Assembly (NCBI GenBank): GCA_947476555.1
Contig: CANJRI010000006.1
Location: 1,793-65,792 of the forward strand
DNA length: 64,000 nt
From: Caulobacteraceae bacterium
GTDB lineage: Bacteria; Pseudomonadota; Alphaproteobacteria; Caulobacterales; Caulobacteraceae
Direction: 5' to 3'
This document shows, in pieces, positions 1-64,000 of the stretch. The notes below the pieces were generated by a model. The model was not told the origin of the DNA. It saw nothing but the letters and a program-made list of their open reading frames with translations, and made no database searches. The number at the start of each line of letters is the position of its first letter. Within the stretch, counting starts at the first letter, position 1. The translations under genes were made by a program, and so were the position numbers.

Positions 1-1586
1 AGGTAGGGATCGACGATCAGGTAGTCGATGGTCGAGAGCCCTGAGGAGTGGGGGTAGCCCAGCCAACTGGCCTGCCGCGCGGCCGGGCGGTAGGCCATCA
101 CGTCGAGCTTGTTCATGTGGGTCGATCCCCCGAGCTCGACCAGAAGATCGAGCTCGTCGTTGGCGATCGCCTGGGCCGCGTCGCGGGACGAGATGTCGGG
201 CCACCAGCGATAGGCGGTCACCTTCTGGGTGATCCAGTCCTGCATCGCGTCCTTCTCGCCCTGATTGTAGGAGTAGATGAAGACCTCGAAGCGTTCGTGA
301 TCCAGGTGCTCGAAAAGGGGCTCGGTGAAGTAGCCGACCGGATGTCGCCGCAGGTCCGAGGACATGAATCCCAGCCGGATCTTGCCGCCGGCGGCCCGAG
401 GGGGTGGCCGGACGATGGGCTGCTCGGCGGCTTTCCTCTCGACGTCACGTCCCCAGATGCGGTGAGCCTCGAGGATACTGAGCCGGTCGGCGTCCGTGCG
501 GATCTGCGGAAGCTGCTTGAGCAGGGCGGTGTGCCTGCCGCTCTCGGCGAGGGCGCGGGCGATGGTCCCGGGATCACCGAGCTCGGCCATATCCTCGAAG
601 GCGCAGACTCGGACGAGGACCTCCTGCATCACCTTGAGGTGGACGGGCGTGAACTCGGCCTTGCGGGCTAGCGCTCTGTGCGCGAGGCGCGCGGACTCTT
701 CGATGTTGGCGCCCTCGTCCCCGGCGCGGGTCCGTTCAAGGCTCTCGATCAGGGCCATGAGATAGTCGAGGTTGTCCGGAGCCAACTCGACCGCGCGCCG
801 CATGTGCACATTGGCCCGATCCCGGTCGTAGTCGCTGATCGAGGTGCCCAGTTGGTATTGCAGCCAGGCCGCATCGGGAAGGCTTGGCACGAGTTCCAGC
901 AGGTAGGCCTCGGCCCGGCGGGCCTGGCCGGCCCGGCGGACGACGATCGCCTTGGCCTCAAGGAGGCGCTCGTTGCCCGGATTCGCCTCGAGGGCCCTCT
1001 CGCAGAGCGCCTCCGCCTCCTGCGACAGGTTCTTGTCGTTCAGGTCCCCGACCATATCGAGCCAGGCGTCGATGAAATCCTTCTTGAGGGCGACCGCGCT
1101 GCGGAACCGGACCAGGGCGGCCTCCCGCTTGCCCTGCTTCTGCAAGGTGCGGCCCAGCTGCCGCTGAACCTCGGCGTTGCGGGGGTCCTGGCGGGCCAGC
1201 TTGGCGAAGTATTGCTCGGCGCGCGCGGCCGCGCCCATGTCGAGCAGCACGTTGCCGAGATTGCTCGGGGCGGCGGTGTTCTTGGGATTGACCTTGATGG
1301 CCCGCTCCAGGACGGCGGCGGCCTCGGGATAGCGTTTGAGTTTGCGGAGGATCACGCCGCGGGTGTTCAGCAGGTCGAATTCCCGTGGATGCTGCGCCAC
1401 TCCGATGGCGGAATAGACATCCCCCTCGTCGAACCGGTTTGCCTGGTAGAGTTGAACGCTGAGGACCCGATAGGCGCCCGCCGGCTGGGCCGGATTGTCG
1501 TCGATCGCGGACTTGAGCAGCTCGATGGCCTCGTCCTTGCGTCCCGCGTTCAGGGCCGCCTGCGCCGCCGCAAGCCGATCGTTCAT
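1..1586 (-). CDS. TPR-repeat protein with C-terminal GT41 (O-GlcNAc transferase/SPINDLY-like, FlmG-like) glycosyltransferase domain; runs off the window start
   Basis: Not in the ORF track because no stop lies in the window. Manual translation from ATG 1586 gives MNDRLAAAQAALNAGRKDEAIELLK..., several TPR-like units (e.g. RGVILRKLKRYPEAAAVLERAIKVNP) and GT41 motifs KIRLGFMSSDLRRHPVGYF, DLLVELGGST and QASWLGYPHSSGLSTIDY. Confidence 0.85.
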   Translation of the reverse strand, partial: MNDRLAAAQAALNAGRKDEAIELLKSAIDDNPAQPAGAYRVLSVQLYQANRFDEGDVYSAIGVAQHPREFDLLNTRGVILRKLKRYPEAAAVLERAIKVNPKNTAAPSNLGNVLLDMGAAARAEQYFAKLARQDPRNAEVQRQLGRTLQKQGKREAALVRFRSAVALKKDFIDAWLDMVGDLNDKNLSQEAEALCERALEANPGNERLLEAKAIVVRRAGQARRAEAYLLELVPSLPDAAWLQYQLGTSISDYDRDRANVHMRRAVELAPDNLDYLMALIESLERTRAGDEGANIEESARLAHRALARKAEFTPVHLKVMQEVLVRVCAFEDMAELGDPGTIARALAESGRHTALLKQLPQIRTDADRLSILEAHRIWGRDVERKAAEQPIVRPPPRAAGGKIRLGFMSSDLRRHPVGYFTEPLFEHLDHERFEVFIYSYNQGEKDAMQDWITQKVTAYRWWPDISSRDAAQAIANDELDLLVELGGSTHMNKLDVMAYRPAARQASWLGYPHSSGLSTIDYLIVDPY

Positions 1587-1655
1587 TTGGGCAACCTTCC
1601 GCCTCGGGGCCCACGCGGCCCGGCGCCAGGACTTAAGGGGCTGGCGCGGCGATGG

Positions 1656-1931
1656 CTAGTGGCCTGCGGCGCGGCGTCCGGAGAAGCGCCATTTCAGGGT
1701 GAGGAGGGTGGCCGACAGCACCAGGCAGACGATGTTGGCCACGGTCACCGGCCAGCTTGCGGTCATCACCCCGTAGGCCGTCCAGAGGGAGAAACCGGTG
1801 AAGGTGACCACGTACATCTTCAGCGAGACCGAGGTCGCATCCTTCTCGCGCCAGACCTTCACGATCTGCGGCACGAAACTGATCATCGAGCAGGCGGCCG
1901 CGGTGGTCCCGACAACCTCGGCGGCGGACAT
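1656..1931 (-). CDS. SemiSWEET / PQ-loop sugar transporter
   Basis: About 91 aa with three hydrophobic helices, SFVPQIVKVWR PQ motif and SWPVTVAN; ATG overlaps the upstream stop (TGATG). Confidence 0.85.
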   Translation of the reverse strand: MSAAEVVGTTAAACSMISFVPQIVKVWREKDATSVSLKMYVVTFTGFSLWTAYGVMTASWPVTVANIVCLVLSATLLTLKWRFSGRRAAGH

Positions 1932-2545
1932 CACGGCGGAGCGGCTTGGGTTTCCATCGGAACGCTAACGGAATGGGTCACGCCCGGTTGCGCGTCGGTG
2001 GTCGTAAGGGTCCCGCGCAACTGCTGGGTCATGAGCTGGAGGATGGTGAGGCCAAAGCCCTTGGCCGCCGCACCCATGCCGACACCGTCGTCACCGACCG
2101 AGAGCGTGAATCCCTCCGGGCCGCGCGCCAGGCTCACCGCGACCCGCCCGGTCCGGCCGTCGGGGAAGGCGTGGGCGAAGGCGTTGCCGATCATCTCCCC
2201 GGCCATGAGCGCCAACGGCGCGCCTTGCCGCGCGGGGATGATCACGGGCTCCAAGACGAGTTCCACCCCGACGCCGGCCGGCGGCGACAAATCCCGGGCA
2301 AGGTCGCGGACCAGGGCGGCGGCGTCGGTCCACTCCTGCCCCCCGCGCCGGACGAGATGGCGGCTGGCCAGGCTGACGGCGCCGATGCGCCGTCCAAGGG
2401 CCTGGAAGGCGGTGCGGGCGGCTTCGCCCTCGGCGCGGCGGGCATGCAGCCCGACGAGCGAGCTTATGAGCTGCAGGTCGTTGCGGACCCGGTGATCGGC
2501 TTCGCGCAGCAGCGGCGGCCGCTCGTCATCGTGACCCTCGGTCAT
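1931..2545 (-). CDS. HisKA_2-type histidine kinase core without a sensor domain
   Basis: H-box EADHRVRNDLQLISSL, N-box EMIGNAFAHAF, G1 VGDDGVGM, G2 GFGL; only about 15 aa precede the H-box. Confidence 0.8.
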   Translation of the reverse strand: MTEGHDDERPPLLREADHRVRNDLQLISSLVGLHARRAEGEAARTAFQALGRRIGAVSLASRHLVRRGGQEWTDAAALVRDLARDLSPPAGVGVELVLEPVIIPARQGAPLALMAGEMIGNAFAHAFPDGRTGRVAVSLARGPEGFTLSVGDDGVGMGAAAKGFGLTILQLMTQQLRGTLTTTDAQPGVTHSVSVPMETQAAPP

Positions 2546-2616
2546 GGCCCCTTCTTAGCGCAACCGCGCGGCGGGGTCTGCTTGACCGCGCCGGCCCGCC
2601 ACGCCAAAGCGGCGGC

Positions 2617-3900
2617 ATGAACATCCTCCTCGTCGGCTCGGGCGGGCGCGAACATGCCCTGGCCTGGAAGATCGCCGCCTCGCCGCTGGTGAGCCGCCTG
2701 GTGGCGGCGCCCGGCAATCCCGGGATGGCGGCGCAATGCGAGCTGCGGGACGTGAGCCCCACGGACGTGTCGGCGCTGGTCGTCCTGGCCCGCGAGATCG
2801 CCGCCGACCTGGTGGTTATCGGCCCGGAGATGAGTGTGGCGGCCGGTCTCGCCGACGCGCTGGAGGCGGCCGGGATCGCCTGCTTCGGGCCCACCGCCGC
2901 CGCCGGTCAGCTGGAATCCTCCAAGGCCTTCGCCAAGGGCTTTGCAGACCGCCACGGCCTGCCGACCGCGGCCTACCGGGTCTGCGAGACCGCCGAGGCC
3001 GCCAAGGCCGCCCTGGCCCACTTCTCGCCGCCCTATGTGGTGAAGGCGGACGGGCTGGCGGCCGGAAAGGGTGTGGTGATCGCCGAGGGCAGGGCCGAGG
3101 CCGAGGCGGCCATCGACGACGCCTTCGGGGGCCGGTTCGGCGCCTCCGGCGCCCGGGTGGTGATCGAGGAATTCCTGGAGGGCGAGATCGGCTCGCTGTT
3201 CGCCCTCTGCGACGGCAAGCACTCCACCCTGTTCGGCTGGGCCCAGGACCACAAGCGCGCCTTCGACGGCGAGCAAGGGCCCAACACCGGCGGCATGGGG
3301 ACCTATTCCCCCGCACCCGTCTTCACGGACGCCCTGGTGGAGCAGACGCGAACGCGGCTCGCCGAGCCGGCGTTCGCCGGGATCGCCGAGGAGGGCTCGC
3401 CCTATCGCGGCGTGCTGTTCGTCGAGCTGATGGCCACCCGCGACGGTCCCAAGCTGGTGGAGTTCAACGCCAGGTTCGGCGACCCGGAATGCCAGGTGCT
3501 GATGCTGCGGCTGAAGAGCGACATCGTCCCCTACCTGATGGCCTGCGCCACCGGCCGGCTGGCCGAGGCGCCGGCGCTGGAATGGACTGACGACCATGCC
3601 GCCTGCGTGGTGTTGGCCGCCAAGGGCTATCCGGACAAGCCGTTGTCGGGGACGCGCATCAGTGGCCTGGACCAGGACTTCGGACCCGACGTGGTGGTGT
3701 TCCACGCCGGCACCCGGCGCGAAGCGGACGGGAACCTGGTGGCGGCCGGCGGCCGGGTCCTGAACGTCTGCGCGCGGGGCGCTACCCTGCAGCAGGCCCG
3801 CGACCGCGCCTATGCCGCCGTCGACCGGATCGACTGGCCCGAAGGCTTCCACCGTCGGGATATCGGCTGGCGCGTCCTCGGCCCGCCGGCTAGGCCGTGA
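2617..3900 (+). CDS. purD: Phosphoribosylamine-glycine ligase
   Basis: MNILLVGSGGREHALAW, VVKADGLAAGKGV, QDHKRAFDGEQGPNTGGMG, VEFNARFGDPE. Confidence 0.97.
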   Translation: MNILLVGSGGREHALAWKIAASPLVSRLVAAPGNPGMAAQCELRDVSPTDVSALVVLAREIAADLVVIGPEMSVAAGLADALEAAGIACFGPTAAAGQLESSKAFAKGFADRHGLPTAAYRVCETAEAAKAALAHFSPPYVVKADGLAAGKGVVIAEGRAEAEAAIDDAFGGRFGASGARVVIEEFLEGEIGSLFALCDGKHSTLFGWAQDHKRAFDGEQGPNTGGMGTYSPAPVFTDALVEQTRTRLAEPAFAGIAEEGSPYRGVLFVELMATRDGPKLVEFNARFGDPECQVLMLRLKSDIVPYLMACATGRLAEAPALEWTDDHAACVVLAAKGYPDKPLSGTRISGLDQDFGPDVVVFHAGTRREADGNLVAAGGRVLNVCARGATLQQARDRAYAAVDRIDWPEGFHRRDIGWRVLGPPARP

Positions 3901-4964
3901 CCCAGGCCGCCGACCAGGCGCGCGAGGCGGCCAACACCGGCCTCAAGGCGGTGGCGGCGGCGCACCGCTTCGATGAGGCGGCCCTGGACCGGTGGATGGC
4001 GTCCCACGTGGACGGATACGCGGGCCCGCTGGAGGTGCGCCAGTTCCGCGGCGGCCAGTCCAACCCCACCTACCAGCTCACCACGCCCGGGCGGGTCTAT
4101 GTCCTGCGACGCAAGCCCCCTGGAGCGCTGCTACCCTCCGCGCACGCCGTGGACCGCGAATACCGGGTGATCTCGGCGCTGGGCGGGACAGGCTTTCCAG
4201 TGCCGCGCACTTATGGGCTTTGCACCGACCAGGCGGTGATCGGCTCCTGGTTCTACGTCATGGACAAGGTCGAGGGCCGGATACTCTGGGATCTGACGCT
4301 GCCCCGCTGCGAACCGGCCGAGCGCCGGGCCATCTACCAGGCGCAGATCGACACCCTGGCCGACCTGCACAACACCGACTACGCCGCCATCGGCCTTTCG
4401 GACTTCGGCAAGCCCGGCAACTACATGGGCCGCCAGCTGGAGCGCTGGGCCCGCCAGTACCGCGCCTCCGTCAGTCCGGACCCGGGCATGGAGCGGCTGA
4501 TCGAGGGCCTCGGCGGCACCGTGCCGGCCCAGGAACGCACCGCCATCGTCCACGGCGACTACCGGCTGGACAACCTGATCGTCCATGACACCGAGCCGCG
4601 CATCGCCGCGGTCCTGGACTGGGAGCTATCCACGCTCGGCGAGCCGCTCGCCGATTTCACCTACTTCCTGATGAGCTGGCTGACGTCGGGGATCGCCGAT
4701 ATCGCGGACCTGCGCGCCCACGGGATGCCAACCGTTGAGGAGACGGTGGAGGCCTATTGCCTTCGTACCGGCCGAACCGGCCTGCCGGCGCTGGACTGGT
4801 ACTTCGCCTACAACTGCTTCCGGCTGGCGGCGATCCTCTACGGCATCCAGGGCCGCGTGCGGGATGGCACCGCCAGCCACCCGGACGCCGAGGCCCAGGC
4901 CGCCCGTATTCCGCTTCTGGTGGACACCGCCCTGAGCTACGCCGGTCGGGCCGGGGCGATCTGA
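3897..4964 (+). CDS. APH/choline-kinase family phosphotransferase (ACAD10-kinase-like)
   Basis: GGQSNPTY, LRRKPPG, HAVDREY, IVHGDYRLDN, VLDWELSTLG; GTG overlaps the purD stop. Confidence 0.88.
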   Translation: MTQAADQAREAANTGLKAVAAAHRFDEAALDRWMASHVDGYAGPLEVRQFRGGQSNPTYQLTTPGRVYVLRRKPPGALLPSAHAVDREYRVISALGGTGFPVPRTYGLCTDQAVIGSWFYVMDKVEGRILWDLTLPRCEPAERRAIYQAQIDTLADLHNTDYAAIGLSDFGKPGNYMGRQLERWARQYRASVSPDPGMERLIEGLGGTVPAQERTAIVHGDYRLDNLIVHDTEPRIAAVLDWELSTLGEPLADFTYFLMSWLTSGIADIADLRAHGMPTVEETVEAYCLRTGRTGLPALDWYFAYNCFRLAAILYGIQGRVRDGTASHPDAEAQAARIPLLVDTALSYAGRAGAI

Positions 4965-5938
4965 GCCAGGAGGGCGTCCAGCGCCGTCAGATCCTCGAAC
5001 ACCGCTCGCACCGGCCAGGGCGTCACCCGCGCCCGCCAGTCGGCGGGCAGCCGCGCCCAGTCCTTCTCGGTGGTGACCAGCCCCGCGCCGTGGTCCGCCG
5101 CCCGCCCGGCGAGCCATTGGAGATCGCGTGCGGTGTAGGGGTGGTGATCCGGGAAGGGGGCGAAGTCCGCCAGGTCGCACCCGGCGGCCTTCAGGGCGCG
5201 CTCCACCTTCCAGGGTTTGCCGATCCCCGCGAAGCCGAGTTGGGGCCCCGAGGGCGGGGGTTCTGTGGGCTTAAGCCGGGCGATCAACAACGGAGGGCCG
5301 GCGAGGAGGCGGGTCAGTTCCGGATCGACCTGCGGCAGATCCTGCGGCAGCAGCACGATCACCGCGTCGGCGCGGGCGAGTCCGGCCTTCAGCGGCTCGC
5401 GCATGGGGCCCGCCGGGACCACGCGGCCGTCGCCGAACGGCCACTCATGCCCCCGCGTCTCGCCGTCCACCACCACCAGGGACAGGGTCTTGGCGACGGC
5501 GGGATTCTGGTGGCCATCGTCCATCACCACGACGCCGGCGCCGGCGTGGGCGGCCGCGCGGGCGCCGGCCAACCGGTCGCGGGCGACCCACACGCGAAGG
5601 TCCCGGGCCAGCATCACCGGCTCGTCGCCGACCTCGCGGGCCGTGTGCAGCGCCGGATCGACGCGCACCGGGCCTTCCAGGGTCCCGCCGTAGCCGCGCG
5701 CCAGGACATGGGCGGAGAGCCGGTGGGCGATCTCCCGGACGATCGGGGTCTTGCCGGCGCCGCCCACGGTCAGGTTGCCGACACAGATCACCGGGACGCC
5801 GGGATCGGCGGGTTCGGCGGCGGCGATCCGCCGGGCCGTCACCGCGGCCCAGATCCACGAGGCCGGCGTCAGCAACGCCCGGGTCATCGGCATGACCCGC
5901 TCACGGCTGTACCACCACTCGGGTGTCGACAGCCTCAT
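4937..5938 (-). CDS. lpxK: Tetraacyldisaccharide 4'-kinase
   Basis: VICVGNLTVGGAGKTP, RGYGG, VGDEP, MDDGHQN. Confidence 0.95.
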   Translation of the reverse strand: MRLSTPEWWYSRERVMPMTRALLTPASWIWAAVTARRIAAAEPADPGVPVICVGNLTVGGAGKTPIVREIAHRLSAHVLARGYGGTLEGPVRVDPALHTAREVGDEPVMLARDLRVWVARDRLAGARAAAHAGAGVVVMDDGHQNPAVAKTLSLVVVDGETRGHEWPFGDGRVVPAGPMREPLKAGLARADAVIVLLPQDLPQVDPELTRLLAGPPLLIARLKPTEPPPSGPQLGFAGIGKPWKVERALKAAGCDLADFAPFPDHHPYTARDLQWLAGRAADHGAGLVTTEKDWARLPADWRARVTPWPVRAVFEDLTALDALLAQIAPARPA

Positions 5939-7179
5939 GCCTGCAGCATGGGTTCGAGCACGGCCAGGGCGCCATCCAGGGCGGCGGTCTGGCCGCCGGC
6001 GTAGGCCAGGGCCGCCTCGCCCATGCGGCGGGCGATAGCGGGGTTGTCCAGGAGCCCACGAATATGTCGCGCCAGGTCCTCCGCGGGGGTCTCGATGGCG
6101 CAGGCCCGGGCCAGCATCTCGTCGTAGAGATCGCGGGCGTTGAAGGGGTGGGGACCGGTGATCACCGCCCGGCCCAGACGCGCAGCCTCCAGGGGATTAT
6201 GCCCGCCGACCCCGGGGGTGAACGCCCCACCCATCACCACCACCTCGGCGGCGCGGAAGAACAGGCCGAGCTCGCCCAGGGTGTCGGCCACATAGATCCC
6301 GCCGCCCGGCGGGTCGCCGGCGCTCCTACGGGCGGCGCGGAAGCGGGCGGTCAGCTCGGCCCCGCGCTCGGGATGGCGTGGAGCGAGGATCAGGGCCGCC
6401 TCGCGGGGGTCGGGCGCGGCCTTGCGGAAGGCCTCGACGATCAGCGCCTCCTCGCCCGGATGGGTGCTGGCGGCCAGCACCAGTTTCCGGCCGCCGAGGC
6501 TGGCGGTGAAGCGGGACAGGGCGGCTTCGTCGCAGGGCAGGGGTTCCCCAATCCGCTTGAGGTTCAGGGGTGGGCCGGTGCGGGCGCCCAGGCTGTCCAG
6601 CCGCGCCGCGCTGGCGGCGTCCTGCGGCAGCACCGCACGGAAGCTCCCCAGCAGTTCCCGGGCCGCGCCGGGCCATTTCGCCCAGCCGGCGGCGCTTTTC
6701 GCCGTCATCCGCGCCGAGGCCAGCACCAGGGGCGTCTTCCGCCTTCCGGCGGCGCGGATCAGGTTCGGCCAGAGTTCGCTCTCCACCAGCACGCCCAGGT
6801 CAGGCCGCCAGTGGCTCAGGAAGCGCCGCATCGCACCCGGCGCGTCGACGGGCAGGAACTGGTGGATCGCACCCTCAGGCAGGCGTCCGGCCAACGCCTG
6901 GGCCGAGGTGACCGTGCCGCTGGTGATCAGGAGCGTGAGGCCGGGTCGGCGGGCCCGCAGAGCCTGCGCCAGCGGCAGAAGCGAAATCACCTCGCCGACA
7001 CTGACGCCATGCAGCCAGACGAGCGGCCCTTCCGGTCGCGCGGCGCCGGGCCGGCCCAGACGCTCGGCCAGGCGGGCGGCGTCCTCCTTGCCCCGCCGGG
7101 CGCGGGATCGCAGCACCAGAGGCGCGAACGGCTCGGCGAGCGCCGTCGCGGCGCCGTAAAGGGAAAGCGCCAGGCTCAC
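5935..7179 (-). CDS. waaA: Kdo transferase
   Basis: VWLHGVSVGE, ESELWPN, ASTHPGEE, APRHPERG, GGHNPLEAA. Confidence 0.95.
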   Translation of the reverse strand: MSLALSLYGAATALAEPFAPLVLRSRARRGKEDAARLAERLGRPGAARPEGPLVWLHGVSVGEVISLLPLAQALRARRPGLTLLITSGTVTSAQALAGRLPEGAIHQFLPVDAPGAMRRFLSHWRPDLGVLVESELWPNLIRAAGRRKTPLVLASARMTAKSAAGWAKWPGAARELLGSFRAVLPQDAASAARLDSLGARTGPPLNLKRIGEPLPCDEAALSRFTASLGGRKLVLAASTHPGEEALIVEAFRKAAPDPREAALILAPRHPERGAELTARFRAARRSAGDPPGGGIYVADTLGELGLFFRAAEVVVMGGAFTPGVGGHNPLEAARLGRAVITGPHPFNARDLYDEMLARACAIETPAEDLARHIRGLLDNPAIARRMGEAALAYAGGQTAALDGALAVLEPMLQA

Positions 7180-8099
7180 ACCACCCCGGCGGGCGCGAGG
7201 CGGCAGGCGTGGGCCGTGTCGGTCTCCACCTGCAAGGTGGCGTGACCGATCTTGAAGCGGTGGGCGAGGCCCTCGCAGGTCTGGTGCAGGAAGGCGTCCG
7301 GGTCCGGGTTCCCCGGGCGCAACAGGTGGACGGTCAGCGCGGTCTCGGTGGTGGAAAGCGCCCAGACGTGCAGGTCGTGCACTTCGACGACGCCCGGCCG
7401 CTCGGCCAGCCAGCGGCGCACCGCCTCCACGTCGACGGCGCGCGGCGCCGCGTCCAGGGCCAGGTCGAGGGAATCGCGCAGCAGGCCCCAGGTGCCCGTC
7501 ACGATGACCGCGGCGATCAGCAGGGAGAGCGCAGGGTCTATCCAGAATAGGCCGGTGGCGCCCATCGCGAAGGCGCCCACCACCACCGCCAGGGAGATGG
7601 CGGCGTCGGCGGCCAGGTGCAGGAAGGCGCCCCGCACATTGAGGTCCTCCTGGCCGCGCAGGAAGAGGGCGGCGGTGACGCCGTTCACCACCACGCCTAG
7701 CCCGGCCACCAGCATGATCACGTCGCCGTCGACCGGGGCCGGTTGGGCGAAGCGCCGGAGCGCTTCGGAGGTGATGGCGCCCACCGCCAGCATCAGCATG
7801 GCGGCATTGCCCAGGGAGGCCAGGATCGTCGCCTTGCGCAGGCCATAGGTGCGCCGGCCGGACGGCGCGCGCTTCGCGAGGATCGTCGCTCCCCAGGCCA
7901 GCAGCAGCGACAGGACGTCCGAAAGATTGTGGCCGGCGTCGGCCAGCAGGGAGAGCGAGCCGATCATCAGCCCGGCGCCCGCCTCGGCCAGGACGAAGGC
8001 GGTGTTCAGAACCACGCCGATCGCGAAGGCCCGGCCCATGTCCGGCGGGGCATGGTGATGATGGTGGCCAGGGCCGTGGTCGTGGTGATGGTGGTCCAT
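7176..8099 (-). CDS. CDF-family cation (Zn/Co/Cd) efflux transporter, ZitB/CzcD-like
   Basis: His-rich N-terminus MDHHHHDHGPGHHHHH, LLADAGHNLSD, NVRGAFLHLAAD, VHDLHVWALST. Confidence 0.92.
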   Translation of the reverse strand: MDHHHHDHGPGHHHHHAPPDMGRAFAIGVVLNTAFVLAEAGAGLMIGSLSLLADAGHNLSDVLSLLLAWGATILAKRAPSGRRTYGLRKATILASLGNAAMLMLAVGAITSEALRRFAQPAPVDGDVIMLVAGLGVVVNGVTAALFLRGQEDLNVRGAFLHLAADAAISLAVVVGAFAMGATGLFWIDPALSLLIAAVIVTGTWGLLRDSLDLALDAAPRAVDVEAVRRWLAERPGVVEVHDLHVWALSTTETALTVHLLRPGNPDPDAFLHQTCEGLAHRFKIGHATLQVETDTAHACRLAPAGVV

Positions 8100-8132
8100 C
8101 GGAGCCCTATGTCCCCCGAACCGGGAGCGCGA

Positions 8133-8831
8133 TCAATCCGGCGTCAGTCCAACGAGGATCTCGGCCCGGCGGGTGGCGGCTGAGAGGCGCGCCGACCAAT
8201 CCTTGATCACCGCCTCGACGTCGGCGTCCGGCGCTACATGCAGCGGCCCGTCCCAGACCACCGCCCCTCTGGCGAAGGGCAGGGCGAACATCGCCCGGTC
8301 CCAGCTGCCGCCCGCCCTCAGGCAGGGGTTGGCCGCGAGGCCCGAGAGGAACACCGGGCAGCCGGTCCGGCGCGCGATCTGGACCATGCCGGGCTGGATC
8401 ACCTCGGCTGGCCCGCGCGGCCCGTCCGGCGGCGTGACCAAGCCGTTGCCGGCCTTCACCCAATCCACCGCCTCGCGGAGCGCGCCCACCGCCTGGCGGA
8501 TGCGGGCGGCGTCGCGGCGCTTGGCCGAAGAAGCGCGCAGGGTGGGAAACCCGTTCATCTCCAGGGCGATGGCCATGAATTCCCCGTCGGCCGAGGGCGA
8601 GACCACGCACTTGGTCTTCTTGCGCCACCAGACCGGGGCGGTGGCCAGGGCGAGCGGGATGCGGCCATGCCACATCAGCCCGATGGCGCCTGAGCCGCCG
8701 GCCAGCATCGGCTCGACGGCTTCGCGGTTCTCGTGCCGCCAGCGCACGGTCCACAACACCAGCCGCAGATAGGCGCCCAGGATCGAGCCCAGGGCGACCT
8801 GCGCCGGATGGCTGCGCAGCAGACCCTTCAA
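8133..8831 (-). CDS. DUF374 lysophospholipid acyltransferase family (LpxJ-like lipid A secondary acyltransferase)
   Basis: WHGRI, SPSADGE and PDGPRGP motifs; located inside the lipid A operon. Confidence 0.8.
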   Translation of the reverse strand: MKGLLRSHPAQVALGSILGAYLRLVLWTVRWRHENREAVEPMLAGGSGAIGLMWHGRIPLALATAPVWWRKKTKCVVSPSADGEFMAIALEMNGFPTLRASSAKRRDAARIRQAVGALREAVDWVKAGNGLVTPPDGPRGPAEVIQPGMVQIARRTGCPVFLSGLAANPCLRAGGSWDRAMFALPFARGAVVWDGPLHVAPDADVEAVIKDWSARLSAATRRAEILVGLTPD

Positions 8832-10591
8832 GCGGCCGGTTCCAGATCCTGGCTCCGGGCGAGGCGCGCATAGAGCCCCCGCTTGCGGATCAATCCCGCG
8901 TGGTCGCCGGTCTCGACGATCCGGCCCTTGTCGATCACGTGGATGCGGTCGGCGCCGCGCACGGTGGACAGGCGGTGGGCGATCAGGATCACCGTGCGTC
9001 CCGCCATCAGCCGTTTGAGGGCCGCCTGCACCTGGGCTTCGCTCTCCGTGTCGAGGGCGCTGGTGGCTTCGTCCAGCAACAGGATCGGGGCGTCCTTGAG
9101 GAAGGCCCGCGCGATGGCGATCCGCTGGCGTTGGCCGCCGGAGAGCCGGGCGCCAGCCTCGCCCACCGTGGCGCTGTAGCCCCCGGGCAGGGTGGTGATG
9201 AAGTCGTGCGCGGCGGCGGCGCGGGCGGCGGCCTCGACCTCCGCGTCCGTCGCCTCTGGGCGCGCATAGGCGATGTTGGCGCGGATGGTCTCGTCGAACA
9301 GGAACGGCTCCTGGGTGACCAAGGCGATCTGATCGCGCAGAGAGGCGAGGCCGACGTCGCGCACGTCATGGCCGTCGATGGTCACCCGGCCGCGGATGGG
9401 ATCGTAGAAGCGCGGGATCAGGCCGAGGATCGTGGTCTTGCCGCCGCCTGAAGGCCCGACCAGGGCCACCGTCTCGCCCCGGCGGACCTCGAAATCTATG
9501 CCGGTGAGGGTCGCCGCGTCGCCGTAGGCGAACGAGACCTTCTCGAAGCGGATGGTGGCCGCGCCGCGGGGCAGGACGGCGGCGCCCGGCGCCTCGCGCA
9601 CCTGCGGCTCCACATCGAGGGCGGCGAACAGCCGCCGGGCCGCCGAGACGCCCTCGGCCATCACGGTCTGCAGGTTGGAGAGCTGGCGCAAGGACTGGGA
9701 CGCCACGCCCAGGGCGGCGATGAAGGCCACGAACGCGCCCACGGTCATCGCCCCCTGCTGGGAGCGCCAGCCGGCGTAGGCGATCACCGCGGCGGTGATC
9801 AGGGTCATCACCAGCTCGGTGGAAGGGGCGGCCAGGGCCCGGGCGTTGGCGCCCTTGGTCAGGTGGCCCTGCCGGCGGCGGACGACCTCGGCGACCCGGT
9901 CCTCCTCGTAAGCCTCGCGGTTCTCCAGCTTGACGACCCGAACCCCGTCCAGGCTCTCCATGATCGCGGTGGACAGCGCCGAGGTCTCGACCATGGCGCC
10001 CTTGGCGGCCTTGGTGGTCCGGCGGGAGAAGCGTCGCATGATCCAGGCCGTGAGCGGCATGGCGACAATGAGCACCACCGAGAGGGCGCGGTCGTTGCCG
10101 ACCATCACGGTGATGGCGCCGATGACGATCAAGAGGTGCTGGACGTAGTTGATGATGCCGCTGGTGGCCGCTTCGCGGATCAGGCCGGCGTCATAGACCA
10201 GCGACGAAACGAAGCTGCCCGAATGCTGGCTCCGCAGGCGGGCGAGGTCCGATCGCACCAGGCGGCCGAACAGCTGCACCTGCACGTCCGCCACCACGGC
10301 GTTGCCCATTCGGTTGACCAGGGTGGCCTGGACGACCTGGGCGATGGTGCGGCCGATGGCGTAGGCCGCGATGGTGAGGGGCAGCACCACGAGCATGCCG
10401 GGCTTGTGGCGCACCATCAGGTCGTTGGTGGCCGGCTCCAGGATCTGCACCAGCATGGTTGTGAACCAGGCCCCGGCGATCCCGGCCAGCAGGGCCAGGG
10501 CCCACGGCCCCCAGCGCGGCGCCACATAGGCGCGGGCGATCCGCGCGATCACCTCGCGGGCGGAGGGCTCGGGCGTTGCGGCCTCGCTCAT
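8828..10591 (-). CDS. msbA: MsbA-like lipid A ABC exporter
   Basis: N-terminal TM domain, Walker A GPSGGGKT, LSGGQRQRIAIARA, LLLDEATSALD; lipid A gene context; start moved to ATG 10591. Confidence 0.88.
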   Translation of the reverse strand: MSEAATPEPSAREVIARIARAYVAPRWGPWALALLAGIAGAWFTTMLVQILEPATNDLMVRHKPGMLVVLPLTIAAYAIGRTIAQVVQATLVNRMGNAVVADVQVQLFGRLVRSDLARLRSQHSGSFVSSLVYDAGLIREAATSGIINYVQHLLIVIGAITVMVGNDRALSVVLIVAMPLTAWIMRRFSRRTTKAAKGAMVETSALSTAIMESLDGVRVVKLENREAYEEDRVAEVVRRRQGHLTKGANARALAAPSTELVMTLITAAVIAYAGWRSQQGAMTVGAFVAFIAALGVASQSLRQLSNLQTVMAEGVSAARRLFAALDVEPQVREAPGAAVLPRGAATIRFEKVSFAYGDAATLTGIDFEVRRGETVALVGPSGGGKTTILGLIPRFYDPIRGRVTIDGHDVRDVGLASLRDQIALVTQEPFLFDETIRANIAYARPEATDAEVEAAARAAAAHDFITTLPGGYSATVGEAGARLSGGQRQRIAIARAFLKDAPILLLDEATSALDTESEAQVQAALKRLMAGRTVILIAHRLSTVRGADRIHVIDKGRIVETGDHAGLIRKRGLYARLARSQDLEPAA

Positions 10592-10643
10592 GGGCCTGGG
10601 ATCGGACGTTGCGGGCGCAAGGTCAAGCACCCTACTTAGGCTC

Positions 10644-11327
10644 ATGACTGCCGACCCTGCCCGGGCCCGATTCGATCTCGCCACGCCGGCCGGGCGGACG
10701 CGGGCCTATCTGGACTACCTGTGGAACGACCACGCCTATCTCCGGCTGGGCTTCTCCAACGCCCACTGGATCAGCGAGGAGCTGGTCAGGACCAACCAGC
10801 CCTGGCCGCATCAGCTGGCCGAGTGGAAACGGCGCGGAATCCGCACGGTGATCAACCTTCGCGGCGGCTTCGACGCCAGCTTTCACGCCCTGGAGAAGGA
10901 CGCCTGCGAGCGCCTGGGGCTGGAGATGGTGGATTTCACCATCACCTCGCGCGAGGTCCCGTCGAGGGATCGCGTCCTGGGCGCCCAGCGATTGTTCGAG
11001 ACCATCGCCTACCCGGCCCTGATGCACTGCAAGTCGGGCGCGGACCGGGCCGGGATCATGAGCGTGCTCTACATGCACTTCCGCAAGGGCAAGACCATCC
11101 GCGAGGCCATGGACCAGCTGCACCTGCGCTACCTGCATGTCCGCCAGGGCAAGACCGGGGTGCTGGACTACACCTTCGAGCGCCATCTCGAGGAGGGCGA
11201 GCCCGCCGGCATGAGCTTCACCGAGTGGGTGAAGAGCCCGATGTACGACCCGGCCGGCATGAAGGCGAAGTTCCGGGCGGGCATGCTGGGCTCGGTGCTG
11301 ACCGAGAAGCTGCTGCGCCGAGAGTGA
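10644..11327 (+). CDS. ctpA: CX5R tyrosine-phosphatase-like protein, probable orthologue of Caulobacter CtpA
   Basis: P-loop HCKSGADRAG; divergent from msbA-DUF374-waaA-lpxK, as known for C. crescentus ctpA. Confidence 0.82.
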   Translation: MTADPARARFDLATPAGRTRAYLDYLWNDHAYLRLGFSNAHWISEELVRTNQPWPHQLAEWKRRGIRTVINLRGGFDASFHALEKDACERLGLEMVDFTITSREVPSRDRVLGAQRLFETIAYPALMHCKSGADRAGIMSVLYMHFRKGKTIREAMDQLHLRYLHVRQGKTGVLDYTFERHLEEGEPAGMSFTEWVKSPMYDPAGMKAKFRAGMLGSVLTEKLLRRE

Positions 11328-11555
11328 TCAGGCGTCCTTGCCCGGGTCCAGCAGCTTGTGCGCGTGGATGATGAAGTAGCGCATCAGGGCGTTGTCCACC
11401 GTCGACTGGGCCTTGGCGCGCCAGGCGAGCAGCGCGGATGCGTAATCGGGATAGGCCCCGACGAAGTCCACCTTCGAGAGATCGCGGAACTGGATGTGCT
11501 CCAGGTTGGCCAGTTCGCCACCGATGACCAGGTGGAGGAGTTGCTTGTCCGACAT
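11328..11555 (-). CDS. DUF4170 small protein
   Basis: MSDKQLLHLVIGGEL...VGAYPDYASALLAWRAKAQSTVDNALMRYFIIH, typical of the family. Confidence 0.8.
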   Translation of the reverse strand: MSDKQLLHLVIGGELANLEHIQFRDLSKVDFVGAYPDYASALLAWRAKAQSTVDNALMRYFIIHAHKLLDPGKDA

Positions 11556-11574
11556 GAGTCTTCTTGTGCTGAGG

Positions 11575-12366
11575 TTAGGTGGGAAGGGCGATATGCCCAA
11601 CCCGCGCCAGGATCAATGGGGCGAGCGCCGGGGTGGCGCAGACCAGGCTGGCCTGCAAGGGCGATGGGCGATTGTAGGTGAAGGCCGCGCCGGTGTGGTC
11701 GCCGACGAAGCCGCCGGCCTCATGCACGATCAAATCCGCGGCGGCCAGGTCCCAATCGTGCTTGGGGACGGGCGCGAGGGCGGCGTCGAAATCTCCCGAG
11801 GCCACCAGGCACATGCGGTAGGCGGTCGAATTGCGCTGCTCGATCCGCATGGGGGGCCAGGGTTCCGGCCAATTTCGGTGGAGAAAGGTCTTGGGGTCGC
11901 CGGCCATCCGGCAATCCGCCAGCCCGGTCGTGAGGCTGACCCCGATCGGGGCGTCGTTCAGGGTGGCCCCGCTCCCCGCGATCGCGGCGTAGGTCTCGTC
12001 GAACTCAGGCGCGAACACCACGCCGGCCACGGGACGTCCGTCCTCGACCACCGCCAGTGAGATCGCCCACCACGGGCGGTCATTGAGGAACGCCCGGGTC
12101 CCGTCGATGGGATCGACCACGAACACCCTGCGCCGGGTGAGGCGCTCTGGATCGTCGGCGGTTTCCTCCGACAGCCAGCCGTAGTCGGGGCGCGCGCCCC
12201 GTAGCCGGCCGGTCAACAGGGCGTCGGCGGCCAGGTCGGCGTCGGTGACAGGCGATCCGCCGTCCTTGTAGTTGATGGTCAGGCCCGCGCGGCGCATCCG
12301 CCAAGCCAGGGCGCCGGCCTCGCGGGCGGCGTCCCGCAGCAGGGCGAGATCGGCCTCCAGGGTCAT
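11575..12366 (-). CDS. Inositol monophosphatase family / CysQ-like 3'(2'),5'-bisphosphate nucleotidase
   Basis: SPVTDAD, WLSEE, VDPIDGT, WDLAAADLI. Confidence 0.88.
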   Translation of the reverse strand: MTLEADLALLRDAAREAGALAWRMRRAGLTINYKDGGSPVTDADLAADALLTGRLRGARPDYGWLSEETADDPERLTRRRVFVVDPIDGTRAFLNDRPWWAISLAVVEDGRPVAGVVFAPEFDETYAAIAGSGATLNDAPIGVSLTTGLADCRMAGDPKTFLHRNWPEPWPPMRIEQRNSTAYRMCLVASGDFDAALAPVPKHDWDLAAADLIVHEAGGFVGDHTGAAFTYNRPSPLQASLVCATPALAPLILARVGHIALPT

Positions 12367-13694
12367 TTCCCGGCGATCGCCAGGGCGTCGACCAGCAGCG
12401 ATGGGGAATTGGAGGAGCCGCGGATCTCCAGGTCGGAGCCGGGGACGACCCGCTGGAAGATATCCAGCAGATTGCCGGCCACGGTGATCTCGTTGACCGG
12501 ATAGGCGATCTCCCCGTCCTCGAACCAGAAGCCCGAGCAGCCCACCGACCAGTCGCCGGTGTTGGGGTTCAGGGAGGGTCCGAACATCGAATTGATCAGC
12601 AGGCCCGCCCCGGCGTCCCGCATCAGTCCCGCCAGGTCCCGCTCGCCCGGCTGGACGGTGAGGTTGGTGGTGGACACGCCCGGCGGCCCGGCCAGCCCCC
12701 GGGACGCGTGGCCGGTGGTCTTGAGGCCCAGTTGGCGGGCGGACGACGAATTCAGCAGCCAGGTGGTCAGCACCCCGTCGTCCACGATGTTCCGGGTCCG
12801 GTTGGCGACCCCTTCGTCGTCGAACGGTGAGGAGCCAAGGCCGCGCAGCCGATGCGGCTCGTCCGTGACCGTCATGCCCCGCGCAAAGACCTGCTGGCCG
12901 AGCTTGTCCTTCAGGAACGAGACGCCGCGGGCGATGGCCGGCCCAGCGATGGCGCCCACCAGGGGACTGATGATCGAGGCGGCCATGCGGTTCTCGAAGA
13001 TCACCGGGGCGGTCGTCGAGGCGATCTTGCGGGCCCCCAGCCGGCTGGCCGCCCGGCGGCCGGCCTCGGCGCCCAGGCTATCTGGCGCGGGCAGGTCCGA
13101 CTGCCAACGGGTGGTGCGCCCGTCGTAGCCGGTTTCCATGCCCGATCCTTCGCCGGCGATCGCCGAGGCGCTGATCGAAAAGCCGGTGGCCTTGTGCACG
13201 CCGGAAAACCCGCCGCTGGTCACGAAGGCCCAGTGGGAGGACGACCAGGAGCCGGATGCGCCGTCGCTGTTGGTCACCTTCGGCGCTGCGCGGGCGGCGG
13301 CCTCGGCGGTCCGGGCGCGGTCCTCAAGCGCTTCGGCGGAGGGCTCGGCCGGGTCGTAGAGGTCGAGGTCGGGCCTGGGCCCGCGGGCCAGCCCGTCCGG
13401 GTCGGCGAGTCCGGCATAGGGATCCTCCGGCGCCAGCCGGGCCATAGCCACGACGCGCTCCACGAGCCGGTCGCGCGCGCCCTGGGAGATGTCGGAACCG
13501 GATACCGAGGCCTGGCGTCGGCCGACGAAGACCCGCAGGCCCAGGTCCCGGGACTCCTCCCGCTCGACTTCCTCCAGCTCGCCCATGCGCACGCTGACGG
13601 AGAGGCTGCGCCGTTCGGCGCCTACCGCTTCGGCGGCGTCGGCTCCGGCCTTGAGCGCAGCGGCGACGACGTCGTTCAACAGGTTTTCGTCCAT
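12363..13694 (-). CDS. pmbA: TldE/PmbA metalloprotease partner
   Basis: LGLRVFVGRR, SPFDDEG, LLNSSSARQLG, NPNTGDWSVG, VNEITVAGNL. Confidence 0.92.
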   Translation of the reverse strand: MDENLLNDVVAAALKAGADAAEAVGAERRSLSVSVRMGELEEVEREESRDLGLRVFVGRRQASVSGSDISQGARDRLVERVVAMARLAPEDPYAGLADPDGLARGPRPDLDLYDPAEPSAEALEDRARTAEAAARAAPKVTNSDGASGSWSSSHWAFVTSGGFSGVHKATGFSISASAIAGEGSGMETGYDGRTTRWQSDLPAPDSLGAEAGRRAASRLGARKIASTTAPVIFENRMAASIISPLVGAIAGPAIARGVSFLKDKLGQQVFARGMTVTDEPHRLRGLGSSPFDDEGVANRTRNIVDDGVLTTWLLNSSSARQLGLKTTGHASRGLAGPPGVSTTNLTVQPGERDLAGLMRDAGAGLLINSMFGPSLNPNTGDWSVGCSGFWFEDGEIAYPVNEITVAGNLLDIFQRVVPGSDLEIRGSSNSPSLLVDALAIAGK

Positions 13695-13740
13695 CCGGGC
13701 CATATGGCGGACGGCGACGGCGCGAACAAGGCGCAGCAGT

Positions 13741-14148
13741 CTAGGGTATGGCGAAGAACAGCAGCGCGGCCGCGAGCGCGACGTAGGCGGTCCAGGTGGC
13801 CAGGACCCCATAGGTGCGCCACCAGGAGACCCCGCCGGAGCGGGAAACGCCGACGGCGTGCAGCACCCGGCCGGCGAACAGCACCAGTCCCAGAGGGTGG
13901 ATCACCATCGGCGGGGCGCCCGCGAAAGCCAGGATGCCCAGGCCGATCAGCGCGGTGGGGATGTATTCCGTGGCGTTGCCGAAGGCGCGGATCGCCTGGC
14001 TGAGCTGCGGTATGCCGCCGTCGCCGAGGCCGACCTTGTGACGCCGGCGTTGCCGGGTCACCAGCACCGACAGCACCAGCAGCAGGATGACGTGCAGCCC
14101 GGCCCAGAGGGCGGCGGCTTGGGCGGACGCGGGAAGCTCCATGGCCAC
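13741..14148 (-). CDS. MAPEG family membrane protein
   Basis: IRAFGNATEYIP and LFAGRVLHA; four hydrophobic segments. Confidence 0.88.
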   Translation of the reverse strand: MAMELPASAQAAALWAGLHVILLLVLSVLVTRQRRRHKVGLGDGGIPQLSQAIRAFGNATEYIPTALIGLGILAFAGAPPMVIHPLGLVLFAGRVLHAVGVSRSGGVSWWRTYGVLATWTAYVALAAALLFFAIP

Positions 14149-14221
14149 GAACTTGCTGACGTTTTTGGCGGCGAGGCAAGTATTCCCTCGCCTCCCTTCG
14201 CAGCGTTCGGGGAGAGGGCCC

Positions 14222-15727
14222 CTACGGCAACCCCAGCCGCGCCCACTTCTCCGTCACCGCCTCGACCACGGCGGGATCCATCTCGATCAGCCGGCCCCAC
14301 TCGCGCTTGGTCTCGGGCGGCCATTTGTTGGTGGCGTCGAGGCCGATCTTGGAGCCCAGGCCGCTCTCCGGCGAGGCGAAGTCCAGGTAGTCGATGGGGG
14401 TCGATTCCACGACGGTGATGTCGCGCGCCGGGTCCATGCGGGTGGAGATCGCCCACATGACGTCCTTCCAGTCGCGGGCGTTGATGTCGTCGTCCACGAC
14501 GATCACCCACTTGGTGTACATGAACTGGCGAAGGTAGCTCCAGACGCCCATCATCACGCGCTTGGCGTGGCCGGCGTAGGCCTTCTTCATGGAGACCACG
14601 GCGATCCGGTAGGAACAGCCCTCCGGCGGGAGCCAGAAGTCGATGATCTCCGGGAACTGCTGGCGCAGCAGCGGGATGAAGACCTCGTTCAGCGCCTCCC
14701 CCAGGATCGAGGGCTCGTCCGGCGGCCGGCCGGTGTAGGTGGTCAGGTAGATGGGGTCCTTCCGCATGGTGACGGCGGTCACCTGGAAGATCGGGAAGGG
14801 CTCCACCGAGTTGTAGTAGCCGGTGTGGTCGCCGTAGGGCCCCTCGTCGGCATATTCGTCCAGCAGGACGTGGCCCTCCAGCACGATCTCGGCCTGGGCC
14901 GGGACCATCAGCGGCACGGTCTTGGCCGGGACCAGCTCGACCTTTGATCCCCGGAGCAGCCCCGCGAACTGGTATTCCGAAAGCGTCTCGGGCACGGGGG
15001 TGACGGCCGCCAGGATGGTCCCCGGGTCGGCGCCGATCACCGCGCACGCCGGCAGTGGCTCGCGCTTGCCGGCGCCCTTCCACCGGCGGTGGTGCTGGGC
15101 CCCGCCCCGGTGCGCCAGCCAGCGCATGATGGTGCGGTCCTTGCCGATCACCTGCATGCGGTAGATGCCGAGGTTGTAGTCGTCCTCGCGGTCGGTCGAC
15201 GGGCCCTTGGTGACCACCAGCGGCCAGGTGATCAGCGGCGCCGGCTCGCCCGGCCAGCAGGTCTGGACGGGCAGCTGGGTCAGATCGATGTCGTCGCCCT
15301 TGAGCACCACCTCCTGGACGGGGCCCGACTTCCTGACCTGCGGCCGCATGGCCATCACGGTCTTGGCCAGGGGCAGCATCTCCATGGCGTCCTTCAGGTC
15401 GCCCGGCGGAGTGGGGTTGCGCAGGAAGGCCAGCAACTCGCCCACTTCGCGCAGGTCGGCCGCCGTGGAGCGTTCGCGGCCCTCCAGCGTCACGCCCATC
15501 GCCACGCGCTTGACGGTCCCGAACAGGTTGACGAGGCAGGGCATGGCCGAGCGCTGGCCGTCGGCGCGGATGACGTGCTCGAACAGGATCGCCGGCCCGC
15601 CCTTGGCCAGGACCCGCCGCTGGATCTCGGTCATCTCCAGCACCGAGGAAACGGGTTCGCTGACGCGCACCAGCTCGCCGGCGGCTTCCAGCTTGGCGAT
15701 GAACTCACGGAGCGAGCGATAGGCCAT
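14222..15727 (-). CDS. ubiD: UbiD family prFMN-dependent decarboxylase
   Basis: [40 protein letters not shown]. Confidence 0.95.
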
Positions 15728-15767
15728 GGCGCTCCCTAGAGCCTGACAGCCGGGAGTGGAAGCCGGT

Positions 15768-15837
15768 TCCGGTAGTTCTCCCAGGCGGGCGCTCGCCTAC
15801 GTAGTTCGCGAAAGCGCCGATACCTAGTTCTCCGAAG
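15768..15837. promoter_or_regulatory. Three TAGTTC-centred repeats in the ubiD / wHTH-gene intergenic region
   Basis: TCCGGTA-GTTC-TCCCAGG (15768), CTACGTA-GTTC-GCGAAAG (15797), ATACCTA-GTTC-TCCGAAG (15820). Confidence 0.4.
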
Positions 15838-15938
15838 CTCCCAGAAAGGCGGCCGCGACATATTATTCCTCACAGACGCATTGCGGCTCGGCCGGAAGTA
15901 CCTTCCGGTTTGAGCATCGCCTCAAAGGTGGAAGTGCT

Positions 15939-16880
15939 GTGAACGGCTCACTGACGCCCAGAACCGATCTACCGGCGACCCTCCTGCGGGATCGGACGCT
16001 CGGACGAGCGTCGATCCGCTTCCTGATGGGCCAGGTGACCACCGGCATGGAGGGCCTGAACCCGCGCGACGTGGTGCTGATGCTGGCGATCAATCAGGCC
16101 AACATCGCCCCGCTGACCCGCGACCCCGCGGCCCGCCAGCGCTATGGCGCGCTCGAGGCGCCCGCGCCGGACGCCGAGCGGCGGCCGGTGAGCATCAACG
16201 CCATCGCCGCCTCCCTGCGGACCCCGTTCGAGACCGTGCGCCGCCATATCCACCGCATGGAGGCGCTGGGGGTCTGCGTCACCAGCAAGGACGGCGTCGT
16301 GGTTCCCCAGTCGTTCCTATCCTCCCCCGGCTACCTGCGAAGCGTGCTGGAGAGCCACCAGGGCCTGTGCGAATTCTACTATGGGGCGCGGGGCGACGGC
16401 CTCCTGGGTCATCTTCCCGCCTCCAACTTCCCCTGGGACGGGGAGGTGCCGATCCGCGCGGCCGCGCGGTTGCTTTCGGACTATCTGCTCAGGACATCCG
16501 AACTGGTCATGGCGGGCATCGCCGACGATGTGGTTTCGATGCTGGTCCTCTGCGGCGTGCTGGACGCCAGCCTCGACCGGCTGGTGAACGGGCCGGCGGA
16601 CGCGCCCTACAAGGGCGTCGGGATCGCCGCGCTCTCGCGGCGTTTGCAGATACCCGACGAAACCCTGCGCCGCCACGCCGAGCGGCTCATCGACCAGGGC
16701 CGTCTCGCGCGGTTCGGCCGCGAGCTGGTGGTCACCGAGGAGATCGTCTCCGGGCCGGTGATGGCCGAGTTCCTGCGCCAGAACACCATCAATGTTCGAC
16801 GGCTGTTCACCGGCCTCGCCGAGCGGGGGGTGATCGAGGCCTGGGACCGCATCGGGGCGGCGCAACGCATCCGCGCCTAG
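15939..16880 (+). CDS. Uncharacterised protein made of two tandem winged-helix-like modules
   Basis: RPVSINAIAASLRTPFETVRRHIHRMEALG and KGVGIAALSRRLQIPDETLRRHAERLIDQG align to each other; GTG start. Confidence 0.7.
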   Translation: MNGSLTPRTDLPATLLRDRTLGRASIRFLMGQVTTGMEGLNPRDVVLMLAINQANIAPLTRDPAARQRYGALEAPAPDAERRPVSINAIAASLRTPFETVRRHIHRMEALGVCVTSKDGVVVPQSFLSSPGYLRSVLESHQGLCEFYYGARGDGLLGHLPASNFPWDGEVPIRAAARLLSDYLLRTSELVMAGIADDVVSMLVLCGVLDASLDRLVNGPADAPYKGVGIAALSRRLQIPDETLRRHAERLIDQGRLARFGRELVVTEEIVSGPVMAEFLRQNTINVRRLFTGLAERGVIEAWDRIGAAQRIRA

Positions 16881-17005
16881 CGACCTGTGGGAGGGCCACC
16901 TTCACAAGGAGGTGACAGCCACGCCGGAGACGCAACCACCGATTGCCGGGCGGGTTGATCACGCTATAGTTGATCAATCCCCATTATCCCGGTGTGATAG
17001 CGCCC

Positions 17006-17635
17006 ATGCCAGCGTCGCAACCCAACAGCTTTGTCCACGTCATCGACGACGACGAAGCGGTCCGTGATTCCCTGGCGGCCCTGCTGGATTCGGCGGGCAT
17101 GGAAGTGCGGACCTACGCCTCGGCGGGTGATTTCCTGGCCAGGGGCGCCTCGGCCGAGGCGGGCTGCGTGGTCACCGACGTGCGCATGCCGGAGATCACC
17201 GGCCTGGAATTGCTGCGTCACCTCAACGAGCGGGGTGCGCGCTTTCCGGTCATCGTGCTCACCGGCGAGGCGGACGTGCCGATGGCGGTGGAAGCGCTCA
17301 AGCGAGGCGCCTCCGATTTCATCGAGAAGCCCTTCAACGATGACGTGATCCTGGACGCCACCCGGGCCGCGCTGCTGCGCATGGAAGGCGATGCGCAGCG
17401 CAGCGAGGAGGCGCAGGACGCGGCCGACAAGATCGCTCTGCTTTCGAGCCGCGAGCGCGAGGTGCTCACCGGACTGGTGGCCGGGAGGTCAAACAAGATT
17501 ATCGCCCTCGATCTTGGCATCAGCCCGCGCACCGTCGAGGTCTACCGGGCCAACATCATGAGCAAGACCCACGCCGACAGCCTGTCGGACCTGGTGAAGA
17601 TGGCGCTGCTGTCGCAAGCGAGCGCGCCCGCCTAA
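17006..17635 (+). CDS. FixJ/NarL-type response regulator (receiver plus LuxR HTH)
   Basis: VIDDDEAVRDSL, TDVRMP, FIEKPF, LSSREREVL...SNKIIALDLGISPRTVEVYRANIMSK. Not called fixJ because no fixL is adjacent. Confidence 0.92.
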   Translation: MPASQPNSFVHVIDDDEAVRDSLAALLDSAGMEVRTYASAGDFLARGASAEAGCVVTDVRMPEITGLELLRHLNERGARFPVIVLTGEADVPMAVEALKRGASDFIEKPFNDDVILDATRAALLRMEGDAQRSEEAQDAADKIALLSSREREVLTGLVAGRSNKIIALDLGISPRTVEVYRANIMSKTHADSLSDLVKMALLSQASAPA

Positions 17636-17985
17636 CGAAAGACGCTCCGCACGGTCGCCACGATGGCGTCCGGATCGAAAGGCTTCTCGATGAAGACCGC
17701 GGTGTTGCGGGCCGCCTCCGCCGCCATGGTGGGGTCCGGCCGGCCGGTCATCACGATCACCGGGACGTTGGCGCCTTGGTCGCGCAGTCGCCGCAGCAGC
17801 TCCAATCCCGAAATGCCAGGCATCTGCACATCGGTGAGCACGCAGCCGTCGTCAGGCAGCAAGCCGTCGAGGAAAGCCTGGGCCGAGCCATAGGCCTTCA
17901 CCGCGAAGTCCTCGCTCTCCAACAGGCAAGTCAGGGAGTCGCGAACCGCGTCGTTGTCATCGATGATGTGGACGAAGGGCGCCAT
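17632..17985 (-). CDS. Single-domain response regulator (receiver only)
   Basis: C-terminal 117 aa of ORF 17632-18714: MAPFVHIIDDND, LTDVQMP, MTG, FIEKPF; all phosphorylation-pocket residues retained. Confidence 0.85.
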   Translation of the reverse strand: MAPFVHIIDDNDAVRDSLTCLLESEDFAVKAYGSAQAFLDGLLPDDGCVLTDVQMPGISGLELLRRLRDQGANVPVIVMTGRPDPTMAAEAARNTAVFIEKPFDPDAIVATVRSVFR

Positions 17986-18085
17986 ATCGGGCCGGTGTGC
18001 CTTGCTGGACGTCGCCGAGGACTCGGGGCGTACCATCCAAAGCTGGTACGCGGATTGGCCTGCGAAGGAAATTCCGGTCGTTGCC

Positions 18086-18103
18086 CTAGGGAAGGTTACG
18101 TAG
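18086..18103. promoter_or_regulatory. 7-4-7 pseudo-palindrome, putative transcription-factor site
   Basis: CTAGGGA-AGGT-TACGTAG about 100 bp upstream of the receiver-only gene; near-identical copy at 18803. Confidence 0.55.
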
Positions 18104-18110
18104 ACCATCG

Positions 18111-18707
18111 TCAGGCGCGAGCCGGGAGGCTGGGCGTGACAACGGCATAGCGGGCGAGTTCGCCCACCGAGAGCCAGTGCATATCCTGCGGACGGGTGCG
18201 CAGGGCCGGCACCAGCAGATCCATGGCGCCCGACATCTTGTTCACGTGGATCGCCACCATCGACATCAGCCATTGGCTGTCGGACGCGCTGAGCGAGGCT
18301 GCGCCGCCGCCGGCCACCTGATGAACGCCCACCTTGCCGCCGGTCCCGACGGTGCGTTCGACGCCGCCGAGGAAGACATAGACGCAGGCCGATGCGCAGG
18401 CGCCGCCGTCCCGGACCATCGTGGCGACGCCAGCCTTGCGCACCGCGTCGCCCATAGCCAGGCTCTCGAGCACATTGCCGCCCTGGGAGTCGAGGATCAG
18501 CAGGGCGCCGGGCGCGACCTTGCGGGACTTCATGAAGCCCTGCAGCGCCTTGGCGGCGTCCTTGTCGATGCCGCCGCTGGCGAGCACGCACTGGCGAGCC
18601 GCGCAGGCCGCGGTGTCGCTCACCGTTTGGAACGTCATCGCCGAGGCCTGGGAGGTCAGGCCCAGAAGCAAGGTGGCGGCGGCGATGGCGATCCCGGCGA
18701 AGCGCAT
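18111..18707 (-). CDS. Secreted COG3904-like protein with ClpP/crotonase-like fold
   Basis: Signal peptide (...SQASA), LDSQGG, CASAC and GVHQ motifs. Confidence 0.7.
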   Translation of the reverse strand: MRFAGIAIAAATLLLGLTSQASAMTFQTVSDTAACAARQCVLASGGIDKDAAKALQGFMKSRKVAPGALLILDSQGGNVLESLAMGDAVRKAGVATMVRDGGACASACVYVFLGGVERTVGTGGKVGVHQVAGGGAASLSASDSQWLMSMVAIHVNKMSGAMDLLVPALRTRPQDMHWLSVGELARYAVVTPSLPARA

Positions 18708-18802
18708 GGCTCAACTCCTCAAGTTCAGGAGTTGGTACGTGTCGGGCCTGATCCGCGAAATTCCGGCCGTTTCCGTAAGGGGATTTCCGTTGGGCGCTCC
18801 CC

Positions 18803-18820
18803 CTAGGGAATTCTACGGAG
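18803..18820. promoter_or_regulatory. 7-4-7 pseudo-palindrome, second copy (weaker third copy at 18775-18792)
   Basis: CTAGGGA-ATTC-TACGGAG about 96 bp upstream of the COG3904 gene; GTAAGGG-GATT-TCCGTTG at 18775. Confidence 0.55.
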
Positions 18821-19484
18821 CGGGTGACAGAGTCCAGACCGCGGTGCGCTTGACCGCCACGTCCTCCAGTTCGCGGGTGGTGAGGACCTCATATTCCGCC
18901 AGCTTCGTCAGGCCCTGGCGAGGGAAGTAGCTGCGGCCGGGGTCGCCGATCAGCACCTGCGCCCCTGCGGCTCCCGCGGCCGCCAGCCAGGTCATCACCT
19001 GCTCCGCCAGGGGTTTCTCGTAGCAGACGTCGGCGACCAGGATCACCTCGGCCCAGGCGGGCGCCGGGCCTTCCAGCAGATTCTCGCCGGTGAACTCCAC
19101 GGCTACGCCGTTGGCGCTCGCGTTGATCTCCACGGCGGCCTCGCAGAAGACGTCGATGTCGGCGGCCAACACCCGCGCCGCGCCCGCCTTGGCGGCGGCG
19201 ATGGCGACGATCCCTGAGCCTGACGCGAAGTCGATGGTCGCCTTGCCCGCGACCACCGAAGGATTGTCCAGCACGTAGCGCGCCAGGGCCTGGCCGCCTG
19301 CCCAGGCGAACGCCCAGAACGGCGGCGGCAGGCCGATCTCGCTGAGGGCCTCCTCCGTCAGCCGCCAGATCGGGGTGATCTCGGACGCCAGGTGGAGCAC
19401 CAGTTCGGGGGTATGCGGCGGCCGCTCAGCGGTGGTGTTCTCGCGGATGAACGCGCGTCGGGCCTCAGGGGTCGGGGCGATCAT
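18813..19484 (-). CDS. SAM-dependent protein methyltransferase, METTL20/ETFB-KMT (COG3897)-like
   Basis: PPPFWAFAWAGGQALARY, DFASGSG, ADVCYE, GDPGRSY. Confidence 0.85.
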   Translation of the reverse strand: MIAPTPEARRAFIRENTTAERPPHTPELVLHLASEITPIWRLTEEALSEIGLPPPFWAFAWAGGQALARYVLDNPSVVAGKATIDFASGSGIVAIAAAKAGAARVLAADIDVFCEAAVEINASANGVAVEFTGENLLEGPAPAWAEVILVADVCYEKPLAEQVMTWLAAAGAAGAQVLIGDPGRSYFPRQGLTKLAEYEVLTTRELEDVAVKRTAVWTLSPAP

Positions 19485-19514
19485 GGACGGGCCATGACAC
19501 ATCCTGTCGGAAGT

Positions 19515-19539
19515 TTAACCCACCTTACCTGCATTTAAC
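19515..19539 (+). promoter_or_regulatory. Three phased direct repeats TTAAC/TTACC/TTAAC upstream of a TonB-dependent receptor
   Basis: Units start at 19515, 19525 and 19535 (exact 10-bp period) in an otherwise GC-rich intergenic region. Confidence 0.4.
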
Positions 19540-19591
19540 TCGGTCGCCGCCCCGGCCCGCGCCACACCGGCCTGGCTGGAAAGGGTGATCG

Positions 19592-21628
19592 ATGCTGCTT
19601 ATCCACATCCTCGCGCAGGCGGCCGCGGCCGTCGCCGCCCCGACGGAAGGCGTGGTCAGCTATCCGGCCGCCTTCTTCGCCGATCAGCAGCCGGCCAACG
19701 CCTGGGAGATGGTGCAGCGCGCGCCCGGCTTCAGACCCGACGTGGGCCAGGCCGTGCGTGGCTTCGAAGGCGGCGGCGGCAATATCCTGGTGGATGGCCA
19801 GCGGCCGGTTTCCAAGACCGACGCCCTGGATGAAATCCTCAAACGCATCCCTGCCGGCCAAGTGGAACGGGTGGACATCGTCCGTGGCGGCGCGCCCGGG
19901 ATCGACATGCAGGGCCGCTCGGTGATCGCCAACGTGATCCGCCGGCCCGGCGCGGGCTTCCAGGGGCTGCTCGCCGGTTCGAACATGCATACCTACGACG
20001 GCCGCGACCTCCCGGGACTGCGGGCCGAGATGGCCGGGCAGGATTTGGGGGGCCGCAAATGGGAGGCGGCCGCACGCTACTCGAGCTCCCTCGACGACGG
20101 CCTCAGCGAAGGTCCTGGGACCTGGCTCGGCCCGACGGGCGAGGTGATCCGCCGTTCCAACCTCGATGGCGATGGCGACGGCGCGCAGTACGCGATCACC
20201 GGGGCGATCGAGCAGCCCATCCTAGGCGGACGCGCGCGGATCAACCTCCGCACCTTCGGCGACAAGTTCAAGGTCGACGAGGACGAGACGGTGACCTTCC
20301 CCTCGGCCGGCCTCGACACGCGGGACGAGCTATACCGCACCTTGGAGGACGAGCTGGGCGGCCGCTTCGAGCGCGGCTTCGGGGCCCGCACCAACCTGGA
20401 AGTTCTCGGCCTCCTCCAGACCCGCGACCGCGAAACCACGACGTGGCTGGCCCGGAGCGGATCGGCCAGCGTCTTCGCCCTGGACCGGGAGACCCGCGAG
20501 ATCATCGGCCGGGCGCTGCTGAAGCATCAGGCCAGCCCGGCGCTGGCGCTTGAGGCGGGCGGCGAAGGCGCCTTCAACCGCCTCGACAGCCTCACCAGCC
20601 TGATGGCGGATGGCCGCGTCCAGGCCTTGCCGGCCGCCAACGTGCGGGTGGAGGAGGCCCGTGGCCAGGCCTTCGGGCGCGCCACCTGGCGGCCGGACCC
20701 GGCCTGGACATTGGAGGGGGCGCTCAGGTTCGAAGCCTCCGACATCGCCTCGAGCGGCGACGTCATCCTCTCCAAGACCCTCTACTTCGCCAAGCCGAGG
20801 CTGGCCGCCAGCTGGGCGCCGCGCGCCGGCTCGCAGCTGCGTCTGCGGGTGGAGCGGGAAGTGGGCCAGCTGAAGTTCGACGACTTCGTCGCCGTGGCCA
20901 ACCCCGGCGCCGTGGGCGTCACCGTGGGCAACCCGGATCTGGAGCCCGAGCAGGCCTGGGTCGGGGAGGCGGCGCTGGAACAACGGTTCTGGGGCAATGG
21001 GGTGGCGATCCTGACGCTGCGCCACTCGCGCCTCACCGACGCCATCGACCGTGGCCCGGTGCGCGCCGAGCACCTGGACCCGGCCACCGGCCAGCAGGTC
21101 GTCGAGGTGTTCGACCGCCCGACCAATATCGGCGCCGGGACCTCGGACCACGCGATCTTCGAACTCTCCCTGCCCCTGGGGCGCTTCGGGCTGAAGGGCG
21201 GCCAGCTGAAGGGCGACGTCACTTGGCGGCGCACCCGCGTCACCGACCCCACCACCGGCGAGCGGCGGGAGATCTCCGGCGTGCGTCCGATCGCCTGGAA
21301 CGCGGCCCTCACCCAGGACCTGCCGGCCTGGAACACGAGCTGGGGCGTCGATGTCTTCGGCGCCTGGCGCGAGCGCTACTACCGCTACAACTCCATCGAC
21401 ACGGTGAAGCTGAAGACCTACCCGCGGCCCTGGGTGGAATGGCGGGTCCGGCCGGACCTCGCCATCCGCGCCGAGCTCGGCAACATCACCTCGCGCGGCT
21501 TCCGGCGCACGACGCAGATCTACGCCGGCCCGCGCGACCTCCACCCGACCCCGGCCCGCACCGAAGACCGGGACTACCAGTTCGGCCGGACCTACGTCCT
21601 GCGCGTGCGCAAGAGCTTCGGCGGCTGA
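19592..21628 (+). CDS. TonB-dependent outer-membrane receptor (678 aa)
   Basis: Plug motif GNILVDGQRP...IPAGQVERVDIVRG, NPDLEPE, beta-barrel-like C-terminus VLRVRKSF. Confidence 0.85.
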   Translation: MLLIHILAQAAAAVAAPTEGVVSYPAAFFADQQPANAWEMVQRAPGFRPDVGQAVRGFEGGGGNILVDGQRPVSKTDALDEILKRIPAGQVERVDIVRGGAPGIDMQGRSVIANVIRRPGAGFQGLLAGSNMHTYDGRDLPGLRAEMAGQDLGGRKWEAAARYSSSLDDGLSEGPGTWLGPTGEVIRRSNLDGDGDGAQYAITGAIEQPILGGRARINLRTFGDKFKVDEDETVTFPSAGLDTRDELYRTLEDELGGRFERGFGARTNLEVLGLLQTRDRETTTWLARSGSASVFALDRETREIIGRALLKHQASPALALEAGGEGAFNRLDSLTSLMADGRVQALPAANVRVEEARGQAFGRATWRPDPAWTLEGALRFEASDIASSGDVILSKTLYFAKPRLAASWAPRAGSQLRLRVEREVGQLKFDDFVAVANPGAVGVTVGNPDLEPEQAWVGEAALEQRFWGNGVAILTLRHSRLTDAIDRGPVRAEHLDPATGQQVVEVFDRPTNIGAGTSDHAIFELSLPLGRFGLKGGQLKGDVTWRRTRVTDPTTGERREISGVRPIAWNAALTQDLPAWNTSWGVDVFGAWRERYYRYNSIDTVKLKTYPRPWVEWRVRPDLAIRAELGNITSRGFRRTTQIYAGPRDLHPTPARTEDRDYQFGRTYVLRVRKSFGG

Positions 21629-21633
21629 CGCGG

Positions 21634-23397
21634 CTACTTGTGGTTCGCCGCCTCGTTCACACCGTGCGCCCAATGCTTGATGAAGAAGCTGGCCACGATG
21701 AAGACCACCCCGCAGGCGACGCCCGCCCAGCCCAGCTTGTTGAAGCCGTCCAGCGAGGTGGCCAGCGCGCCGGCCGGGTCGAGCACCTGCCCGCCCACCG
21801 TCTCGGTCCCCATCAGGCCGGCGATCTTGCCGCCGACGAACTGGGCGATAGAGGACGACAGGAACCAGACCGCCATCATGAACGACACCACCGAGGCCAC
21901 CGATAGCTTGGTGATCTCCGAGAGGCCGACCGGCGATAGGAACAGCTCGCCCGTGGTGTGCAGCAGGTAGAGCAGGCCCAGCATGAAGAGGGGCATGCGG
22001 TACTGATCGTCCGCCATGCCCTGCGCCCAGACCACCACCAGGAAGCCCAGGCCGACCTGTAAGAGGCCGAGGCCGAACTTCAAGGTCGGATTGGGGTCCT
22101 TCTTGCGGGCCGCCAGCCAGGCCCACATCGCCGCGAACACCGGCGCCAGGATCAGGATGAAGCCGGCGTTGAACGACTGGGTCTGGGCGGCCGATATGCC
22201 CATCAGATCGACGTTGCGGTCGGCGAACAGGTTGAGCGAGGTCCCGGCCTGCTCGAACAGGGTGAAGAACACCACCGCGCCGAAGATCAGCACCAGGGCC
22301 AGCATCATTCGTTCGCGCTCGATCTTGTCGCACTTGGCGGCCAGGAACCAGACGATGAAGGCCAGCGAGGCGACGATGGCGGCGAGCAGCATCTTGCCGA
22401 CCAGGTCGTTGGACTGGACCAGGAAATAGATCGGGATCACCCCCAGCAGGCCGCCGGCGTAGATCATCCATTCGCGGCTGATCGGGCCCGCCACCTTCTC
22501 GCGCAGCTTCTCGGGGTTGGGCGGCTCGCCGTGGCCCTCCAGGTGCTTCTTGCCCAGCACGAAGACCACGAAGCCGGCCGCCATGCCGATGCCGGCCAGG
22601 CCGAATCCGGCCCACCAGCCGACCGTCTCGCCCAGCAGGCCGCAGAGCACCGAGGCCCAGAAGGCCCCGAGGTTGATGCCGTAGTAGTAGAGGGTGAAAC
22701 CGCTGTCGCGCCGGGGATCGCCCTGCGGATAGAGCTGCCCGACGATGGTGGAGATGTTGGGTTTCAGGAACCCCACCCCCATGATGATCAACGAGACCGC
22801 GATGTAGAAGGCGGTCTTGCCCATCGGATCGACCGCCGTCGCCAGGGTGTAGGAGCCCTTGGGCAGCACCGCCGGCAGAGCCGCGCCGGCCGGCAGGTTC
22901 TTGACCTCCAGCCCGCCCTCGGGCGTGGCGGCGAACTCGTAGGGCTGGCCGCCCACCATCAGATGCGCCTGGCGGCTTTCCATCCGGCCCTCGGCGGCGA
23001 CCGCGTAGCTCTGACCGGCGTAGGTTAGGTTCTGCTGGGCGGGCGCCCCTTCGATGGCCATCGTCAGGTGGCCGGCCACCAGCAGCAGGGCGCCGAAGGC
23101 CACCGCCTTGCGGGTCCCCAGCCAGCGGTCCGCCATCAGGCCGCCGATCAGCGGCAGCAGGTAAACCAGGGAGGTGTAGGAGCCGTATTGGTCGCCGGCG
23201 GTCTTGTCGTCGAACAGGAGGTGCTGGGTGAGGTAGAAGATCAGGATGCCCCTCATGCCGTAGTAGGAGAAGCGCTCCCACATCTCGGCGAAGAACAGGA
23301 TGATCAGCCCTCGCGGGTGGTTCTTCAGCATCTGCAGCAGCACCGGAATGCCGGTGGCTAGCGTGATCACGATGCCGATGATGACGATGAGGTTCAT
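21634..23397 (-). CDS. POT/PTR proton-dependent oligopeptide transporter
   Basis: EMWERFSYYGMR, GGLMADRWLG, GFLKPNIS, FTLYYYGINLGA, GELFLSPVG. Confidence 0.95.
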   Translation of the reverse strand: MNLIVIIGIVITLATGIPVLLQMLKNHPRGLIILFFAEMWERFSYYGMRGILIFYLTQHLLFDDKTAGDQYGSYTSLVYLLPLIGGLMADRWLGTRKAVAFGALLLVAGHLTMAIEGAPAQQNLTYAGQSYAVAAEGRMESRQAHLMVGGQPYEFAATPEGGLEVKNLPAGAALPAVLPKGSYTLATAVDPMGKTAFYIAVSLIIMGVGFLKPNISTIVGQLYPQGDPRRDSGFTLYYYGINLGAFWASVLCGLLGETVGWWAGFGLAGIGMAAGFVVFVLGKKHLEGHGEPPNPEKLREKVAGPISREWMIYAGGLLGVIPIYFLVQSNDLVGKMLLAAIVASLAFIVWFLAAKCDKIERERMMLALVLIFGAVVFFTLFEQAGTSLNLFADRNVDLMGISAAQTQSFNAGFILILAPVFAAMWAWLAARKKDPNPTLKFGLGLLQVGLGFLVVVWAQGMADDQYRMPLFMLGLLYLLHTTGELFLSPVGLSEITKLSVASVVSFMMAVWFLSSSIAQFVGGKIAGLMGTETVGGQVLDPAGALATSLDGFNKLGWAGVACGVVFIVASFFIKHWAHGVNEAANHK

Positions 23398-23468
23398 GCG
23401 CTTCCTTCGAGGAACAGCCGCTGGATTGGCCGGGAGGAAATCACGCGCCCCCGGCTAGCACAAGCGAG

Positions 23469-23494
23469 GGAGCCCGGCGCCGCCTTCGTGCGTT
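23469..23494 (+). promoter_or_regulatory. Possible SigT/EcfG general-stress promoter
   Basis: GGAGC-N17-CGTT, one mismatch to GGAAC-N16/17-CGTT, 25 bp before the DUF427 ATG. Confidence 0.3.
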
Positions 23495-23519
23495 ATAAGA
23501 GACCGAGCGGAGGAACATC

Positions 23520-24029
23520 ATGAAGACTCCTGGCCCCGACCATCCCCTCAGGATCGAGCCGGCGCACCGGCGTTGGCGGGTCCTGTTCGCCGACCACGTC
23601 ATCGCCGACAGCAACGACGCCTTGGTCCTGCATGAGGCGGCGTTCCCGGCCTGGGTCTATTTCCCGCGTGAGGACGTGGGGATGGAGTACCTGGCCCGAA
23701 CTGACCAGCCCAAGCACTGCGAGTACAAGGGCGATGCGGTCCAATACACCTTGATGATGGATGGCCACTTCGAGGCCAACGTCGCCAAGTCCTACGAGCA
23801 TCCCTACCCCGCGGCCCAGGCCCTGGCCGGTCGGGTCGCCTTCGATCCCGGGCGGGTGGAGGTCTACGAGGTGGACGACGCGGCGGTGAACCCCCGCCAC
23901 GCCGAGCCGCGCTCGGTGGCCGGCCGGGATGTCGACCAGGTGGTCCAGCACACCGATACGGGGGACGGCCACGCCCAACGGGACCACTGGCCGCCCAACA
24001 CCCAGAACCCCGAAGGCGGCGTGCGGTAG
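23520..24029 (+). CDS. DUF427 (nucleotidyltransferase-like) protein with C-terminal extension
   Basis: ADSNDALVLHE, YFPREDV, CEYKGDA, SYEHP; SD GGAGG upstream. Confidence 0.85.
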   Translation: MKTPGPDHPLRIEPAHRRWRVLFADHVIADSNDALVLHEAAFPAWVYFPREDVGMEYLARTDQPKHCEYKGDAVQYTLMMDGHFEANVAKSYEHPYPAAQALAGRVAFDPGRVEVYEVDDAAVNPRHAEPRSVAGRDVDQVVQHTDTGDGHAQRDHWPPNTQNPEGGVR

Positions 24030-24033
24030 CTAA

Positions 24034-25389
24034 CTAGTAGGCGAAGTCCTCGAACGCCCGGCTGGCGTCGCCGCCCCAGCGCGTGTGGTACAGCTCCAGC
24101 AGCCGCTCGGCGGGCGTGATCCCGGTGTCGGCGATCTCCTCCAGCTCGGCCAGGTAGCCGCTTTCGTCCACCAGGCCGCCGGACAGGCGCTGGCGGCGCT
24201 TCAGGCCCGCGGCGGCGATAGCCACCACGTCCTTGGCTACATCCTGGACGCTGCGCCCGCCGACCTGCGCCTTCAGGCCCAGCCGGGCGACGTCGGCGCG
24301 CAGACGCTCGTGATCGTCGATGTCCCAGGCCTTGCAGAGGTCCCAGGCGGCGGCGAGGGCCGCGCTGTCGTAGAACACACCGGTCCACAGGGCGGGCAGG
24401 GCGCAAAGCCGGCTCCACGGACCTGAATCGGCGCCCCGCATCTCCAGATATTGCTTGAGCCGTACCTCGGGGAAGATCGTCGTCGTGTGGTCGGCCCAGT
24501 CCTTCAGCGTCGGGCGCTGGCCGGGCAGCTCGGGCAGGGCGCCGTCCATGAAGTCGCGGAACGAGCGCCCGGCGACGTCGATGTACTTTCCTTCGCGCTT
24601 CACGAAGTACATCGGCACGTCCAGGGCGTAGCGCGCGTAGGTCTCGAAACCGAAGCCGTCGCGGAACACGAAATCCAGCATCCCGGTGCGGTCGGGATCG
24701 GTGTCGGTCCAGACGTTGGCGCGCGCCGACAGCAGGCCGGAGGGCTTGCCCTCGATGAACGGGGAATTGGCGAACAGGGCGGTGGCGATCGGCTGCAGGG
24801 CGAGGCTGGTGCGGAATTTCGCCGCCATGTCGGACTCGGAGCCGAAGTCCAGGTTGGCCTGCACGGTGCAGGTGCGGAACATCATGTCCAGGCCCAGCCC
24901 GCCGACCTTCGGCATGTAACGGCGCATGATCCCGTAGCGGCCCTTGGGCATCACCGGGATCTCGGCCCGCCGCCAGGTGGGCGCGAACCCCAGGCCCAGG
25001 AAACCAATGCCCAGCTCGTCGGCGACGGTCTTCACCTCCTGCAGGTGGCCGCCCGTCTCCTCGCAGATGTCGTGCATGGTTTCGAGGGGCGCGCCGGAAA
25101 GCTCGAACTGGCCGCCGGGCTCCAGCGAGACATTGGCCTTGCCCCGCTCCAGGGCGATGACGTGCTCGCCCTCCAGCACCGGCTTCCATCCGAACCGGGT
25201 CAGGCCGTCCAGCAGCGCCCGGATACCCTGCGGCTCGTAGGGGACCGGCGCATGGTCTTTCAGGCGGAAGACGAACTTCTCGTGCTCGGCGCCGACCCGC
25301 CAGTCGCTGGCCGGCTTGGCGCCGACCTCGAACCACCGGACCAGGTCCGCGAACACCAAGGGGCGATCGTCGCAGCGGGCCTCGGCCAT
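24034..25389 (-). CDS. gshA: Glutamate-cysteine ligase (plant/alphaproteobacterial type)
   Basis: VGAEHEKF, SLEPGGQFELSG, MPKGRY, TCTVQANLD, PEVRLKQYLEMRGAD. Confidence 0.95.
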   Translation of the reverse strand: MAEARCDDRPLVFADLVRWFEVGAKPASDWRVGAEHEKFVFRLKDHAPVPYEPQGIRALLDGLTRFGWKPVLEGEHVIALERGKANVSLEPGGQFELSGAPLETMHDICEETGGHLQEVKTVADELGIGFLGLGFAPTWRRAEIPVMPKGRYGIMRRYMPKVGGLGLDMMFRTCTVQANLDFGSESDMAAKFRTSLALQPIATALFANSPFIEGKPSGLLSARANVWTDTDPDRTGMLDFVFRDGFGFETYARYALDVPMYFVKREGKYIDVAGRSFRDFMDGALPELPGQRPTLKDWADHTTTIFPEVRLKQYLEMRGADSGPWSRLCALPALWTGVFYDSAALAAAWDLCKAWDIDDHERLRADVARLGLKAQVGGRSVQDVAKDVVAIAAAGLKRRQRLSGGLVDESGYLAELEEIADTGITPAERLLELYHTRWGGDASRAFEDFAY

Positions 25390-25409
25390 CCCAGTGTTCT
25401 CCCAGCCCA

Positions 25410-25460
25410 GAGCGCGTTCAGCAAAAGTGGCTCCACTTTTGCGCCCGGAATGCGCTCCAA
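25410..25460. repeat. CIR-like palindromic intergenic repeat, variant A copy 1
   Basis: 51 bp identical to 37014-37064; inner stem GCAAAAGTGG/CCACTTTTGC. Confidence 0.88.
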
Positions 25461-25513
25461 CGATTGCCGCGACCTTTACGCCGTCACACCAGATGAGCGC
25501 AATTCCCGGAAGC

Positions 25514-26230
25514 TCAAGGTCTCCAGTCGCCGAGCGCTGCTTGCCACAGGGTTAAGGCGCTGATGGCCGCGGTGTCAGCCCGCAGGATGCGGGGCCCGAG
25601 GGAGGCCGGCGCCGCATAGGGCAGGGCGCGCAGCAGGTCCCGCTCGCGCGGCGAAAAGCCGCCCTCCGGCCCGATCAGGATCGCCCAGGGACCGGCTTCC
25701 CGGGCCGCCTCCAGCACCGGCGGCGCGTCCCCGGCCTCGTCGCAGAACAGCAGCCGCCGATTGCCGGGCCAGCCCGCCAGCAGCTTCTCCAGCTTCACTG
25801 GTTCCTCGACCTGCGGGACATCCAGGCGGCCGGTCTGCTCGGAGGCTTCCATGGCTATGGCTCGCAGACGCTCGACCCGGGTGTGGTCGGCGTTAGTCCG
25901 CTCGGTGATCACCGGCCGCACCCGCCCGGCCCCCAGCTCGGCGGCCTTTTCGACGATGGTTTCCAGGCGCGCCCGCTTGACGAGGGCGATGATGAGCTCG
26001 ACGTCCGGGCCCTTCGACTGCGGCCGGGCCTGCGCCACGGCCGTCAGGCTCACCGCCTTCTTGCCGAGGCTGGCCACCTCGGCCGTCCACTCGCCGTCGC
26101 GGCCGTTGAACACCAGCAGCCCGTCTCCGACCGCCAGGCGCATCACCGCGGCCAGGTAGCGGCTCTGCCCTTCGTCGAGGGCCAGGACCGCGTCGGCGGC
26201 GAGGTCGTGGGGGACGAAGAGGCGGATCAT
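25514..26230 (-). CDS. rsmE: 16S rRNA m3U1498 methyltransferase
   Basis: VEKAAELG, EASEQTGR, ILIGPEGGF, LGPRILRADTA; start at ATG 26230. Confidence 0.95.
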   Translation of the reverse strand: MIRLFVPHDLAADAVLALDEGQSRYLAAVMRLAVGDGLLVFNGRDGEWTAEVASLGKKAVSLTAVAQARPQSKGPDVELIIALVKRARLETIVEKAAELGAGRVRPVITERTNADHTRVERLRAIAMEASEQTGRLDVPQVEEPVKLEKLLAGWPGNRRLLFCDEAGDAPPVLEAAREAGPWAILIGPEGGFSPRERDLLRALPYAAPASLGPRILRADTAAISALTLWQAALGDWRP

Positions 26231-26276
26231 GCAAAGCCTTTCTAGCGCCCACCCCCGGCCGGGCATAGGGTCGCCT

Positions 26277-27032
26277 ATGTCAAAGGACCACGACCGCGAG
26301 ATCGAAGCGCTGCAGCTGCCCCTGGTGCGCTGGCAGCAGCAGGCCATGGAGGGCGCCCAGAAGGTCGCCATCGTCTTCGAGGGCCGCGACGCGGCCGGTA
26401 AGGACGGGGCGATCCGGGTGCTGACCGAGCACCTTTCCGTACGCGCCACGCGGGTGGCCGCCCTGTCCAAGCCGTCGGATCGCGATCGCAGCCAGTGGTT
26501 CTTCCAGCGCTATGTGGCGTATCTGCCGGCCGGCGGCGAGACCACCATCTTCAACCGCTCCTGGTACAACCGCGCCGGGGTCGAGCGGGTGATGGGCTTC
26601 TCCACGCCCGAGGAGCAGGAGACCTTCCTGCGCGACGTCCCGGCTTTCGAGGCCATGCTGATGGGCAGCGGCCTGACCCTGGTCAAGTTCTGGCTGGACG
26701 TCTCCAAGGCCGAGCAGGCCAAGCGGCTGAAGGAACGTCGGACCGATCCCCTGAAGGCGCTGAAGACCTCGCCCCTGGACGCGGCCGCCCAGGAGCGATG
26801 GGACGACTACACCAAAGCCCGCGACGAGATGCTGACCCGCACCTCCAGCCCCGACGCGCCGTGGATATGCGTCCGTTCCGACCACAAGCATGCCGCCCGG
26901 GTCGCCATACTCAGCTATCTGGTCCAGACCCTCGCGCCCAAGAAACTGGCCAAGGCCGCGCCGGCGCCCGACCCGAAGATATTGTTCGCCTTCGAGGCCG
27001 CCGCGCTCACCGACGGGCGGCTGGAGCGCTGA
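26277..27032 (+). CDS. ppk2: Polyphosphate kinase 2 (single domain)
   Basis: FEGRDAAGKDGAI, FNRSWYNRAG, KFWLDVSKAEQ. Confidence 0.92.
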   Translation: MSKDHDREIEALQLPLVRWQQQAMEGAQKVAIVFEGRDAAGKDGAIRVLTEHLSVRATRVAALSKPSDRDRSQWFFQRYVAYLPAGGETTIFNRSWYNRAGVERVMGFSTPEEQETFLRDVPAFEAMLMGSGLTLVKFWLDVSKAEQAKRLKERRTDPLKALKTSPLDAAAQERWDDYTKARDEMLTRTSSPDAPWICVRSDHKHAARVAILSYLVQTLAPKKLAKAAPAPDPKILFAFEAAALTDGRLER

Positions 27033-27039
27033 GGGGGCG

Positions 27040-28245
27040 ATGACGGAGACGCTGACCGCCGCCCAGGCGCGGCGCATGGCGCTGGCCGCGCAGGGTTTTG
27101 GCCGGCGGCCGGGCAGGCCGGTCGCGCGCCGCGACCTGGCCGCCCTCGTGGAGCGACTGGGCGTCGTCCAGATCGACTCGGTCAACGTGGTCTCGCGCAC
27201 CCACTACCTGCCGGCCTTCTCGCGGTTGGGCGCCTACGACCGCAGCCTGCTGGAGGATCTGGCCTGGGGCCGGCGCAAGGGGCTGTTCGAGTACTGGGCG
27301 CATGAGGCGAGCCTGCTGCCGCTGGCCAGCCAGCCGCTGTTCCGCTGGCGGATGCAGGACGCCCATGACGGCGTCGGCGTCTGGAAGGGCGTCGCCCGCT
27401 TCCTGCGCGAGCGCCGCGCGTTCGTGGATCGTGTGAAGGCCGAGATCGCTACGCGCGGCCCGCTGTCCGCCTCGGACCTGGAGATGGGCCACAAGGGCGA
27501 GGGCGGCTGGTGGGGCTGGAGCGAGGCCAAGCGTGCGCTGGAGGGCCTGTTCTGGACCGGCGAGCTGACCTGCGCCACCCGGCGCGGGACCTTCGAGCGG
27601 GTCTACGGCCTCCCTGAGGCTGCGCTGCCCCGCGCGGTTGTCGAGGCGCCGACCCCGGCCCGCGAGGAAGCCCAGCGCCAACTCCTGCGGATCGCCGCTC
27701 GGGCCATGGGCGTCGCCACCGAGCGCGACCTGCGCGACTATTTTCGCATGGGTGTGGCCGAGACCAAGGCCCGCCTCGCCGAGCTGGTGGAGGCCGGCGA
27801 CCTCACGCCGGTGAGCGTGAAGGGCTGGCGCGAGGCGGCCTTCCTCGATCCGGCCGCCCGCCGGCCGCGCCGGGTCGAGGGCTGCGCCCTGCTTTCCCCG
27901 TTCGACAACCTGATCTGGTTCCGCGAACGCACCGAGCGGATGTTCGGGGTGAAGGTGCGGCTGGAGATCTACACACCCGCCCACAAGCGCACCCACGGCT
28001 ACTACGTCCTGCCGTTCCTGGAGAACGAGGCGATCACCGCCCGCGTCGACCTGAAGGCCGACCGCAAGGCCGGCGTGCTCATCGTCCAGGCCAGCCACGC
28101 CGAGCCCTGGGCGGGCGAGCGGACGCCGGCCCGCCTGGCCGCCGAACTGAAGCTGATGGCCGGCTGGCTGGGCCTCGACCGGGTGCGGGTGGAGGCGCGC
28201 GGCGATCTTGCCGAGGCGCTGGCGGAAGACGTGGCCGCGCCTTAA
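27040..28245 (+). CDS. ycaQ: YcaQ/AlkZ-family (HTH_42) DNA crosslink glycosylase
   Basis: VQIDSVNVV, FEYWAHEAS, LLSPFDNLIW, YRLE-like VRLEIYTPAHKR, GYYVLPFL. Confidence 0.85.
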   Translation: MTETLTAAQARRMALAAQGFGRRPGRPVARRDLAALVERLGVVQIDSVNVVSRTHYLPAFSRLGAYDRSLLEDLAWGRRKGLFEYWAHEASLLPLASQPLFRWRMQDAHDGVGVWKGVARFLRERRAFVDRVKAEIATRGPLSASDLEMGHKGEGGWWGWSEAKRALEGLFWTGELTCATRRGTFERVYGLPEAALPRAVVEAPTPAREEAQRQLLRIAARAMGVATERDLRDYFRMGVAETKARLAELVEAGDLTPVSVKGWREAAFLDPAARRPRRVEGCALLSPFDNLIWFRERTERMFGVKVRLEIYTPAHKRTHGYYVLPFLENEAITARVDLKADRKAGVLIVQASHAEPWAGERTPARLAAELKLMAGWLGLDRVRVEARGDLAEALAEDVAAP

Positions 28246-28256
28246 AGGATGCGCCC

Positions 28257-29246
28257 ATGATCGCCCCCGCCCCCCTGCCGGACGCCGTCCCCGCCAACTG
28301 GGTGGATCGGCGCGCGCCCGCGGCCTTGCGGCCCTGGCTGCGGCTGGGGCGGTTCGACCGGCCGACGGGCATCTGGCTCTTGATGCTCCCGGGCTGGCAG
28401 GGGATCGCGCTCGCCGCCGCCATGCAGGGAAGCCTGCCCGATCCGGTTTTGCTGGTGCTGTTCTTCCTCGGCGCGGCCCTGATGCGGGCGGCGGGCTGCG
28501 CCTACAACGACATCGTCGATAAGGACTTCGACGCCAAGGTGGCGCGCACCGCCGGGCGGCCCATCCCCTCCGGCCAGATCAGCGTGAAGCAGGCCTGGGC
28601 CTTCGTCGCCGGCTGCTGCCTGGCCTCCCTGGCGATCCTGCTGGCGCTTTCGCCGCTGGCGGTTGCGCTCGGCGTGGCCTCCCTGGGGCTGGTGGCGGCC
28701 TATCCGTTCATGAAGCGGATCACCTGGTGGCCGCAGGCCTGGCTTGGCCTCACCTTCAACTGGGGCGCGCTTCTGGGGTTTGCGGCGGCGACCGGCGTCT
28801 CGGCCGCTGTGGCGGGTTGGACCTTCTTCGCGGAGGGATGGCTGGTCTGGATCCCGGGCACTCTCGCCCTGCCGGCGGTGCTGCTTTACGCCTCGGGGGT
28901 ATTCTGGACCCTGGGCTACGACACCCTCTACGCCATCCAGGATCTGGAGGACGACGCCCTGGCCGGGGTCAAGTCCTCGGCGCGGCGGCTGGGCGCTGCG
29001 GCCCGGTTCGCAGTGATGGGGTTCTACGCCGTGGCCCTGGCCCTGGCCCTGGCGGCCGGAATGACGGCCGGCCTGTCGGTGCTGTTCCTGGCCTTCATGC
29101 TGCCCTACGCCGTCCAGCTGTTGGGCCAGGGGCTGCGCGCGCGCATCGACGATCCGGCGCGCGCGCTTCGGCTCTTCAAATCCAACGCCTGGGCGGGATT
29201 GCTGCTGTTCCTCGCCATCCTGGCTGGATCGATGCATCCCGCCTGA
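28257..29246 (+). CDS. ubiA: 4-hydroxybenzoate polyprenyltransferase
   Basis: RFDRPTG, NDIVDKDFD...RTAGRP, YPFMKR, YDTLYAIQD. Confidence 0.95.
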   Translation: MIAPAPLPDAVPANWVDRRAPAALRPWLRLGRFDRPTGIWLLMLPGWQGIALAAAMQGSLPDPVLLVLFFLGAALMRAAGCAYNDIVDKDFDAKVARTAGRPIPSGQISVKQAWAFVAGCCLASLAILLALSPLAVALGVASLGLVAAYPFMKRITWWPQAWLGLTFNWGALLGFAAATGVSAAVAGWTFFAEGWLVWIPGTLALPAVLLYASGVFWTLGYDTLYAIQDLEDDALAGVKSSARRLGAAARFAVMGFYAVALALALAAGMTAGLSVLFLAFMLPYAVQLLGQGLRARIDDPARALRLFKSNAWAGLLLFLAILAGSMHPA

Positions 29247-29255
29247 GGCCGGGCC

Positions 29256-31292
29256 TCACCAGTCTTTCCGCAGGCGCACGATGAGCGTCGGTTCGTAGTC
29301 GACCACCTGGCGCTCTGTTCCCCTCACGATCCCGGCCGATCGCGCCCGGGCGTAGAGTTCGCGGGCGAGGGTGTCGCGACGCCCGGTCGCCTGCTCCACG
29401 CCGACGCGAAGGCTAAGGTCTGGCGAGGGCCGCCAGTCCCAGTAGACGGTCAACCGGAGTTCGGCGATCTCGTGCCGGACCTGGTTCAGCCGGTAGACCC
29501 GGTTACCGTTGCGCAGGTCCGCTTCGAGGGTGAAGGTCGATTTCAGCCGCTGGATGTCCTGCGTGAAGCGCAGATTGCCTGAGAACGGGACCTCCTCGGA
29601 GATGCGGCGCCTGGCGCCGGTCACCGGGTCGGTCACCTTCGAACGGCGCCAGAAAAGCTCGCCGGTCAAAAGGCCGCCCGCCAGCCCCACCCGCTCGAGA
29701 GGGAGGGTCGCGACCAAGTCCAGCTCGTCGCGGGTCCCCCGGCCGATGTTCCCGGGCGCGTCGAACCGGCCGAGCACGGGCAGGACGTCGATGACGTCCT
29801 GCAGTTCCTTGTGCCGCACGGTCACCACCAGCGCGCCCTTGGCCCAGAACCGGCGCTCGCCCATCGCCTCGAACACCCAGGCGCGCTCCGGCTCCAGGTC
29901 GGCCCCGCCGGCGTCGACGGTGCCGGTGGAGAACTCGGTGGAGGTGGTGAAGTCGGCGAAGTCGAGCTGGCCCACCTCGCGCTCCACGCGCACCCGGCCC
30001 TGGGTGCTTGGGTCGGGCCGCCAGGTGGCGATCAGCCGGGGCTTGGGGAAGAAGAGCGACTTCGACTGATTGGTGTCGCCGCGCTGGCGAAGGGTGGAAA
30101 ACTCGAAGCGGGAGCCGGCCTCGATCGATAGGGCCGAAGCCGGGTTCCAGAAGGCGGTGGCGAAGGCCTCCCCTCGCTTCTCGGAGACCCGCACATTGGC
30201 GTTGGGCAGGGTGACCGGCGCGCCGCCCGCCGTGACCGTGGCGTTCGCCTCTAGGAAATTGTACGCGACTTCGCCGCCGCCCTCGAACGAAAGGGCGGCC
30301 GACGGCGCGGCGGTGAGGACGGCCCGCAGGATGCTTTCCCCGGCCTTCTCCTCGTCGTCGGCCGTATCGAGGCCGCTGTCGCCGCTTGCCTCCTCCAGAT
30401 TGCGATCGCGCTCCAGGGTCTGCAGGGCGATCACCCGCAGGGTGCTGGCCGCGCTGAGGTCGCTGGTCCACTCCAGGCCGGCCTCGCTGCCCCGGCTCCG
30501 GAAGTCCCGCGCCAGCGCATCCGAGCCGAGGAACAGGCCGCCGGCGTTCGACAGCGCCTGTGTATCGCGCACCCGCTCGGTGTCGTCCGAATAGCTAAGG
30601 GTGAAGCGCATCGTATTCGCCGGCCGCCGCAGCTCGGCGGCGAAGCTTGCCGCCAGGTTCCGATCGCGGCCCACAGTCTCGTAGGGCCCCGACGAGACCA
30701 GGCCGCCGGCCGCGTCGTGGAACGTCAGCTCGCCCTCGCCCGGGTCGTGCTCGCCGTCCAGACTGGCCGCCGCTTCCAGGGACAGATCGGCCGAACGGCG
30801 CGACCATTCGGCCTCTAGGGAGGGCAGGGGCCGGCCGCTGGGATAGAGCTTGCCGCCGACCGTGGTCGCCAGGCTGCTGGCGGCCCGACGCGAGCGGACC
30901 ACATTGGCGACGATCGACTGGCCCTGCATGTCGAAGCCGGGCGTGGCGCCGCGCACCAGCTCGATGCGTTCAACGAAGTCGGCCGGGATTCGCTTGAGCA
31001 GCGATTCCAGCGAGACCGCCTTGGAGGCGGGCCGTTCGCCGTCGATCAGCACATTGCCGCCAGAGCCGGCGAAGCCGCGCAGTTCGCTCCCGCCCGAGAA
31101 GGCGAAGCCTGGCAGGCGCGCCAGCATGTCGAAGGCGTTATCCGGGCGGGCCTCCGCGAAGAACGCCGGCGGATAGGCGATCACCCCCGAGGCCGCCGCC
31201 TCCGGAGCCGCCAGAGCCGCGTCGGCCAGGGCGCTCGGTGTTGGTTCGCCCTGCACCGCGGCCGCGGCGGCGATGACAAGCGCCAGATTCAT
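29256..31292 (-). CDS. TonB-dependent receptor, paralogue of 19592-21628 (678 aa)
   Basis: GNVLIDGERPASK...IPADFVERIELVRG; same subfamily motifs; terminal W. Confidence 0.85.
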   Translation of the reverse strand: MNLALVIAAAAAVQGEPTPSALADAALAAPEAAASGVIAYPPAFFAEARPDNAFDMLARLPGFAFSGGSELRGFAGSGGNVLIDGERPASKAVSLESLLKRIPADFVERIELVRGATPGFDMQGQSIVANVVRSRRAASSLATTVGGKLYPSGRPLPSLEAEWSRRSADLSLEAAASLDGEHDPGEGELTFHDAAGGLVSSGPYETVGRDRNLAASFAAELRRPANTMRFTLSYSDDTERVRDTQALSNAGGLFLGSDALARDFRSRGSEAGLEWTSDLSAASTLRVIALQTLERDRNLEEASGDSGLDTADDEEKAGESILRAVLTAAPSAALSFEGGGEVAYNFLEANATVTAGGAPVTLPNANVRVSEKRGEAFATAFWNPASALSIEAGSRFEFSTLRQRGDTNQSKSLFFPKPRLIATWRPDPSTQGRVRVEREVGQLDFADFTTSTEFSTGTVDAGGADLEPERAWVFEAMGERRFWAKGALVVTVRHKELQDVIDVLPVLGRFDAPGNIGRGTRDELDLVATLPLERVGLAGGLLTGELFWRRSKVTDPVTGARRRISEEVPFSGNLRFTQDIQRLKSTFTLEADLRNGNRVYRLNQVRHEIAELRLTVYWDWRPSPDLSLRVGVEQATGRRDTLARELYARARSAGIVRGTERQVVDYEPTLIVRLRKDW

Positions 31293-31474
31293 TGGGGACC
31301 CGCGGCTTCGGAAGCTTAGCTATGGGGAAATGGTCGTGGGGAATTGTGTCGCTGTATAGGCCCGGCGGAAGCGAGAGGAACCCCCGGTAGGGATATTGCT
31401 CGTCCAGCGTGCTTGGTGGCTTTTAAGTTCGCACCGGCGCGACCCTGATCGGGGCGAACTTCAACGCCCGCACA

Positions 31475-32905
31475 CTAGACGCTGGTCCCGCCCACCGTCA
31501 GGCCGGCGAGCTTCAGCGAGGGCTGGCCGACACCGACCGGTACGCCCTGTCCGCCCTTGCCACAGACCCCGATGCCGGGATCGAAGTCGAAGTCGTCGCC
31601 GATCATCGTCACCTGGGTGAGGCAGGATGGGCCGTCGCCGATCAGCGTGGCGCCCTTCACCGGGGTCGTGATCTTGCCGTTCTCGATCAGGTAGGCCTCG
31701 GTGCACTGGAAGACGAACTTGCCGTTGGTGATGTCCACCTGGCCGCCGCCCAGGCTGGCGCAGAAGATCCCGCGCTTGGTCGAGGCGATCATCTCCGCCT
31801 GGCTGTGTTCGCCGCCCAGCATGCCGGTGTTGGTCATCCGGGGCATGGGCATGTGGGCGAAGGACTGGCGACGCGCGTTGCCGGTGGCTTCAAGTCCCAT
31901 CAGTCGGGCGCTCATCCGGTCGTGCATGTAGCCGGTGAGGATGCCGTCCTCGATCAGGATGGTGCGGCTGGTGGGCGTGCCCTCGTCGTCGACGGTCAGC
32001 GAACCCCGGCGGCCGAGGATGGAGCCATCATCGAAGACGGTGACGCCCGGCGCGGCGACGCGCTCGCCGATCCGGCCGGAGAAGGCCGAGGTGCCCTTGC
32101 GGTTGAAATCCCCTTCCAGGCCGTGGCCCACCGCCTCGTGCAGCAGCACGCCGTTCCAGCCGGGTCCCAGCACCACATCCATCTCGCCGGCCGGGCAGGG
32201 CACGGCGTCCAGGTTGACCAGCGCCTGGCGCAGGGCCTCGTCGACGTAGGCCCGCCATTTCTCCGGCGTGATCCAGGTCTCGAAGCCGGCCCGGCCGCCG
32301 GCGCCGATGTAGCCCTGCTCGCGCCGACCGTCGCGCTCGACGGTGACCTGGATGTTGATGCGGGACAGCGGCCGCACGTCGCGGATCAGCCGGCCGTCGG
32401 CGCGGACGATCTCCACCGTGCGGCGCTCCCCGGCCAGGGAGGCCATCACCTGCACGACCCGTGGGTCACGGGCGCGGGCCCAGGCGTCGATCTCCTGTAG
32501 CAGGGCCACCTTGTCCGAGAAGGCCGGCGACTCCAGCGGATTGTCGTCGCCATAGAGCTTGGCGTTGGTGGGCCGTGGCCCCTCCGCGGCCTGGCCGGCA
32601 TAGCCGCGCTTGGCCAGGGCGGCGCTGTCGGCGGCCCTGCGGATCGCGGCCTCGGAGATCTCGCTGGCGTGGGCGTAGCCCGCCGTCTCCCCGGCCACCA
32701 CGCGCAGGCCGAAGCCCTCGGTCGCGTCATAGGCGGCCGACTTCAGCCGGCCGTCGTCGAACAGGAACGATTCGCTTTCCGCTCGTTCAACGAACAGCTC
32801 GCCGTCGTCGGCGCCCGCCAGGGCGGCGCCCAGGATTTCTCCGGCCCGTCTGGGGTCCACGCCGGAGGAGTCGAGGATGGAGGGGGAGGAGACTGGCGCG
32901 TTCAT
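31475..32905 (-). CDS. tldD: TldD metalloprotease
   Basis: LLHEAVGHGLEGD, DDEG, MPRMTNT, GKFVF, CGKGGQ. Confidence 0.95.
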   Translation of the reverse strand: MNAPVSSPSILDSSGVDPRRAGEILGAALAGADDGELFVERAESESFLFDDGRLKSAAYDATEGFGLRVVAGETAGYAHASEISEAAIRRAADSAALAKRGYAGQAAEGPRPTNAKLYGDDNPLESPAFSDKVALLQEIDAWARARDPRVVQVMASLAGERRTVEIVRADGRLIRDVRPLSRINIQVTVERDGRREQGYIGAGGRAGFETWITPEKWRAYVDEALRQALVNLDAVPCPAGEMDVVLGPGWNGVLLHEAVGHGLEGDFNRKGTSAFSGRIGERVAAPGVTVFDDGSILGRRGSLTVDDEGTPTSRTILIEDGILTGYMHDRMSARLMGLEATGNARRQSFAHMPMPRMTNTGMLGGEHSQAEMIASTKRGIFCASLGGGQVDITNGKFVFQCTEAYLIENGKITTPVKGATLIGDGPSCLTQVTMIGDDFDFDPGIGVCGKGGQGVPVGVGQPSLKLAGLTVGGTSV

Positions 32906-33032
32906 CGCCTGAAGATAGGGCCTCGATCAGGCGGCGTCACCCGGCGGCGAACAAGCTTGGCCATAGCAACCTTGGCTTTGATGACTCGTTGAACGGCCGT
33001 CCGCGGGTCTCCCCCGCGCTGCGTGGAGTGAA

Positions 33033-33749
33033 GTGTTGGCGTTCGTGGTGTTCGCGGGGCAGTCGAATGCGGTCGGTTTCGGGATGACCCCGGACCTGCT
33101 CCCGGCCGTGTCCCAGGCGATCCACTGGGGAACCTATATCTGGAACCAGGACGCCGGCGGGTTCGAGGTGATGATCCCCGGCGTCAACACCGGAACGGCC
33201 GGCTGCCCGCAGGCGTGGGGCCCCGAGGTCGCCTATGCCGAGGCGTTTCGCCGCGACCACCCCGACGAGCCGCTCTACATCGTCAAATCGGCCAAGGGCT
33301 CAACCGGCTTGGCTCAGGACGATGCGCATCTGGATTGGTCCCCCGCTTCCGAGGGCGAACTTTTCGACCTCACCGCCGACGAAATTCAGGCTGCCCGGGC
33401 GGCGGCGGGCGGGCCGCCGGTGGACGCCGTCATGCTGATGCAGGGCGAGCAGGACGCCTTCGACGCGGTGGCCGCCGCCGCCTATGCGGACAACCTGCGG
33501 GACTGGCTGACCGCCATCCGGGCGGAATGGATGGATGAACCCGACGGCCATATCGTCATCGGCCGCATCAACGACGACGCCCCGGTCTACGCGGACGTGG
33601 TGCGCCAGGCCCAGGCGCTGGTCGACGCCGAGGATCCCCATGCCATGTCGGTCGAGACCTCGCACCTGGCGATGCAGGCCGACCAGATCCATTACGCGGC
33701 CGACTCCTATATGCGGATCGGCCAGGGACTTTACGACGCCTGGTTCTGA
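33033..33749 (+). CDS. SGNH esterase of the sialate O-acetylesterase (SASA/DUF303, CE6-like) family
   Basis: FAGQSNAVG (Ser), MQGE, DQIH (DxxH); GTG start with GGAG upstream. Confidence 0.82.
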   Translation: MLAFVVFAGQSNAVGFGMTPDLLPAVSQAIHWGTYIWNQDAGGFEVMIPGVNTGTAGCPQAWGPEVAYAEAFRRDHPDEPLYIVKSAKGSTGLAQDDAHLDWSPASEGELFDLTADEIQAARAAAGGPPVDAVMLMQGEQDAFDAVAAAAYADNLRDWLTAIRAEWMDEPDGHIVIGRINDDAPVYADVVRQAQALVDAEDPHAMSVETSHLAMQADQIHYAADSYMRIGQGLYDAWF

Positions 33750-34108
33750 GGCGTCGGCCCGCGTGGCGGGCGAGTAGGATCGTGGCCCCAGTTCATCAGC
33801 GACCAACGCCAGCGGCTTCGGCTGACATCGCCGAACGGGCGTTGGGCCAGGTGCCGGCGCCGGAAGGCGACGACCTTGCGCATATGGTCGTGGTCGGCCT
33901 CGGTCAGTCCGTCGTCGGGGGTGGTCAGGATCGCCAGGATGCGGCGCGCCGACTGGCGGCCAACTGATTCGGCCTCGCCTCGCCGCGTCGTCCCCACCTT
34001 GTGGCTCTCGGGCGTGTCAAGGAAGGCCGAAAGTTCGCCGGCCGTAAGGTTGGTGAGGCGCCGGAATTCGGCCCGGATGGCCGCCAGTTGCGCGGGATCG
34101 GCGTGCAT
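33731..34108 (-). CDS. DUF3140 family protein
   Basis: TPESHKVG, ESVGRQS, HMRKVV...HLAQRP, WRWSLMNWGHDP. Confidence 0.8.
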   Translation of the reverse strand: MHADPAQLAAIRAEFRRLTNLTAGELSAFLDTPESHKVGTTRRGEAESVGRQSARRILAILTTPDDGLTEADHDHMRKVVAFRRRHLAQRPFGDVSRSRWRWSLMNWGHDPTRPPRGPTPQNQAS

Positions 34109-34332
34109 TCGGATCGACTTTCCGGAGGATTGGGGGCGGATCGGCCGGCCATCGGCGCCGCCTGCCCACTGAACCGCCGCAACCGCCTTGGCAAGCTCCT
34201 GGGATGCGCGTATGGACCCCCCCGAGTGGGCTTGGCGCGCGCCAGCGAGTGCGTCTGCGCGCCTGTTCTGTATAGTCGTCGGAGCCTCGCCTTCTCAGGC
34301 GCGCCGCCGCCGGCCAGCCAGACCGAGGGGAC

Positions 34333-36950
<2,618 letters not shown>

Positions 36951-36974
36951 CCGGGCCGGCATAGGGAAAAGGGG

Positions 36975-37000
36975 GGGCGCGTTCCGGTCGGAGCGCGCCC
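36975..37000. terminator. GC-rich hairpin downstream of ctaD (possible terminator or processing stem)
   Basis: 11-bp stem GGGCGCGTTCC/GGAGCGCGCCC with a 4-nt loop; U-tract is weak. Confidence 0.4.
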
Positions 37001-37013
37001 TTCCCGCGTTAGG

Positions 37014-37125
37014 GAGCGCGTTCAGCAAAAGTGGCTCCACTTTTGCGCCCGGAATGCGCTCCAAGCTTTTGATGACGAGCCTGTTTATCCGGTTCAGGCG
37101 ATTCCGCCTGAACCGGACAGGCTCT
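37014..37125. repeat. Composite two-hairpin CIR-like element (variant A copy 2 plus GANTC-loop hairpin)
   Basis: 37014-37064 identical to 25410-25460; second hairpin GAGCCTGT..CCGGTTCAGGCG-ATTC-CGCCTGAACCGG-ACAGGCTC with GATTC at 37100-37104. Confidence 0.85.
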
Positions 37126-37139
37126 TGCGAGTAAGATCG

Positions 37140-38105
37140 ATGGCCATGGCCACGGCCCACCCCACCGCCGCACCTGCCCGCTGGCAGGATTTCCTGCAGC
37201 TCCTGAAGCCGCGGGTGATGTCGCTGGTGATCTTCACCGCGCTCACCGGCCTGGTCTGCGCGCCCGCAAAGGTGAACCCGATCCTCGGCGCCGTGGCGAT
37301 CCTGTGCATCGCCGTGGGAGCCGGCGCGTCCGGAGCGCTGAACATGTGGTTCGACGCCGACATCGACGCCAAGATGCGCCGCACCCGCGCCCGGCCGGTG
37401 CCGGCCGGCAAGGTGCAGGGCGCCGACGCCCTGGCGATGGGGATCGTCCTGTCGCTATTCTCGGTCATGCTGATGGGGATGGCGCTGAACTGGCTGGCGG
37501 CGGCCCTGCTGGCCTTCACCATCCTGTTCTACGCCGTGGTCTACACCATGTGGCTGAAGCGCTGGACCGCGCAGAACATCGTCATCGGCGGCCTCGCCGG
37601 GGCCCTGCCGCCGGTGATCGGCTGGGCGGCGGCCTCCGGCGACGCCCCCCTGAACGCCTGGCTGATGTGCGCCATCATCTTCATGTGGACGCCGCCCCAC
37701 TTCTGGGCCCTGTCGCTCTACACCTCCGAGGACTACGCCAAGGCCGGCGTGCCGATGATGCCGGTGGTCAAGGGCGCGGCCTCCACCCGCCGCCAGATCC
37801 TGATCTACAGCCTGCTGCTGGTTCCCCTCGCCGTGGCGCCGGCCTTCACCGGCCTGGGTGGCTTGGCCTATCTGGCGGTCAGTGGGATCGGGGGCGCGGT
37901 TTTCCTGCTGCTGGCCTTGCGGCTCGCGCGCAGCCGGGCGGGCGATGCGGCCGACCCGCGGAACGACGACGGGCTCTACGACGTCCTGGCCGGCGCCCGG
38001 GACGCGCGCAACCTGTTCGCCTTCTCGATCCTCTATCTGACCCTGCTGTTCGCCACCCTGCTAGGCGAGCACCTGGCCGGGTTTGCGCCGCTGGAGCTGT
38101 TCTAG
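37140..38105 (+). CDS. ctaB: Protoheme IX farnesyltransferase (heme o synthase)
   Basis: LKPRVMSL, DADIDAKMRRTRARP, WTPPHFWALS, DYAKAGVPM. Confidence 0.96.
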   Translation: MAMATAHPTAAPARWQDFLQLLKPRVMSLVIFTALTGLVCAPAKVNPILGAVAILCIAVGAGASGALNMWFDADIDAKMRRTRARPVPAGKVQGADALAMGIVLSLFSVMLMGMALNWLAAALLAFTILFYAVVYTMWLKRWTAQNIVIGGLAGALPPVIGWAAASGDAPLNAWLMCAIIFMWTPPHFWALSLYTSEDYAKAGVPMMPVVKGAASTRRQILIYSLLLVPLAVAPAFTGLGGLAYLAVSGIGGAVFLLLALRLARSRAGDAADPRNDDGLYDVLAGARDARNLFAFSILYLTLLFATLLGEHLAGFAPLELF

Positions 38106-38258
38106 ATGAGCGATCCCAACCAAGAGGGCGAGGATTTCGCCAAGGCCCGGCGGGGCCGCAACATCGCCTTGGCGCTGGCCCTGGTGCTGTTCGTGGTCCT
38201 GGTTTTTGTGGTCACAGTCGTGAGGCTCGGCGGCGATGTCGTTTCCCGACCCCTCTAG
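38106..38258 (+). CDS. Small single-TM protein of cox operons (CoxF-like), 50 aa
   Basis: Not in the ORF track. MSDPNQEGEDFAKARRGRNIALALALVLFVVLVFVVTVVRLGGDVVSRPL; ATG directly follows the ctaB stop. Confidence 0.75.
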   Translation: MSDPNQEGEDFAKARRGRNIALALALVLFVVLVFVVTVVRLGGDVVSRPL

Positions 38259-38835
38259 GCCCGACCCTTCCAGGCAGGCCGGCCGCCGCAACGCCCGGGT
38301 TGCGCTGAGCTGCGCCGCGGGTTTCGCCCTGATGGTCGGCGCCTCCTTCGCGGCCGTCCCGCTCTACAAGGCCTTCTGCCAGCTCACCGGCTTCGATGGC
38401 ACGGCCCAGCGGGCCAAGGTCGCCGCCGACCACGTGCTCGACAAGACCATCACCGTGCGGTTCGACGCCAATGTCCGCGACCTGCCGTGGACCTTCACCG
38501 CCCAGCAGACCTCGCAGCCGGCGCGGATCGGCGAGACCAAGCTCGCGTTCTTCAAGGTGACCAACCACTCCGACCAGGCGGTCACCGGCCGGGCGGTGTT
38601 CAACGTCGTGCCCGAACTGGCTGGCCGTTACTTCCAGAAGCTCGACTGCTTCTGCTTCACCGACCAGACCCTGCAGCCCGGCGCCACCGTCGAGATGCCG
38701 GTGCTCTATTTCATCGACCCGAAATACGCCGAGGACTTCGACACCAAGGGCAAGCCCGAGGTGACGCTCTCCTACACCTTCTTCCCCACCACCACCCAAC
38801 AGGCCAAGGCGCCGACCGCCAAGCCCCGGGGCTGA
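38236..38835 (+). CDS. ctaG: Cytochrome c oxidase copper chaperone CtaG/Cox11
   Basis: VPLYKAFCQLTGFDG, FQKLDCFCF. Confidence 0.95.
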   Translation: MSFPDPSRPDPSRQAGRRNARVALSCAAGFALMVGASFAAVPLYKAFCQLTGFDGTAQRAKVAADHVLDKTITVRFDANVRDLPWTFTAQQTSQPARIGETKLAFFKVTNHSDQAVTGRAVFNVVPELAGRYFQKLDCFCFTDQTLQPGATVEMPVLYFIDPKYAEDFDTKGKPEVTLSYTFFPTTTQQAKAPTAKPRG

Positions 38836-38926
38836 GCGCGGCCGATTTGCCACCGCTCCGGCGACCAGGCCGCCGCCGGCTTTCTTGCGGGGCTGAAAAG
38901 AAGGGCGCCGAAAGCCCTTTCGGCAC

Positions 38927-38956
38927 TTGGCGGACGGGGCGGCGCAAGGCTATAGC
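38927..38956 (+). promoter_or_regulatory. Caulobacter-type RpoD promoter for ctaE onward
   Basis: TTGGCG-N16-GCTATAGC, 68 bp before the ctaE ATG. Confidence 0.55.
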
Positions 38957-39024
38957 GTCCCCGACTTTGTGCGCGCGACTCTGCAGGTCGACGCGTGGGA
39001 TTTCCTGAGGGGTTTAGGACCGCA

Positions 39025-39897
39025 ATGGCCGCAGGCGTCAAACACGACTACCACCTGGTCAATCCGAGCCCCTATCCGCTGATCGGCTCGATCGCGGCCA
39101 CGGTCATGGCCATGGGCGGCGTGACCTGGATGAAGGGCCTGTTCGGTCTGCCGGAGGGCACCTCCTGGCTGTTCTTCCTGGGCCTGGCCGGCGTGCTCTT
39201 CACCATGGTCGGCTGGTGGCGCGACGTGGTGCGGGAAGCCAACCAGGGCGATCATACCCCGGTCGTCTCCATCGGCCTGCGCTACGGGATGGTGCTGTTC
39301 ATCGCCTCGGAGGTCATGTTCTTCGTCGCCTGGTTCTGGATGTTCTTCGAGATGGCCCTGTTCCCCGAGGCGCGGGTGGTGTCCTCGATCGAGGAGGTCC
39401 GCACGGCATGGGCCTCCTGGCCCCCGCAGGGCGTCGAGGCGGTTCCCGCCTGGGAGCTGCCGCTGCTCAACACCCTCACCCTGCTGCTTTCGGGCACCAC
39501 GGTCACCTGGGCCCACCACGCCTTGCAGGTCGGCGACCGCAAGGCCGCCAAGCTCGGCCTGATCCTGACCATCGTCCTCGGCATGCTGTTCACCGGCATC
39601 CAGGCCTACGAGTACAGCCACATCTTCGGCCACCACTACTTCTTCGGCGGCGAGGGCGCGGAGAACTCCGGCCTCTACGGCTCGACCTTCATCATGGCCA
39701 CCGGCTTCCACGGTTTCCACGTGCTGGTCGGCACCATCTTCCTGATCGTCTGCCTGTTGCGCCTGATGGGCGGCGGCTTCACCCCTCAGAAGCATTTCGG
39801 CTTCGAGGCGGCGGCCTGGTACTGGCACTTCGTCGACGTGGTCTGGCTGTTCCTGTTCGCCTTCGTCTACGTGGTGTTCGGGGGACCGGCTCACTAG
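39025..39897 (+). CDS. ctaE: Cytochrome c oxidase subunit III
   Basis: HDYHLVNPSPYP, FIASEVMFF, TGFHGFHV, WYWHFVDVVW. Confidence 0.97.
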   Translation: MAAGVKHDYHLVNPSPYPLIGSIAATVMAMGGVTWMKGLFGLPEGTSWLFFLGLAGVLFTMVGWWRDVVREANQGDHTPVVSIGLRYGMVLFIASEVMFFVAWFWMFFEMALFPEARVVSSIEEVRTAWASWPPQGVEAVPAWELPLLNTLTLLLSGTTVTWAHHALQVGDRKAAKLGLILTIVLGMLFTGIQAYEYSHIFGHHYFFGGEGAENSGLYGSTFIMATGFHGFHVLVGTIFLIVCLLRLMGGGFTPQKHFGFEAAAWYWHFVDVVWLFLFAFVYVVFGGPAH

Positions 39898-39898
39898 C

Positions 39899-40255
39899 TT
39901 GGCCCACAACCCGCTCCTGGCAGGGCTTCGCGGCCGCTGCCCGAACTGCGGGGAGGGGCGCCTGTTCCAGGGATTTCTCACGGTCGCCTCCGAGTGCGCG
40001 GCGTGCGGCTACGACCTGAGCAAGGCTGACAGCGGCGACGGGCCGGCGGTGTTCGTCACCCTGATCGGCGGCGCGATCGTGGCGTTCGCCGCCCTGTTCA
40101 CCGAGATCGCCATCCGCCCGCCCATCTGGGTCCACCTGCTGATCTGGCTGCCGGCCACCCTGATTGTCTGCCTGGGGCTCCTGCGGCCGATGAAGGGGCT
40201 GATGCTGGCCGCCCAGTTCATGAACAAGGCCTCGCAGGCCCGCCATGACGACTGA
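39899..40255 (+). CDS. DUF983 membrane protein
   Basis: CPNCGEG...CAACG, DSGDGPA, LRPMKG. Confidence 0.88.
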   Translation: MAHNPLLAGLRGRCPNCGEGRLFQGFLTVASECAACGYDLSKADSGDGPAVFVTLIGGAIVAFAALFTEIAIRPPIWVHLLIWLPATLIVCLGLLRPMKGLMLAAQFMNKASQARHDD

Positions 40256-40961
40256 AGCGCGCAGGTTTCCGGTCGGCCTGACGCTCACCGTCGTCATCGC
40301 CCTGGTCATCCTCCTGGCGCTCGGGACCTGGCAGGTCCAGCGCCTGGCCTGGAAAGAGGACCTCCTCGCCCGCATCGCGGCGCTCGAGGCCGCCCCGCCC
40401 CAGCCGGCCGGCCCGGTGATCGAGCGCATGTCCCGCGGCGAGGATGTCGGCTTCACCCGCATAAGCATCGCCTGCCCCGGCCTTGCCTCGGCCCCCTATC
40501 TGGAGCTCTACAGCCTGCGCGGCGGCCAGGTGGGGACGCGGCTGATCTCGGCCTGTCGGTCCCCGTCGCCGGCCTACGGCGCCCTGCTGGTCGACCGGGG
40601 TTTTGTCGCCGACACCATCTCCGCCCGCCCGCCCGTCGCCGCCGACGCCACCCCTACCCAGATCGTCGGCGTACTGCGCGCGCCTGACCCGGCCAACGCC
40701 TTCTCGCCGCCCAACCGGCCCGCCCGCTGGTTCACCCGCGACGTCGCCGCCATGGCCGCGGCTCTGAAGGTCCGCGGCCCGGCGCCCATGTTCCTGATGG
40801 CCGAGACCTCCTCCAACCCGGAGTGGAAGGCCCTGGTCCCGGCGCCCGTCCCGGCCGACATCCCCAACAACCACCTGGGCTATGCGATCACTTGGTACGG
40901 CCTTGCCGCCGCCCTGCTCGGCGTCTATGCCGCCATGCTCTCTCGCAAGCGGAAAACCTGA
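40245..40961 (+). CDS. SURF1/Shy1 family oxidase assembly protein
   Basis: LGTWQVQRLAWK, LVDRG, NNHLGYAITWY. Confidence 0.92.
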   Translation: MTTEARRFPVGLTLTVVIALVILLALGTWQVQRLAWKEDLLARIAALEAAPPQPAGPVIERMSRGEDVGFTRISIACPGLASAPYLELYSLRGGQVGTRLISACRSPSPAYGALLVDRGFVADTISARPPVAADATPTQIVGVLRAPDPANAFSPPNRPARWFTRDVAAMAAALKVRGPAPMFLMAETSSNPEWKALVPAPVPADIPNNHLGYAITWYGLAAALLGVYAAMLSRKRKT

Positions 40962-42349
40962 TGCGCTACGTCTCGACCCGCGGGCAGTCGCCCTCGGTCG
41001 GTTTCACCGACGCGGTCCTGGGGGGCCTCGCCCCTGACGGCGGCCTCTACGTGCCCGAGGCCTGGCCGAGCTTCAGCGCGTCGGAGATCGCCGCCATGGC
41101 CGGCCGGCCCTACGCCGAGGTCGCGGCCCAGGTGATCGGCGCCTTCGCCGGGGACGAGATTCCTACGGAAGCCCTGAAGGCCATGTGCGCCGAGGCCTAC
41201 GGGACCTTCAGCCACAAGGCCGTCGTGCCCCTCACCCAGATCGCGCCGGACGCCTTCATCGCCGAGCTGTTCCACGGGCCCTCGCTGGCCTTCAAGGACG
41301 TGGCCATGCAGATCCTGGCCCGGCTCTACGACCACCTGCTGGGCAAGCAGCGCCGCACCCAGACCATCCTATGCGCCACCTCCGGCGACACCGGCGGCGC
41401 CGCCGTCGAAGCCTTCCGGGGCGCCAGGAACGTCAAGGTCGTGGCCCTCTTCCCGGAGGGGCGCATCTCCGAGGTCCAGCGCCGGTTCATGACCACCGCC
41501 GCCGAGGACAACATCGCCTGCGTGGCGGTCTCCGGCACCTTCGACGACTGCCAGGCCATCGTGAAGGCGGCCTTCCAGGACCAGAGCCTGCGCCAGGCCG
41601 TCGACCTGTCCGGCGTCAACTCCATCAACTTCGCCCGCATCGCCGCCCAGGCGGTCTACTTCTTCACCACCGCCGTGGCCCTCGGCGCGCCGCAGCGGGC
41701 GGTGAGCTACTGCGTACCCTCCGGCAACTTCGGCGACGCCTTCGCGGGCTATGTGGCCATGCGCATGGGCCTGCCGATCGCCCGGATCGTCGCCGCCACC
41801 AATTCCAACGACATCCTGGCGCGGGCCTTCGAGACCGGCGGCTACGCGCGCGGATCGGTGCAGGCCACTCTGTCGCCGGCTATGGACATCCAGTCGGCCT
41901 CCAACTTCGAGCGGCTCTATTTCGAGGCCGTGGGCCGTGACCCGGCCCAGACCGCCCGGGCCTTCGCCGCCTTCGCCGAGACCGGCGCCCTCGATATTCC
42001 CCCCGCCGCCCTGGCCGCCATGCAGAAGACCTTCCGCGGCGTCGCCGTCGGCGAGGCCGAGACCGAGCGGACCATCGTCCAGACGCTGGACCAGACCGGC
42101 GAGCTGATCGATCCCCACACCGCCGTGGGCGTGGCCGCGCTCTCGCACGTCGATCTGGCTGGGCCTGTGGTGGTGCTCTCCACCGCCCACGCCGCCAAGT
42201 TCCCGGAGGATGTGGCCCGGGTCACCGGCGTGACGCCGACCCTGCCGCGCGGCGTCGCCGACCTGTCCGCCCGCACCGAGCGCTTCGACCGCCTTGCGGC
42301 CGACGGCGAGGCCATCAAGGCCCACGTCCGCGCCTTCGCGGGGGCCTAG
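40961..42349 (+). CDS. thrC: Threonine synthase
   Basis: MRYVSTRG, ELFHGPSLAFKD, ATSGDTG, VNSINFARI, VPSGNFG. Confidence 0.96.
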   Translation: MRYVSTRGQSPSVGFTDAVLGGLAPDGGLYVPEAWPSFSASEIAAMAGRPYAEVAAQVIGAFAGDEIPTEALKAMCAEAYGTFSHKAVVPLTQIAPDAFIAELFHGPSLAFKDVAMQILARLYDHLLGKQRRTQTILCATSGDTGGAAVEAFRGARNVKVVALFPEGRISEVQRRFMTTAAEDNIACVAVSGTFDDCQAIVKAAFQDQSLRQAVDLSGVNSINFARIAAQAVYFFTTAVALGAPQRAVSYCVPSGNFGDAFAGYVAMRMGLPIARIVAATNSNDILARAFETGGYARGSVQATLSPAMDIQSASNFERLYFEAVGRDPAQTARAFAAFAETGALDIPPAALAAMQKTFRGVAVGEAETERTIVQTLDQTGELIDPHTAVGVAALSHVDLAGPVVVLSTAHAAKFPEDVARVTGVTPTLPRGVADLSARTERFDRLAADGEAIKAHVRAFAGA

Positions 42350-42350
42350 G

Positions 42351-43613
42351 ACGAGCCCGCGCGTCCATACCTTGTCCAACGGCGTGCGGGTGGTCTGCGA
42401 CCCGCTGCCGGGCTGGCAGACCGTGGCCCTGTCCGTGGTCGCCGGACGCGGCGCGCGGATCGAGGATGAGGCTCATTCCGGCTGGTCGCACCTCCTGGAG
42501 CACATGGTCTTCAAGGGCGCCGGTCAGCGGTCGGCCAAGGACATCGTCGAGGTCATCGAGGCAGAGGGCGGGCACATCAACGCCGCCACCGGCTATGAGC
42601 GGACCAGCTACCAGGTCCGCGCCCTGAAGGGCGGGTTGTCCCTCGGCTCGGCGGTGATCGCCGATCTGGTGCAGCGCCCGATCATGGACGCCGCCGACCT
42701 CGCACGCGAGAAGCAGGTGGTCGGCCAGGAGATCGCCGAGGCCGCCGACACCCCCGACGACCACGTCTTCGAACTGGCCCAGGCCGCCGCCTTCGCCGGC
42801 CAGCCCCTCGGCCGGCCGATCCTGGGCTCCACCCGATCGATCCGCGGCGCGAACCCCGCGGCGTTGCAGGCCTGGCGGGCGGCGCTCTACGGCCCCGAAA
42901 GCCTGGTGGTCAGCGCCGCTGGCGCGGTGGACGAGGACGAGCTCCTGGCCCTGGCCGAGCGCGACTTCGGTCACGCTTCCCCCGCCCCGGCGCCCGAAGC
43001 GGAACCGGCCACCTTCACCGGTGGGACCCAGGTGCTCTCCAAGCGCCTGGAGCAGGCCAATCTCGTGCTGCTGCTGCCCGCGGTCGGCGCGCTCGATCCA
43101 GACTATTTCGCCCTGCGCCTGCTGGCCGAGATCCTCGGCGGCGGCATGGCCTCGCGGCTGTTCCAGGAGGCGCGCGAGAAGCGCGGCCTGGCCTACGCCA
43201 TCGACGCCTACGCCGAGACCTATTCCGACGTTGGCCTGCTGGGCGTCTTCGCCGGCTGCGCGGCGAAGGACGCGGCCGAACTTGCGACCGTCGTCGCCGG
43301 CGAGCTCCGCGCCCTGGCCGGCGGCGTGGGCGTGGGCGAACTCGCCCGCGCCAAGGCTCAGCTCAAGGGCTCGATGTTCATGGGCCGCGAATCCGCCCTG
43401 GCGCGGGCCGAACAGGCCGCCGGACAGGTGCTTCTGTTCGGCCGCCTGCTGGATCCGGAGGCCATCGCCGTCGAGATCGACACCGTCACCTCCGCCCAGA
43501 TCGCGAGCCTCACCGAACGGGTCCTCGCGCCGGGCAGGTCCGCCGTGGCGGTGCTGGGCCCCAAGGCGGCCGGCGGGGCCGCCGACGCCTTCCAGCGGGC
43601 GCTGTTCGGCTAA
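42351..43613 (+). CDS. M16 family Zn peptidase (pitrilysin/MPP-like); start codon uncertain
   Basis: HLLEHMVFKG (HxxEH), INAATGYERT, REKRGLAY; no in-frame ATG/GTG before VHTLSNG (ACG at 42351, TTG at 42372). Confidence 0.88.
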   Translation, partial: TSPRVHTLSNGVRVVCDPLPGWQTVALSVVAGRGARIEDEAHSGWSHLLEHMVFKGAGQRSAKDIVEVIEAEGGHINAATGYERTSYQVRALKGGLSLGSAVIADLVQRPIMDAADLAREKQVVGQEIAEAADTPDDHVFELAQAAAFAGQPLGRPILGSTRSIRGANPAALQAWRAALYGPESLVVSAAGAVDEDELLALAERDFGHASPAPAPEAEPATFTGGTQVLSKRLEQANLVLLLPAVGALDPDYFALRLLAEILGGGMASRLFQEAREKRGLAYAIDAYAETYSDVGLLGVFAGCAAKDAAELATVVAGELRALAGGVGVGELARAKAQLKGSMFMGRESALARAEQAAGQVLLFGRLLDPEAIAVEIDTVTSAQIASLTERVLAPGRSAVAVLGPKAAGGAADAFQRALFG

Positions 43614-43616
43614 AGA

Positions 43617-43733
43617 CCTCCCCCGCTTGCGGGGGAGGGGGACCACGAAGTGGTGGAGGGGGCGCTGCCGACGCACGGCCCCAAGGTCCCCTCCGGCCCG
43701 TTCGGGCCACCTCCCCCGTACTGACGGGGGAGG
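43617..43733. repeat. Inverted dimer of a REP-like double-hairpin element
   Basis: CCTCCCCCG-CTTG-CGGGGGAGG plus ACCAC-GAA-GTGGT; second module reversed: GGCCCG-TT-CGGGCC plus CCTCCCCCGT-ACTG-ACGGGGGAGG. Confidence 0.8.
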
Positions 43734-43778
43734 AACTTGAACCTTGACCCCGTTGAGAAAACCCGGACCCTTCGACCC

Positions 43779-44390
43779 ATGGCTCTGCTCGACTGGATCG
43801 CGCCGGAGAGCGGCCTTCGGGTCGAGGGCGAGGGGGTGTTCCTGCGTCCGCCGCGGGCGGCGGATTTCTCCGAGTGGCGCGAGCTTCGCACCCTCAGCCG
43901 CGCTTTCCTGCAGCCCTGGGAGCCTACCTGGCCCTCGGATGACCTGTCCCGCGCCGCGTTCCGCCGGCGCCTCTTGGCCTACGCCCGCGACCGCGAGGTT
44001 GGCGCGGCCTATCCGTTCTTCGTGTTCCGCTCGCACGACGAGGCCCTCACCGGGGGCATCACCCTTTCCAATATCCGTCGCGGCGTCGCCCAGATGGGAT
44101 CCATGGGCTACTGGTGCGGCCGCCCATTCACCCGCCAGGGTCTGACCCTCGCGGCGGTGGGCGCGCTTCGGGAATTCGCCTTCCGAACCCTCGGCCTGCA
44201 CCGGCTGGAGGCCGCCTGCGTGCCCGACAACTCGGCCTCGCGGCGACTGCTGGCCAAGGCCGGTTTCGTCGAGGAGGGATACGCCAAGGCTTATCTTAAA
44301 ATTAACGGCGTCTGGCGAGATCATGTCCTGTTCGGCCAGGTGAGTCCCCTCATGGGGAACGAAGGTTCGGACGAGGGGGTGTCGGTCTAG
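43779..44390 (+). CDS. RimJ/RimL-family GNAT acetyltransferase
   Basis: FLQPWEPTW, GITLSNIRRGVAQ, GYWCG, LHRLEAAC, YLKINGVWRDH. Confidence 0.9.
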   Translation: MALLDWIAPESGLRVEGEGVFLRPPRAADFSEWRELRTLSRAFLQPWEPTWPSDDLSRAAFRRRLLAYARDREVGAAYPFFVFRSHDEALTGGITLSNIRRGVAQMGSMGYWCGRPFTRQGLTLAAVGALREFAFRTLGLHRLEAACVPDNSASRRLLAKAGFVEEGYAKAYLKINGVWRDHVLFGQVSPLMGNEGSDEGVSV

Positions 44391-44420
44391 CCGCACCGGA
44401 GATTTCGAGGACCCCGCCGG

Positions 44421-46088
44421 ATGGCGGGCGACCGCTGGATGTGGGACGCCACGGCCACCCTGGAGGCCCTGGGCGCGGCCGGCGTGGCCCTGTGGGTCTG
44501 GGACCCGGACGCCGACCGCCTGCGCTTCACCGGCTCGACACGCGCCCTCGGTCTGGGGCCGCTGGCGCCCGACTGTTCTTCCGCCGCCTTCCGGGCCCTG
44601 GCCCTGCCGCAGGACCGCGCGCTGGCCGAGGATGTGCTGCGCGTCCAGGACCCCGGCGGGGAGGTGGCCGTGCGTCTCAGGATGCGCGGCGCCGGGACCT
44701 GCATCTGGAGGGGCCTGTGGCTGGAGGAGGGCCGCCGGGCCGCCGGCGTGGTCGCCGCCGAGGTCCGCTTCGCCGCGTCCGAGCAGGATCCGCTCACCGG
44801 CCTGCTGGACCGCAAGAGCTTCCTGGCCCGCGCCCGCGAGCGCCTGACCCTGCCCGGCAAGCACGAACTGATCGTCGCCGACCTCGACCGCCTGCGACGG
44901 TTGAACGAGGCCCTGGGGCACGAGCGCGCCGACCTGGTGCTGGCCGCCCTGGGCTCGCGCCTGGCCGCCGCCTTCCCGCCGGGCGCCCTCCTGGCCCGCA
45001 TCGGCGAGGACGAATTCGCGGCCTTCGCGCCGGTGGGGGATTCCCCCGGCCCCGAGGTGCTGCGGCGCGCCCTGGAGCATCCCCTGCGGGTGGCGGGTTT
45101 CGACATCCACCCGACCCTTTCCATCGGCGCCGTCGAGACGGTCGGCGGCGACGAGGCCCCCGAGGCGGCCGAGCTGCTGCGCCGGGCCGAACTCGCCGTG
45201 GAATCCGCCAAGAGCACCGGGCGCGGCGGGGCCGCCGCCTACGGCCGGGGCCTGGAGAGCGACGGGCTTTCCCGCCTGGCTCTGGAGGGCGACCTCAAGG
45301 GCGCTCTGGGGCGCGGCGAGCTCACCGCCTTCTACCAGCCGATCGTCCGGCTCTCGACCGGGGCCCTTTCCGGCTTCGAGGCCCTGGTCCGTTGGCGCCA
45401 CCCGCGCCGCGGCCTCCTGACCCCCGAGCAGTTCCTGCCGCTCTGCGAGGAGATGGGCCTGATGAGCCAGCTGGGCGCCGCCATGATGCGCGACGCCGCC
45501 CAGCAACTGGCCGACTGGCGGACCCGCCACCGGGCGGCCGGCGAGCTGACCGTGGCCGTCAACCTCTCCACCGGCGAGATCGACCGGCCCGACCTGGTCG
45601 ACCAGGTCCGTCAGATCCGCCGCGACACCGGCCTGCCGGCCGGCGCGCTGAAGCTGGAGGTCACCGAGAGCGACGTCATGCGCGACCCCGACCGCGCGGC
45701 CGTGGTGCTGGAGGCCCTGCGCCACGCAGGGGCGGGCCTGGCCCTCGACGACTTCGGCACCGGCTTCTCATCGCTCTCCTACCTGACCCGCCTGCCGTTC
45801 GACACCATCAAGGTCGACCGCTACTTCGTGCGGACCATGGCTGCCAACGAGGGGTCCGAGAAGATCGTCTCGTCCGTGGTCCGCCTGGGCCAGGACCTTT
45901 CCATGGAGGTGGTGGCCGAGGGGGTGGAGAACGCCGGCATGGCCCGCCGCCTGCTGGCCCTGGGCTGCGACTACGGCCAGGGCTTCGGCTACGCCCCGGC
46001 GCTGTCGCCCCAGGAAGCCGAGGTCTATCTCAACGAAAGCTATGTGGATGGCGCGGCGCCGGTCATGGCGCGCGGCAGCCGGGGTTAG
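44421..46088 (+). CDS. pdeA: c-di-GMP phosphodiesterase with degenerate GEDEF plus EAL domains, probable PdeA orthologue
   Basis: RIGEDEF, GFEALVRW, DDFGTGFSSL, KVDR, EGVE, QGF; C-terminus ends in RG. Confidence 0.85.
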   Translation: MAGDRWMWDATATLEALGAAGVALWVWDPDADRLRFTGSTRALGLGPLAPDCSSAAFRALALPQDRALAEDVLRVQDPGGEVAVRLRMRGAGTCIWRGLWLEEGRRAAGVVAAEVRFAASEQDPLTGLLDRKSFLARARERLTLPGKHELIVADLDRLRRLNEALGHERADLVLAALGSRLAAAFPPGALLARIGEDEFAAFAPVGDSPGPEVLRRALEHPLRVAGFDIHPTLSIGAVETVGGDEAPEAAELLRRAELAVESAKSTGRGGAAAYGRGLESDGLSRLALEGDLKGALGRGELTAFYQPIVRLSTGALSGFEALVRWRHPRRGLLTPEQFLPLCEEMGLMSQLGAAMMRDAAQQLADWRTRHRAAGELTVAVNLSTGEIDRPDLVDQVRQIRRDTGLPAGALKLEVTESDVMRDPDRAAVVLEALRHAGAGLALDDFGTGFSSLSYLTRLPFDTIKVDRYFVRTMAANEGSEKIVSSVVRLGQDLSMEVVAEGVENAGMARRLLALGCDYGQGFGYAPALSPQEAEVYLNESYVDGAAPVMARGSRG

Positions 46089-46089
46089 C

Positions 46090-46137
46090 GCGCCCTCAGG
46101 CGAAGTGGGAACCGGTTCGCCGCCCGGAGGGCGCGCC
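46090..46137. repeat. CIR-like palindromic repeat, variant B copy 1
   Basis: 48 bp identical to 55659-55706; directly after the pdeA stop, between convergent genes. Confidence 0.88.
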
Positions 46138-46145
46138 AGCAAAGA

Positions 46146-46706
46146 TCAGGCCCGCCCCGCCGTGGATCCCAGGAACTTCGGGTCGATGCCCAGCTTGGCC
46201 AGCGCCCGGCTCCACTTCGTCGAATAGTCCTCGTCGAAGACCAGCGCCTCGTCGGCCTCGCAGGTCAGCCAGACATTCTGGCGGATCTCCTCCTCCAGCT
46301 GCCCCGCGCCCCAGCCGGCGTAGCCCAGCGCCAGCACCGAGCGGCGAGGGTGGTCCTCGCTGGCCATGGCCTCCAGCACCTCCCGGGTGGCGGTCAGGCC
46401 CACGCCCGGACCGACCCGCAAGGAGAACTCGCCCTTGTAGTCGTCGGTGTGCAGCACGAACCCGCGCTCGCGCTCCACCGGTCCGCCCAGCAGCACCAGG
46501 TGCGGCGGCACGTGGATCGTCGACTTGATCTCCAGCTTCTCCAGCAGGTCGGGGACGGTCAGCCCCTCGACCGGACGGTTCACCGCCAGGCCCATGGCGT
46601 GCTCGGGGTCATGGGCGCAGACAAGGATCAGCGTCCGCTCGAAACGCGGGTCGGAAATCCCCGGCATGGAGATCAGCAGTTGGCCGGACAGGAAGGCGCC
46701 TTCCAT
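46146..46706 (-). CDS. YqgE/AlgH (UPF0301) protein
   Basis: GQLLISMP, FERTLIL, GGPVERERGFVLH, LGYAGWGAGQLEEEI. Confidence 0.92.
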   Translation of the reverse strand: MEGAFLSGQLLISMPGISDPRFERTLILVCAHDPEHAMGLAVNRPVEGLTVPDLLEKLEIKSTIHVPPHLVLLGGPVERERGFVLHTDDYKGEFSLRVGPGVGLTATREVLEAMASEDHPRRSVLALGYAGWGAGQLEEEIRQNVWLTCEADEALVFDEDYSTKWSRALAKLGIDPKFLGSTAGRA

Positions 46707-46799
46707 CGCCGATAGGTAAGCGTCCGATCGCGGCGCTTTCAAGGGGCCTTGCCGGTTGCTATCAGCGAGGCCCGGTTGGTTTCTGAAGGAGGCATGGTC

Positions 46800-47282
46800 A
46801 TGACCATCAAGGTTGGCGACAAGATCCCGAGCGTGACGCTCACCCAGGCCACCGCGGACGGACCCAAGCCGGTTTCCACCGACGAGTTCTTCAAGGGCAG
46901 GACCGTCGCCCTGTTCGCCGTGCCCGGCGCCTTCACCCCCACCTGCTCGGCCAAGCATCTGCCGGGCTTCAAGCAGAACGCCGGCGCCCTGAAGGGCAAG
47001 GGCGTCGACGAGATCGCCTGCATCAGCGTCAACGACGCCTTCGTCATGCGCGCCTGGGGCGAGGACCAGGCTGTGGGCGAGGATGTCGCCATGCTCGCCG
47101 ACGGCAACGGCGACTTCGCCAAGGCCATCGGTCTGCAGATGGACGGGACCAAGTTCGGCATGGGCCCGCGTTCGCAGCGCTATTCCATGGTCGTCGAGGA
47201 CGGCGTCGTGACCTCGCTGAACGTCGAGGCGCCCGGCGAATTCAAGGTCTCCTCCGCCGACTACATGCTGGCCGCGCTCTAA
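46800..47282 (+). CDS. Peroxiredoxin (Prx5/Ahp1-like)
   Basis: [28 protein letters not shown]; SD AAGGAGG upstream. Confidence 0.93.
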
Positions 47283-47842
47283 GACGCCTTCGGAAAGGGC
47301 CGGCTGACGAAGGTCGAGCCGGCCTCGCCGAACCGCCACGGGACGTCCACGGCCTTGCTGATGCCGATGCGCGGACCGGCGACGACGCCGCGCGCCTTGC
47401 CGGGGCTCACCATGAACGGCGCGCGGTCCAGCGGCATGGCGTTGTGTTCGCGCGTCACCGCCAGGGCCTGGCAGACCTTGCCCGGTCCGGAGCACAGGCC
47501 GCGCAGCTCGGCCCGGCCGCGGCGCTCGGCCATCAGGTCCAGCCCGTGGGTCGGCTCCAGGGCGCGGATCAGCAGGCCGCTGCCAGGTGTCTCCCCGCAC
47601 ACGAAATTCAGGCACCAGTGGACGCCGTAGGAGCGGTAGACGTAGGCGTGGGCCGGTGGGCCGAACATGGCCGCGTTGCGCGGGGTGGGGCCTGAGTGGG
47701 TGTGCGAAGCGGGGTCCTCGTGATGGTAGGCCTCGATCTCGACGATTCGGCCGCCGACGCCGCCCACCAGCACCTCCCAGCCGATCAGGTCATGGGCGAC
47801 CGTGGCCGGGTGCCGGGTCCAGAAGCCGGACGGCCAGCTCAA
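47279..47842 (-). CDS. mpg: 3-methyladenine DNA glycosylase (MPG/AAG type)
   Basis: C-terminal 187 aa of ORF 47279-49744: [41 protein letters not shown]; TTG start overlaps the upstream stop. Confidence 0.9.
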
Positions 47843-49581
47843 CCGGTCAGCGCCTCGGCGCTGATGGCTTCCAGGTCGGCGGCGTCCTCGACGATCCCGG
47901 CGGCCAGTCCCGGCGCCAAGGCCAGCACCTCGCGGGCGAATATCCGCAACAGGTCCGCCTTGGCCTTCAGCCAGGGCTCCTCCGAGCCCTCGGCGGCCAG
48001 GGCCAGCCGGGCCAGGCTCCAGCCCCCGATCACGTCGCCGGCCAATTTCTGATAGCCGGTGGCGGCGGTGAGGGCGGCGGCCATGTCGGCCTGCACCAGC
48101 CATTCCGTCGCGCTCTCCAGGGCGGTGATGGCGGCGTCCAGGCGCGCGCCGGGGCCGGCGAGGTCGCCGGTCAGGCGCGCCGCGGTCGCGTGCATCTCGG
48201 CGCAAAGGTCGGCCATGACCCGGCCCTGGTTCTGCCGGACCTTGCGTCCCATCAGGTCGATGGCCTGGATGCCGTTGGTGCCCTCGTAGATCGGGGCGAT
48301 GCGGGCGTCGCGGTAGTGCTGGGCCGCGCCCGTCTCCTCGATGAAGCCCATGCCGCCGTGCACCTGCACCCCCAGGGACGCGACCTCGACGCCGATGTCG
48401 GTGCCCCAGGCCTTGGCGATGGGGATCAGCATGTCGGCCCGCGCCTGGGCCGCCGCCTTGCCCGTCTCGCTTCCGGCGCTGTGGGCGATGTCGATATTCA
48501 GCGCCGCGGTCAGGAAGATGCCGCGGCCCGCCTCGGTCTTGGCCTTCATGAGCAACAGCGTCCGGCGCACGTCCGGGTGGTCGTAGAGCATGGCGGATGC
48601 GTCGGCCGACCAGATCGCCCGGCCCTGCCGCCGCTCCTGGGAGAAGGCCAGGGCGCGTTGGAACGCCCGCTCCGCTATGCCGATGCCCTGGGCGGCCACG
48701 TGCAGCCGCGCGGCGTTCATCATGATGAACATGTGCGCCAGGCCCTGGTTGGCGACGCCGACCAGCTCGGCCTGGGCGCCGTCGAACACCATCACGCAGG
48801 TGGGCGATCCGTGGATGCCCATCTTGTGCTCCAGCGAGGCCGGACCCACCGTGTTCGCCACACCCAGTTCGCCGTCCTCCCCGACCAGTCGCTTGGTGGC
48901 CAGGAACAGGCTGATGCCCTTCACGCCGGGCGGGGCGTCGGGCAGGCGCGCCAGCACCAGGTGGCAGATGTTCGGGGTCGCCTCGTGGTCGCCCCAGGTG
49001 ATGAAGATCTTCTGGCCGGTGAGCCGGTAGCCGCCGTTCCCATCGGGCTCGGCTCTCGTGGTGATCGCCGCCAGATCCGAGCCGGCCTGCGGTTCGGTCA
49101 GGTTCATGGTCCCGGTCCATTCCCCCGAGACCAGCTTGGGCAGGATCAGGGTCTGCTGACGCGGCGTGCCGTTCAGGGTCAGCGCCTCCGCCGCGCCCAG
49201 GCTGAGCAGCGGGCAGAGGGCGAAGGCCATGTTGGCGGCGTTGACCATCTCGAAGACCGCCGCCTCGAGCGTCTTGGACAGGCCCTGGCCCCCGAAATCT
49301 GGCGAGGCCGCCAGGCCCGTCCAGCCGCCTTCCGCGAACGAATGGAAGGCCTCTGCGAAGCCGCTCGGCAGGACGACCTTGCCGTTCTCCAGCCGCGCGC
49401 CTTCCAGGTCGCCCACCCGGTTCAGCGGCGCCAGCTCGTTGGTGGCCAGCTCCCCGGCCGCCTCCAGCACCGCCATCACGGTGTCGTCGTCGAGGTCTGG
49501 GAAGGCCGTCTGGACCATTTCCGAATGCCCGACCGCCTTCAGGGCGAAGGCCAGGTCGCGGACGGGGGCGCGGAAGGTCAT
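47839..49581 (-). CDS. Acyl-CoA dehydrogenase (DmdC-like subfamily)
   Basis: [45 protein letters not shown]. Confidence 0.92.
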
Positions 49582-49728
49582 GCGCGGCGATCTCCGAAGG
49601 GTCGGCGATCCTAGTCCGCGTCCGCGCCGGGCGGAAGCCGGCCACTGGCTCAAGATCGACGAGGACATCGCCGAGGTCTCCGGTGTAACCAGCCGAGGCG
49701 GACGGCATTCGGGGCGGAACAGAAACCA

Positions 49729-50670
49729 GTGGGCGCAGACGCAACCGACGGGCCGGAGCGGATCGAGGCCGCCGTCCGGGCCTTGCGCGCCGGGGGCCTG
49801 GTGCTGACGCCCACCGAGACCGTCTATGGCCTGGCCGCCGACGCCGCCGACCCGCGCGCCGTCGCCGCCCTCTACGAAGCCAAGGGCCGACCGCGCTTCA
49901 ACCCGCTGATCGCCCATGTGGCCGACGTGGCCGCCGCCCGCCGGATCGCCCGCTTCGACGCTGAGGCCGAGGCGCTGGCCGCCGCCTTCTGGCCGGGACC
50001 GCTGACCCTGGTGCTGCCGATCGCCGATCCGCAGGCGGTCTGCGATCTCGCCCGCGCCGGCCTGGAGACGGTGGCGGTGCGCGTCCCCGCCCATCCCCTC
50101 GCCCACGCCCTGCTGGCGGCGTTTGGCGGTCCGCTGGTGGCCCCGTCCGCCAACCGCTCCGGCCGTCCCAGCCCCACCACCTTCGCCGACGCCGCGGAAG
50201 AGACCGGAGCCGCTGCCGCTGCGGCGCTCGACGGCGGGCCCTGCGCCGTGGGCCTGGAATCCACCGTCGTCGCTCTGCTGGACTCGCCCCGCCTGCTGCG
50301 GCCGGGCGCCGTCACCCGCGCCCAGATCGAGGCGGTGGTCGGCCCGCTGGCCGAGGCCGAAGGGGACGCAAAGCGCTCGCCCGGACGCCTGACCCGGCAC
50401 TACGCCCCCGACGCGCCGGTGCGCCTGGAGGCCGCCGCCCAACAGCCCGGCGAGGCCTATCTGGCCTTCGGGCCGGCCGAGCCTGGCGAACGGGTCTGGA
50501 ACCTCAGCCCCTCAGGTGACTTGGTCGAGGCCGCCGCCAACCTTTTCGCCCACCTGCGCGCCGCCGACCGGTCCGGGGCCTCGGCCATCGCCGTCGCCCC
50601 GATCCCCGAGACGGGCCTGGGCGAGGCGATCAACGACCGCCTGCGCCGGGCGGCGGGTTTCGTGGGCTAG
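49729..50670 (+). CDS. tsaC: Threonylcarbamoyl-AMP synthase, Sua5 form
   Basis: [34 protein letters not shown]...HYAP. Confidence 0.93.
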
Positions 50671-50692
50671 GGCGCGGGACTATGATCCTCCC

Positions 50693-52102
50693 ATGACCGC
50701 CCCCGTCCCCGCCGATGTGATCGCGCGCCTGAAGGCGGTGCTAGGCGCGGGCGGCTGGAGCGACGATCCCGCCGTCCTGGCGCCCAAGCTGGTGGAGTGG
50801 CGCGACCGCTGGACGGGCAGCACCCCGTTCCTGGCCCTGCCGCGCACCACCGCCGAGGTGGCCGCCGTGGTCGGGATCTGTTTCGAGTCCGCCGCCCCGA
50901 TCACCGTACAGGGCGGCAACACCGGCCTGGTCGGCGGCCAGATCCCGCAGGGCGAGATCCTGCTCTCAACCCAGAAGCTGCGGGCGATCCGCGAGGTCGA
51001 TCCCCTGGACGACACCCTGGTCGCCGAGGCCGGCGTGACCCTCGCCGAAGTCCACGCCGCCGCCGCCCAGGTGAAGCGCCGGTTTCCCCTCGGCCTGGCC
51101 TCGGAAGGCTCGGCCACGGTGGGCGGGGTGGTCTCCACCAACGCTGGCGGGACCCAGGTGCTGCGCTACGGGACCACCCGCAACCTCGTCCTCGGCCTTG
51201 AGGCGGTGATGCCCAACGGCGAGGTCTGGAATGGCCTGAAACGCCTGCGCAAGGACAACACCGGCTACGATCTGAAACAGCTGCTGATCGGGGGCGAGGG
51301 AACGCTCGGCGTCGTCACAGCCGCCAGTCTCAAGCTCTTCCCGGTGCTGCCTTCCCGCGCCGTCGCCATGATCGGCCTCGCCACGCCCGAGGCGGCCCTT
51401 CAGCTCCTGGCCCGCGCCAAGGACACCGCCGGCGGGACCGTCGAGGCCTTCGAGCTGATCAGCGGCCTCGGCCTGACCTTCGCCGTGCGCCACATCCCGG
51501 GATCGCGCGATCCGATGGAGAGCCGCCACCCCTGGTACGTCCTGGTGGAGTTCGCTTCGTCCGAGCCCGGATCGTCGGAATCGGCGATGGAGCGCTTCCT
51601 GGCCGAAGGGCTCGAAGCCGGCCTGATCGCCGACGCCGTCCTGGCCCAGACCGAAACCCAGGGCCGGGCGCTCTGGGCGCTGCGCGAGAACCAGTCCGCC
51701 GCCCAGAAGCCGGAGGGCGCGGTCTGGAAGCACGACGTGGCGGTGCCGGTCAGCCAGGTCCCGGCCTTTCTGGCCCGGGCCACGGCGGCGGTGACGGCCC
51801 TGGCGCCCGGCGCGCGGGTGATTTCCTTCGGCCATGTGGGCGACGGCAACATCCACTACGACGTGCTGCGGCCGAACGGCGGCTCCGACGCCGAGCACGC
51901 CGCCCGCCGCGACGAGGGCTCGCGGCTGGTCCACGACATCGTCGCCGAGTTCGGCGGATCGATCAGCGCCGAGCATGGCCTGGGCGCCATGAAAACCGCC
52001 GAGGGCGCCCGCTATAAGAGCGCCGTGGAGCTGGAGGCGCTGAAGGCCGTCCGGCGGGCCCTGGATCCCCGGCGAATCCTCAATCCGCGTGTCTTGTTCT
52101 AG
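50693..52102 (+). CDS. FAD-linked oxidoreductase (D-2-hydroxyacid dehydrogenase/GlcD-like)
   Basis: QGGNTGLVGG, RKDNTGYDL, GHVGDGNIH, SISAEHG. Confidence 0.88.
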   Translation: MTAPVPADVIARLKAVLGAGGWSDDPAVLAPKLVEWRDRWTGSTPFLALPRTTAEVAAVVGICFESAAPITVQGGNTGLVGGQIPQGEILLSTQKLRAIREVDPLDDTLVAEAGVTLAEVHAAAAQVKRRFPLGLASEGSATVGGVVSTNAGGTQVLRYGTTRNLVLGLEAVMPNGEVWNGLKRLRKDNTGYDLKQLLIGGEGTLGVVTAASLKLFPVLPSRAVAMIGLATPEAALQLLARAKDTAGGTVEAFELISGLGLTFAVRHIPGSRDPMESRHPWYVLVEFASSEPGSSESAMERFLAEGLEAGLIADAVLAQTETQGRALWALRENQSAAQKPEGAVWKHDVAVPVSQVPAFLARATAAVTALAPGARVISFGHVGDGNIHYDVLRPNGGSDAEHAARRDEGSRLVHDIVAEFGGSISAEHGLGAMKTAEGARYKSAVELEALKAVRRALDPRRILNPRVLF

Positions 52103-53976
52103 CCCGCCCGGTTGGCGCCCTGGCCGTCCAGGACCTGGCGCACCTTCACCGCGAGCTGCTCGACCGTGAAAGGCTTGGAGATCAGCGCCACATTGGCGTC
52201 CAGGACCCCATTATGGACGATGGCGTTGCGCGTGTAGCCGGTGGTGTAGAGGATCTTGATGCCTGGCCAGGCGTCGGCCGCCTGCTCGGCCAGCAGACGC
52301 CCGTTCATGCCGGGCATGACGATGTCGGTGAATAGCAGGTCCACCCGAGGCTGCATGGTCAGCACGCTGAGCGCCTGGGCGGCGTCCGAGGCCTGGACCA
52401 CGGTGTAGCCAAGCTCGCGCAGGGTATCGACCGAGATGTGCCGCACCCGTTCCTCGTCCTCCACCACCAGGATGATCTCCTCGCCCTGGGCGCGCGGCGT
52501 CGCGGTGACCTCGGCCGGCGCCTCGACGATTTCCTCGGCGCCGAGATGGCGGGGCATATAGATCTTCACCGTCGTGCCGACGCCGGACTCGGAATAGATC
52601 TTCACGTGACCGCCGGACTGCTTGACGAAGCCGTGCACCTGGCTGAGCCCAAGGCCCGTGCCCTTGCCGACGCCCTTCGTGGTGTAGAACGGATCGAAGG
52701 CCCGCTCGATCACGTCGGCCGGCATACCGGTCCCGGTGTCGGTCACCGAAACCATCACATATTGGCCGGCGGCGACGTCCCCATGGGTGGCCGCATAGGC
52801 GTCGTCGAGGTGGGCGTTGCTGGTCTCGATGGTGAGCTTGCCGCCGTCCGGCATGGCGTCCCGGGCGTTGACGCAGAGATTGAGGATCGCGCTCTCCAAC
52901 TGAGCGGCGTCGGCGTAGGTCCGCCATAGCCCTCCCGCCAGCACCGTTTCCACCCACAGGTTCTCGCCGATCGTGCGGCGCAGCAGCTCCGACATCCCGC
53001 CAACCAGCTTGTTGGCGTCAAGCGCCCGGGGCTCCAGGGGCTGCTGGCGCGAGAAAGCCAGCAGGCGACCGGTCAGCTGCGCGGCCCTTTGGGCGCCTTC
53101 GATGGCGTTGTCGATGCACGCCTCGGCCTTGACCACATCGCCCTTCAGCCGCCGTTTGGCGAGGTCCAGCGAGCCCAGCACGATGGCGAGCATGTTGTTG
53201 AAGTCGTGGGCCACGCCGCCGGTGAGCTGGCCGATGGCCTCCACCTTCTGCATCTGCCGCATCTGAGCCTCGGCGGCCTGACGGTGCGCGGCCTCGGCGC
53301 GCAGCTGGACGTTGGCTTCGGCGAGCGCCTCCCCGGCTGCCACCGTCTGCGCCAGGCGCCGGCGCGTCTCGGAGATGACGAACAGGGCCAGCAGCAGGCT
53401 CGCCAGGGCGCTCCCGGCCAGCTGGATGGTGACGAACCGCCCGCCCTGGGTCAGGCGCCGGTCGCGGAGAATCAGCAGGCGCTCCTCCTCGGCCTCCATT
53501 CCCGCGACCTCCCGGCGGACGTCGTCCATCAGGTCCTTGCCGCGTTCCATGCGGCGCAGGTCGGTGGCGGCGGCGAGGTCGCCCTGGCGACGATCGGCGA
53601 TGGTCTGGCTGACGATTTCGGCTCGGGCGTTCGCCGCCGCACGCAGGCGGTCGGCGGCGGCCACCTGCCGGGGGTTGTCGGCCACCGCGCGCCGCAGCCC
53701 GGCCAGGTCGTCGGATAGCTTGGCCGTGGCGGCGTTGTAGGGCTCGAGGAACTCCTCCCGGCCGGTGAGCAGGTAGCCCCGCTGGCCGGTTTCGTTGTCC
53801 TGCAGGGTTGAGAGCACGCTCGCCAGGCGTTTCTGGACCTCCATGGTGTGGCTAACCTGGAGGAACGCCCGCTGCTGAGCCCAGGTCATGCCGATGGCGC
53901 CGAGCACGGCCAGCAACAAAACCACAAAGCCCGCGATCAGGGCGTAATAGGCACGATCTGTACGCCGCTCCGACAT
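52099..53976 (-). CDS. Membrane hybrid histidine kinase: CHASE3-HisKA-HATPase-receiver
   Basis: ETGQRGYLLTG (CHASE3), HDFNNML, NLCVNARDAM, GTGLGL, LFTDIVMPG. Confidence 0.92.
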   Translation of the reverse strand: MSERRTDRAYYALIAGFVVLLLAVLGAIGMTWAQQRAFLQVSHTMEVQKRLASVLSTLQDNETGQRGYLLTGREEFLEPYNAATAKLSDDLAGLRRAVADNPRQVAAADRLRAAANARAEIVSQTIADRRQGDLAAATDLRRMERGKDLMDDVRREVAGMEAEEERLLILRDRRLTQGGRFVTIQLAGSALASLLLALFVISETRRRLAQTVAAGEALAEANVQLRAEAAHRQAAEAQMRQMQKVEAIGQLTGGVAHDFNNMLAIVLGSLDLAKRRLKGDVVKAEACIDNAIEGAQRAAQLTGRLLAFSRQQPLEPRALDANKLVGGMSELLRRTIGENLWVETVLAGGLWRTYADAAQLESAILNLCVNARDAMPDGGKLTIETSNAHLDDAYAATHGDVAAGQYVMVSVTDTGTGMPADVIERAFDPFYTTKGVGKGTGLGLSQVHGFVKQSGGHVKIYSESGVGTTVKIYMPRHLGAEEIVEAPAEVTATPRAQGEEIILVVEDEERVRHISVDTLRELGYTVVQASDAAQALSVLTMQPRVDLLFTDIVMPGMNGRLLAEQAADAWPGIKILYTTGYTRNAIVHNGVLDANVALISKPFTVEQLAVKVRQVLDGQGANRAG

Positions 53977-54059
53977 TCCACCTTGTTGCCGGTTGTCGAG
54001 CGTCACGGCAACCCGGCGCGGCCTTGGCGCCGGGCGCGAGCCGGGGCATGACGACGGCC

Positions 54060-54857
54060 ATGCTGATCGTCCTATCTCCCGCCAAGGCGATGAACTTCGC
54101 CGCTGCGCCGATCAGCGCCCCGCTCACCACCCCCGAGCTTTCCGACCAGACGGCCGAGCTGGCCCGGACCACGAAGCGGCTCACCGCCCGCGACCTGAAG
54201 CGGCTGATGTCGCTGTCCGACAGCCTGGCCAAGCTCAACCGCGAGCGCTTCCAGGCGTTCGATCCGGAGCAGGAGGAGGGGCTGCAGGCGGCCTTCGCCT
54301 TCAACGGCGACGTCTATCAGGGGCTGAAGGCCCGCGAGCTGGACCGCAAGGCCCTGGCCTGGGCCCAGGACCACGTCCGCATCCTCTCCGGCCTCTACGG
54401 CGTGCTGCGCCCGCTGGACGCCATCCAGCCCTACCGCCTGGAGATGGGGGTGCGGCTGAAGACCCGGCGCGGCCCGGCGCTCTACGATTTCTGGGGCGAG
54501 CGCATCGCCCAGGCCCTCGACGCCGCCGCCGCCGGCCACAAGGACCGCACCGTCGTCAACTGCGCCAGCGGCGAGTACTTCGGCGCGGTGGACCAGAAGG
54601 CGCTCAAGGCGCCGGTCGTCTCCATGCGCTTCCTGGAGGAGAAGGACGGCGAGGCCCGCATCGTCTCCTTCTACGCCAAGAAGGCCCGCGGCCTGATCGC
54701 CCGCTACGCCATCGACCATCGCATCGACCGCCTGGATGGCCTGAAGGCCTTCGACGTCGACGGCTACCGCTTCCAGCCGGCGCAATCGGGCGAAACCGAA
54801 TTCACCTTCTCCCGGCCCCAGCCGACGCCGCTGGCCCAGCAACGCAAGGAGGCCTGA
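54060..54857 (+). CDS. yaaA: Peroxide stress protein YaaA (UPF0246)
   Basis: MLIVLSPAK, FNGDVY, ILSGLYG, YRLEMG, FYAKKARG. Confidence 0.93.
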   Translation: MLIVLSPAKAMNFAAAPISAPLTTPELSDQTAELARTTKRLTARDLKRLMSLSDSLAKLNRERFQAFDPEQEEGLQAAFAFNGDVYQGLKARELDRKALAWAQDHVRILSGLYGVLRPLDAIQPYRLEMGVRLKTRRGPALYDFWGERIAQALDAAAAGHKDRTVVNCASGEYFGAVDQKALKAPVVSMRFLEEKDGEARIVSFYAKKARGLIARYAIDHRIDRLDGLKAFDVDGYRFQPAQSGETEFTFSRPQPTPLAQQRKEA

Positions 54858-54859
54858 CC

Positions 54860-55657
54860 ATGGCCGTGGACTTCCAGCTCAAGGGCCAGGCGGCCGTGAT
54901 CACCGGCTCCACCAGCGGCGTCGGCCAAGCCTTCGCCCTGACCCTGGCGCGCCAGGGGGTGGACGTGGTGCTCAACGGCCTCGGCGACCCGGCCGCGATC
55001 GAGGCGGACCGCAAGGCTATGGCCGACGAGACCGGCGTGCGTGTCCTCTACCACCCCGCCGACATGACCAAGCCAGCGGAGATCGCCGACCTGATCGGTT
55101 ACGCCCATCGTGAGCTCGGCCGGCTGGACATCCTGATCAACAACGCCGGCATCCAGCACGTGGCCCCGGTGGACGAGTTCCCCGACGCCAAGTGGGACGC
55201 GATTATCGCCATCAACCTCTCGGCGGCCTTCCACGCCACCAAGCATGCCGTGCCGATCATGAAGGCCCAGGGTCGCGGCCGGATCGTCAACCTGGCGTCC
55301 GTCCACGGCCTGGTGGCCTCGCCGTTCAAGAGCGCCTACGCCGCCGCCAAGCACGGCCTGGTGGGTTTCACCAAGGCCTGCGCCCTGGAGCTGGCCCGCA
55401 CCGGGATCACCGTCAACGCCATCTGCCCGGGCTATCTCCGCACCCCGCTGGTGGAGGCCCAGATCGCCGACCAGGCCAGGACGCGTGGCATCCCCGAGGA
55501 CCGGGTCATCGAGGAGGTGATCCTGACCGCCCACCCGAACCGCGCCTTCGTGGAATACGACCACCTGGGCGGGCTGCTGCTCTACATGGTGTCCGACCAG
55601 GGCGCCTCGACCAACGGCGCCGCGCTTCCGGTCGATGGCGGCTGGACCGCGGCCTAG
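54860..55657 (+). CDS. bdhA: 3-hydroxybutyrate dehydrogenase (SDR)
   Basis: ITGSTSGVG, NNAGIQHVAPVDEFP, SVHGLVASPFKSAYAAAKHG. Confidence 0.9.
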   Translation: MAVDFQLKGQAAVITGSTSGVGQAFALTLARQGVDVVLNGLGDPAAIEADRKAMADETGVRVLYHPADMTKPAEIADLIGYAHRELGRLDILINNAGIQHVAPVDEFPDAKWDAIIAINLSAAFHATKHAVPIMKAQGRGRIVNLASVHGLVASPFKSAYAAAKHGLVGFTKACALELARTGITVNAICPGYLRTPLVEAQIADQARTRGIPEDRVIEEVILTAHPNRAFVEYDHLGGLLLYMVSDQGASTNGAALPVDGGWTAA

Positions 55658-55658
55658 A

Positions 55659-55706
55659 GCGCCCTCAGGCGAAGTGGGAACCGGTTCGCCGCCCGGAGGG
55701 CGCGCC
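55659..55706. repeat. CIR-like palindromic repeat, variant B copy 2
   Basis: Identical to 46090-46137; preceded by TAGA containing the bdh stop and followed by an A-rich tail. Confidence 0.88.
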
Positions 55707-55730
55707 GGACAAAAAACCTAGGCCATCGGT

Positions 55731-56246
55731 CTAGGGGGCCTCGGCCAGATAGGCGTTCGGGTCCTTCAGGAAGGCGCCGAATTCGGCCAGGCAGCCCTGC
55801 CAGGCGCCCAGGTGCGTCTCCATCTCCGCCTGGGTGTCGCCGGCCGAGAGCATGGCCGTGTACATGGCGTGGGCCTTGGCGGACTTATCCAGCCATACCC
55901 GGCAGGTGAGCGAGGTCTGGGTGAAGCCATTGAGTTGGGCCAGGGTCGGCGCCCTGGCTTCCGAGATCGTGGAGAAGGCCACCGCCTTGCAGGCGCGGCC
56001 CTGCCGGTCGCACCCGGCATACTGCGCCGAGAAGCCGTAGGCCGGTGTCGTCACCTTGAGGAACACCGCATCGCCCTCGGTCTGGGTGACCTCCGCCCGC
56101 ACGCCCAGCTGGCTCAAGAGGATGATCAGCGACTTCGGATCGCGGGCGTCGAAGGCCGCCGGCGGCGCGGCCTTCGCGGGGGGCGCCTGGGCCTGTGCGG
56201 TCCCGGCTAAGGCCAGGATGGCGAGGGCGAGGACGGTGCGGGTCAT
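55731..56246 (-). CDS. Exported YbjN-like (type III chaperone-fold) protein
   Basis: Signal peptide (AQA), paired Cys (GCDRQGRACK), alpha/beta pattern like alphaproteobacterial YbjN domains. Confidence 0.55.
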   Translation of the reverse strand: MTRTVLALAILALAGTAQAQAPPAKAAPPAAFDARDPKSLIILLSQLGVRAEVTQTEGDAVFLKVTTPAYGFSAQYAGCDRQGRACKAVAFSTISEARAPTLAQLNGFTQTSLTCRVWLDKSAKAHAMYTAMLSAGDTQAEMETHLGAWQGCLAEFGAFLKDPNAYLAEAP

Positions 56247-56345
56247 GCCTGAGCCCTACCAGACCCAGGGACCCGGCTCCATCGTGGAGCCAGTAGCGCC
56301 CGGGCCCTACTGCCGATAGGCTCCGGTCAGGGAGGAGCCAAATCC

Positions 56346-57305
56346 ATGGAAATGACCGTCGCGGCCGTCTTCCTGGCGCTGGCCGTCATCGTGGCGTTCG
56401 GGGCCATCAAGATCGTCCCCCAGGGCCGCGAGTTCACCGTGGAGCGGTTCGGCCGCTACACCAGGACCCTCAAGCCCGGCATCAGTTTCCTGACCCCGTT
56501 CGTGGAGGGGGTTGGCCGGCGCATGAACATGATGGAGCAGGTGCTCGACGTGCCGCGCCAGGAGGTGATCACCCGCGACAACGTCGGCGTGCAGGTCGAC
56601 GCCATCGTCTTCATCCAGGTGATGGACGCCGCAGCCGCCGCCTACCGGGTGGACAACCTCAACTACGCCATCCAGCAACTCACCATGACCAACCTGCGCA
56701 CCGTGGTGGGTTCCCTGGAGCTGGACGAGGTGCTGTCCCAACGGGACGCCATCAACACCCGGCTGCTGAACGTCATCGATGAGGCCACCGGCCCCTGGGG
56801 CGTGAAGTGCGCACGGATCGAGATCAAGGATCTGACCCCGCCACCGGACATCACCAACGCCATGGCCCGCCAGATGAAGGCCGAGCGCGAGCGTCGCGCG
56901 GTGATCACCGAGGCCGACGGCGAGAAGTCCGCGGCCATCGCCAGGGCCGAGGGCGCCAAGCAGGCCGCCATCCTGGAGGCCGAGGGCCGCCGGGAGGCCG
57001 CCTATCGCGACGCCGAGGCCCGGGAGCGCGAGGCGGAGGCCGAAGCCAAGGCGACGGAATTGGTGTCCAACGCCATCGCCAAGGGTGACGTCAACGCCAT
57101 CAACTACTTCGTGGCCCAGAAGTACGTGGAGGCCTTCGGCAAGCTGGCGGAGAGCCCGCAGCAGAAGACGGTCATAGTGCCCGCCGAGATGAGCGCCCTG
57201 GTGGGCTCGATCGGTGGCATCACCGAGCTGGTCAAGGCGGTGAACGCCGACCCGCCGCCGAGGCCCGCGCCCCCGCGCCGCGGCTCGGCTGTCCCGGCGG
57301 GCTAG
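56346..57305 (+). CDS. SPFH/stomatin-like protein (QmcA-like)
   Basis: VERFGRY, QEVITRDNV, QMKAERERRA, Ala/Glu coiled coil. Confidence 0.92.
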   Translation: MEMTVAAVFLALAVIVAFGAIKIVPQGREFTVERFGRYTRTLKPGISFLTPFVEGVGRRMNMMEQVLDVPRQEVITRDNVGVQVDAIVFIQVMDAAAAAYRVDNLNYAIQQLTMTNLRTVVGSLELDEVLSQRDAINTRLLNVIDEATGPWGVKCARIEIKDLTPPPDITNAMARQMKAERERRAVITEADGEKSAAIARAEGAKQAAILEAEGRREAAYRDAEAREREAEAEAKATELVSNAIAKGDVNAINYFVAQKYVEAFGKLAESPQQKTVIVPAEMSALVGSIGGITELVKAVNADPPPRPAPPRRGSAVPAG

Positions 57306-57309
57306 GCCG

Positions 57310-57768
57310 ATGGAGCCGCTCGCCAACCTCTACGCGGCCCATGCCCTCTGGGTCTGGATGGCGCTGGCCGCCCTGCTGCTGGCGGTGGAGATCCTCACCG
57401 GCTCCGGCTGGCTGCTGTGGGCCAGCGCCTCGGCCGTGGCGGTGGGCGTGGCCGCCGGGCTCCTCGGCCTGTCGGCCGCCGGCGCGGTGCTTCTCTATGC
57501 GGCCCTGACGATCGCCTCCACCCTGCTGGCCCGTCGCTACCTGCCCCGTTCGGTCACCGCCGGCGAAGGCGACATCAACGACAATGTCGCCCGCCTGGTC
57601 GGCCACCGGGGCGCTGCCGCCGGCGCCTTCGTCCGGGGCGCGGGCCGCGTCTTCATCGACGGCAAGGAATGGGCCGCCGAACTGGATGGCGATGAAGTCC
57701 TGGAATCCGGCGCCCCCGTGGAGATCACCGGGGTCCATGGCGCCCGCTTAACAGTCAGAGCGGTCTAG
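57310..57768 (+). CDS. NfeD/YbbJ-like partner of the SPFH protein
   Basis: N-terminal TM helices, LVGHRG, GRVFIDGKEWAA OB-fold. Confidence 0.88.
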   Translation: MEPLANLYAAHALWVWMALAALLLAVEILTGSGWLLWASASAVAVGVAAGLLGLSAAGAVLLYAALTIASTLLARRYLPRSVTAGEGDINDNVARLVGHRGAAAGAFVRGAGRVFIDGKEWAAELDGDEVLESGAPVEITGVHGARLTVRAV

Positions 57769-57805
57769 CCTTCCCGTCACACTTCCGGCGCCTTATGCGG
57801 GCAAC

Positions 57806-57834
57806 TTGACCCCTATGGACCCGGGGGCTTATGT
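57806..57834 (+). promoter_or_regulatory. Sigma70-family promoter for the Cys-repeat gene
   Basis: TTGACC-N17-TTATGT, 32 bp before the GTG start. Confidence 0.45.
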
Positions 57835-57866
57835 GCGCCCAACCTTGCTCATGGGGAGTTCTTACG

Positions 57867-59192
57867 GTGAAGACGGCTAAATTATTCGCAGTGCTGGGGG
57901 CCTTGGCCGCCCTGGCCTTTTCGCCCGCCCAAGCGCTCGCCCAGCGTGGCCGGGAGCCCGCGGCCCCCAAGATCGACGGCGCCGCGCTGGCGGCCGGCAA
58001 GAAGGCCGCTCCCGCCATCGTCCAGGCTATGGGCCTGAACTGCCAGATCAGCGAAGCCCGCCTGATCGGTCAGAACACCCAGACCAAGACCTCGTTCTAT
58101 GAAGTGGCCTGCGGCCCGGGCGCCATGGGCTACATCCTGCAGGCTGTGGCCGGCGGAGCGAACACCGGCTTCACCTGTCTGGAAGCCAACGCACCTCCCA
58201 TGGCCTGCGCGCTGAAGGACAACGCCGATCCCAAGGCCGCGCTGGTGCCCATGCTCACCGCCGCCAAGCTGAACTGCACCCCGACCGCCGTCCGCGGCAT
58301 CGGTCAGGCGCCCGGCGCCACCTACCTGGAAGTCCAGTGCGCCAACGGCATGGGCTATGTGGTCACCGCCGACAGCGCGCCGCTGGACACCAGCAAGCCG
58401 ATCAAGCCGCCGCAGAACTGCCTGATGTACGATGACGCCCAGACCAACATCAAATGCACCCTGGCGGACGCGGCCACGCGCCTGGCCATCGTCGACACCT
58501 ACGCCAAGACCGGCGCCGCGGCCTGCGTCGTGAAGAACCGGCGCTTCGTCGGCGCCATGCAGAACGGCTCCACCTACTTCGAGGCCTCCTGCCAGGACGG
58601 CAAGGGCTTCGTGTTCCGCACCAACAGCGGCGGCTCGCTCGAAGAGACCATCGACTGCTTGAAGGCCGCGACCATGCTTCCGGGCGGCTGCACCCTCACC
58701 GACACCCGCCAGGCCCTGACCGAGCAAAACGCGCTGTACACCCGTCTGGCCAAGTCGGCGGGCGGCGCTTGCGACGTGGAGCGCTACGCCGTGTTCCCGG
58801 CCAAGCCAGGCGAGGAAGCCGTCGAGCTGGCCTGTAAGGACGGCGCTGGCGTCGTCGGCATCTTCAAGGCCTCCGGTGGCGGCAGCCAGGTCATCGATTG
58901 CGGCCGCGCCCCGGCCATCGGCTTCGCCTGCTCGATGACCACCAAGATCAACTACACCCCGGTCACCGCCGACCTGAAGAAGGTCAAGCCGGAGGCCAAC
59001 ACCTGCGCCGTCTCCAACACCCGCGTGGTGGGCAAGAGCGCGGCCGGCAATGTGATGATCGAAGTGGCCTGCGCCGACGGCTTCAAGGGCTATCTGATCG
59101 AGTACAAGACCGAGCCGACCCTCGCCCCCATCGCCGCGACCAACTGCGGCCTGGCCGCCGGCGGGCTGTGCAAGCTGCCCGGCAACAGCTGA
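57867..59192 (+). CDS. Secreted protein with five tandem 4-Cys repeats, function unknown
   Basis: Signal peptide (AQALA); repeats centred on YEVAC, LEVQC, FEASC, VELAC and IEVAC; GGGGAG SD before GTG. Confidence 0.8.
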   Translation: MKTAKLFAVLGALAALAFSPAQALAQRGREPAAPKIDGAALAAGKKAAPAIVQAMGLNCQISEARLIGQNTQTKTSFYEVACGPGAMGYILQAVAGGANTGFTCLEANAPPMACALKDNADPKAALVPMLTAAKLNCTPTAVRGIGQAPGATYLEVQCANGMGYVVTADSAPLDTSKPIKPPQNCLMYDDAQTNIKCTLADAATRLAIVDTYAKTGAAACVVKNRRFVGAMQNGSTYFEASCQDGKGFVFRTNSGGSLEETIDCLKAATMLPGGCTLTDTRQALTEQNALYTRLAKSAGGACDVERYAVFPAKPGEEAVELACKDGAGVVGIFKASGGGSQVIDCGRAPAIGFACSMTTKINYTPVTADLKKVKPEANTCAVSNTRVVGKSAAGNVMIEVACADGFKGYLIEYKTEPTLAPIAATNCGLAAGGLCKLPGNS

Positions 59193-59218
59193 TCCGTCGG
59201 ATCAGCGGCTGAAAACGA

Positions 59219-59252
59219 GAAGCCCGCGGGTCTCCCCGCGGGCTTTTTGTTT
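59219..59252 (+). terminator. Rho-independent terminator
   Basis: AAGCCCGCGG-GTCTCC-CCGCGGGCTT followed by a T-rich tract (TTTGTTT). Confidence 0.8.
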
Positions 59253-59302
59253 GGATGCTCCCCTCAGGGGCAGCTGTCAGTGAAGCCGACCGAGGGGGCC
59301 AC

Positions 59303-60637
59303 CTACCCGGACAAGGTCTCCGCGAACCGCACCGGCTGGCCCCGGCTGGGGGCCAAGATCTCATCGTCGCGCATCACCACCTGGCCGCGGATGATGGTCG
59401 CCATCGGCCAGCCCTTGGCCTCCATCCCAACGAACGGCGTCCAGCCGACGCGGGAGGCCATCATCTCGTGGGTAAGGGTGCGGCGGGCCTTCAGGTCCAC
59501 CACGGTCAGGTCGGCGTCGTAGCCCACGGCCATACGGCCCTTGTCGGCCATACCGAAGATCCGGTTCGCCCCGTGGCTGGTCAGGTCCACCAGCCGCTCC
59601 AGGGAAAGCCGCCCCTCGGCCACATGGGTCAGCATGACCGGCAGCAGGGTCTGCACCCCGGGCATGCCCGACGGTGAGGCCGGGTAGGGCCGGGCCTTCT
59701 CCTCGGAGGTGTGTGGCGCGTGGTCGGAGCCGATCACGTCCGCCACCCCGCTGGCCACCCCGGCCCACAGGCCCGCGCGATGCTCGGCGGTCCGCACCGG
59801 CGGGTTCATCTGGGCATAGCCCTTCAGCCGCTCGTAGTCCTCGGGGCCGGCCAGGGTCAGGTGCTGCGGCGTCACCTCGACGCTGGCCACGTCCTTATGG
59901 GCCGCCAGATAGGCGATCTCGTCGGCGGTGGTCACGTGCAGCACATGGATGCGCTTGCCCAGCGCGGTGGCGATCCGCACCAGCCGCTCGGTGGACTGGA
60001 TGGCCGACTGCGCGTCGCGCACCTCGTAGTGGCTGGTCCAATCGCCGGTGCGGGCCAGCGGCCGCCTCTCGGCCAGCCGGTACTCGTCCTCGGAATGGAA
60101 GGTGGCGCGCCGGTTGGTATGGCGCAGCACCTGCTCGATGCCCTCGTCGTCCTGCACCAGCAGCGTGCCGGTGGAGGCGCCCATGAAGACCTTCACCCCG
60201 CAGCAGCCCGGCAGGCGTTCCAGCTCGCCGAGGAACCTGGCGTTCTCGTGCGTCCCGCCCACGTAGAAGGCGTGGTCGCAGTGCATGCGCCCCGCCGCCC
60301 GCGCCAGCTTGTCCGCCAGGGCGTCCGCGTCGGTGGTGGTGGGCTCGGTGTTGGGCATCTCGAACACCGCCACCACCCCGCCCAGCACGGCCGCCCGCGA
60401 TCCGCTCTCTAGGTCTTCTTTCCACTCCAGGCCCGGCTCGCGGAAGTGGACCTGGGTGTCGATCACGCCGGGTAGGACCGTCAGCCCGGACGCATCGAAT
60501 ACCTCGCCGGCCGAGGCCTGGGAAAGGTCGCCCACCGCGGCGATCTTGCCGCCGCGAACGCCGACGTCGGCCAGACCGCGTCCGGCGTGGTTCACCACCT
60601 CGCCGCCGCGCACGATCAGGTCAAAGGTCTCAGCCAT
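59303..60637 (-). CDS. pyrC: Dihydroorotase (type I-like amidohydrolase)
   Basis: DTQVHFREPG, FEMPNT, HVLHVTT, MNPPVR, GSDHAPH. Confidence 0.85.
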   Translation of the reverse strand: MAETFDLIVRGGEVVNHAGRGLADVGVRGGKIAAVGDLSQASAGEVFDASGLTVLPGVIDTQVHFREPGLEWKEDLESGSRAAVLGGVVAVFEMPNTEPTTTDADALADKLARAAGRMHCDHAFYVGGTHENARFLGELERLPGCCGVKVFMGASTGTLLVQDDEGIEQVLRHTNRRATFHSEDEYRLAERRPLARTGDWTSHYEVRDAQSAIQSTERLVRIATALGKRIHVLHVTTADEIAYLAAHKDVASVEVTPQHLTLAGPEDYERLKGYAQMNPPVRTAEHRAGLWAGVASGVADVIGSDHAPHTSEEKARPYPASPSGMPGVQTLLPVMLTHVAEGRLSLERLVDLTSHGANRIFGMADKGRMAVGYDADLTVVDLKARRTLTHEMMASRVGWTPFVGMEAKGWPMATIIRGQVVMRDDEILAPSRGQPVRFAETLSG

Positions 60638-61619
60638 CCGCCCCGTCTTCCGTCTTGTCCCGCGTCGCCGCCAGCAGGGCCTCGGCCGCCGCCACCACCC
60701 TATCGACCGGCAGGTCCATCATGTGACAGAGCGCCTGGGTGAAGCCAGGGTCAACCGCCCGGATCTGCTCGAAGTCCCGCGGGCCCCGGACCACCGCTGT
60801 GTGCGGTCCCCAAGGCGCGTAAAGCCGCTCGTCCGAAGGTCCGAACAGTCCCAGGGTCGGGACCCCGGCCGCCGCCGCCAGGTGCATGGCGCCGGAATCG
60901 TTGCCGATGAACAGCCGCGCCCGCTTCAGGCAGGCGTGGGCGGTGAGCAGGTCCACTTTTCCGGTGAGGTCGATCAGCCGGCCGGTCGCCACGTCGCGCA
61001 GCCCACGCGCCAGGGCCTCGTCGCCGGGCCCGCCGACGATCATCAGCCGGGCGCCCTTCAGGGCCCCCGTCCCCCGCGTCAGGCGCATCGCCAGCTGGCT
61101 GAACCGCTCCAGCGGCCAGGTCTTGCCGATCCAGTTGGCCGCCGGGCCCAGCGCCAGGATCGGCCCGGATCCCGCGGTCAACCTGTCGGCCTGGGCTTCG
61201 ATCTCCGGTGAGGTGAAGAGGTAGGGCGCCGCCGGTTCGTCCTCGATCTTCAGCACCCGCGCCGCCTCGATCACCTTGTGAACCGGGGTCGGGCTCTTGC
61301 GGCCCACGGCGCGCTTGCGGGCGTTGAGCACGCGCGAAAGCCCCGACCCGCGCAGGTCCACCACCAGCCCCCAGTGCTGCCTGCGCACCTGCCGCCACAG
61401 CTCCAGCCAATGCCCGCCGCCCCGCCGCTTCTCCATGACGATGACGCGATCCAGGTTCGGGACGTGGGCGAACAGCGGCGCCGCCGCCGGCCCGGCGACG
61501 ATGGTGAAACGGGCGTTGGGGATCTCGTCGATCAGCCGCTTGATCAGGCCGGACGACAGCACCGCGTCCCCGATCCGGGTGGCGGTGACGAACAATATGG
61601 GAAAGGCGCCGGAGGGCAT
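60630..61619 (-). CDS. GT9 family (heptosyltransferase-like) glycosyltransferase
   Basis: RIGDAVL, IGKTWP, FIGNDSGAMHLAAAAGVPTLGLFGPS. Confidence 0.88.
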   Translation of the reverse strand: MPSGAFPILFVTATRIGDAVLSSGLIKRLIDEIPNARFTIVAGPAAAPLFAHVPNLDRVIVMEKRRGGGHWLELWRQVRRQHWGLVVDLRGSGLSRVLNARKRAVGRKSPTPVHKVIEAARVLKIEDEPAAPYLFTSPEIEAQADRLTAGSGPILALGPAANWIGKTWPLERFSQLAMRLTRGTGALKGARLMIVGGPGDEALARGLRDVATGRLIDLTGKVDLLTAHACLKRARLFIGNDSGAMHLAAAAGVPTLGLFGPSDERLYAPWGPHTAVVRGPRDFEQIRAVDPGFTQALCHMMDLPVDRVVAAAEALLAATRDKTEDGADG

Positions 61620-61681
61620 CGGCGCTCTATAGGCCCATCCGGCTATGGCGCTCCACACCGCGAAGGCCCAAATAACGATTC

Positions 61682-62479
61682 ATGGCCGCTCCCTGCATCG
61701 CCCGTCTGGACAGCCGCGCCGCCGTCGCGGTGAGCGGGGAGGGCTGGCGGTCCTTCCTGCAAGGGTTGCTCAGTCAGGATGTCGAAAGCTTGGCGGACGG
61801 CGAAACCCGCTTCGGCGCCCTGCTGACCCCCCAAGGACGGGTGATCCACGATCTCTTCATCCATGGCCGACCGGACGGTTGCCTGCTGGACGTGGCCAGG
61901 GCTGGCCGCGACGACCTGATCCAGCGCCTGACGCTCTACCGGCTCCGCGCCAAGGTGGAGATCGCGCCCTTCGACGCCGCCAGCGTCTGGGCCGCCTGGC
62001 CAAATGCCTTTGGCGAGGGCTGGCGGGAGGATCCACGCCTGCCGGCCCTGGGCTCGCGCGCCTATCGCGTCACCGAGCCCGAGACCGCCAACGCCACCGA
62101 GGCCGACTACGACGCCCACTGCCGCGAGCTGGGCGCGCCGGGGCCGGCGGACTGGGCTGACGGGAGCATCTATCCCATCGAGGCCAACTTCGATCTCCTG
62201 AACGGCGTCGACTTCAAGAAGGGCTGCTTCGTCGGCCAGGAGACCACCTCGCGCATGAAACGGCGCGGCCAGATCAAGAACCGCATGCTGCCCATCGCCT
62301 CCGAGGGCCCCGCGCCCGCCGCCGGCTCCGAGGTGCTGGCCGGCGACCTTCGCGCCGGCGAGGTGCGCTCCAGCGGCGCCCGCCTGGCCATGGCCCTGCT
62401 CCGCCTCGACCGCATCGACGGCCCGCTCACCGTCGATGGCCGGACGGTCCACGTGGAGAAGCCCGCCTGGATGGGCTGA
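61682..62479 (+). CDS. ygfZ: Folate-binding Fe-S/tRNA-modification protein YgfZ
   Basis: FLQGLLSQD, LTPQGR, KGCFVGQE signature. Confidence 0.93.
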   Translation: MAAPCIARLDSRAAVAVSGEGWRSFLQGLLSQDVESLADGETRFGALLTPQGRVIHDLFIHGRPDGCLLDVARAGRDDLIQRLTLYRLRAKVEIAPFDAASVWAAWPNAFGEGWREDPRLPALGSRAYRVTEPETANATEADYDAHCRELGAPGPADWADGSIYPIEANFDLLNGVDFKKGCFVGQETTSRMKRRGQIKNRMLPIASEGPAPAAGSEVLAGDLRAGEVRSSGARLAMALLRLDRIDGPLTVDGRTVHVEKPAWMG

Positions 62480-62483
62480 AGGC

Positions 62484-62534
62484 CCTTCTCCCCTTGCGGG
62501 AGAAGGTGTCAGCCGCAGGCTGACGGATGAGGGG
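62484..62534. repeat. Single REP-like double-hairpin module, same architecture as 43617-43733
   Basis: CCTTCTCCC-CTTGC-GGGAGAAGG, GTCAGCC-GCA-GGCTGAC, GGATGAGGGG; starts 4 bp after the ygfZ stop. Confidence 0.75.
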
Positions 62535-62607
62535 ATCCCCGCGCCGCCGTCGCACCCCGCGATCCGCCCTTGCCCTGGCCGCCCCACCCGGCTGAAAGTC
62601 CGGCCAT

Positions 62608-63201
62608 ATGGAGACTCACCGCTGCACCTGGCGCGGCATGGCCGGCGACCCGCTCTACGAGGCCTACCACGACCAGGAATGGGGCGTGCCGGAGTACGAT
62701 TCCCGCGCCCTGTGGGAAAAGCTGGTGCTCGACGGCTTCCAGGCTGGCCTGGCCTGGATCACCATCCTCAGGAAACGCGAGGCCTTCCGCGCGGCCTTCG
62801 ACGGCTTCGATCCGGAAAAGGTCGCCGCCTACGGCGAGGCCGACCGCGCCCGCCTGATGGCCGATCCCGGCATCGTGCGGTCCAACGCCAAGATCGACGC
62901 CGCCATCAATGGCGCGCGCATCTACCTGGATATGCAGGCCCGGGGTGAGGACTTCTCGGACTTCTGCTGGGGTTTCACCGGCGGCAAGCCGGTCCAGAAC
63001 GCCTGGACCCCCGAGACCGGCGTCCCGGCCCATACCCCGCTCGCCGTCGAGGTCGCCGCGGCTCTCAAAGCCAAGGGCTTCAAGTTCGTCGGTCCGGTGA
63101 TCGTCTACGCCTGGATGCAGGCGGTGGGCATGGTCAACGACCACCTGACCAGCTGCTTCCGCCACCAGCCGATCCAACGGCTAGGCGGGGTTCGGCCGTG
63201 A
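62608..63201 (+). CDS. tag: DNA-3-methyladenine glycosylase I
   Basis: RCTW, YHDQEWG, FQAGLAWITILRKRE, VRSNAKI, GFKFVGP, NDHLTSC. Confidence 0.95.
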   Translation: METHRCTWRGMAGDPLYEAYHDQEWGVPEYDSRALWEKLVLDGFQAGLAWITILRKREAFRAAFDGFDPEKVAAYGEADRARLMADPGIVRSNAKIDAAINGARIYLDMQARGEDFSDFCWGFTGGKPVQNAWTPETGVPAHTPLAVEVAAALKAKGFKFVGPVIVYAWMQAVGMVNDHLTSCFRHQPIQRLGGVRP

Positions 63202-63515
63202 TGCTGTTCGCCGGCGTATTCCTTGGGGTCTTGGCCGTATTTGGCCCGGCCGAAGTTGCATCCCCGGGGCCCACGCCCTCCGCGACGGCGGAGCAGGATT
63301 GGGTATCCATCGCCAGAACTGAGATTGGCCGTCGGGTACGTCCTTCGGCCCCGGCGGACTGGCTCGCGACCGTGCAGAAAGGAGAGATGGAGGTGGTGGT
63401 GACCTTCACCGCGCCGGCTCCCGCGCCCGGCACGCGTCGTGTGGGCCATGGCCACACGTGGGTTGTGATCGATCGGTCCAGTGGTCGAGTGATTAGCATT
63501 ACAGGAGACCAATAA
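63201..63515 (+). CDS. Small exported hypothetical protein with atypical codon usage
   Basis: ATG overlaps the tag stop (TGATG); hydrophobic N-terminus; many A/T-ending codons; ends [18 protein letters not shown]. Confidence 0.6.
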
Positions 63516-63517
63516 TC

Positions 63518-64000
63518 GTGCCGCGCGGGCCCCACATGCTCCTCGAACGCGCCTTCGTCGGTGGGCCGGTCTGCGGCGTCGACGAAGCGGGGCGCGGGCC
63601 CTGGGCCGGCCCGGTCTGCGCCGGCGCGGTGATCCTCGCTGCCAATCCCCGCAAGGTCCCCAAGGGCCTCGACGACTCCAAGAAGCTCACCGCCAAGACC
63701 CGCGAGACGCTGGAGATCGAGATCAAGGCCAAGGCCGTGGCCTGGGGCGTCGGCTTCGCGTCCGTGGCCGAGATCGCCGAGCTCAACATCCTGCACGCCA
63801 CGGGTCTGGCCATGTGCCGGGCCATCGAGGCCCTGCAGGTGAAGCCGGAGTTCGCCCTGGTGGACGGCAACTACCGGTTCAAGCTGCCCTGCGCGGTGAC
63901 CACGGTGGTGGGCGGCGACGCCAAGTCCAAATCCATCGCCGCCGCCTCGATCCTCGCCAAGGTCGCCCGCGACCGGCTGATGGCCGAGATGGACGCCGTC
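63518..64000 (+). CDS. rnhB: Ribonuclease HII (runs off the window end)
   Basis: Not in the ORF track. Manual translation: [49 protein letters not shown]. Confidence 0.95.

Follow-up and report, generated by a model that had tools for sequence, protein, structure and literature searches.

A FixJ-family regulator, a receiver-only paralogue and a signal-peptide-bearing ClpP-fold protein linked by fixK-type promoters: a candidate output module in Caulobacteraceae

In a 64-kb window of Caulobacteraceae DNA (the whole stretch that was analysed), we found that the genes of a single-domain receiver and of a ClpP-fold protein each follow a promoter with the full fixK-type architecture, next to the convergent gene of a FixJ-family response regulator. 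We take this locus, with a probability of roughly 0.6, as the output half of a two-component circuit of the FixJ family. This reading rests on what was observed directly: the gene identities, the conserved synteny, the homology of the promoters and the purifying selection. The locus is a derived, kinase-less variant of a conserved four-gene system, apparently undescribed, in which relatives keep a membrane kinase beside the regulator; the orphan state is therefore recent and lineage-specific.

Gene content of the locus and its conservation in relatives

The variable interval is bounded on the left by ubiD (14222-15727, minus strand) and on the right by a PrmA-like methyltransferase gene (18813-19502, minus strand), both assigned by profile match. 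Between them lie four ORFs with coding-type GC3 of 0.85-0.90, whose positions, strands and families agree with a sequence-only reading made earlier: a tandem winged-helix gene (15939-16880, plus strand, 313 aa), the regulator gene (17006-17635, plus strand, 209 aa; ORF start 16970/17006), the receiver-only paralogue (17632-17985, minus strand, 117 aa) and the ClpP-fold protein gene (18111-18707, minus strand, 198 aa). That reading was also right that no histidine kinase is encoded between ubiD and the methyltransferase gene. A tblastn search of the whole window with a kinase core query found one histidine kinase, a CHASE3 hybrid 34 kb off (52099-54006) with an H-box of a different type. Neither a fixK gene nor a FixK box was found in the 64-kb window, and its sequence matched only lake or freshwater metagenome DNA runs. 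The spacers of the cassette, described earlier as AT-rich, have 58-62% GC vs 70% overall; as a special trait their AT-richness was rejected, since the window's intergenic regions ordinarily range from 60 to 77% GC and the cassette stands at the low end.

The regulator combines a Response_reg domain (Pfam, E 2.9e-28) with a C-terminal GerE (LuxR HTH) domain (E 2.1e-18) and scores 282.9 bits on the NCBIfam FixJ equivalog NF006900, for which the cutoff is 255. Among PDB structures it is matched best by B. japonicum FixJ (5xso, E 2e-57, full length, residues 8-201), and its recognition helix ISPRTVEVYRANIM is near-identical to the helix of that protein. Upstream of the gene we found a sigma-70-like promoter, TTGCCG-N16-TATAGT (16943-16970, plus strand; consensus match only), one of two such sites in the region vs 0.2 expected. 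The haem-PAS FixL that is encoded alongside a typical FixJ is missing here. Because the locus holds no kinase gene, we infer that the regulator is an orphan at this place and takes its signal from a FixL-family kinase encoded elsewhere, which would be the canonical FixL or else an orthologue that has been displaced.

The receiver-only protein consists of a receiver domain alone (Pfam Response_reg over residues 8-115 of 117) and shares 53% identity with the receiver domain of the regulator. Receiver-only proteins of this type retain D9, D10, D52, T80 and K101, that is, all phospho-acceptor residues, and in the alpha-1 region they hardly differ from the regulator, so the protein could dock on the same kinase as the regulator. 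Caulobacter FixT inhibits kinase autophosphorylation, and its four-cysteine Fe-S motif is stated to be unique to it (PMC7078487). The window protein has two cysteines (C20 and C48) vs these four, and C48 belongs to a GC-x-x-T-D motif that is invariant across receivers and regulators alike. The stop codons of the convergent receiver and regulator genes overlap at 17632-17635, and this 4-nt overlap is kept in L150, L155, L156 and the P0126 contig.

The ClpP-fold protein starts with a signal-peptide-like segment, ending ASA/MTF, which is conserved across the family. It had been called secreted; the signal peptide stands, but the protein is better described as exported and probably periplasmic. 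Its AlphaFold model (pLDDT 89.7) has ClpP structures as all of its top 50 PDB matches (Foldseek E 2e-8 to 1e-7, TM 0.51-0.56). Invariant residues comprise S74-x-G-G, C104-x-S106-A-C108 and H129-Q: the first, an SxGG oxyanion-loop motif, aligns with NSPGG of ClpP, Ser106 with the ClpP catalytic Ser, and His129-Gln with the ClpP His-Gln-Pro. The position of the ClpP catalytic Asp aligns with R172/P173, and the neighbouring D175 is not invariant. A Pfam search, CLP_protease included, gave no match, and the NCBIfam ClpP model reached E 0.003 with 17 bits vs a cutoff of 251, which is below membership. Because the catalytic Asp is neither aligned nor conserved and no Pfam family matches, hydrolase activity is uncertain. 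Four cysteines are conserved, two of them flanking the Ser. The family is unnamed, comprises 8,374 clusters at 50% identity (E <= 1e-10) and occurs in some members as three to six tandem copies; no published function for it, and no paper tying it to FixJ, was found in the literature.

The order ClpP-like gene, receiver gene and convergent regulator gene is found in at least seven independent metagenomic loci (L066, L070, L146, L150, L155, L156 and the P0126 contig). The window regulator shares 78% identity with that of L155 and 60-66% with those of L146, L150 and L156, which are linked to a kinase; against L155, dN/dS is 0.17-0.30 across the trio genes (0.17 for the regulator), indicating purifying selection. 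Wherever the side upstream of the regulator is visible (4/4 loci), it encodes a FixL-type membrane kinase of 344-368 aa. This kinase has the FixL-type H-box HELNQPL and lacks a PAS-haem domain; its N-terminus, a polytopic membrane segment, matches DUF4118 weakly. In the window, this place is filled by the winged-helix gene. The earlier proposal of a self-contained, intrinsically kinase-less module is therefore not supported, and co-occurrence of the four families in relatives holds for the trio but not for the winged-helix gene.

The 313-aa protein itself may consist of two MarR-like winged-helix halves in one chain. Its AlphaFold model (pLDDT 91.3) is helix-rich in both halves and has a beta hairpin in each; Pfam HTH models hit residues 71-123 and 229-254, all under their gathering scores, and the best Foldseek matches, to SelB winged-helix repeats, MarR proteins and SarS, are weak (E 0.007-0.16). 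It belongs to a lineage-specific, multi-paralogue family centred on Phenylobacterium, with the invariant motifs NQANIxPLT and ETxRR.

fixK-type promoters in the cassette spacers

The element that recurs in the cassette spacers, noted earlier as a pseudo-palindrome, is real and corresponds to a full fixK-type promoter upstream of both the ClpP-like gene and the receiver gene. A distal box CT[A/C]CGTA[A/G] comes first and a proximal CCCT(T)AGG site second, the latter some 7 nt before the -35-like CGGAATTTC; 17 nt and CGTACC follow. The receiver-gene promoter (18040-18103, minus strand, 39.2 bits) reads CTACGTAA, then CCTTCCCTAGGG, N7, CGGAATTTC, N17 and CGTACC. In the ClpP-like gene promoter (18729-18820, minus strand, 42.5 bits), the distal CTCCGTAG is followed by AATTCCCTAGGG, the proximal CCCCTTACGG and CGGAATTTC-N17-CGTACCAAC; its distal box (18813-18820) overlaps the methyltransferase stop codon. 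The core GGAATTTC-N17-CGTA occurs exactly twice in the 64 kb, both times in cassette spacers, vs 0.10 expected, and CTMCGTAR occurs in the window only at 15797, 18096 and 18813, once in each of three cassette spacers.

The promoter matrix behind these scores was built from 15 promoters outside the window (other loci and published fixK promoters), with no window sequence in training. The next-best site in the 64 kb reached 13.0 bits, the background was -41 bits (sd 11), and a single site of at least 16 bits was found in about 0.8 Mb of Phenylobacterium-like DNA. Both promoters align with the fixK promoters of P. zucineum, B. japonicum and R. palustris, as well as those of Bradyrhizobium BBta, A. 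caulinodans and Xanthobacter (sequences from Fig. S2 of PMC4999443). The FixJ motifs on record, GTAGTTTCCC, GTAMGTAG and TAAGTAATTTCCCTTA, plus CSNAATWT at -33 (PMC4999443), match the cassette boxes; L146 has the exact GTAGTTTCCC, and L066 has GTAATTTCCC. The spacing from the distal box to the -35 element differs, being about 23 and 51 nt in the two promoters and 37 nt in fixK. ClpP-like genes with the same promoter architecture are present in L066, L070, L146, L148, L150, L155 and L156.

Because both genes carry a fixK-type promoter, the best reading of the sequence is that both promoters are FixJ-dependent, with the regulator switching on the receiver, its presumed antagonist, and the exported effector. 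This part of the sequence-only reading is thus retained; its extension to the winged-helix gene, whose candidate promoter scores weakly, is not.

Proposed circuit and rival explanations

In the circuit that we propose, the regulator would be transcribed from its own sigma-70-like promoter, phosphorylated on its receiver domain by the unlinked FixL-family kinase, and would then bind the distal and proximal FixJ boxes and activate the two fixK-type promoters. The first promoter would yield a Sec-exported periplasmic ClpP-fold hydrolase that retains the active-site Ser and His of ClpP. The second would yield the single-domain receiver, predicted to exert negative feedback on the signalling kinase, either by FixT-like inhibition of autophosphorylation or by competition for phosphate. 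The phosphate sink named in the earlier reading would be one option; the FixT precedent instead inhibits autophosphorylation. In this scheme, regulator binding, promoter activation, the direction in which the feedback acts, catalysis by the ClpP-fold protein and the choice of kinase are predictions.

A bolder version, which we offer tentatively, is a Caulobacteraceae FixJ-paralogue system of four parts. It would join a FixL-type membrane kinase that lacks haem to a FixJ-type regulator, and its other two members would be a FixT-like receiver and a ClpP-fold Ser/His hydrolase of the periplasm; periplasmic proteolysis or processing would be its dedicated output. The system may be wired into oxygen signalling, because the promoters are indistinguishable from fixK promoters, and in the window the dedicated kinase would have been lost and the module passed to the canonical FixL. 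If true, the exported ClpP-like enzyme would be a direct hypoxia target and would give a first functional handle on an unnamed ClpP-fold family of more than 8,000 clusters. Comparative genomics had pointed to essentially one conserved direct FixJ target in Caulobacterales, fixK (PMC4999443); here, a second promoter class with the full fixK architecture precedes two non-fixK genes. The feedback receiver points to a direct loop from FixJ to a FixT-like protein that bypasses FixK, and a comparison of the loci with and without the kinase offers a natural example of how a two-component system is rewired. As had been claimed for the cassette, the whole module and its ClpP-like target are apparently undescribed, but the circuit logic is FixLJ-FixT-like and already known.

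The same promoters might be driven by a canonical oxygen-sensing FixL-FixJ pair encoded elsewhere, which would make the ClpP-like and receiver genes part of the hypoxia regulon and the adjacent regulator redundant, cross-talking or decaying. Both promoters nearly coincide with that of P. zucineum fixK (CTCCGTAGAA, CGAATTTC, N17, CGTACC), the DNA-recognition helix is shared with B. japonicum FixJ, Caulobacterales often carry several FixLJ sets (PMC4999443 Table S3), and the ClpP-like genes of L148 and L065 keep the promoter with no adjacent two-component system. The canonical FixJ of the same organism probably recognises the same boxes, and the adjacent regulator need not be the activator. However, the tight linkage of the trio to a regulator of its own, joined in relatives by a non-haem kinase of the module, argues for a dedicated system; purifying selection acts on the regulator, and a promoter-like site precedes its gene. 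We regard control by the pair encoded elsewhere as unlikely, and the two readings are compatible rather than mutually exclusive. An origin of the shared element as an ECF-sigma promoter (GGAAT...CGTA) is far less credible. GGAAC and CGT motifs are typical of ECF promoters, GGAAT and CGTA resemble them, and ECF sigma and anti-sigma genes adjoin the ClpP-like gene in L146 and L150; yet ECF promoters typically space their motifs by 16-17 nt vs 20 nt from GGAAT to CGTA here, no ECF sigma gene lies near the window cassette, and the ECF systems of L146 and L150 are of different types. The architecture, upstream boxes included, instead matches promoters that are experimentally FixJ-dependent, as cited in PMC4999443.

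The place of the winged-helix gene separates the remaining readings. The earlier model in full, a self-contained four-gene module whose regulator also induces the tandem winged-helix protein as a second-tier output, could draw on a palindromic distal-type FixJ box, CTACGTAG (15797-15804, plus strand; function tentative), which sits inside GCCTACGTAGTTC, a stretch equal to the start of the L156 receiver promoter; the box is correctly oriented and lies some 140 nt ahead of the gene. Moreover, in L066 a winged-helix paralogue is transcribed divergently from the ClpP-like gene, so that the two have the box-containing spacer in common, and in L150 the kinase gene is preceded by a single winged-helix gene that is related. 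Against this, the candidate core promoter, CCGAAGCTC-N17-ACATAT (15811-15868, plus strand), scores -3.1 bits, which places it 50th among about 128,000 positions and is not significant alone, and the genes near the module in the window, L066 and L150 fall into different paralogue groups, mutually 34-39% identical. Across 49 loci (about 800 kb), the closest homologues (48-57% identity) are found in other contexts, with no nearby FixJ-type regulator, box or promoter, and in four other module loci the regulator's neighbour is the kinase and not a winged-helix gene. We therefore judge the full model improbable; the winged-helix gene is most likely a neighbour in the kinase's place and not a core member. 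Chance juxtaposition of unrelated genes is the likeliest reading for this gene alone. The interval is indeed variable: although UbiD of the window is 88% identical to the L045 and L048 proteins and the methyltransferase 72% identical to its L045 counterpart, the L045 interval holds four other ORFs instead of the cassette, including a different winged-helix paralogue and a 587-aa ORF that, judged by eye, looks like a gamma-glutamyltranspeptidase. For the trio, chance is effectively refuted by synteny in the seven or more loci, by the rare promoter common to two genes and by the conserved convergent stop overlap, leaving it next to no weight as an account of the whole cassette.

Comparison with known systems

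The winged-helix protein recalls two-domain MarR/SarA-type regulators (SarS, PDB 1p4x), in which two winged-helix halves per chain mimic a MarR dimer, but its structural (E >= 0.007) and Pfam (sub-threshold) matches are weak. The ClpP-fold protein resembles ClpP (S14) and other ClpP/crotonase-fold serine peptidases (SppA, NfeD-type) in fold (Foldseek E 2e-8) and in the alignment of SxGG, Ser106 and His129-Gln with active-site motifs. In contrast to ClpP, it has a signal peptide and would therefore be periplasmic with no AAA+ partner; it also differs by its non-conserved catalytic Asp, four conserved cysteines and no Pfam match. With orphan regulators and CheY-type phosphate sinks, the locus shares a regulator that has no adjacent kinase and a paralogous receiver that retains the phospho-acceptors, but here relatives keep the kinase.

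The FixL-FixJ-FixK-FixT circuit of S. meliloti, B. japonicum, C. crescentus and R. palustris is different in that the window locus has no kinase, that the kinase of relatives has a polytopic membrane N-terminus instead of PAS-haem, and that the window has no fixK gene or FixK box. Ahead of the receiver gene stands a FixJ box, with no FixK box within the window, whereas work in C. crescentus reportedly places fixT under FixK control; the four-cysteine Fe-S motif of C. crescentus FixT is likewise absent from the window receiver. An exported ClpP-fold protein, the second predicted target of the window module, is not on the FixJ target list of PMC4999443. The likeness to this circuit nevertheless extends to several parts. 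The regulator passes the FixJ equivalog cutoff and has B. japonicum FixJ as its closest solved relative, the module kinases of relatives share the HELNQPL H-box with FixL, and the module promoters have in common with those of fixK the distal and proximal boxes, CGAATTTC, N17 and CGTACC. The single-domain receiver, predicted to be induced by the regulator, mirrors C. crescentus FixT and R. palustris RPA4249.

Gene content of the ubiD–methyltransferase interval

We found that the interval between ubiD (14222–15727, minus strand), its left boundary, and a PrmA-like methyltransferase gene (18813–19502, minus strand), its right boundary, holds four genes, whose calls in this 70%-GC window were guided by third-position GC. 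They encode a 313-aa protein (15939–16880, plus strand), a response regulator (plus strand, likely start ATG 17006, end 17635), a 117-aa receiver-only protein (17632–17985, minus strand), and a 198-aa ClpP-fold protein (18111–18707, minus strand). The sequence-only reading had described four such genes with no kinase among them, and ORF, domain, and kinase searches confirmed this. It had also called the spacers relatively AT-rich; at 58–62% GC they do fall below the 70% of the window, but this is the low end of normal among the window's intergenic regions. No tRNA was found in the window, and Rfam models matched neither the region at E <= 1 nor the window at gathering score.

The regulator carries Response_reg and GerE domains and, with 282.9 bits, exceeds the cutoff of 255 of the NCBIfam FixJ equivalog model. 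Among solved structures it is closest to full-length Bradyrhizobium japonicum FixJ (5xso, E 2e-57), and the two recognition helices are nearly identical. The receiver-only protein shares 53% identity with the receiver domain of the regulator, has an almost identical alpha-1 helix, and retains the acidic pocket and the phospho-acceptor Asp, Thr, and Lys.

The N-terminus of the 198-aa protein resembles a signal peptide, ending ASA/MTF with a predicted mature start at M24, and no Pfam family matches the sequence; the top 50 PDB matches of its AlphaFold model (pLDDT 89.7) are all ClpP (E 2e-8, TM ~0.55). In a profile alignment with E. coli ClpP, the invariant S-x-G-G falls on ClpP NSPGG, Ser106 on the catalytic Ser, and His129-Gln on His-Gln-Pro, while the same alignment gave no conserved counterpart of the catalytic Asp in the family. 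At E <= 0.001 the family comprises 17,199 representatives, and with the limit set to E <= 1e-10 it still has 8,374 clusters. Some of its proteins have 3–6 tandem domain copies and reach 1,339 aa. Many members are 340–400 aa long with a C-terminal extension, and no Pfam family was found in the homologues whose Pfam status was given. Four cysteines are invariant or nearly so (C35, C40, C104, and C108), the latter two flanking the putative catalytic Ser (C-x-S-A-C). These cysteines could form periplasmic disulfides and make the protein a redox-sensitive enzyme which, if true, would be notable behind an oxygen-circuit promoter. The protein may belong to COG3904; the literature searched on this COG and on FixJ/FixT regulons contained nothing linking the ClpP-fold protein family to FixJ.

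Elsewhere in the window, a PdeA-like PAS-GGDEF-EAL protein (44421–46088, plus strand; PF21815, E 3e-54) is consistent with a Caulobacteraceae origin, and a 453-aa ORF (57831–59192, plus strand) looks strongly coding by GC3 (0.90) and matches no Pfam family at E <= 1e-4. Three stretches of 556–873 nt and 70–73% GC (46089–46748, 47283–47838, and 54858–55730) lack tRNAs, Rfam matches, and ORFs that pass the coding filter; short or unusual genes may lie in them. The window sequence derives from lake and freshwater metagenomes, and the matching runs are metagenomic DNA only.

A predicted fixK-type promoter in two spacers

The pseudo-palindrome that the sequence-only reading saw recurring in the spacers is a real element. 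Against an expected 0.10, the window has exactly two occurrences of the pattern GGAATTTC-N17-CGTA, in the spacers 5' of the ClpP-like and receiver genes. Read toward the gene, these spacers contain CTCCGTAGAATTCCCTAGGGGGAGCGCCCAACGGAAATCCCCTTACGGAAACGGCCGGAATTTC-N17-CGTACCAAC and CTACGTAACCTTCCCTAGGGCAACGACCGGAATTTC-N17-CGTACCAGC, respectively. The SELEX motifs of FixJ are GTAGTTTCCC and GTAMGTAG (reviewed in PMC4999443), its site at S. meliloti fixK is TAAGTAATTTCCCTTA, and a CSNAATWT element lies at -33 of fixK promoters (PMC4999443). The fixK upstream region of Phenylobacterium zucineum reads CCTCCGTAGAACTTAAAGGTGCGACCCCTTAGGGGGACGCCACGAATTTCTTCGGGCCCGCGCAGGCGTACCC, and that of B. japonicum fixK2 ends in ...CGAAATTTTC-N17-GCGTACCAATG (Supplementary Fig. 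S2, PMC4999443). Alignment revealed that both window promoters share with the fixK promoters a distal CT[A/C]CGTAG, a proximal CCCT(T)AGG located ~7 nt before a -35-like CGAATTTC, and a 17-nt spacer followed by CGTACC. Transcription would be expected to begin some 7–10 nt beyond CGTACC.

The element was then scored with a weight matrix built without window sequences, from 15 promoters: six published fixK promoters and nine that precede ClpP-like or receiver genes in related loci. This matrix replaced a loose -35/-10 regular expression, which gave many false matches in AT-rich loci. On both strands of the window, it gave 42.5 bits at 18729–18786 and 39.2 bits at 18040–18097, as compared to 13.0 bits for the next best site and a background of -41 (sd 11). 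Only one site of at least 16 bits was present in ~0.8 Mb of Phenylobacterium-like DNA collected for another purpose. Because of the shared blocks and the matrix scores, we identify the pseudo-palindrome as a predicted fixK-type, FixJ-dependent promoter. Reading it as an ECF-sigma promoter (GGAAT...CGTA) was rejected on its 20-nt spacing and its homology to fixK promoters, and is unnecessary because those promoters have been shown experimentally to depend on FixJ. The FixK box TTGA-N6-TCAA is absent from the 64-kb window.

Conservation of the trio and its neighbours

Conservation was evaluated by scanning metagenomes with the ClpP-like alignment and by looking up individual homologues. The order of ClpP-like gene, same-strand receiver gene, and convergent FixJ-type regulator gene recurs in seven other loci (L066, L070, L146, L150, L155, L156, and the P0126 contig of an individual homologue), so these three families of the cassette do co-occur in relatives. 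Two further loci show the ClpP-like and receiver genes before the contig ends (L064 and L067). The closest relative, L155, is 72% (ClpP-like), 70% (receiver), and 78% (regulator) identical to the window trio, and dN/dS of 0.17–0.30 for the three genes indicates purifying selection. The promoter accompanies the ClpP-like gene in L066, L070, L146, L150, L155, and L156, and is also present at L148 and L065, which have no adjacent two-component genes. Among more distant subfamily members, those of L068, L069, L071, L075, and L158 adjoin hybrid kinases or other FixJ/LuxR-type regulators, and those of L144, L145, L072, and L076 have neighbourhoods devoid of signalling genes.

The regulator and receiver genes converge, and their stop codons overlap by 4 nt (17632–17635), as they do in L150, L155, L156, and the P0126 contig, and no terminator-like site was found between the two genes. 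An RNA started at the receiver promoter would extend in antisense into the regulator gene and, in relatives, also into the kinase gene; such read-through could provide a second layer of negative feedback. L146 carries a second, parallel set (8639–11059), in which the FixJ-type box TACGTAGTCTCCC precedes a receiver-only gene, and genes for a FixJ-type regulator and a CHASE3 kinase of the HELNQPL type converge on it. Therefore, a box-driven receiver facing a regulator–kinase operon is reused with different sensors. In L144 (6001–7497) and the P0144 contig of another homologue, which represent a separate branch of the ClpP-like subfamily, a PrmA-like methyltransferase gene comes after the ClpP-like gene and enoyl-CoA hydratase genes come before it. 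The window methyltransferase borders its ClpP-like gene from the opposite side, and no tblastn match between the two methyltransferases passed the filters (E <= 1e-8, >= 45% of the query covered).

A kinase gene lies upstream of the regulator in L146, L150, L156, and the P0126 contig, which are all the relatives where that side is visible. These 344–368-aa kinases lack a PAS domain; they carry a FixL-like HELNQPL H-box and a polytopic membrane N-terminus that matches DUF4118 weakly. Only the window has another gene, the winged-helix gene, at this position, and its regulator has a candidate sigma-70-like promoter, TTGCCG-N16-TATAGT (16943–16970). No kinase was found between ubiD and the methyltransferase, nor any remnant of a lost kinase gene by tblastn; the putative activating kinase must be unlinked to the module. 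The sole histidine kinase in the 64 kb is a CHASE3-HisKA-HATPase-receiver hybrid (52099–54006, minus strand), which was rejected as an obvious partner for being 25–27% identical to the module-linked kinases and not of the HELNQPL type. Its core shares 48% identity with a hybrid kinase of the HDFNN type that adjoins a ClpP-like homologue in L069. Since some distant ClpP-like genes adjoin such hybrids (L068, L069, L071, and L158), it is still a candidate and a possible partner.

The 313-aa protein consists of two MarR-like winged-helix halves in its AlphaFold model (pLDDT 91.3), with Pfam and Foldseek matches that are all weak. Its family is large (at least 436 matches, nearly all named matches listed being Phenylobacterium) and divides into several paralogue groups, with invariant NQANIxPLT and ETxRR motifs. 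Adjacent duplicated paralogues are found in Phenylobacterium genomes at L011 (6907–8856; 51–54% identical to the window protein) and L151/L152 (6001–7933; 34–35%). Together with the invariant motifs, the duplicates suggest a lineage-specific expansion of putative winged-helix regulators.

The sequence-only reading had counted this protein as a member and target of the module. In its favour, the sequence upstream of its gene includes GCCTACGTAGTTC, with which the L156 receiver promoter also begins, and winged-helix genes occur near the module twice more, from other groups and at other positions: in L066, divergent from the ClpP-like gene, and in L150, where a single-domain relative of 169 aa (hhalign probability 93.6%, 45 columns) is encoded upstream of the kinase. 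Against it, the core promoter scores -3.1 bits (rank 50), and a profile search of genome contigs with the family alignment (63 loci) found no FixJ-type regulator, receiver-only, or ClpP-like gene near homologues of 43–57% identity. Neither a nearby FixJ-type regulator nor an upstream FixJ box was present at 49 loci of winged-helix homologues. The protein's own group (48–57% identical) occupies unrelated contexts, e.g., a place next to trpGDC-lexA or a tandem duplication in P. soli. The only ubiD-adjacent members, in L045 and L048, belong to another paralogue group (32–35% identical); in these Phenylobacterium relatives, UbiD is 88% identical to that of the window. The methyltransferase–ubiD interval of L045 (7011–10001) contains two small ORFs, a 587-aa ORF that by eye resembles a gamma-glutamyltranspeptidase, and, in opposite orientation, a gene for a different winged-helix paralogue, and because of these different genes the interval is a variable spot. 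Most simply, the winged-helix gene is a mere neighbour of the module; neither its proposed membership nor its co-occurrence with the other three families was borne out.

Proposed circuit and known FixJ systems

Our regulatory statements are drawn wholly from sequence homology and synteny. The phosphorylated regulator would bind the FixJ boxes and activate the ClpP-like and receiver promoters, the exported ClpP-fold protein would serve as the effector, and the receiver-only protein would feed back on the kinase. In C. crescentus, FixT is a FixLJ-induced single receiver domain whose action is to block autophosphorylation of FixL, not to drain phosphate (PMC7078487). The window receiver lacks the 4-Cys motif of FixT and keeps the full phospho-acceptor set. 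Because of this set and an alpha-1 helix close to that of the regulator, the receiver may act as a competitive phosphate sink.

The circuit logic, in which a FixJ-type regulator acts on a fixK-type promoter and induces a receiver inhibitor, is already known. As compared to the literature searched and PMC4999443, four features appear to be new: a predicted exported ClpP-fold target of a FixJ-type circuit, predicted direct control of the receiver by a FixJ box, a non-haem membrane kinase in relatives, and the kinase-less arrangement in the window.
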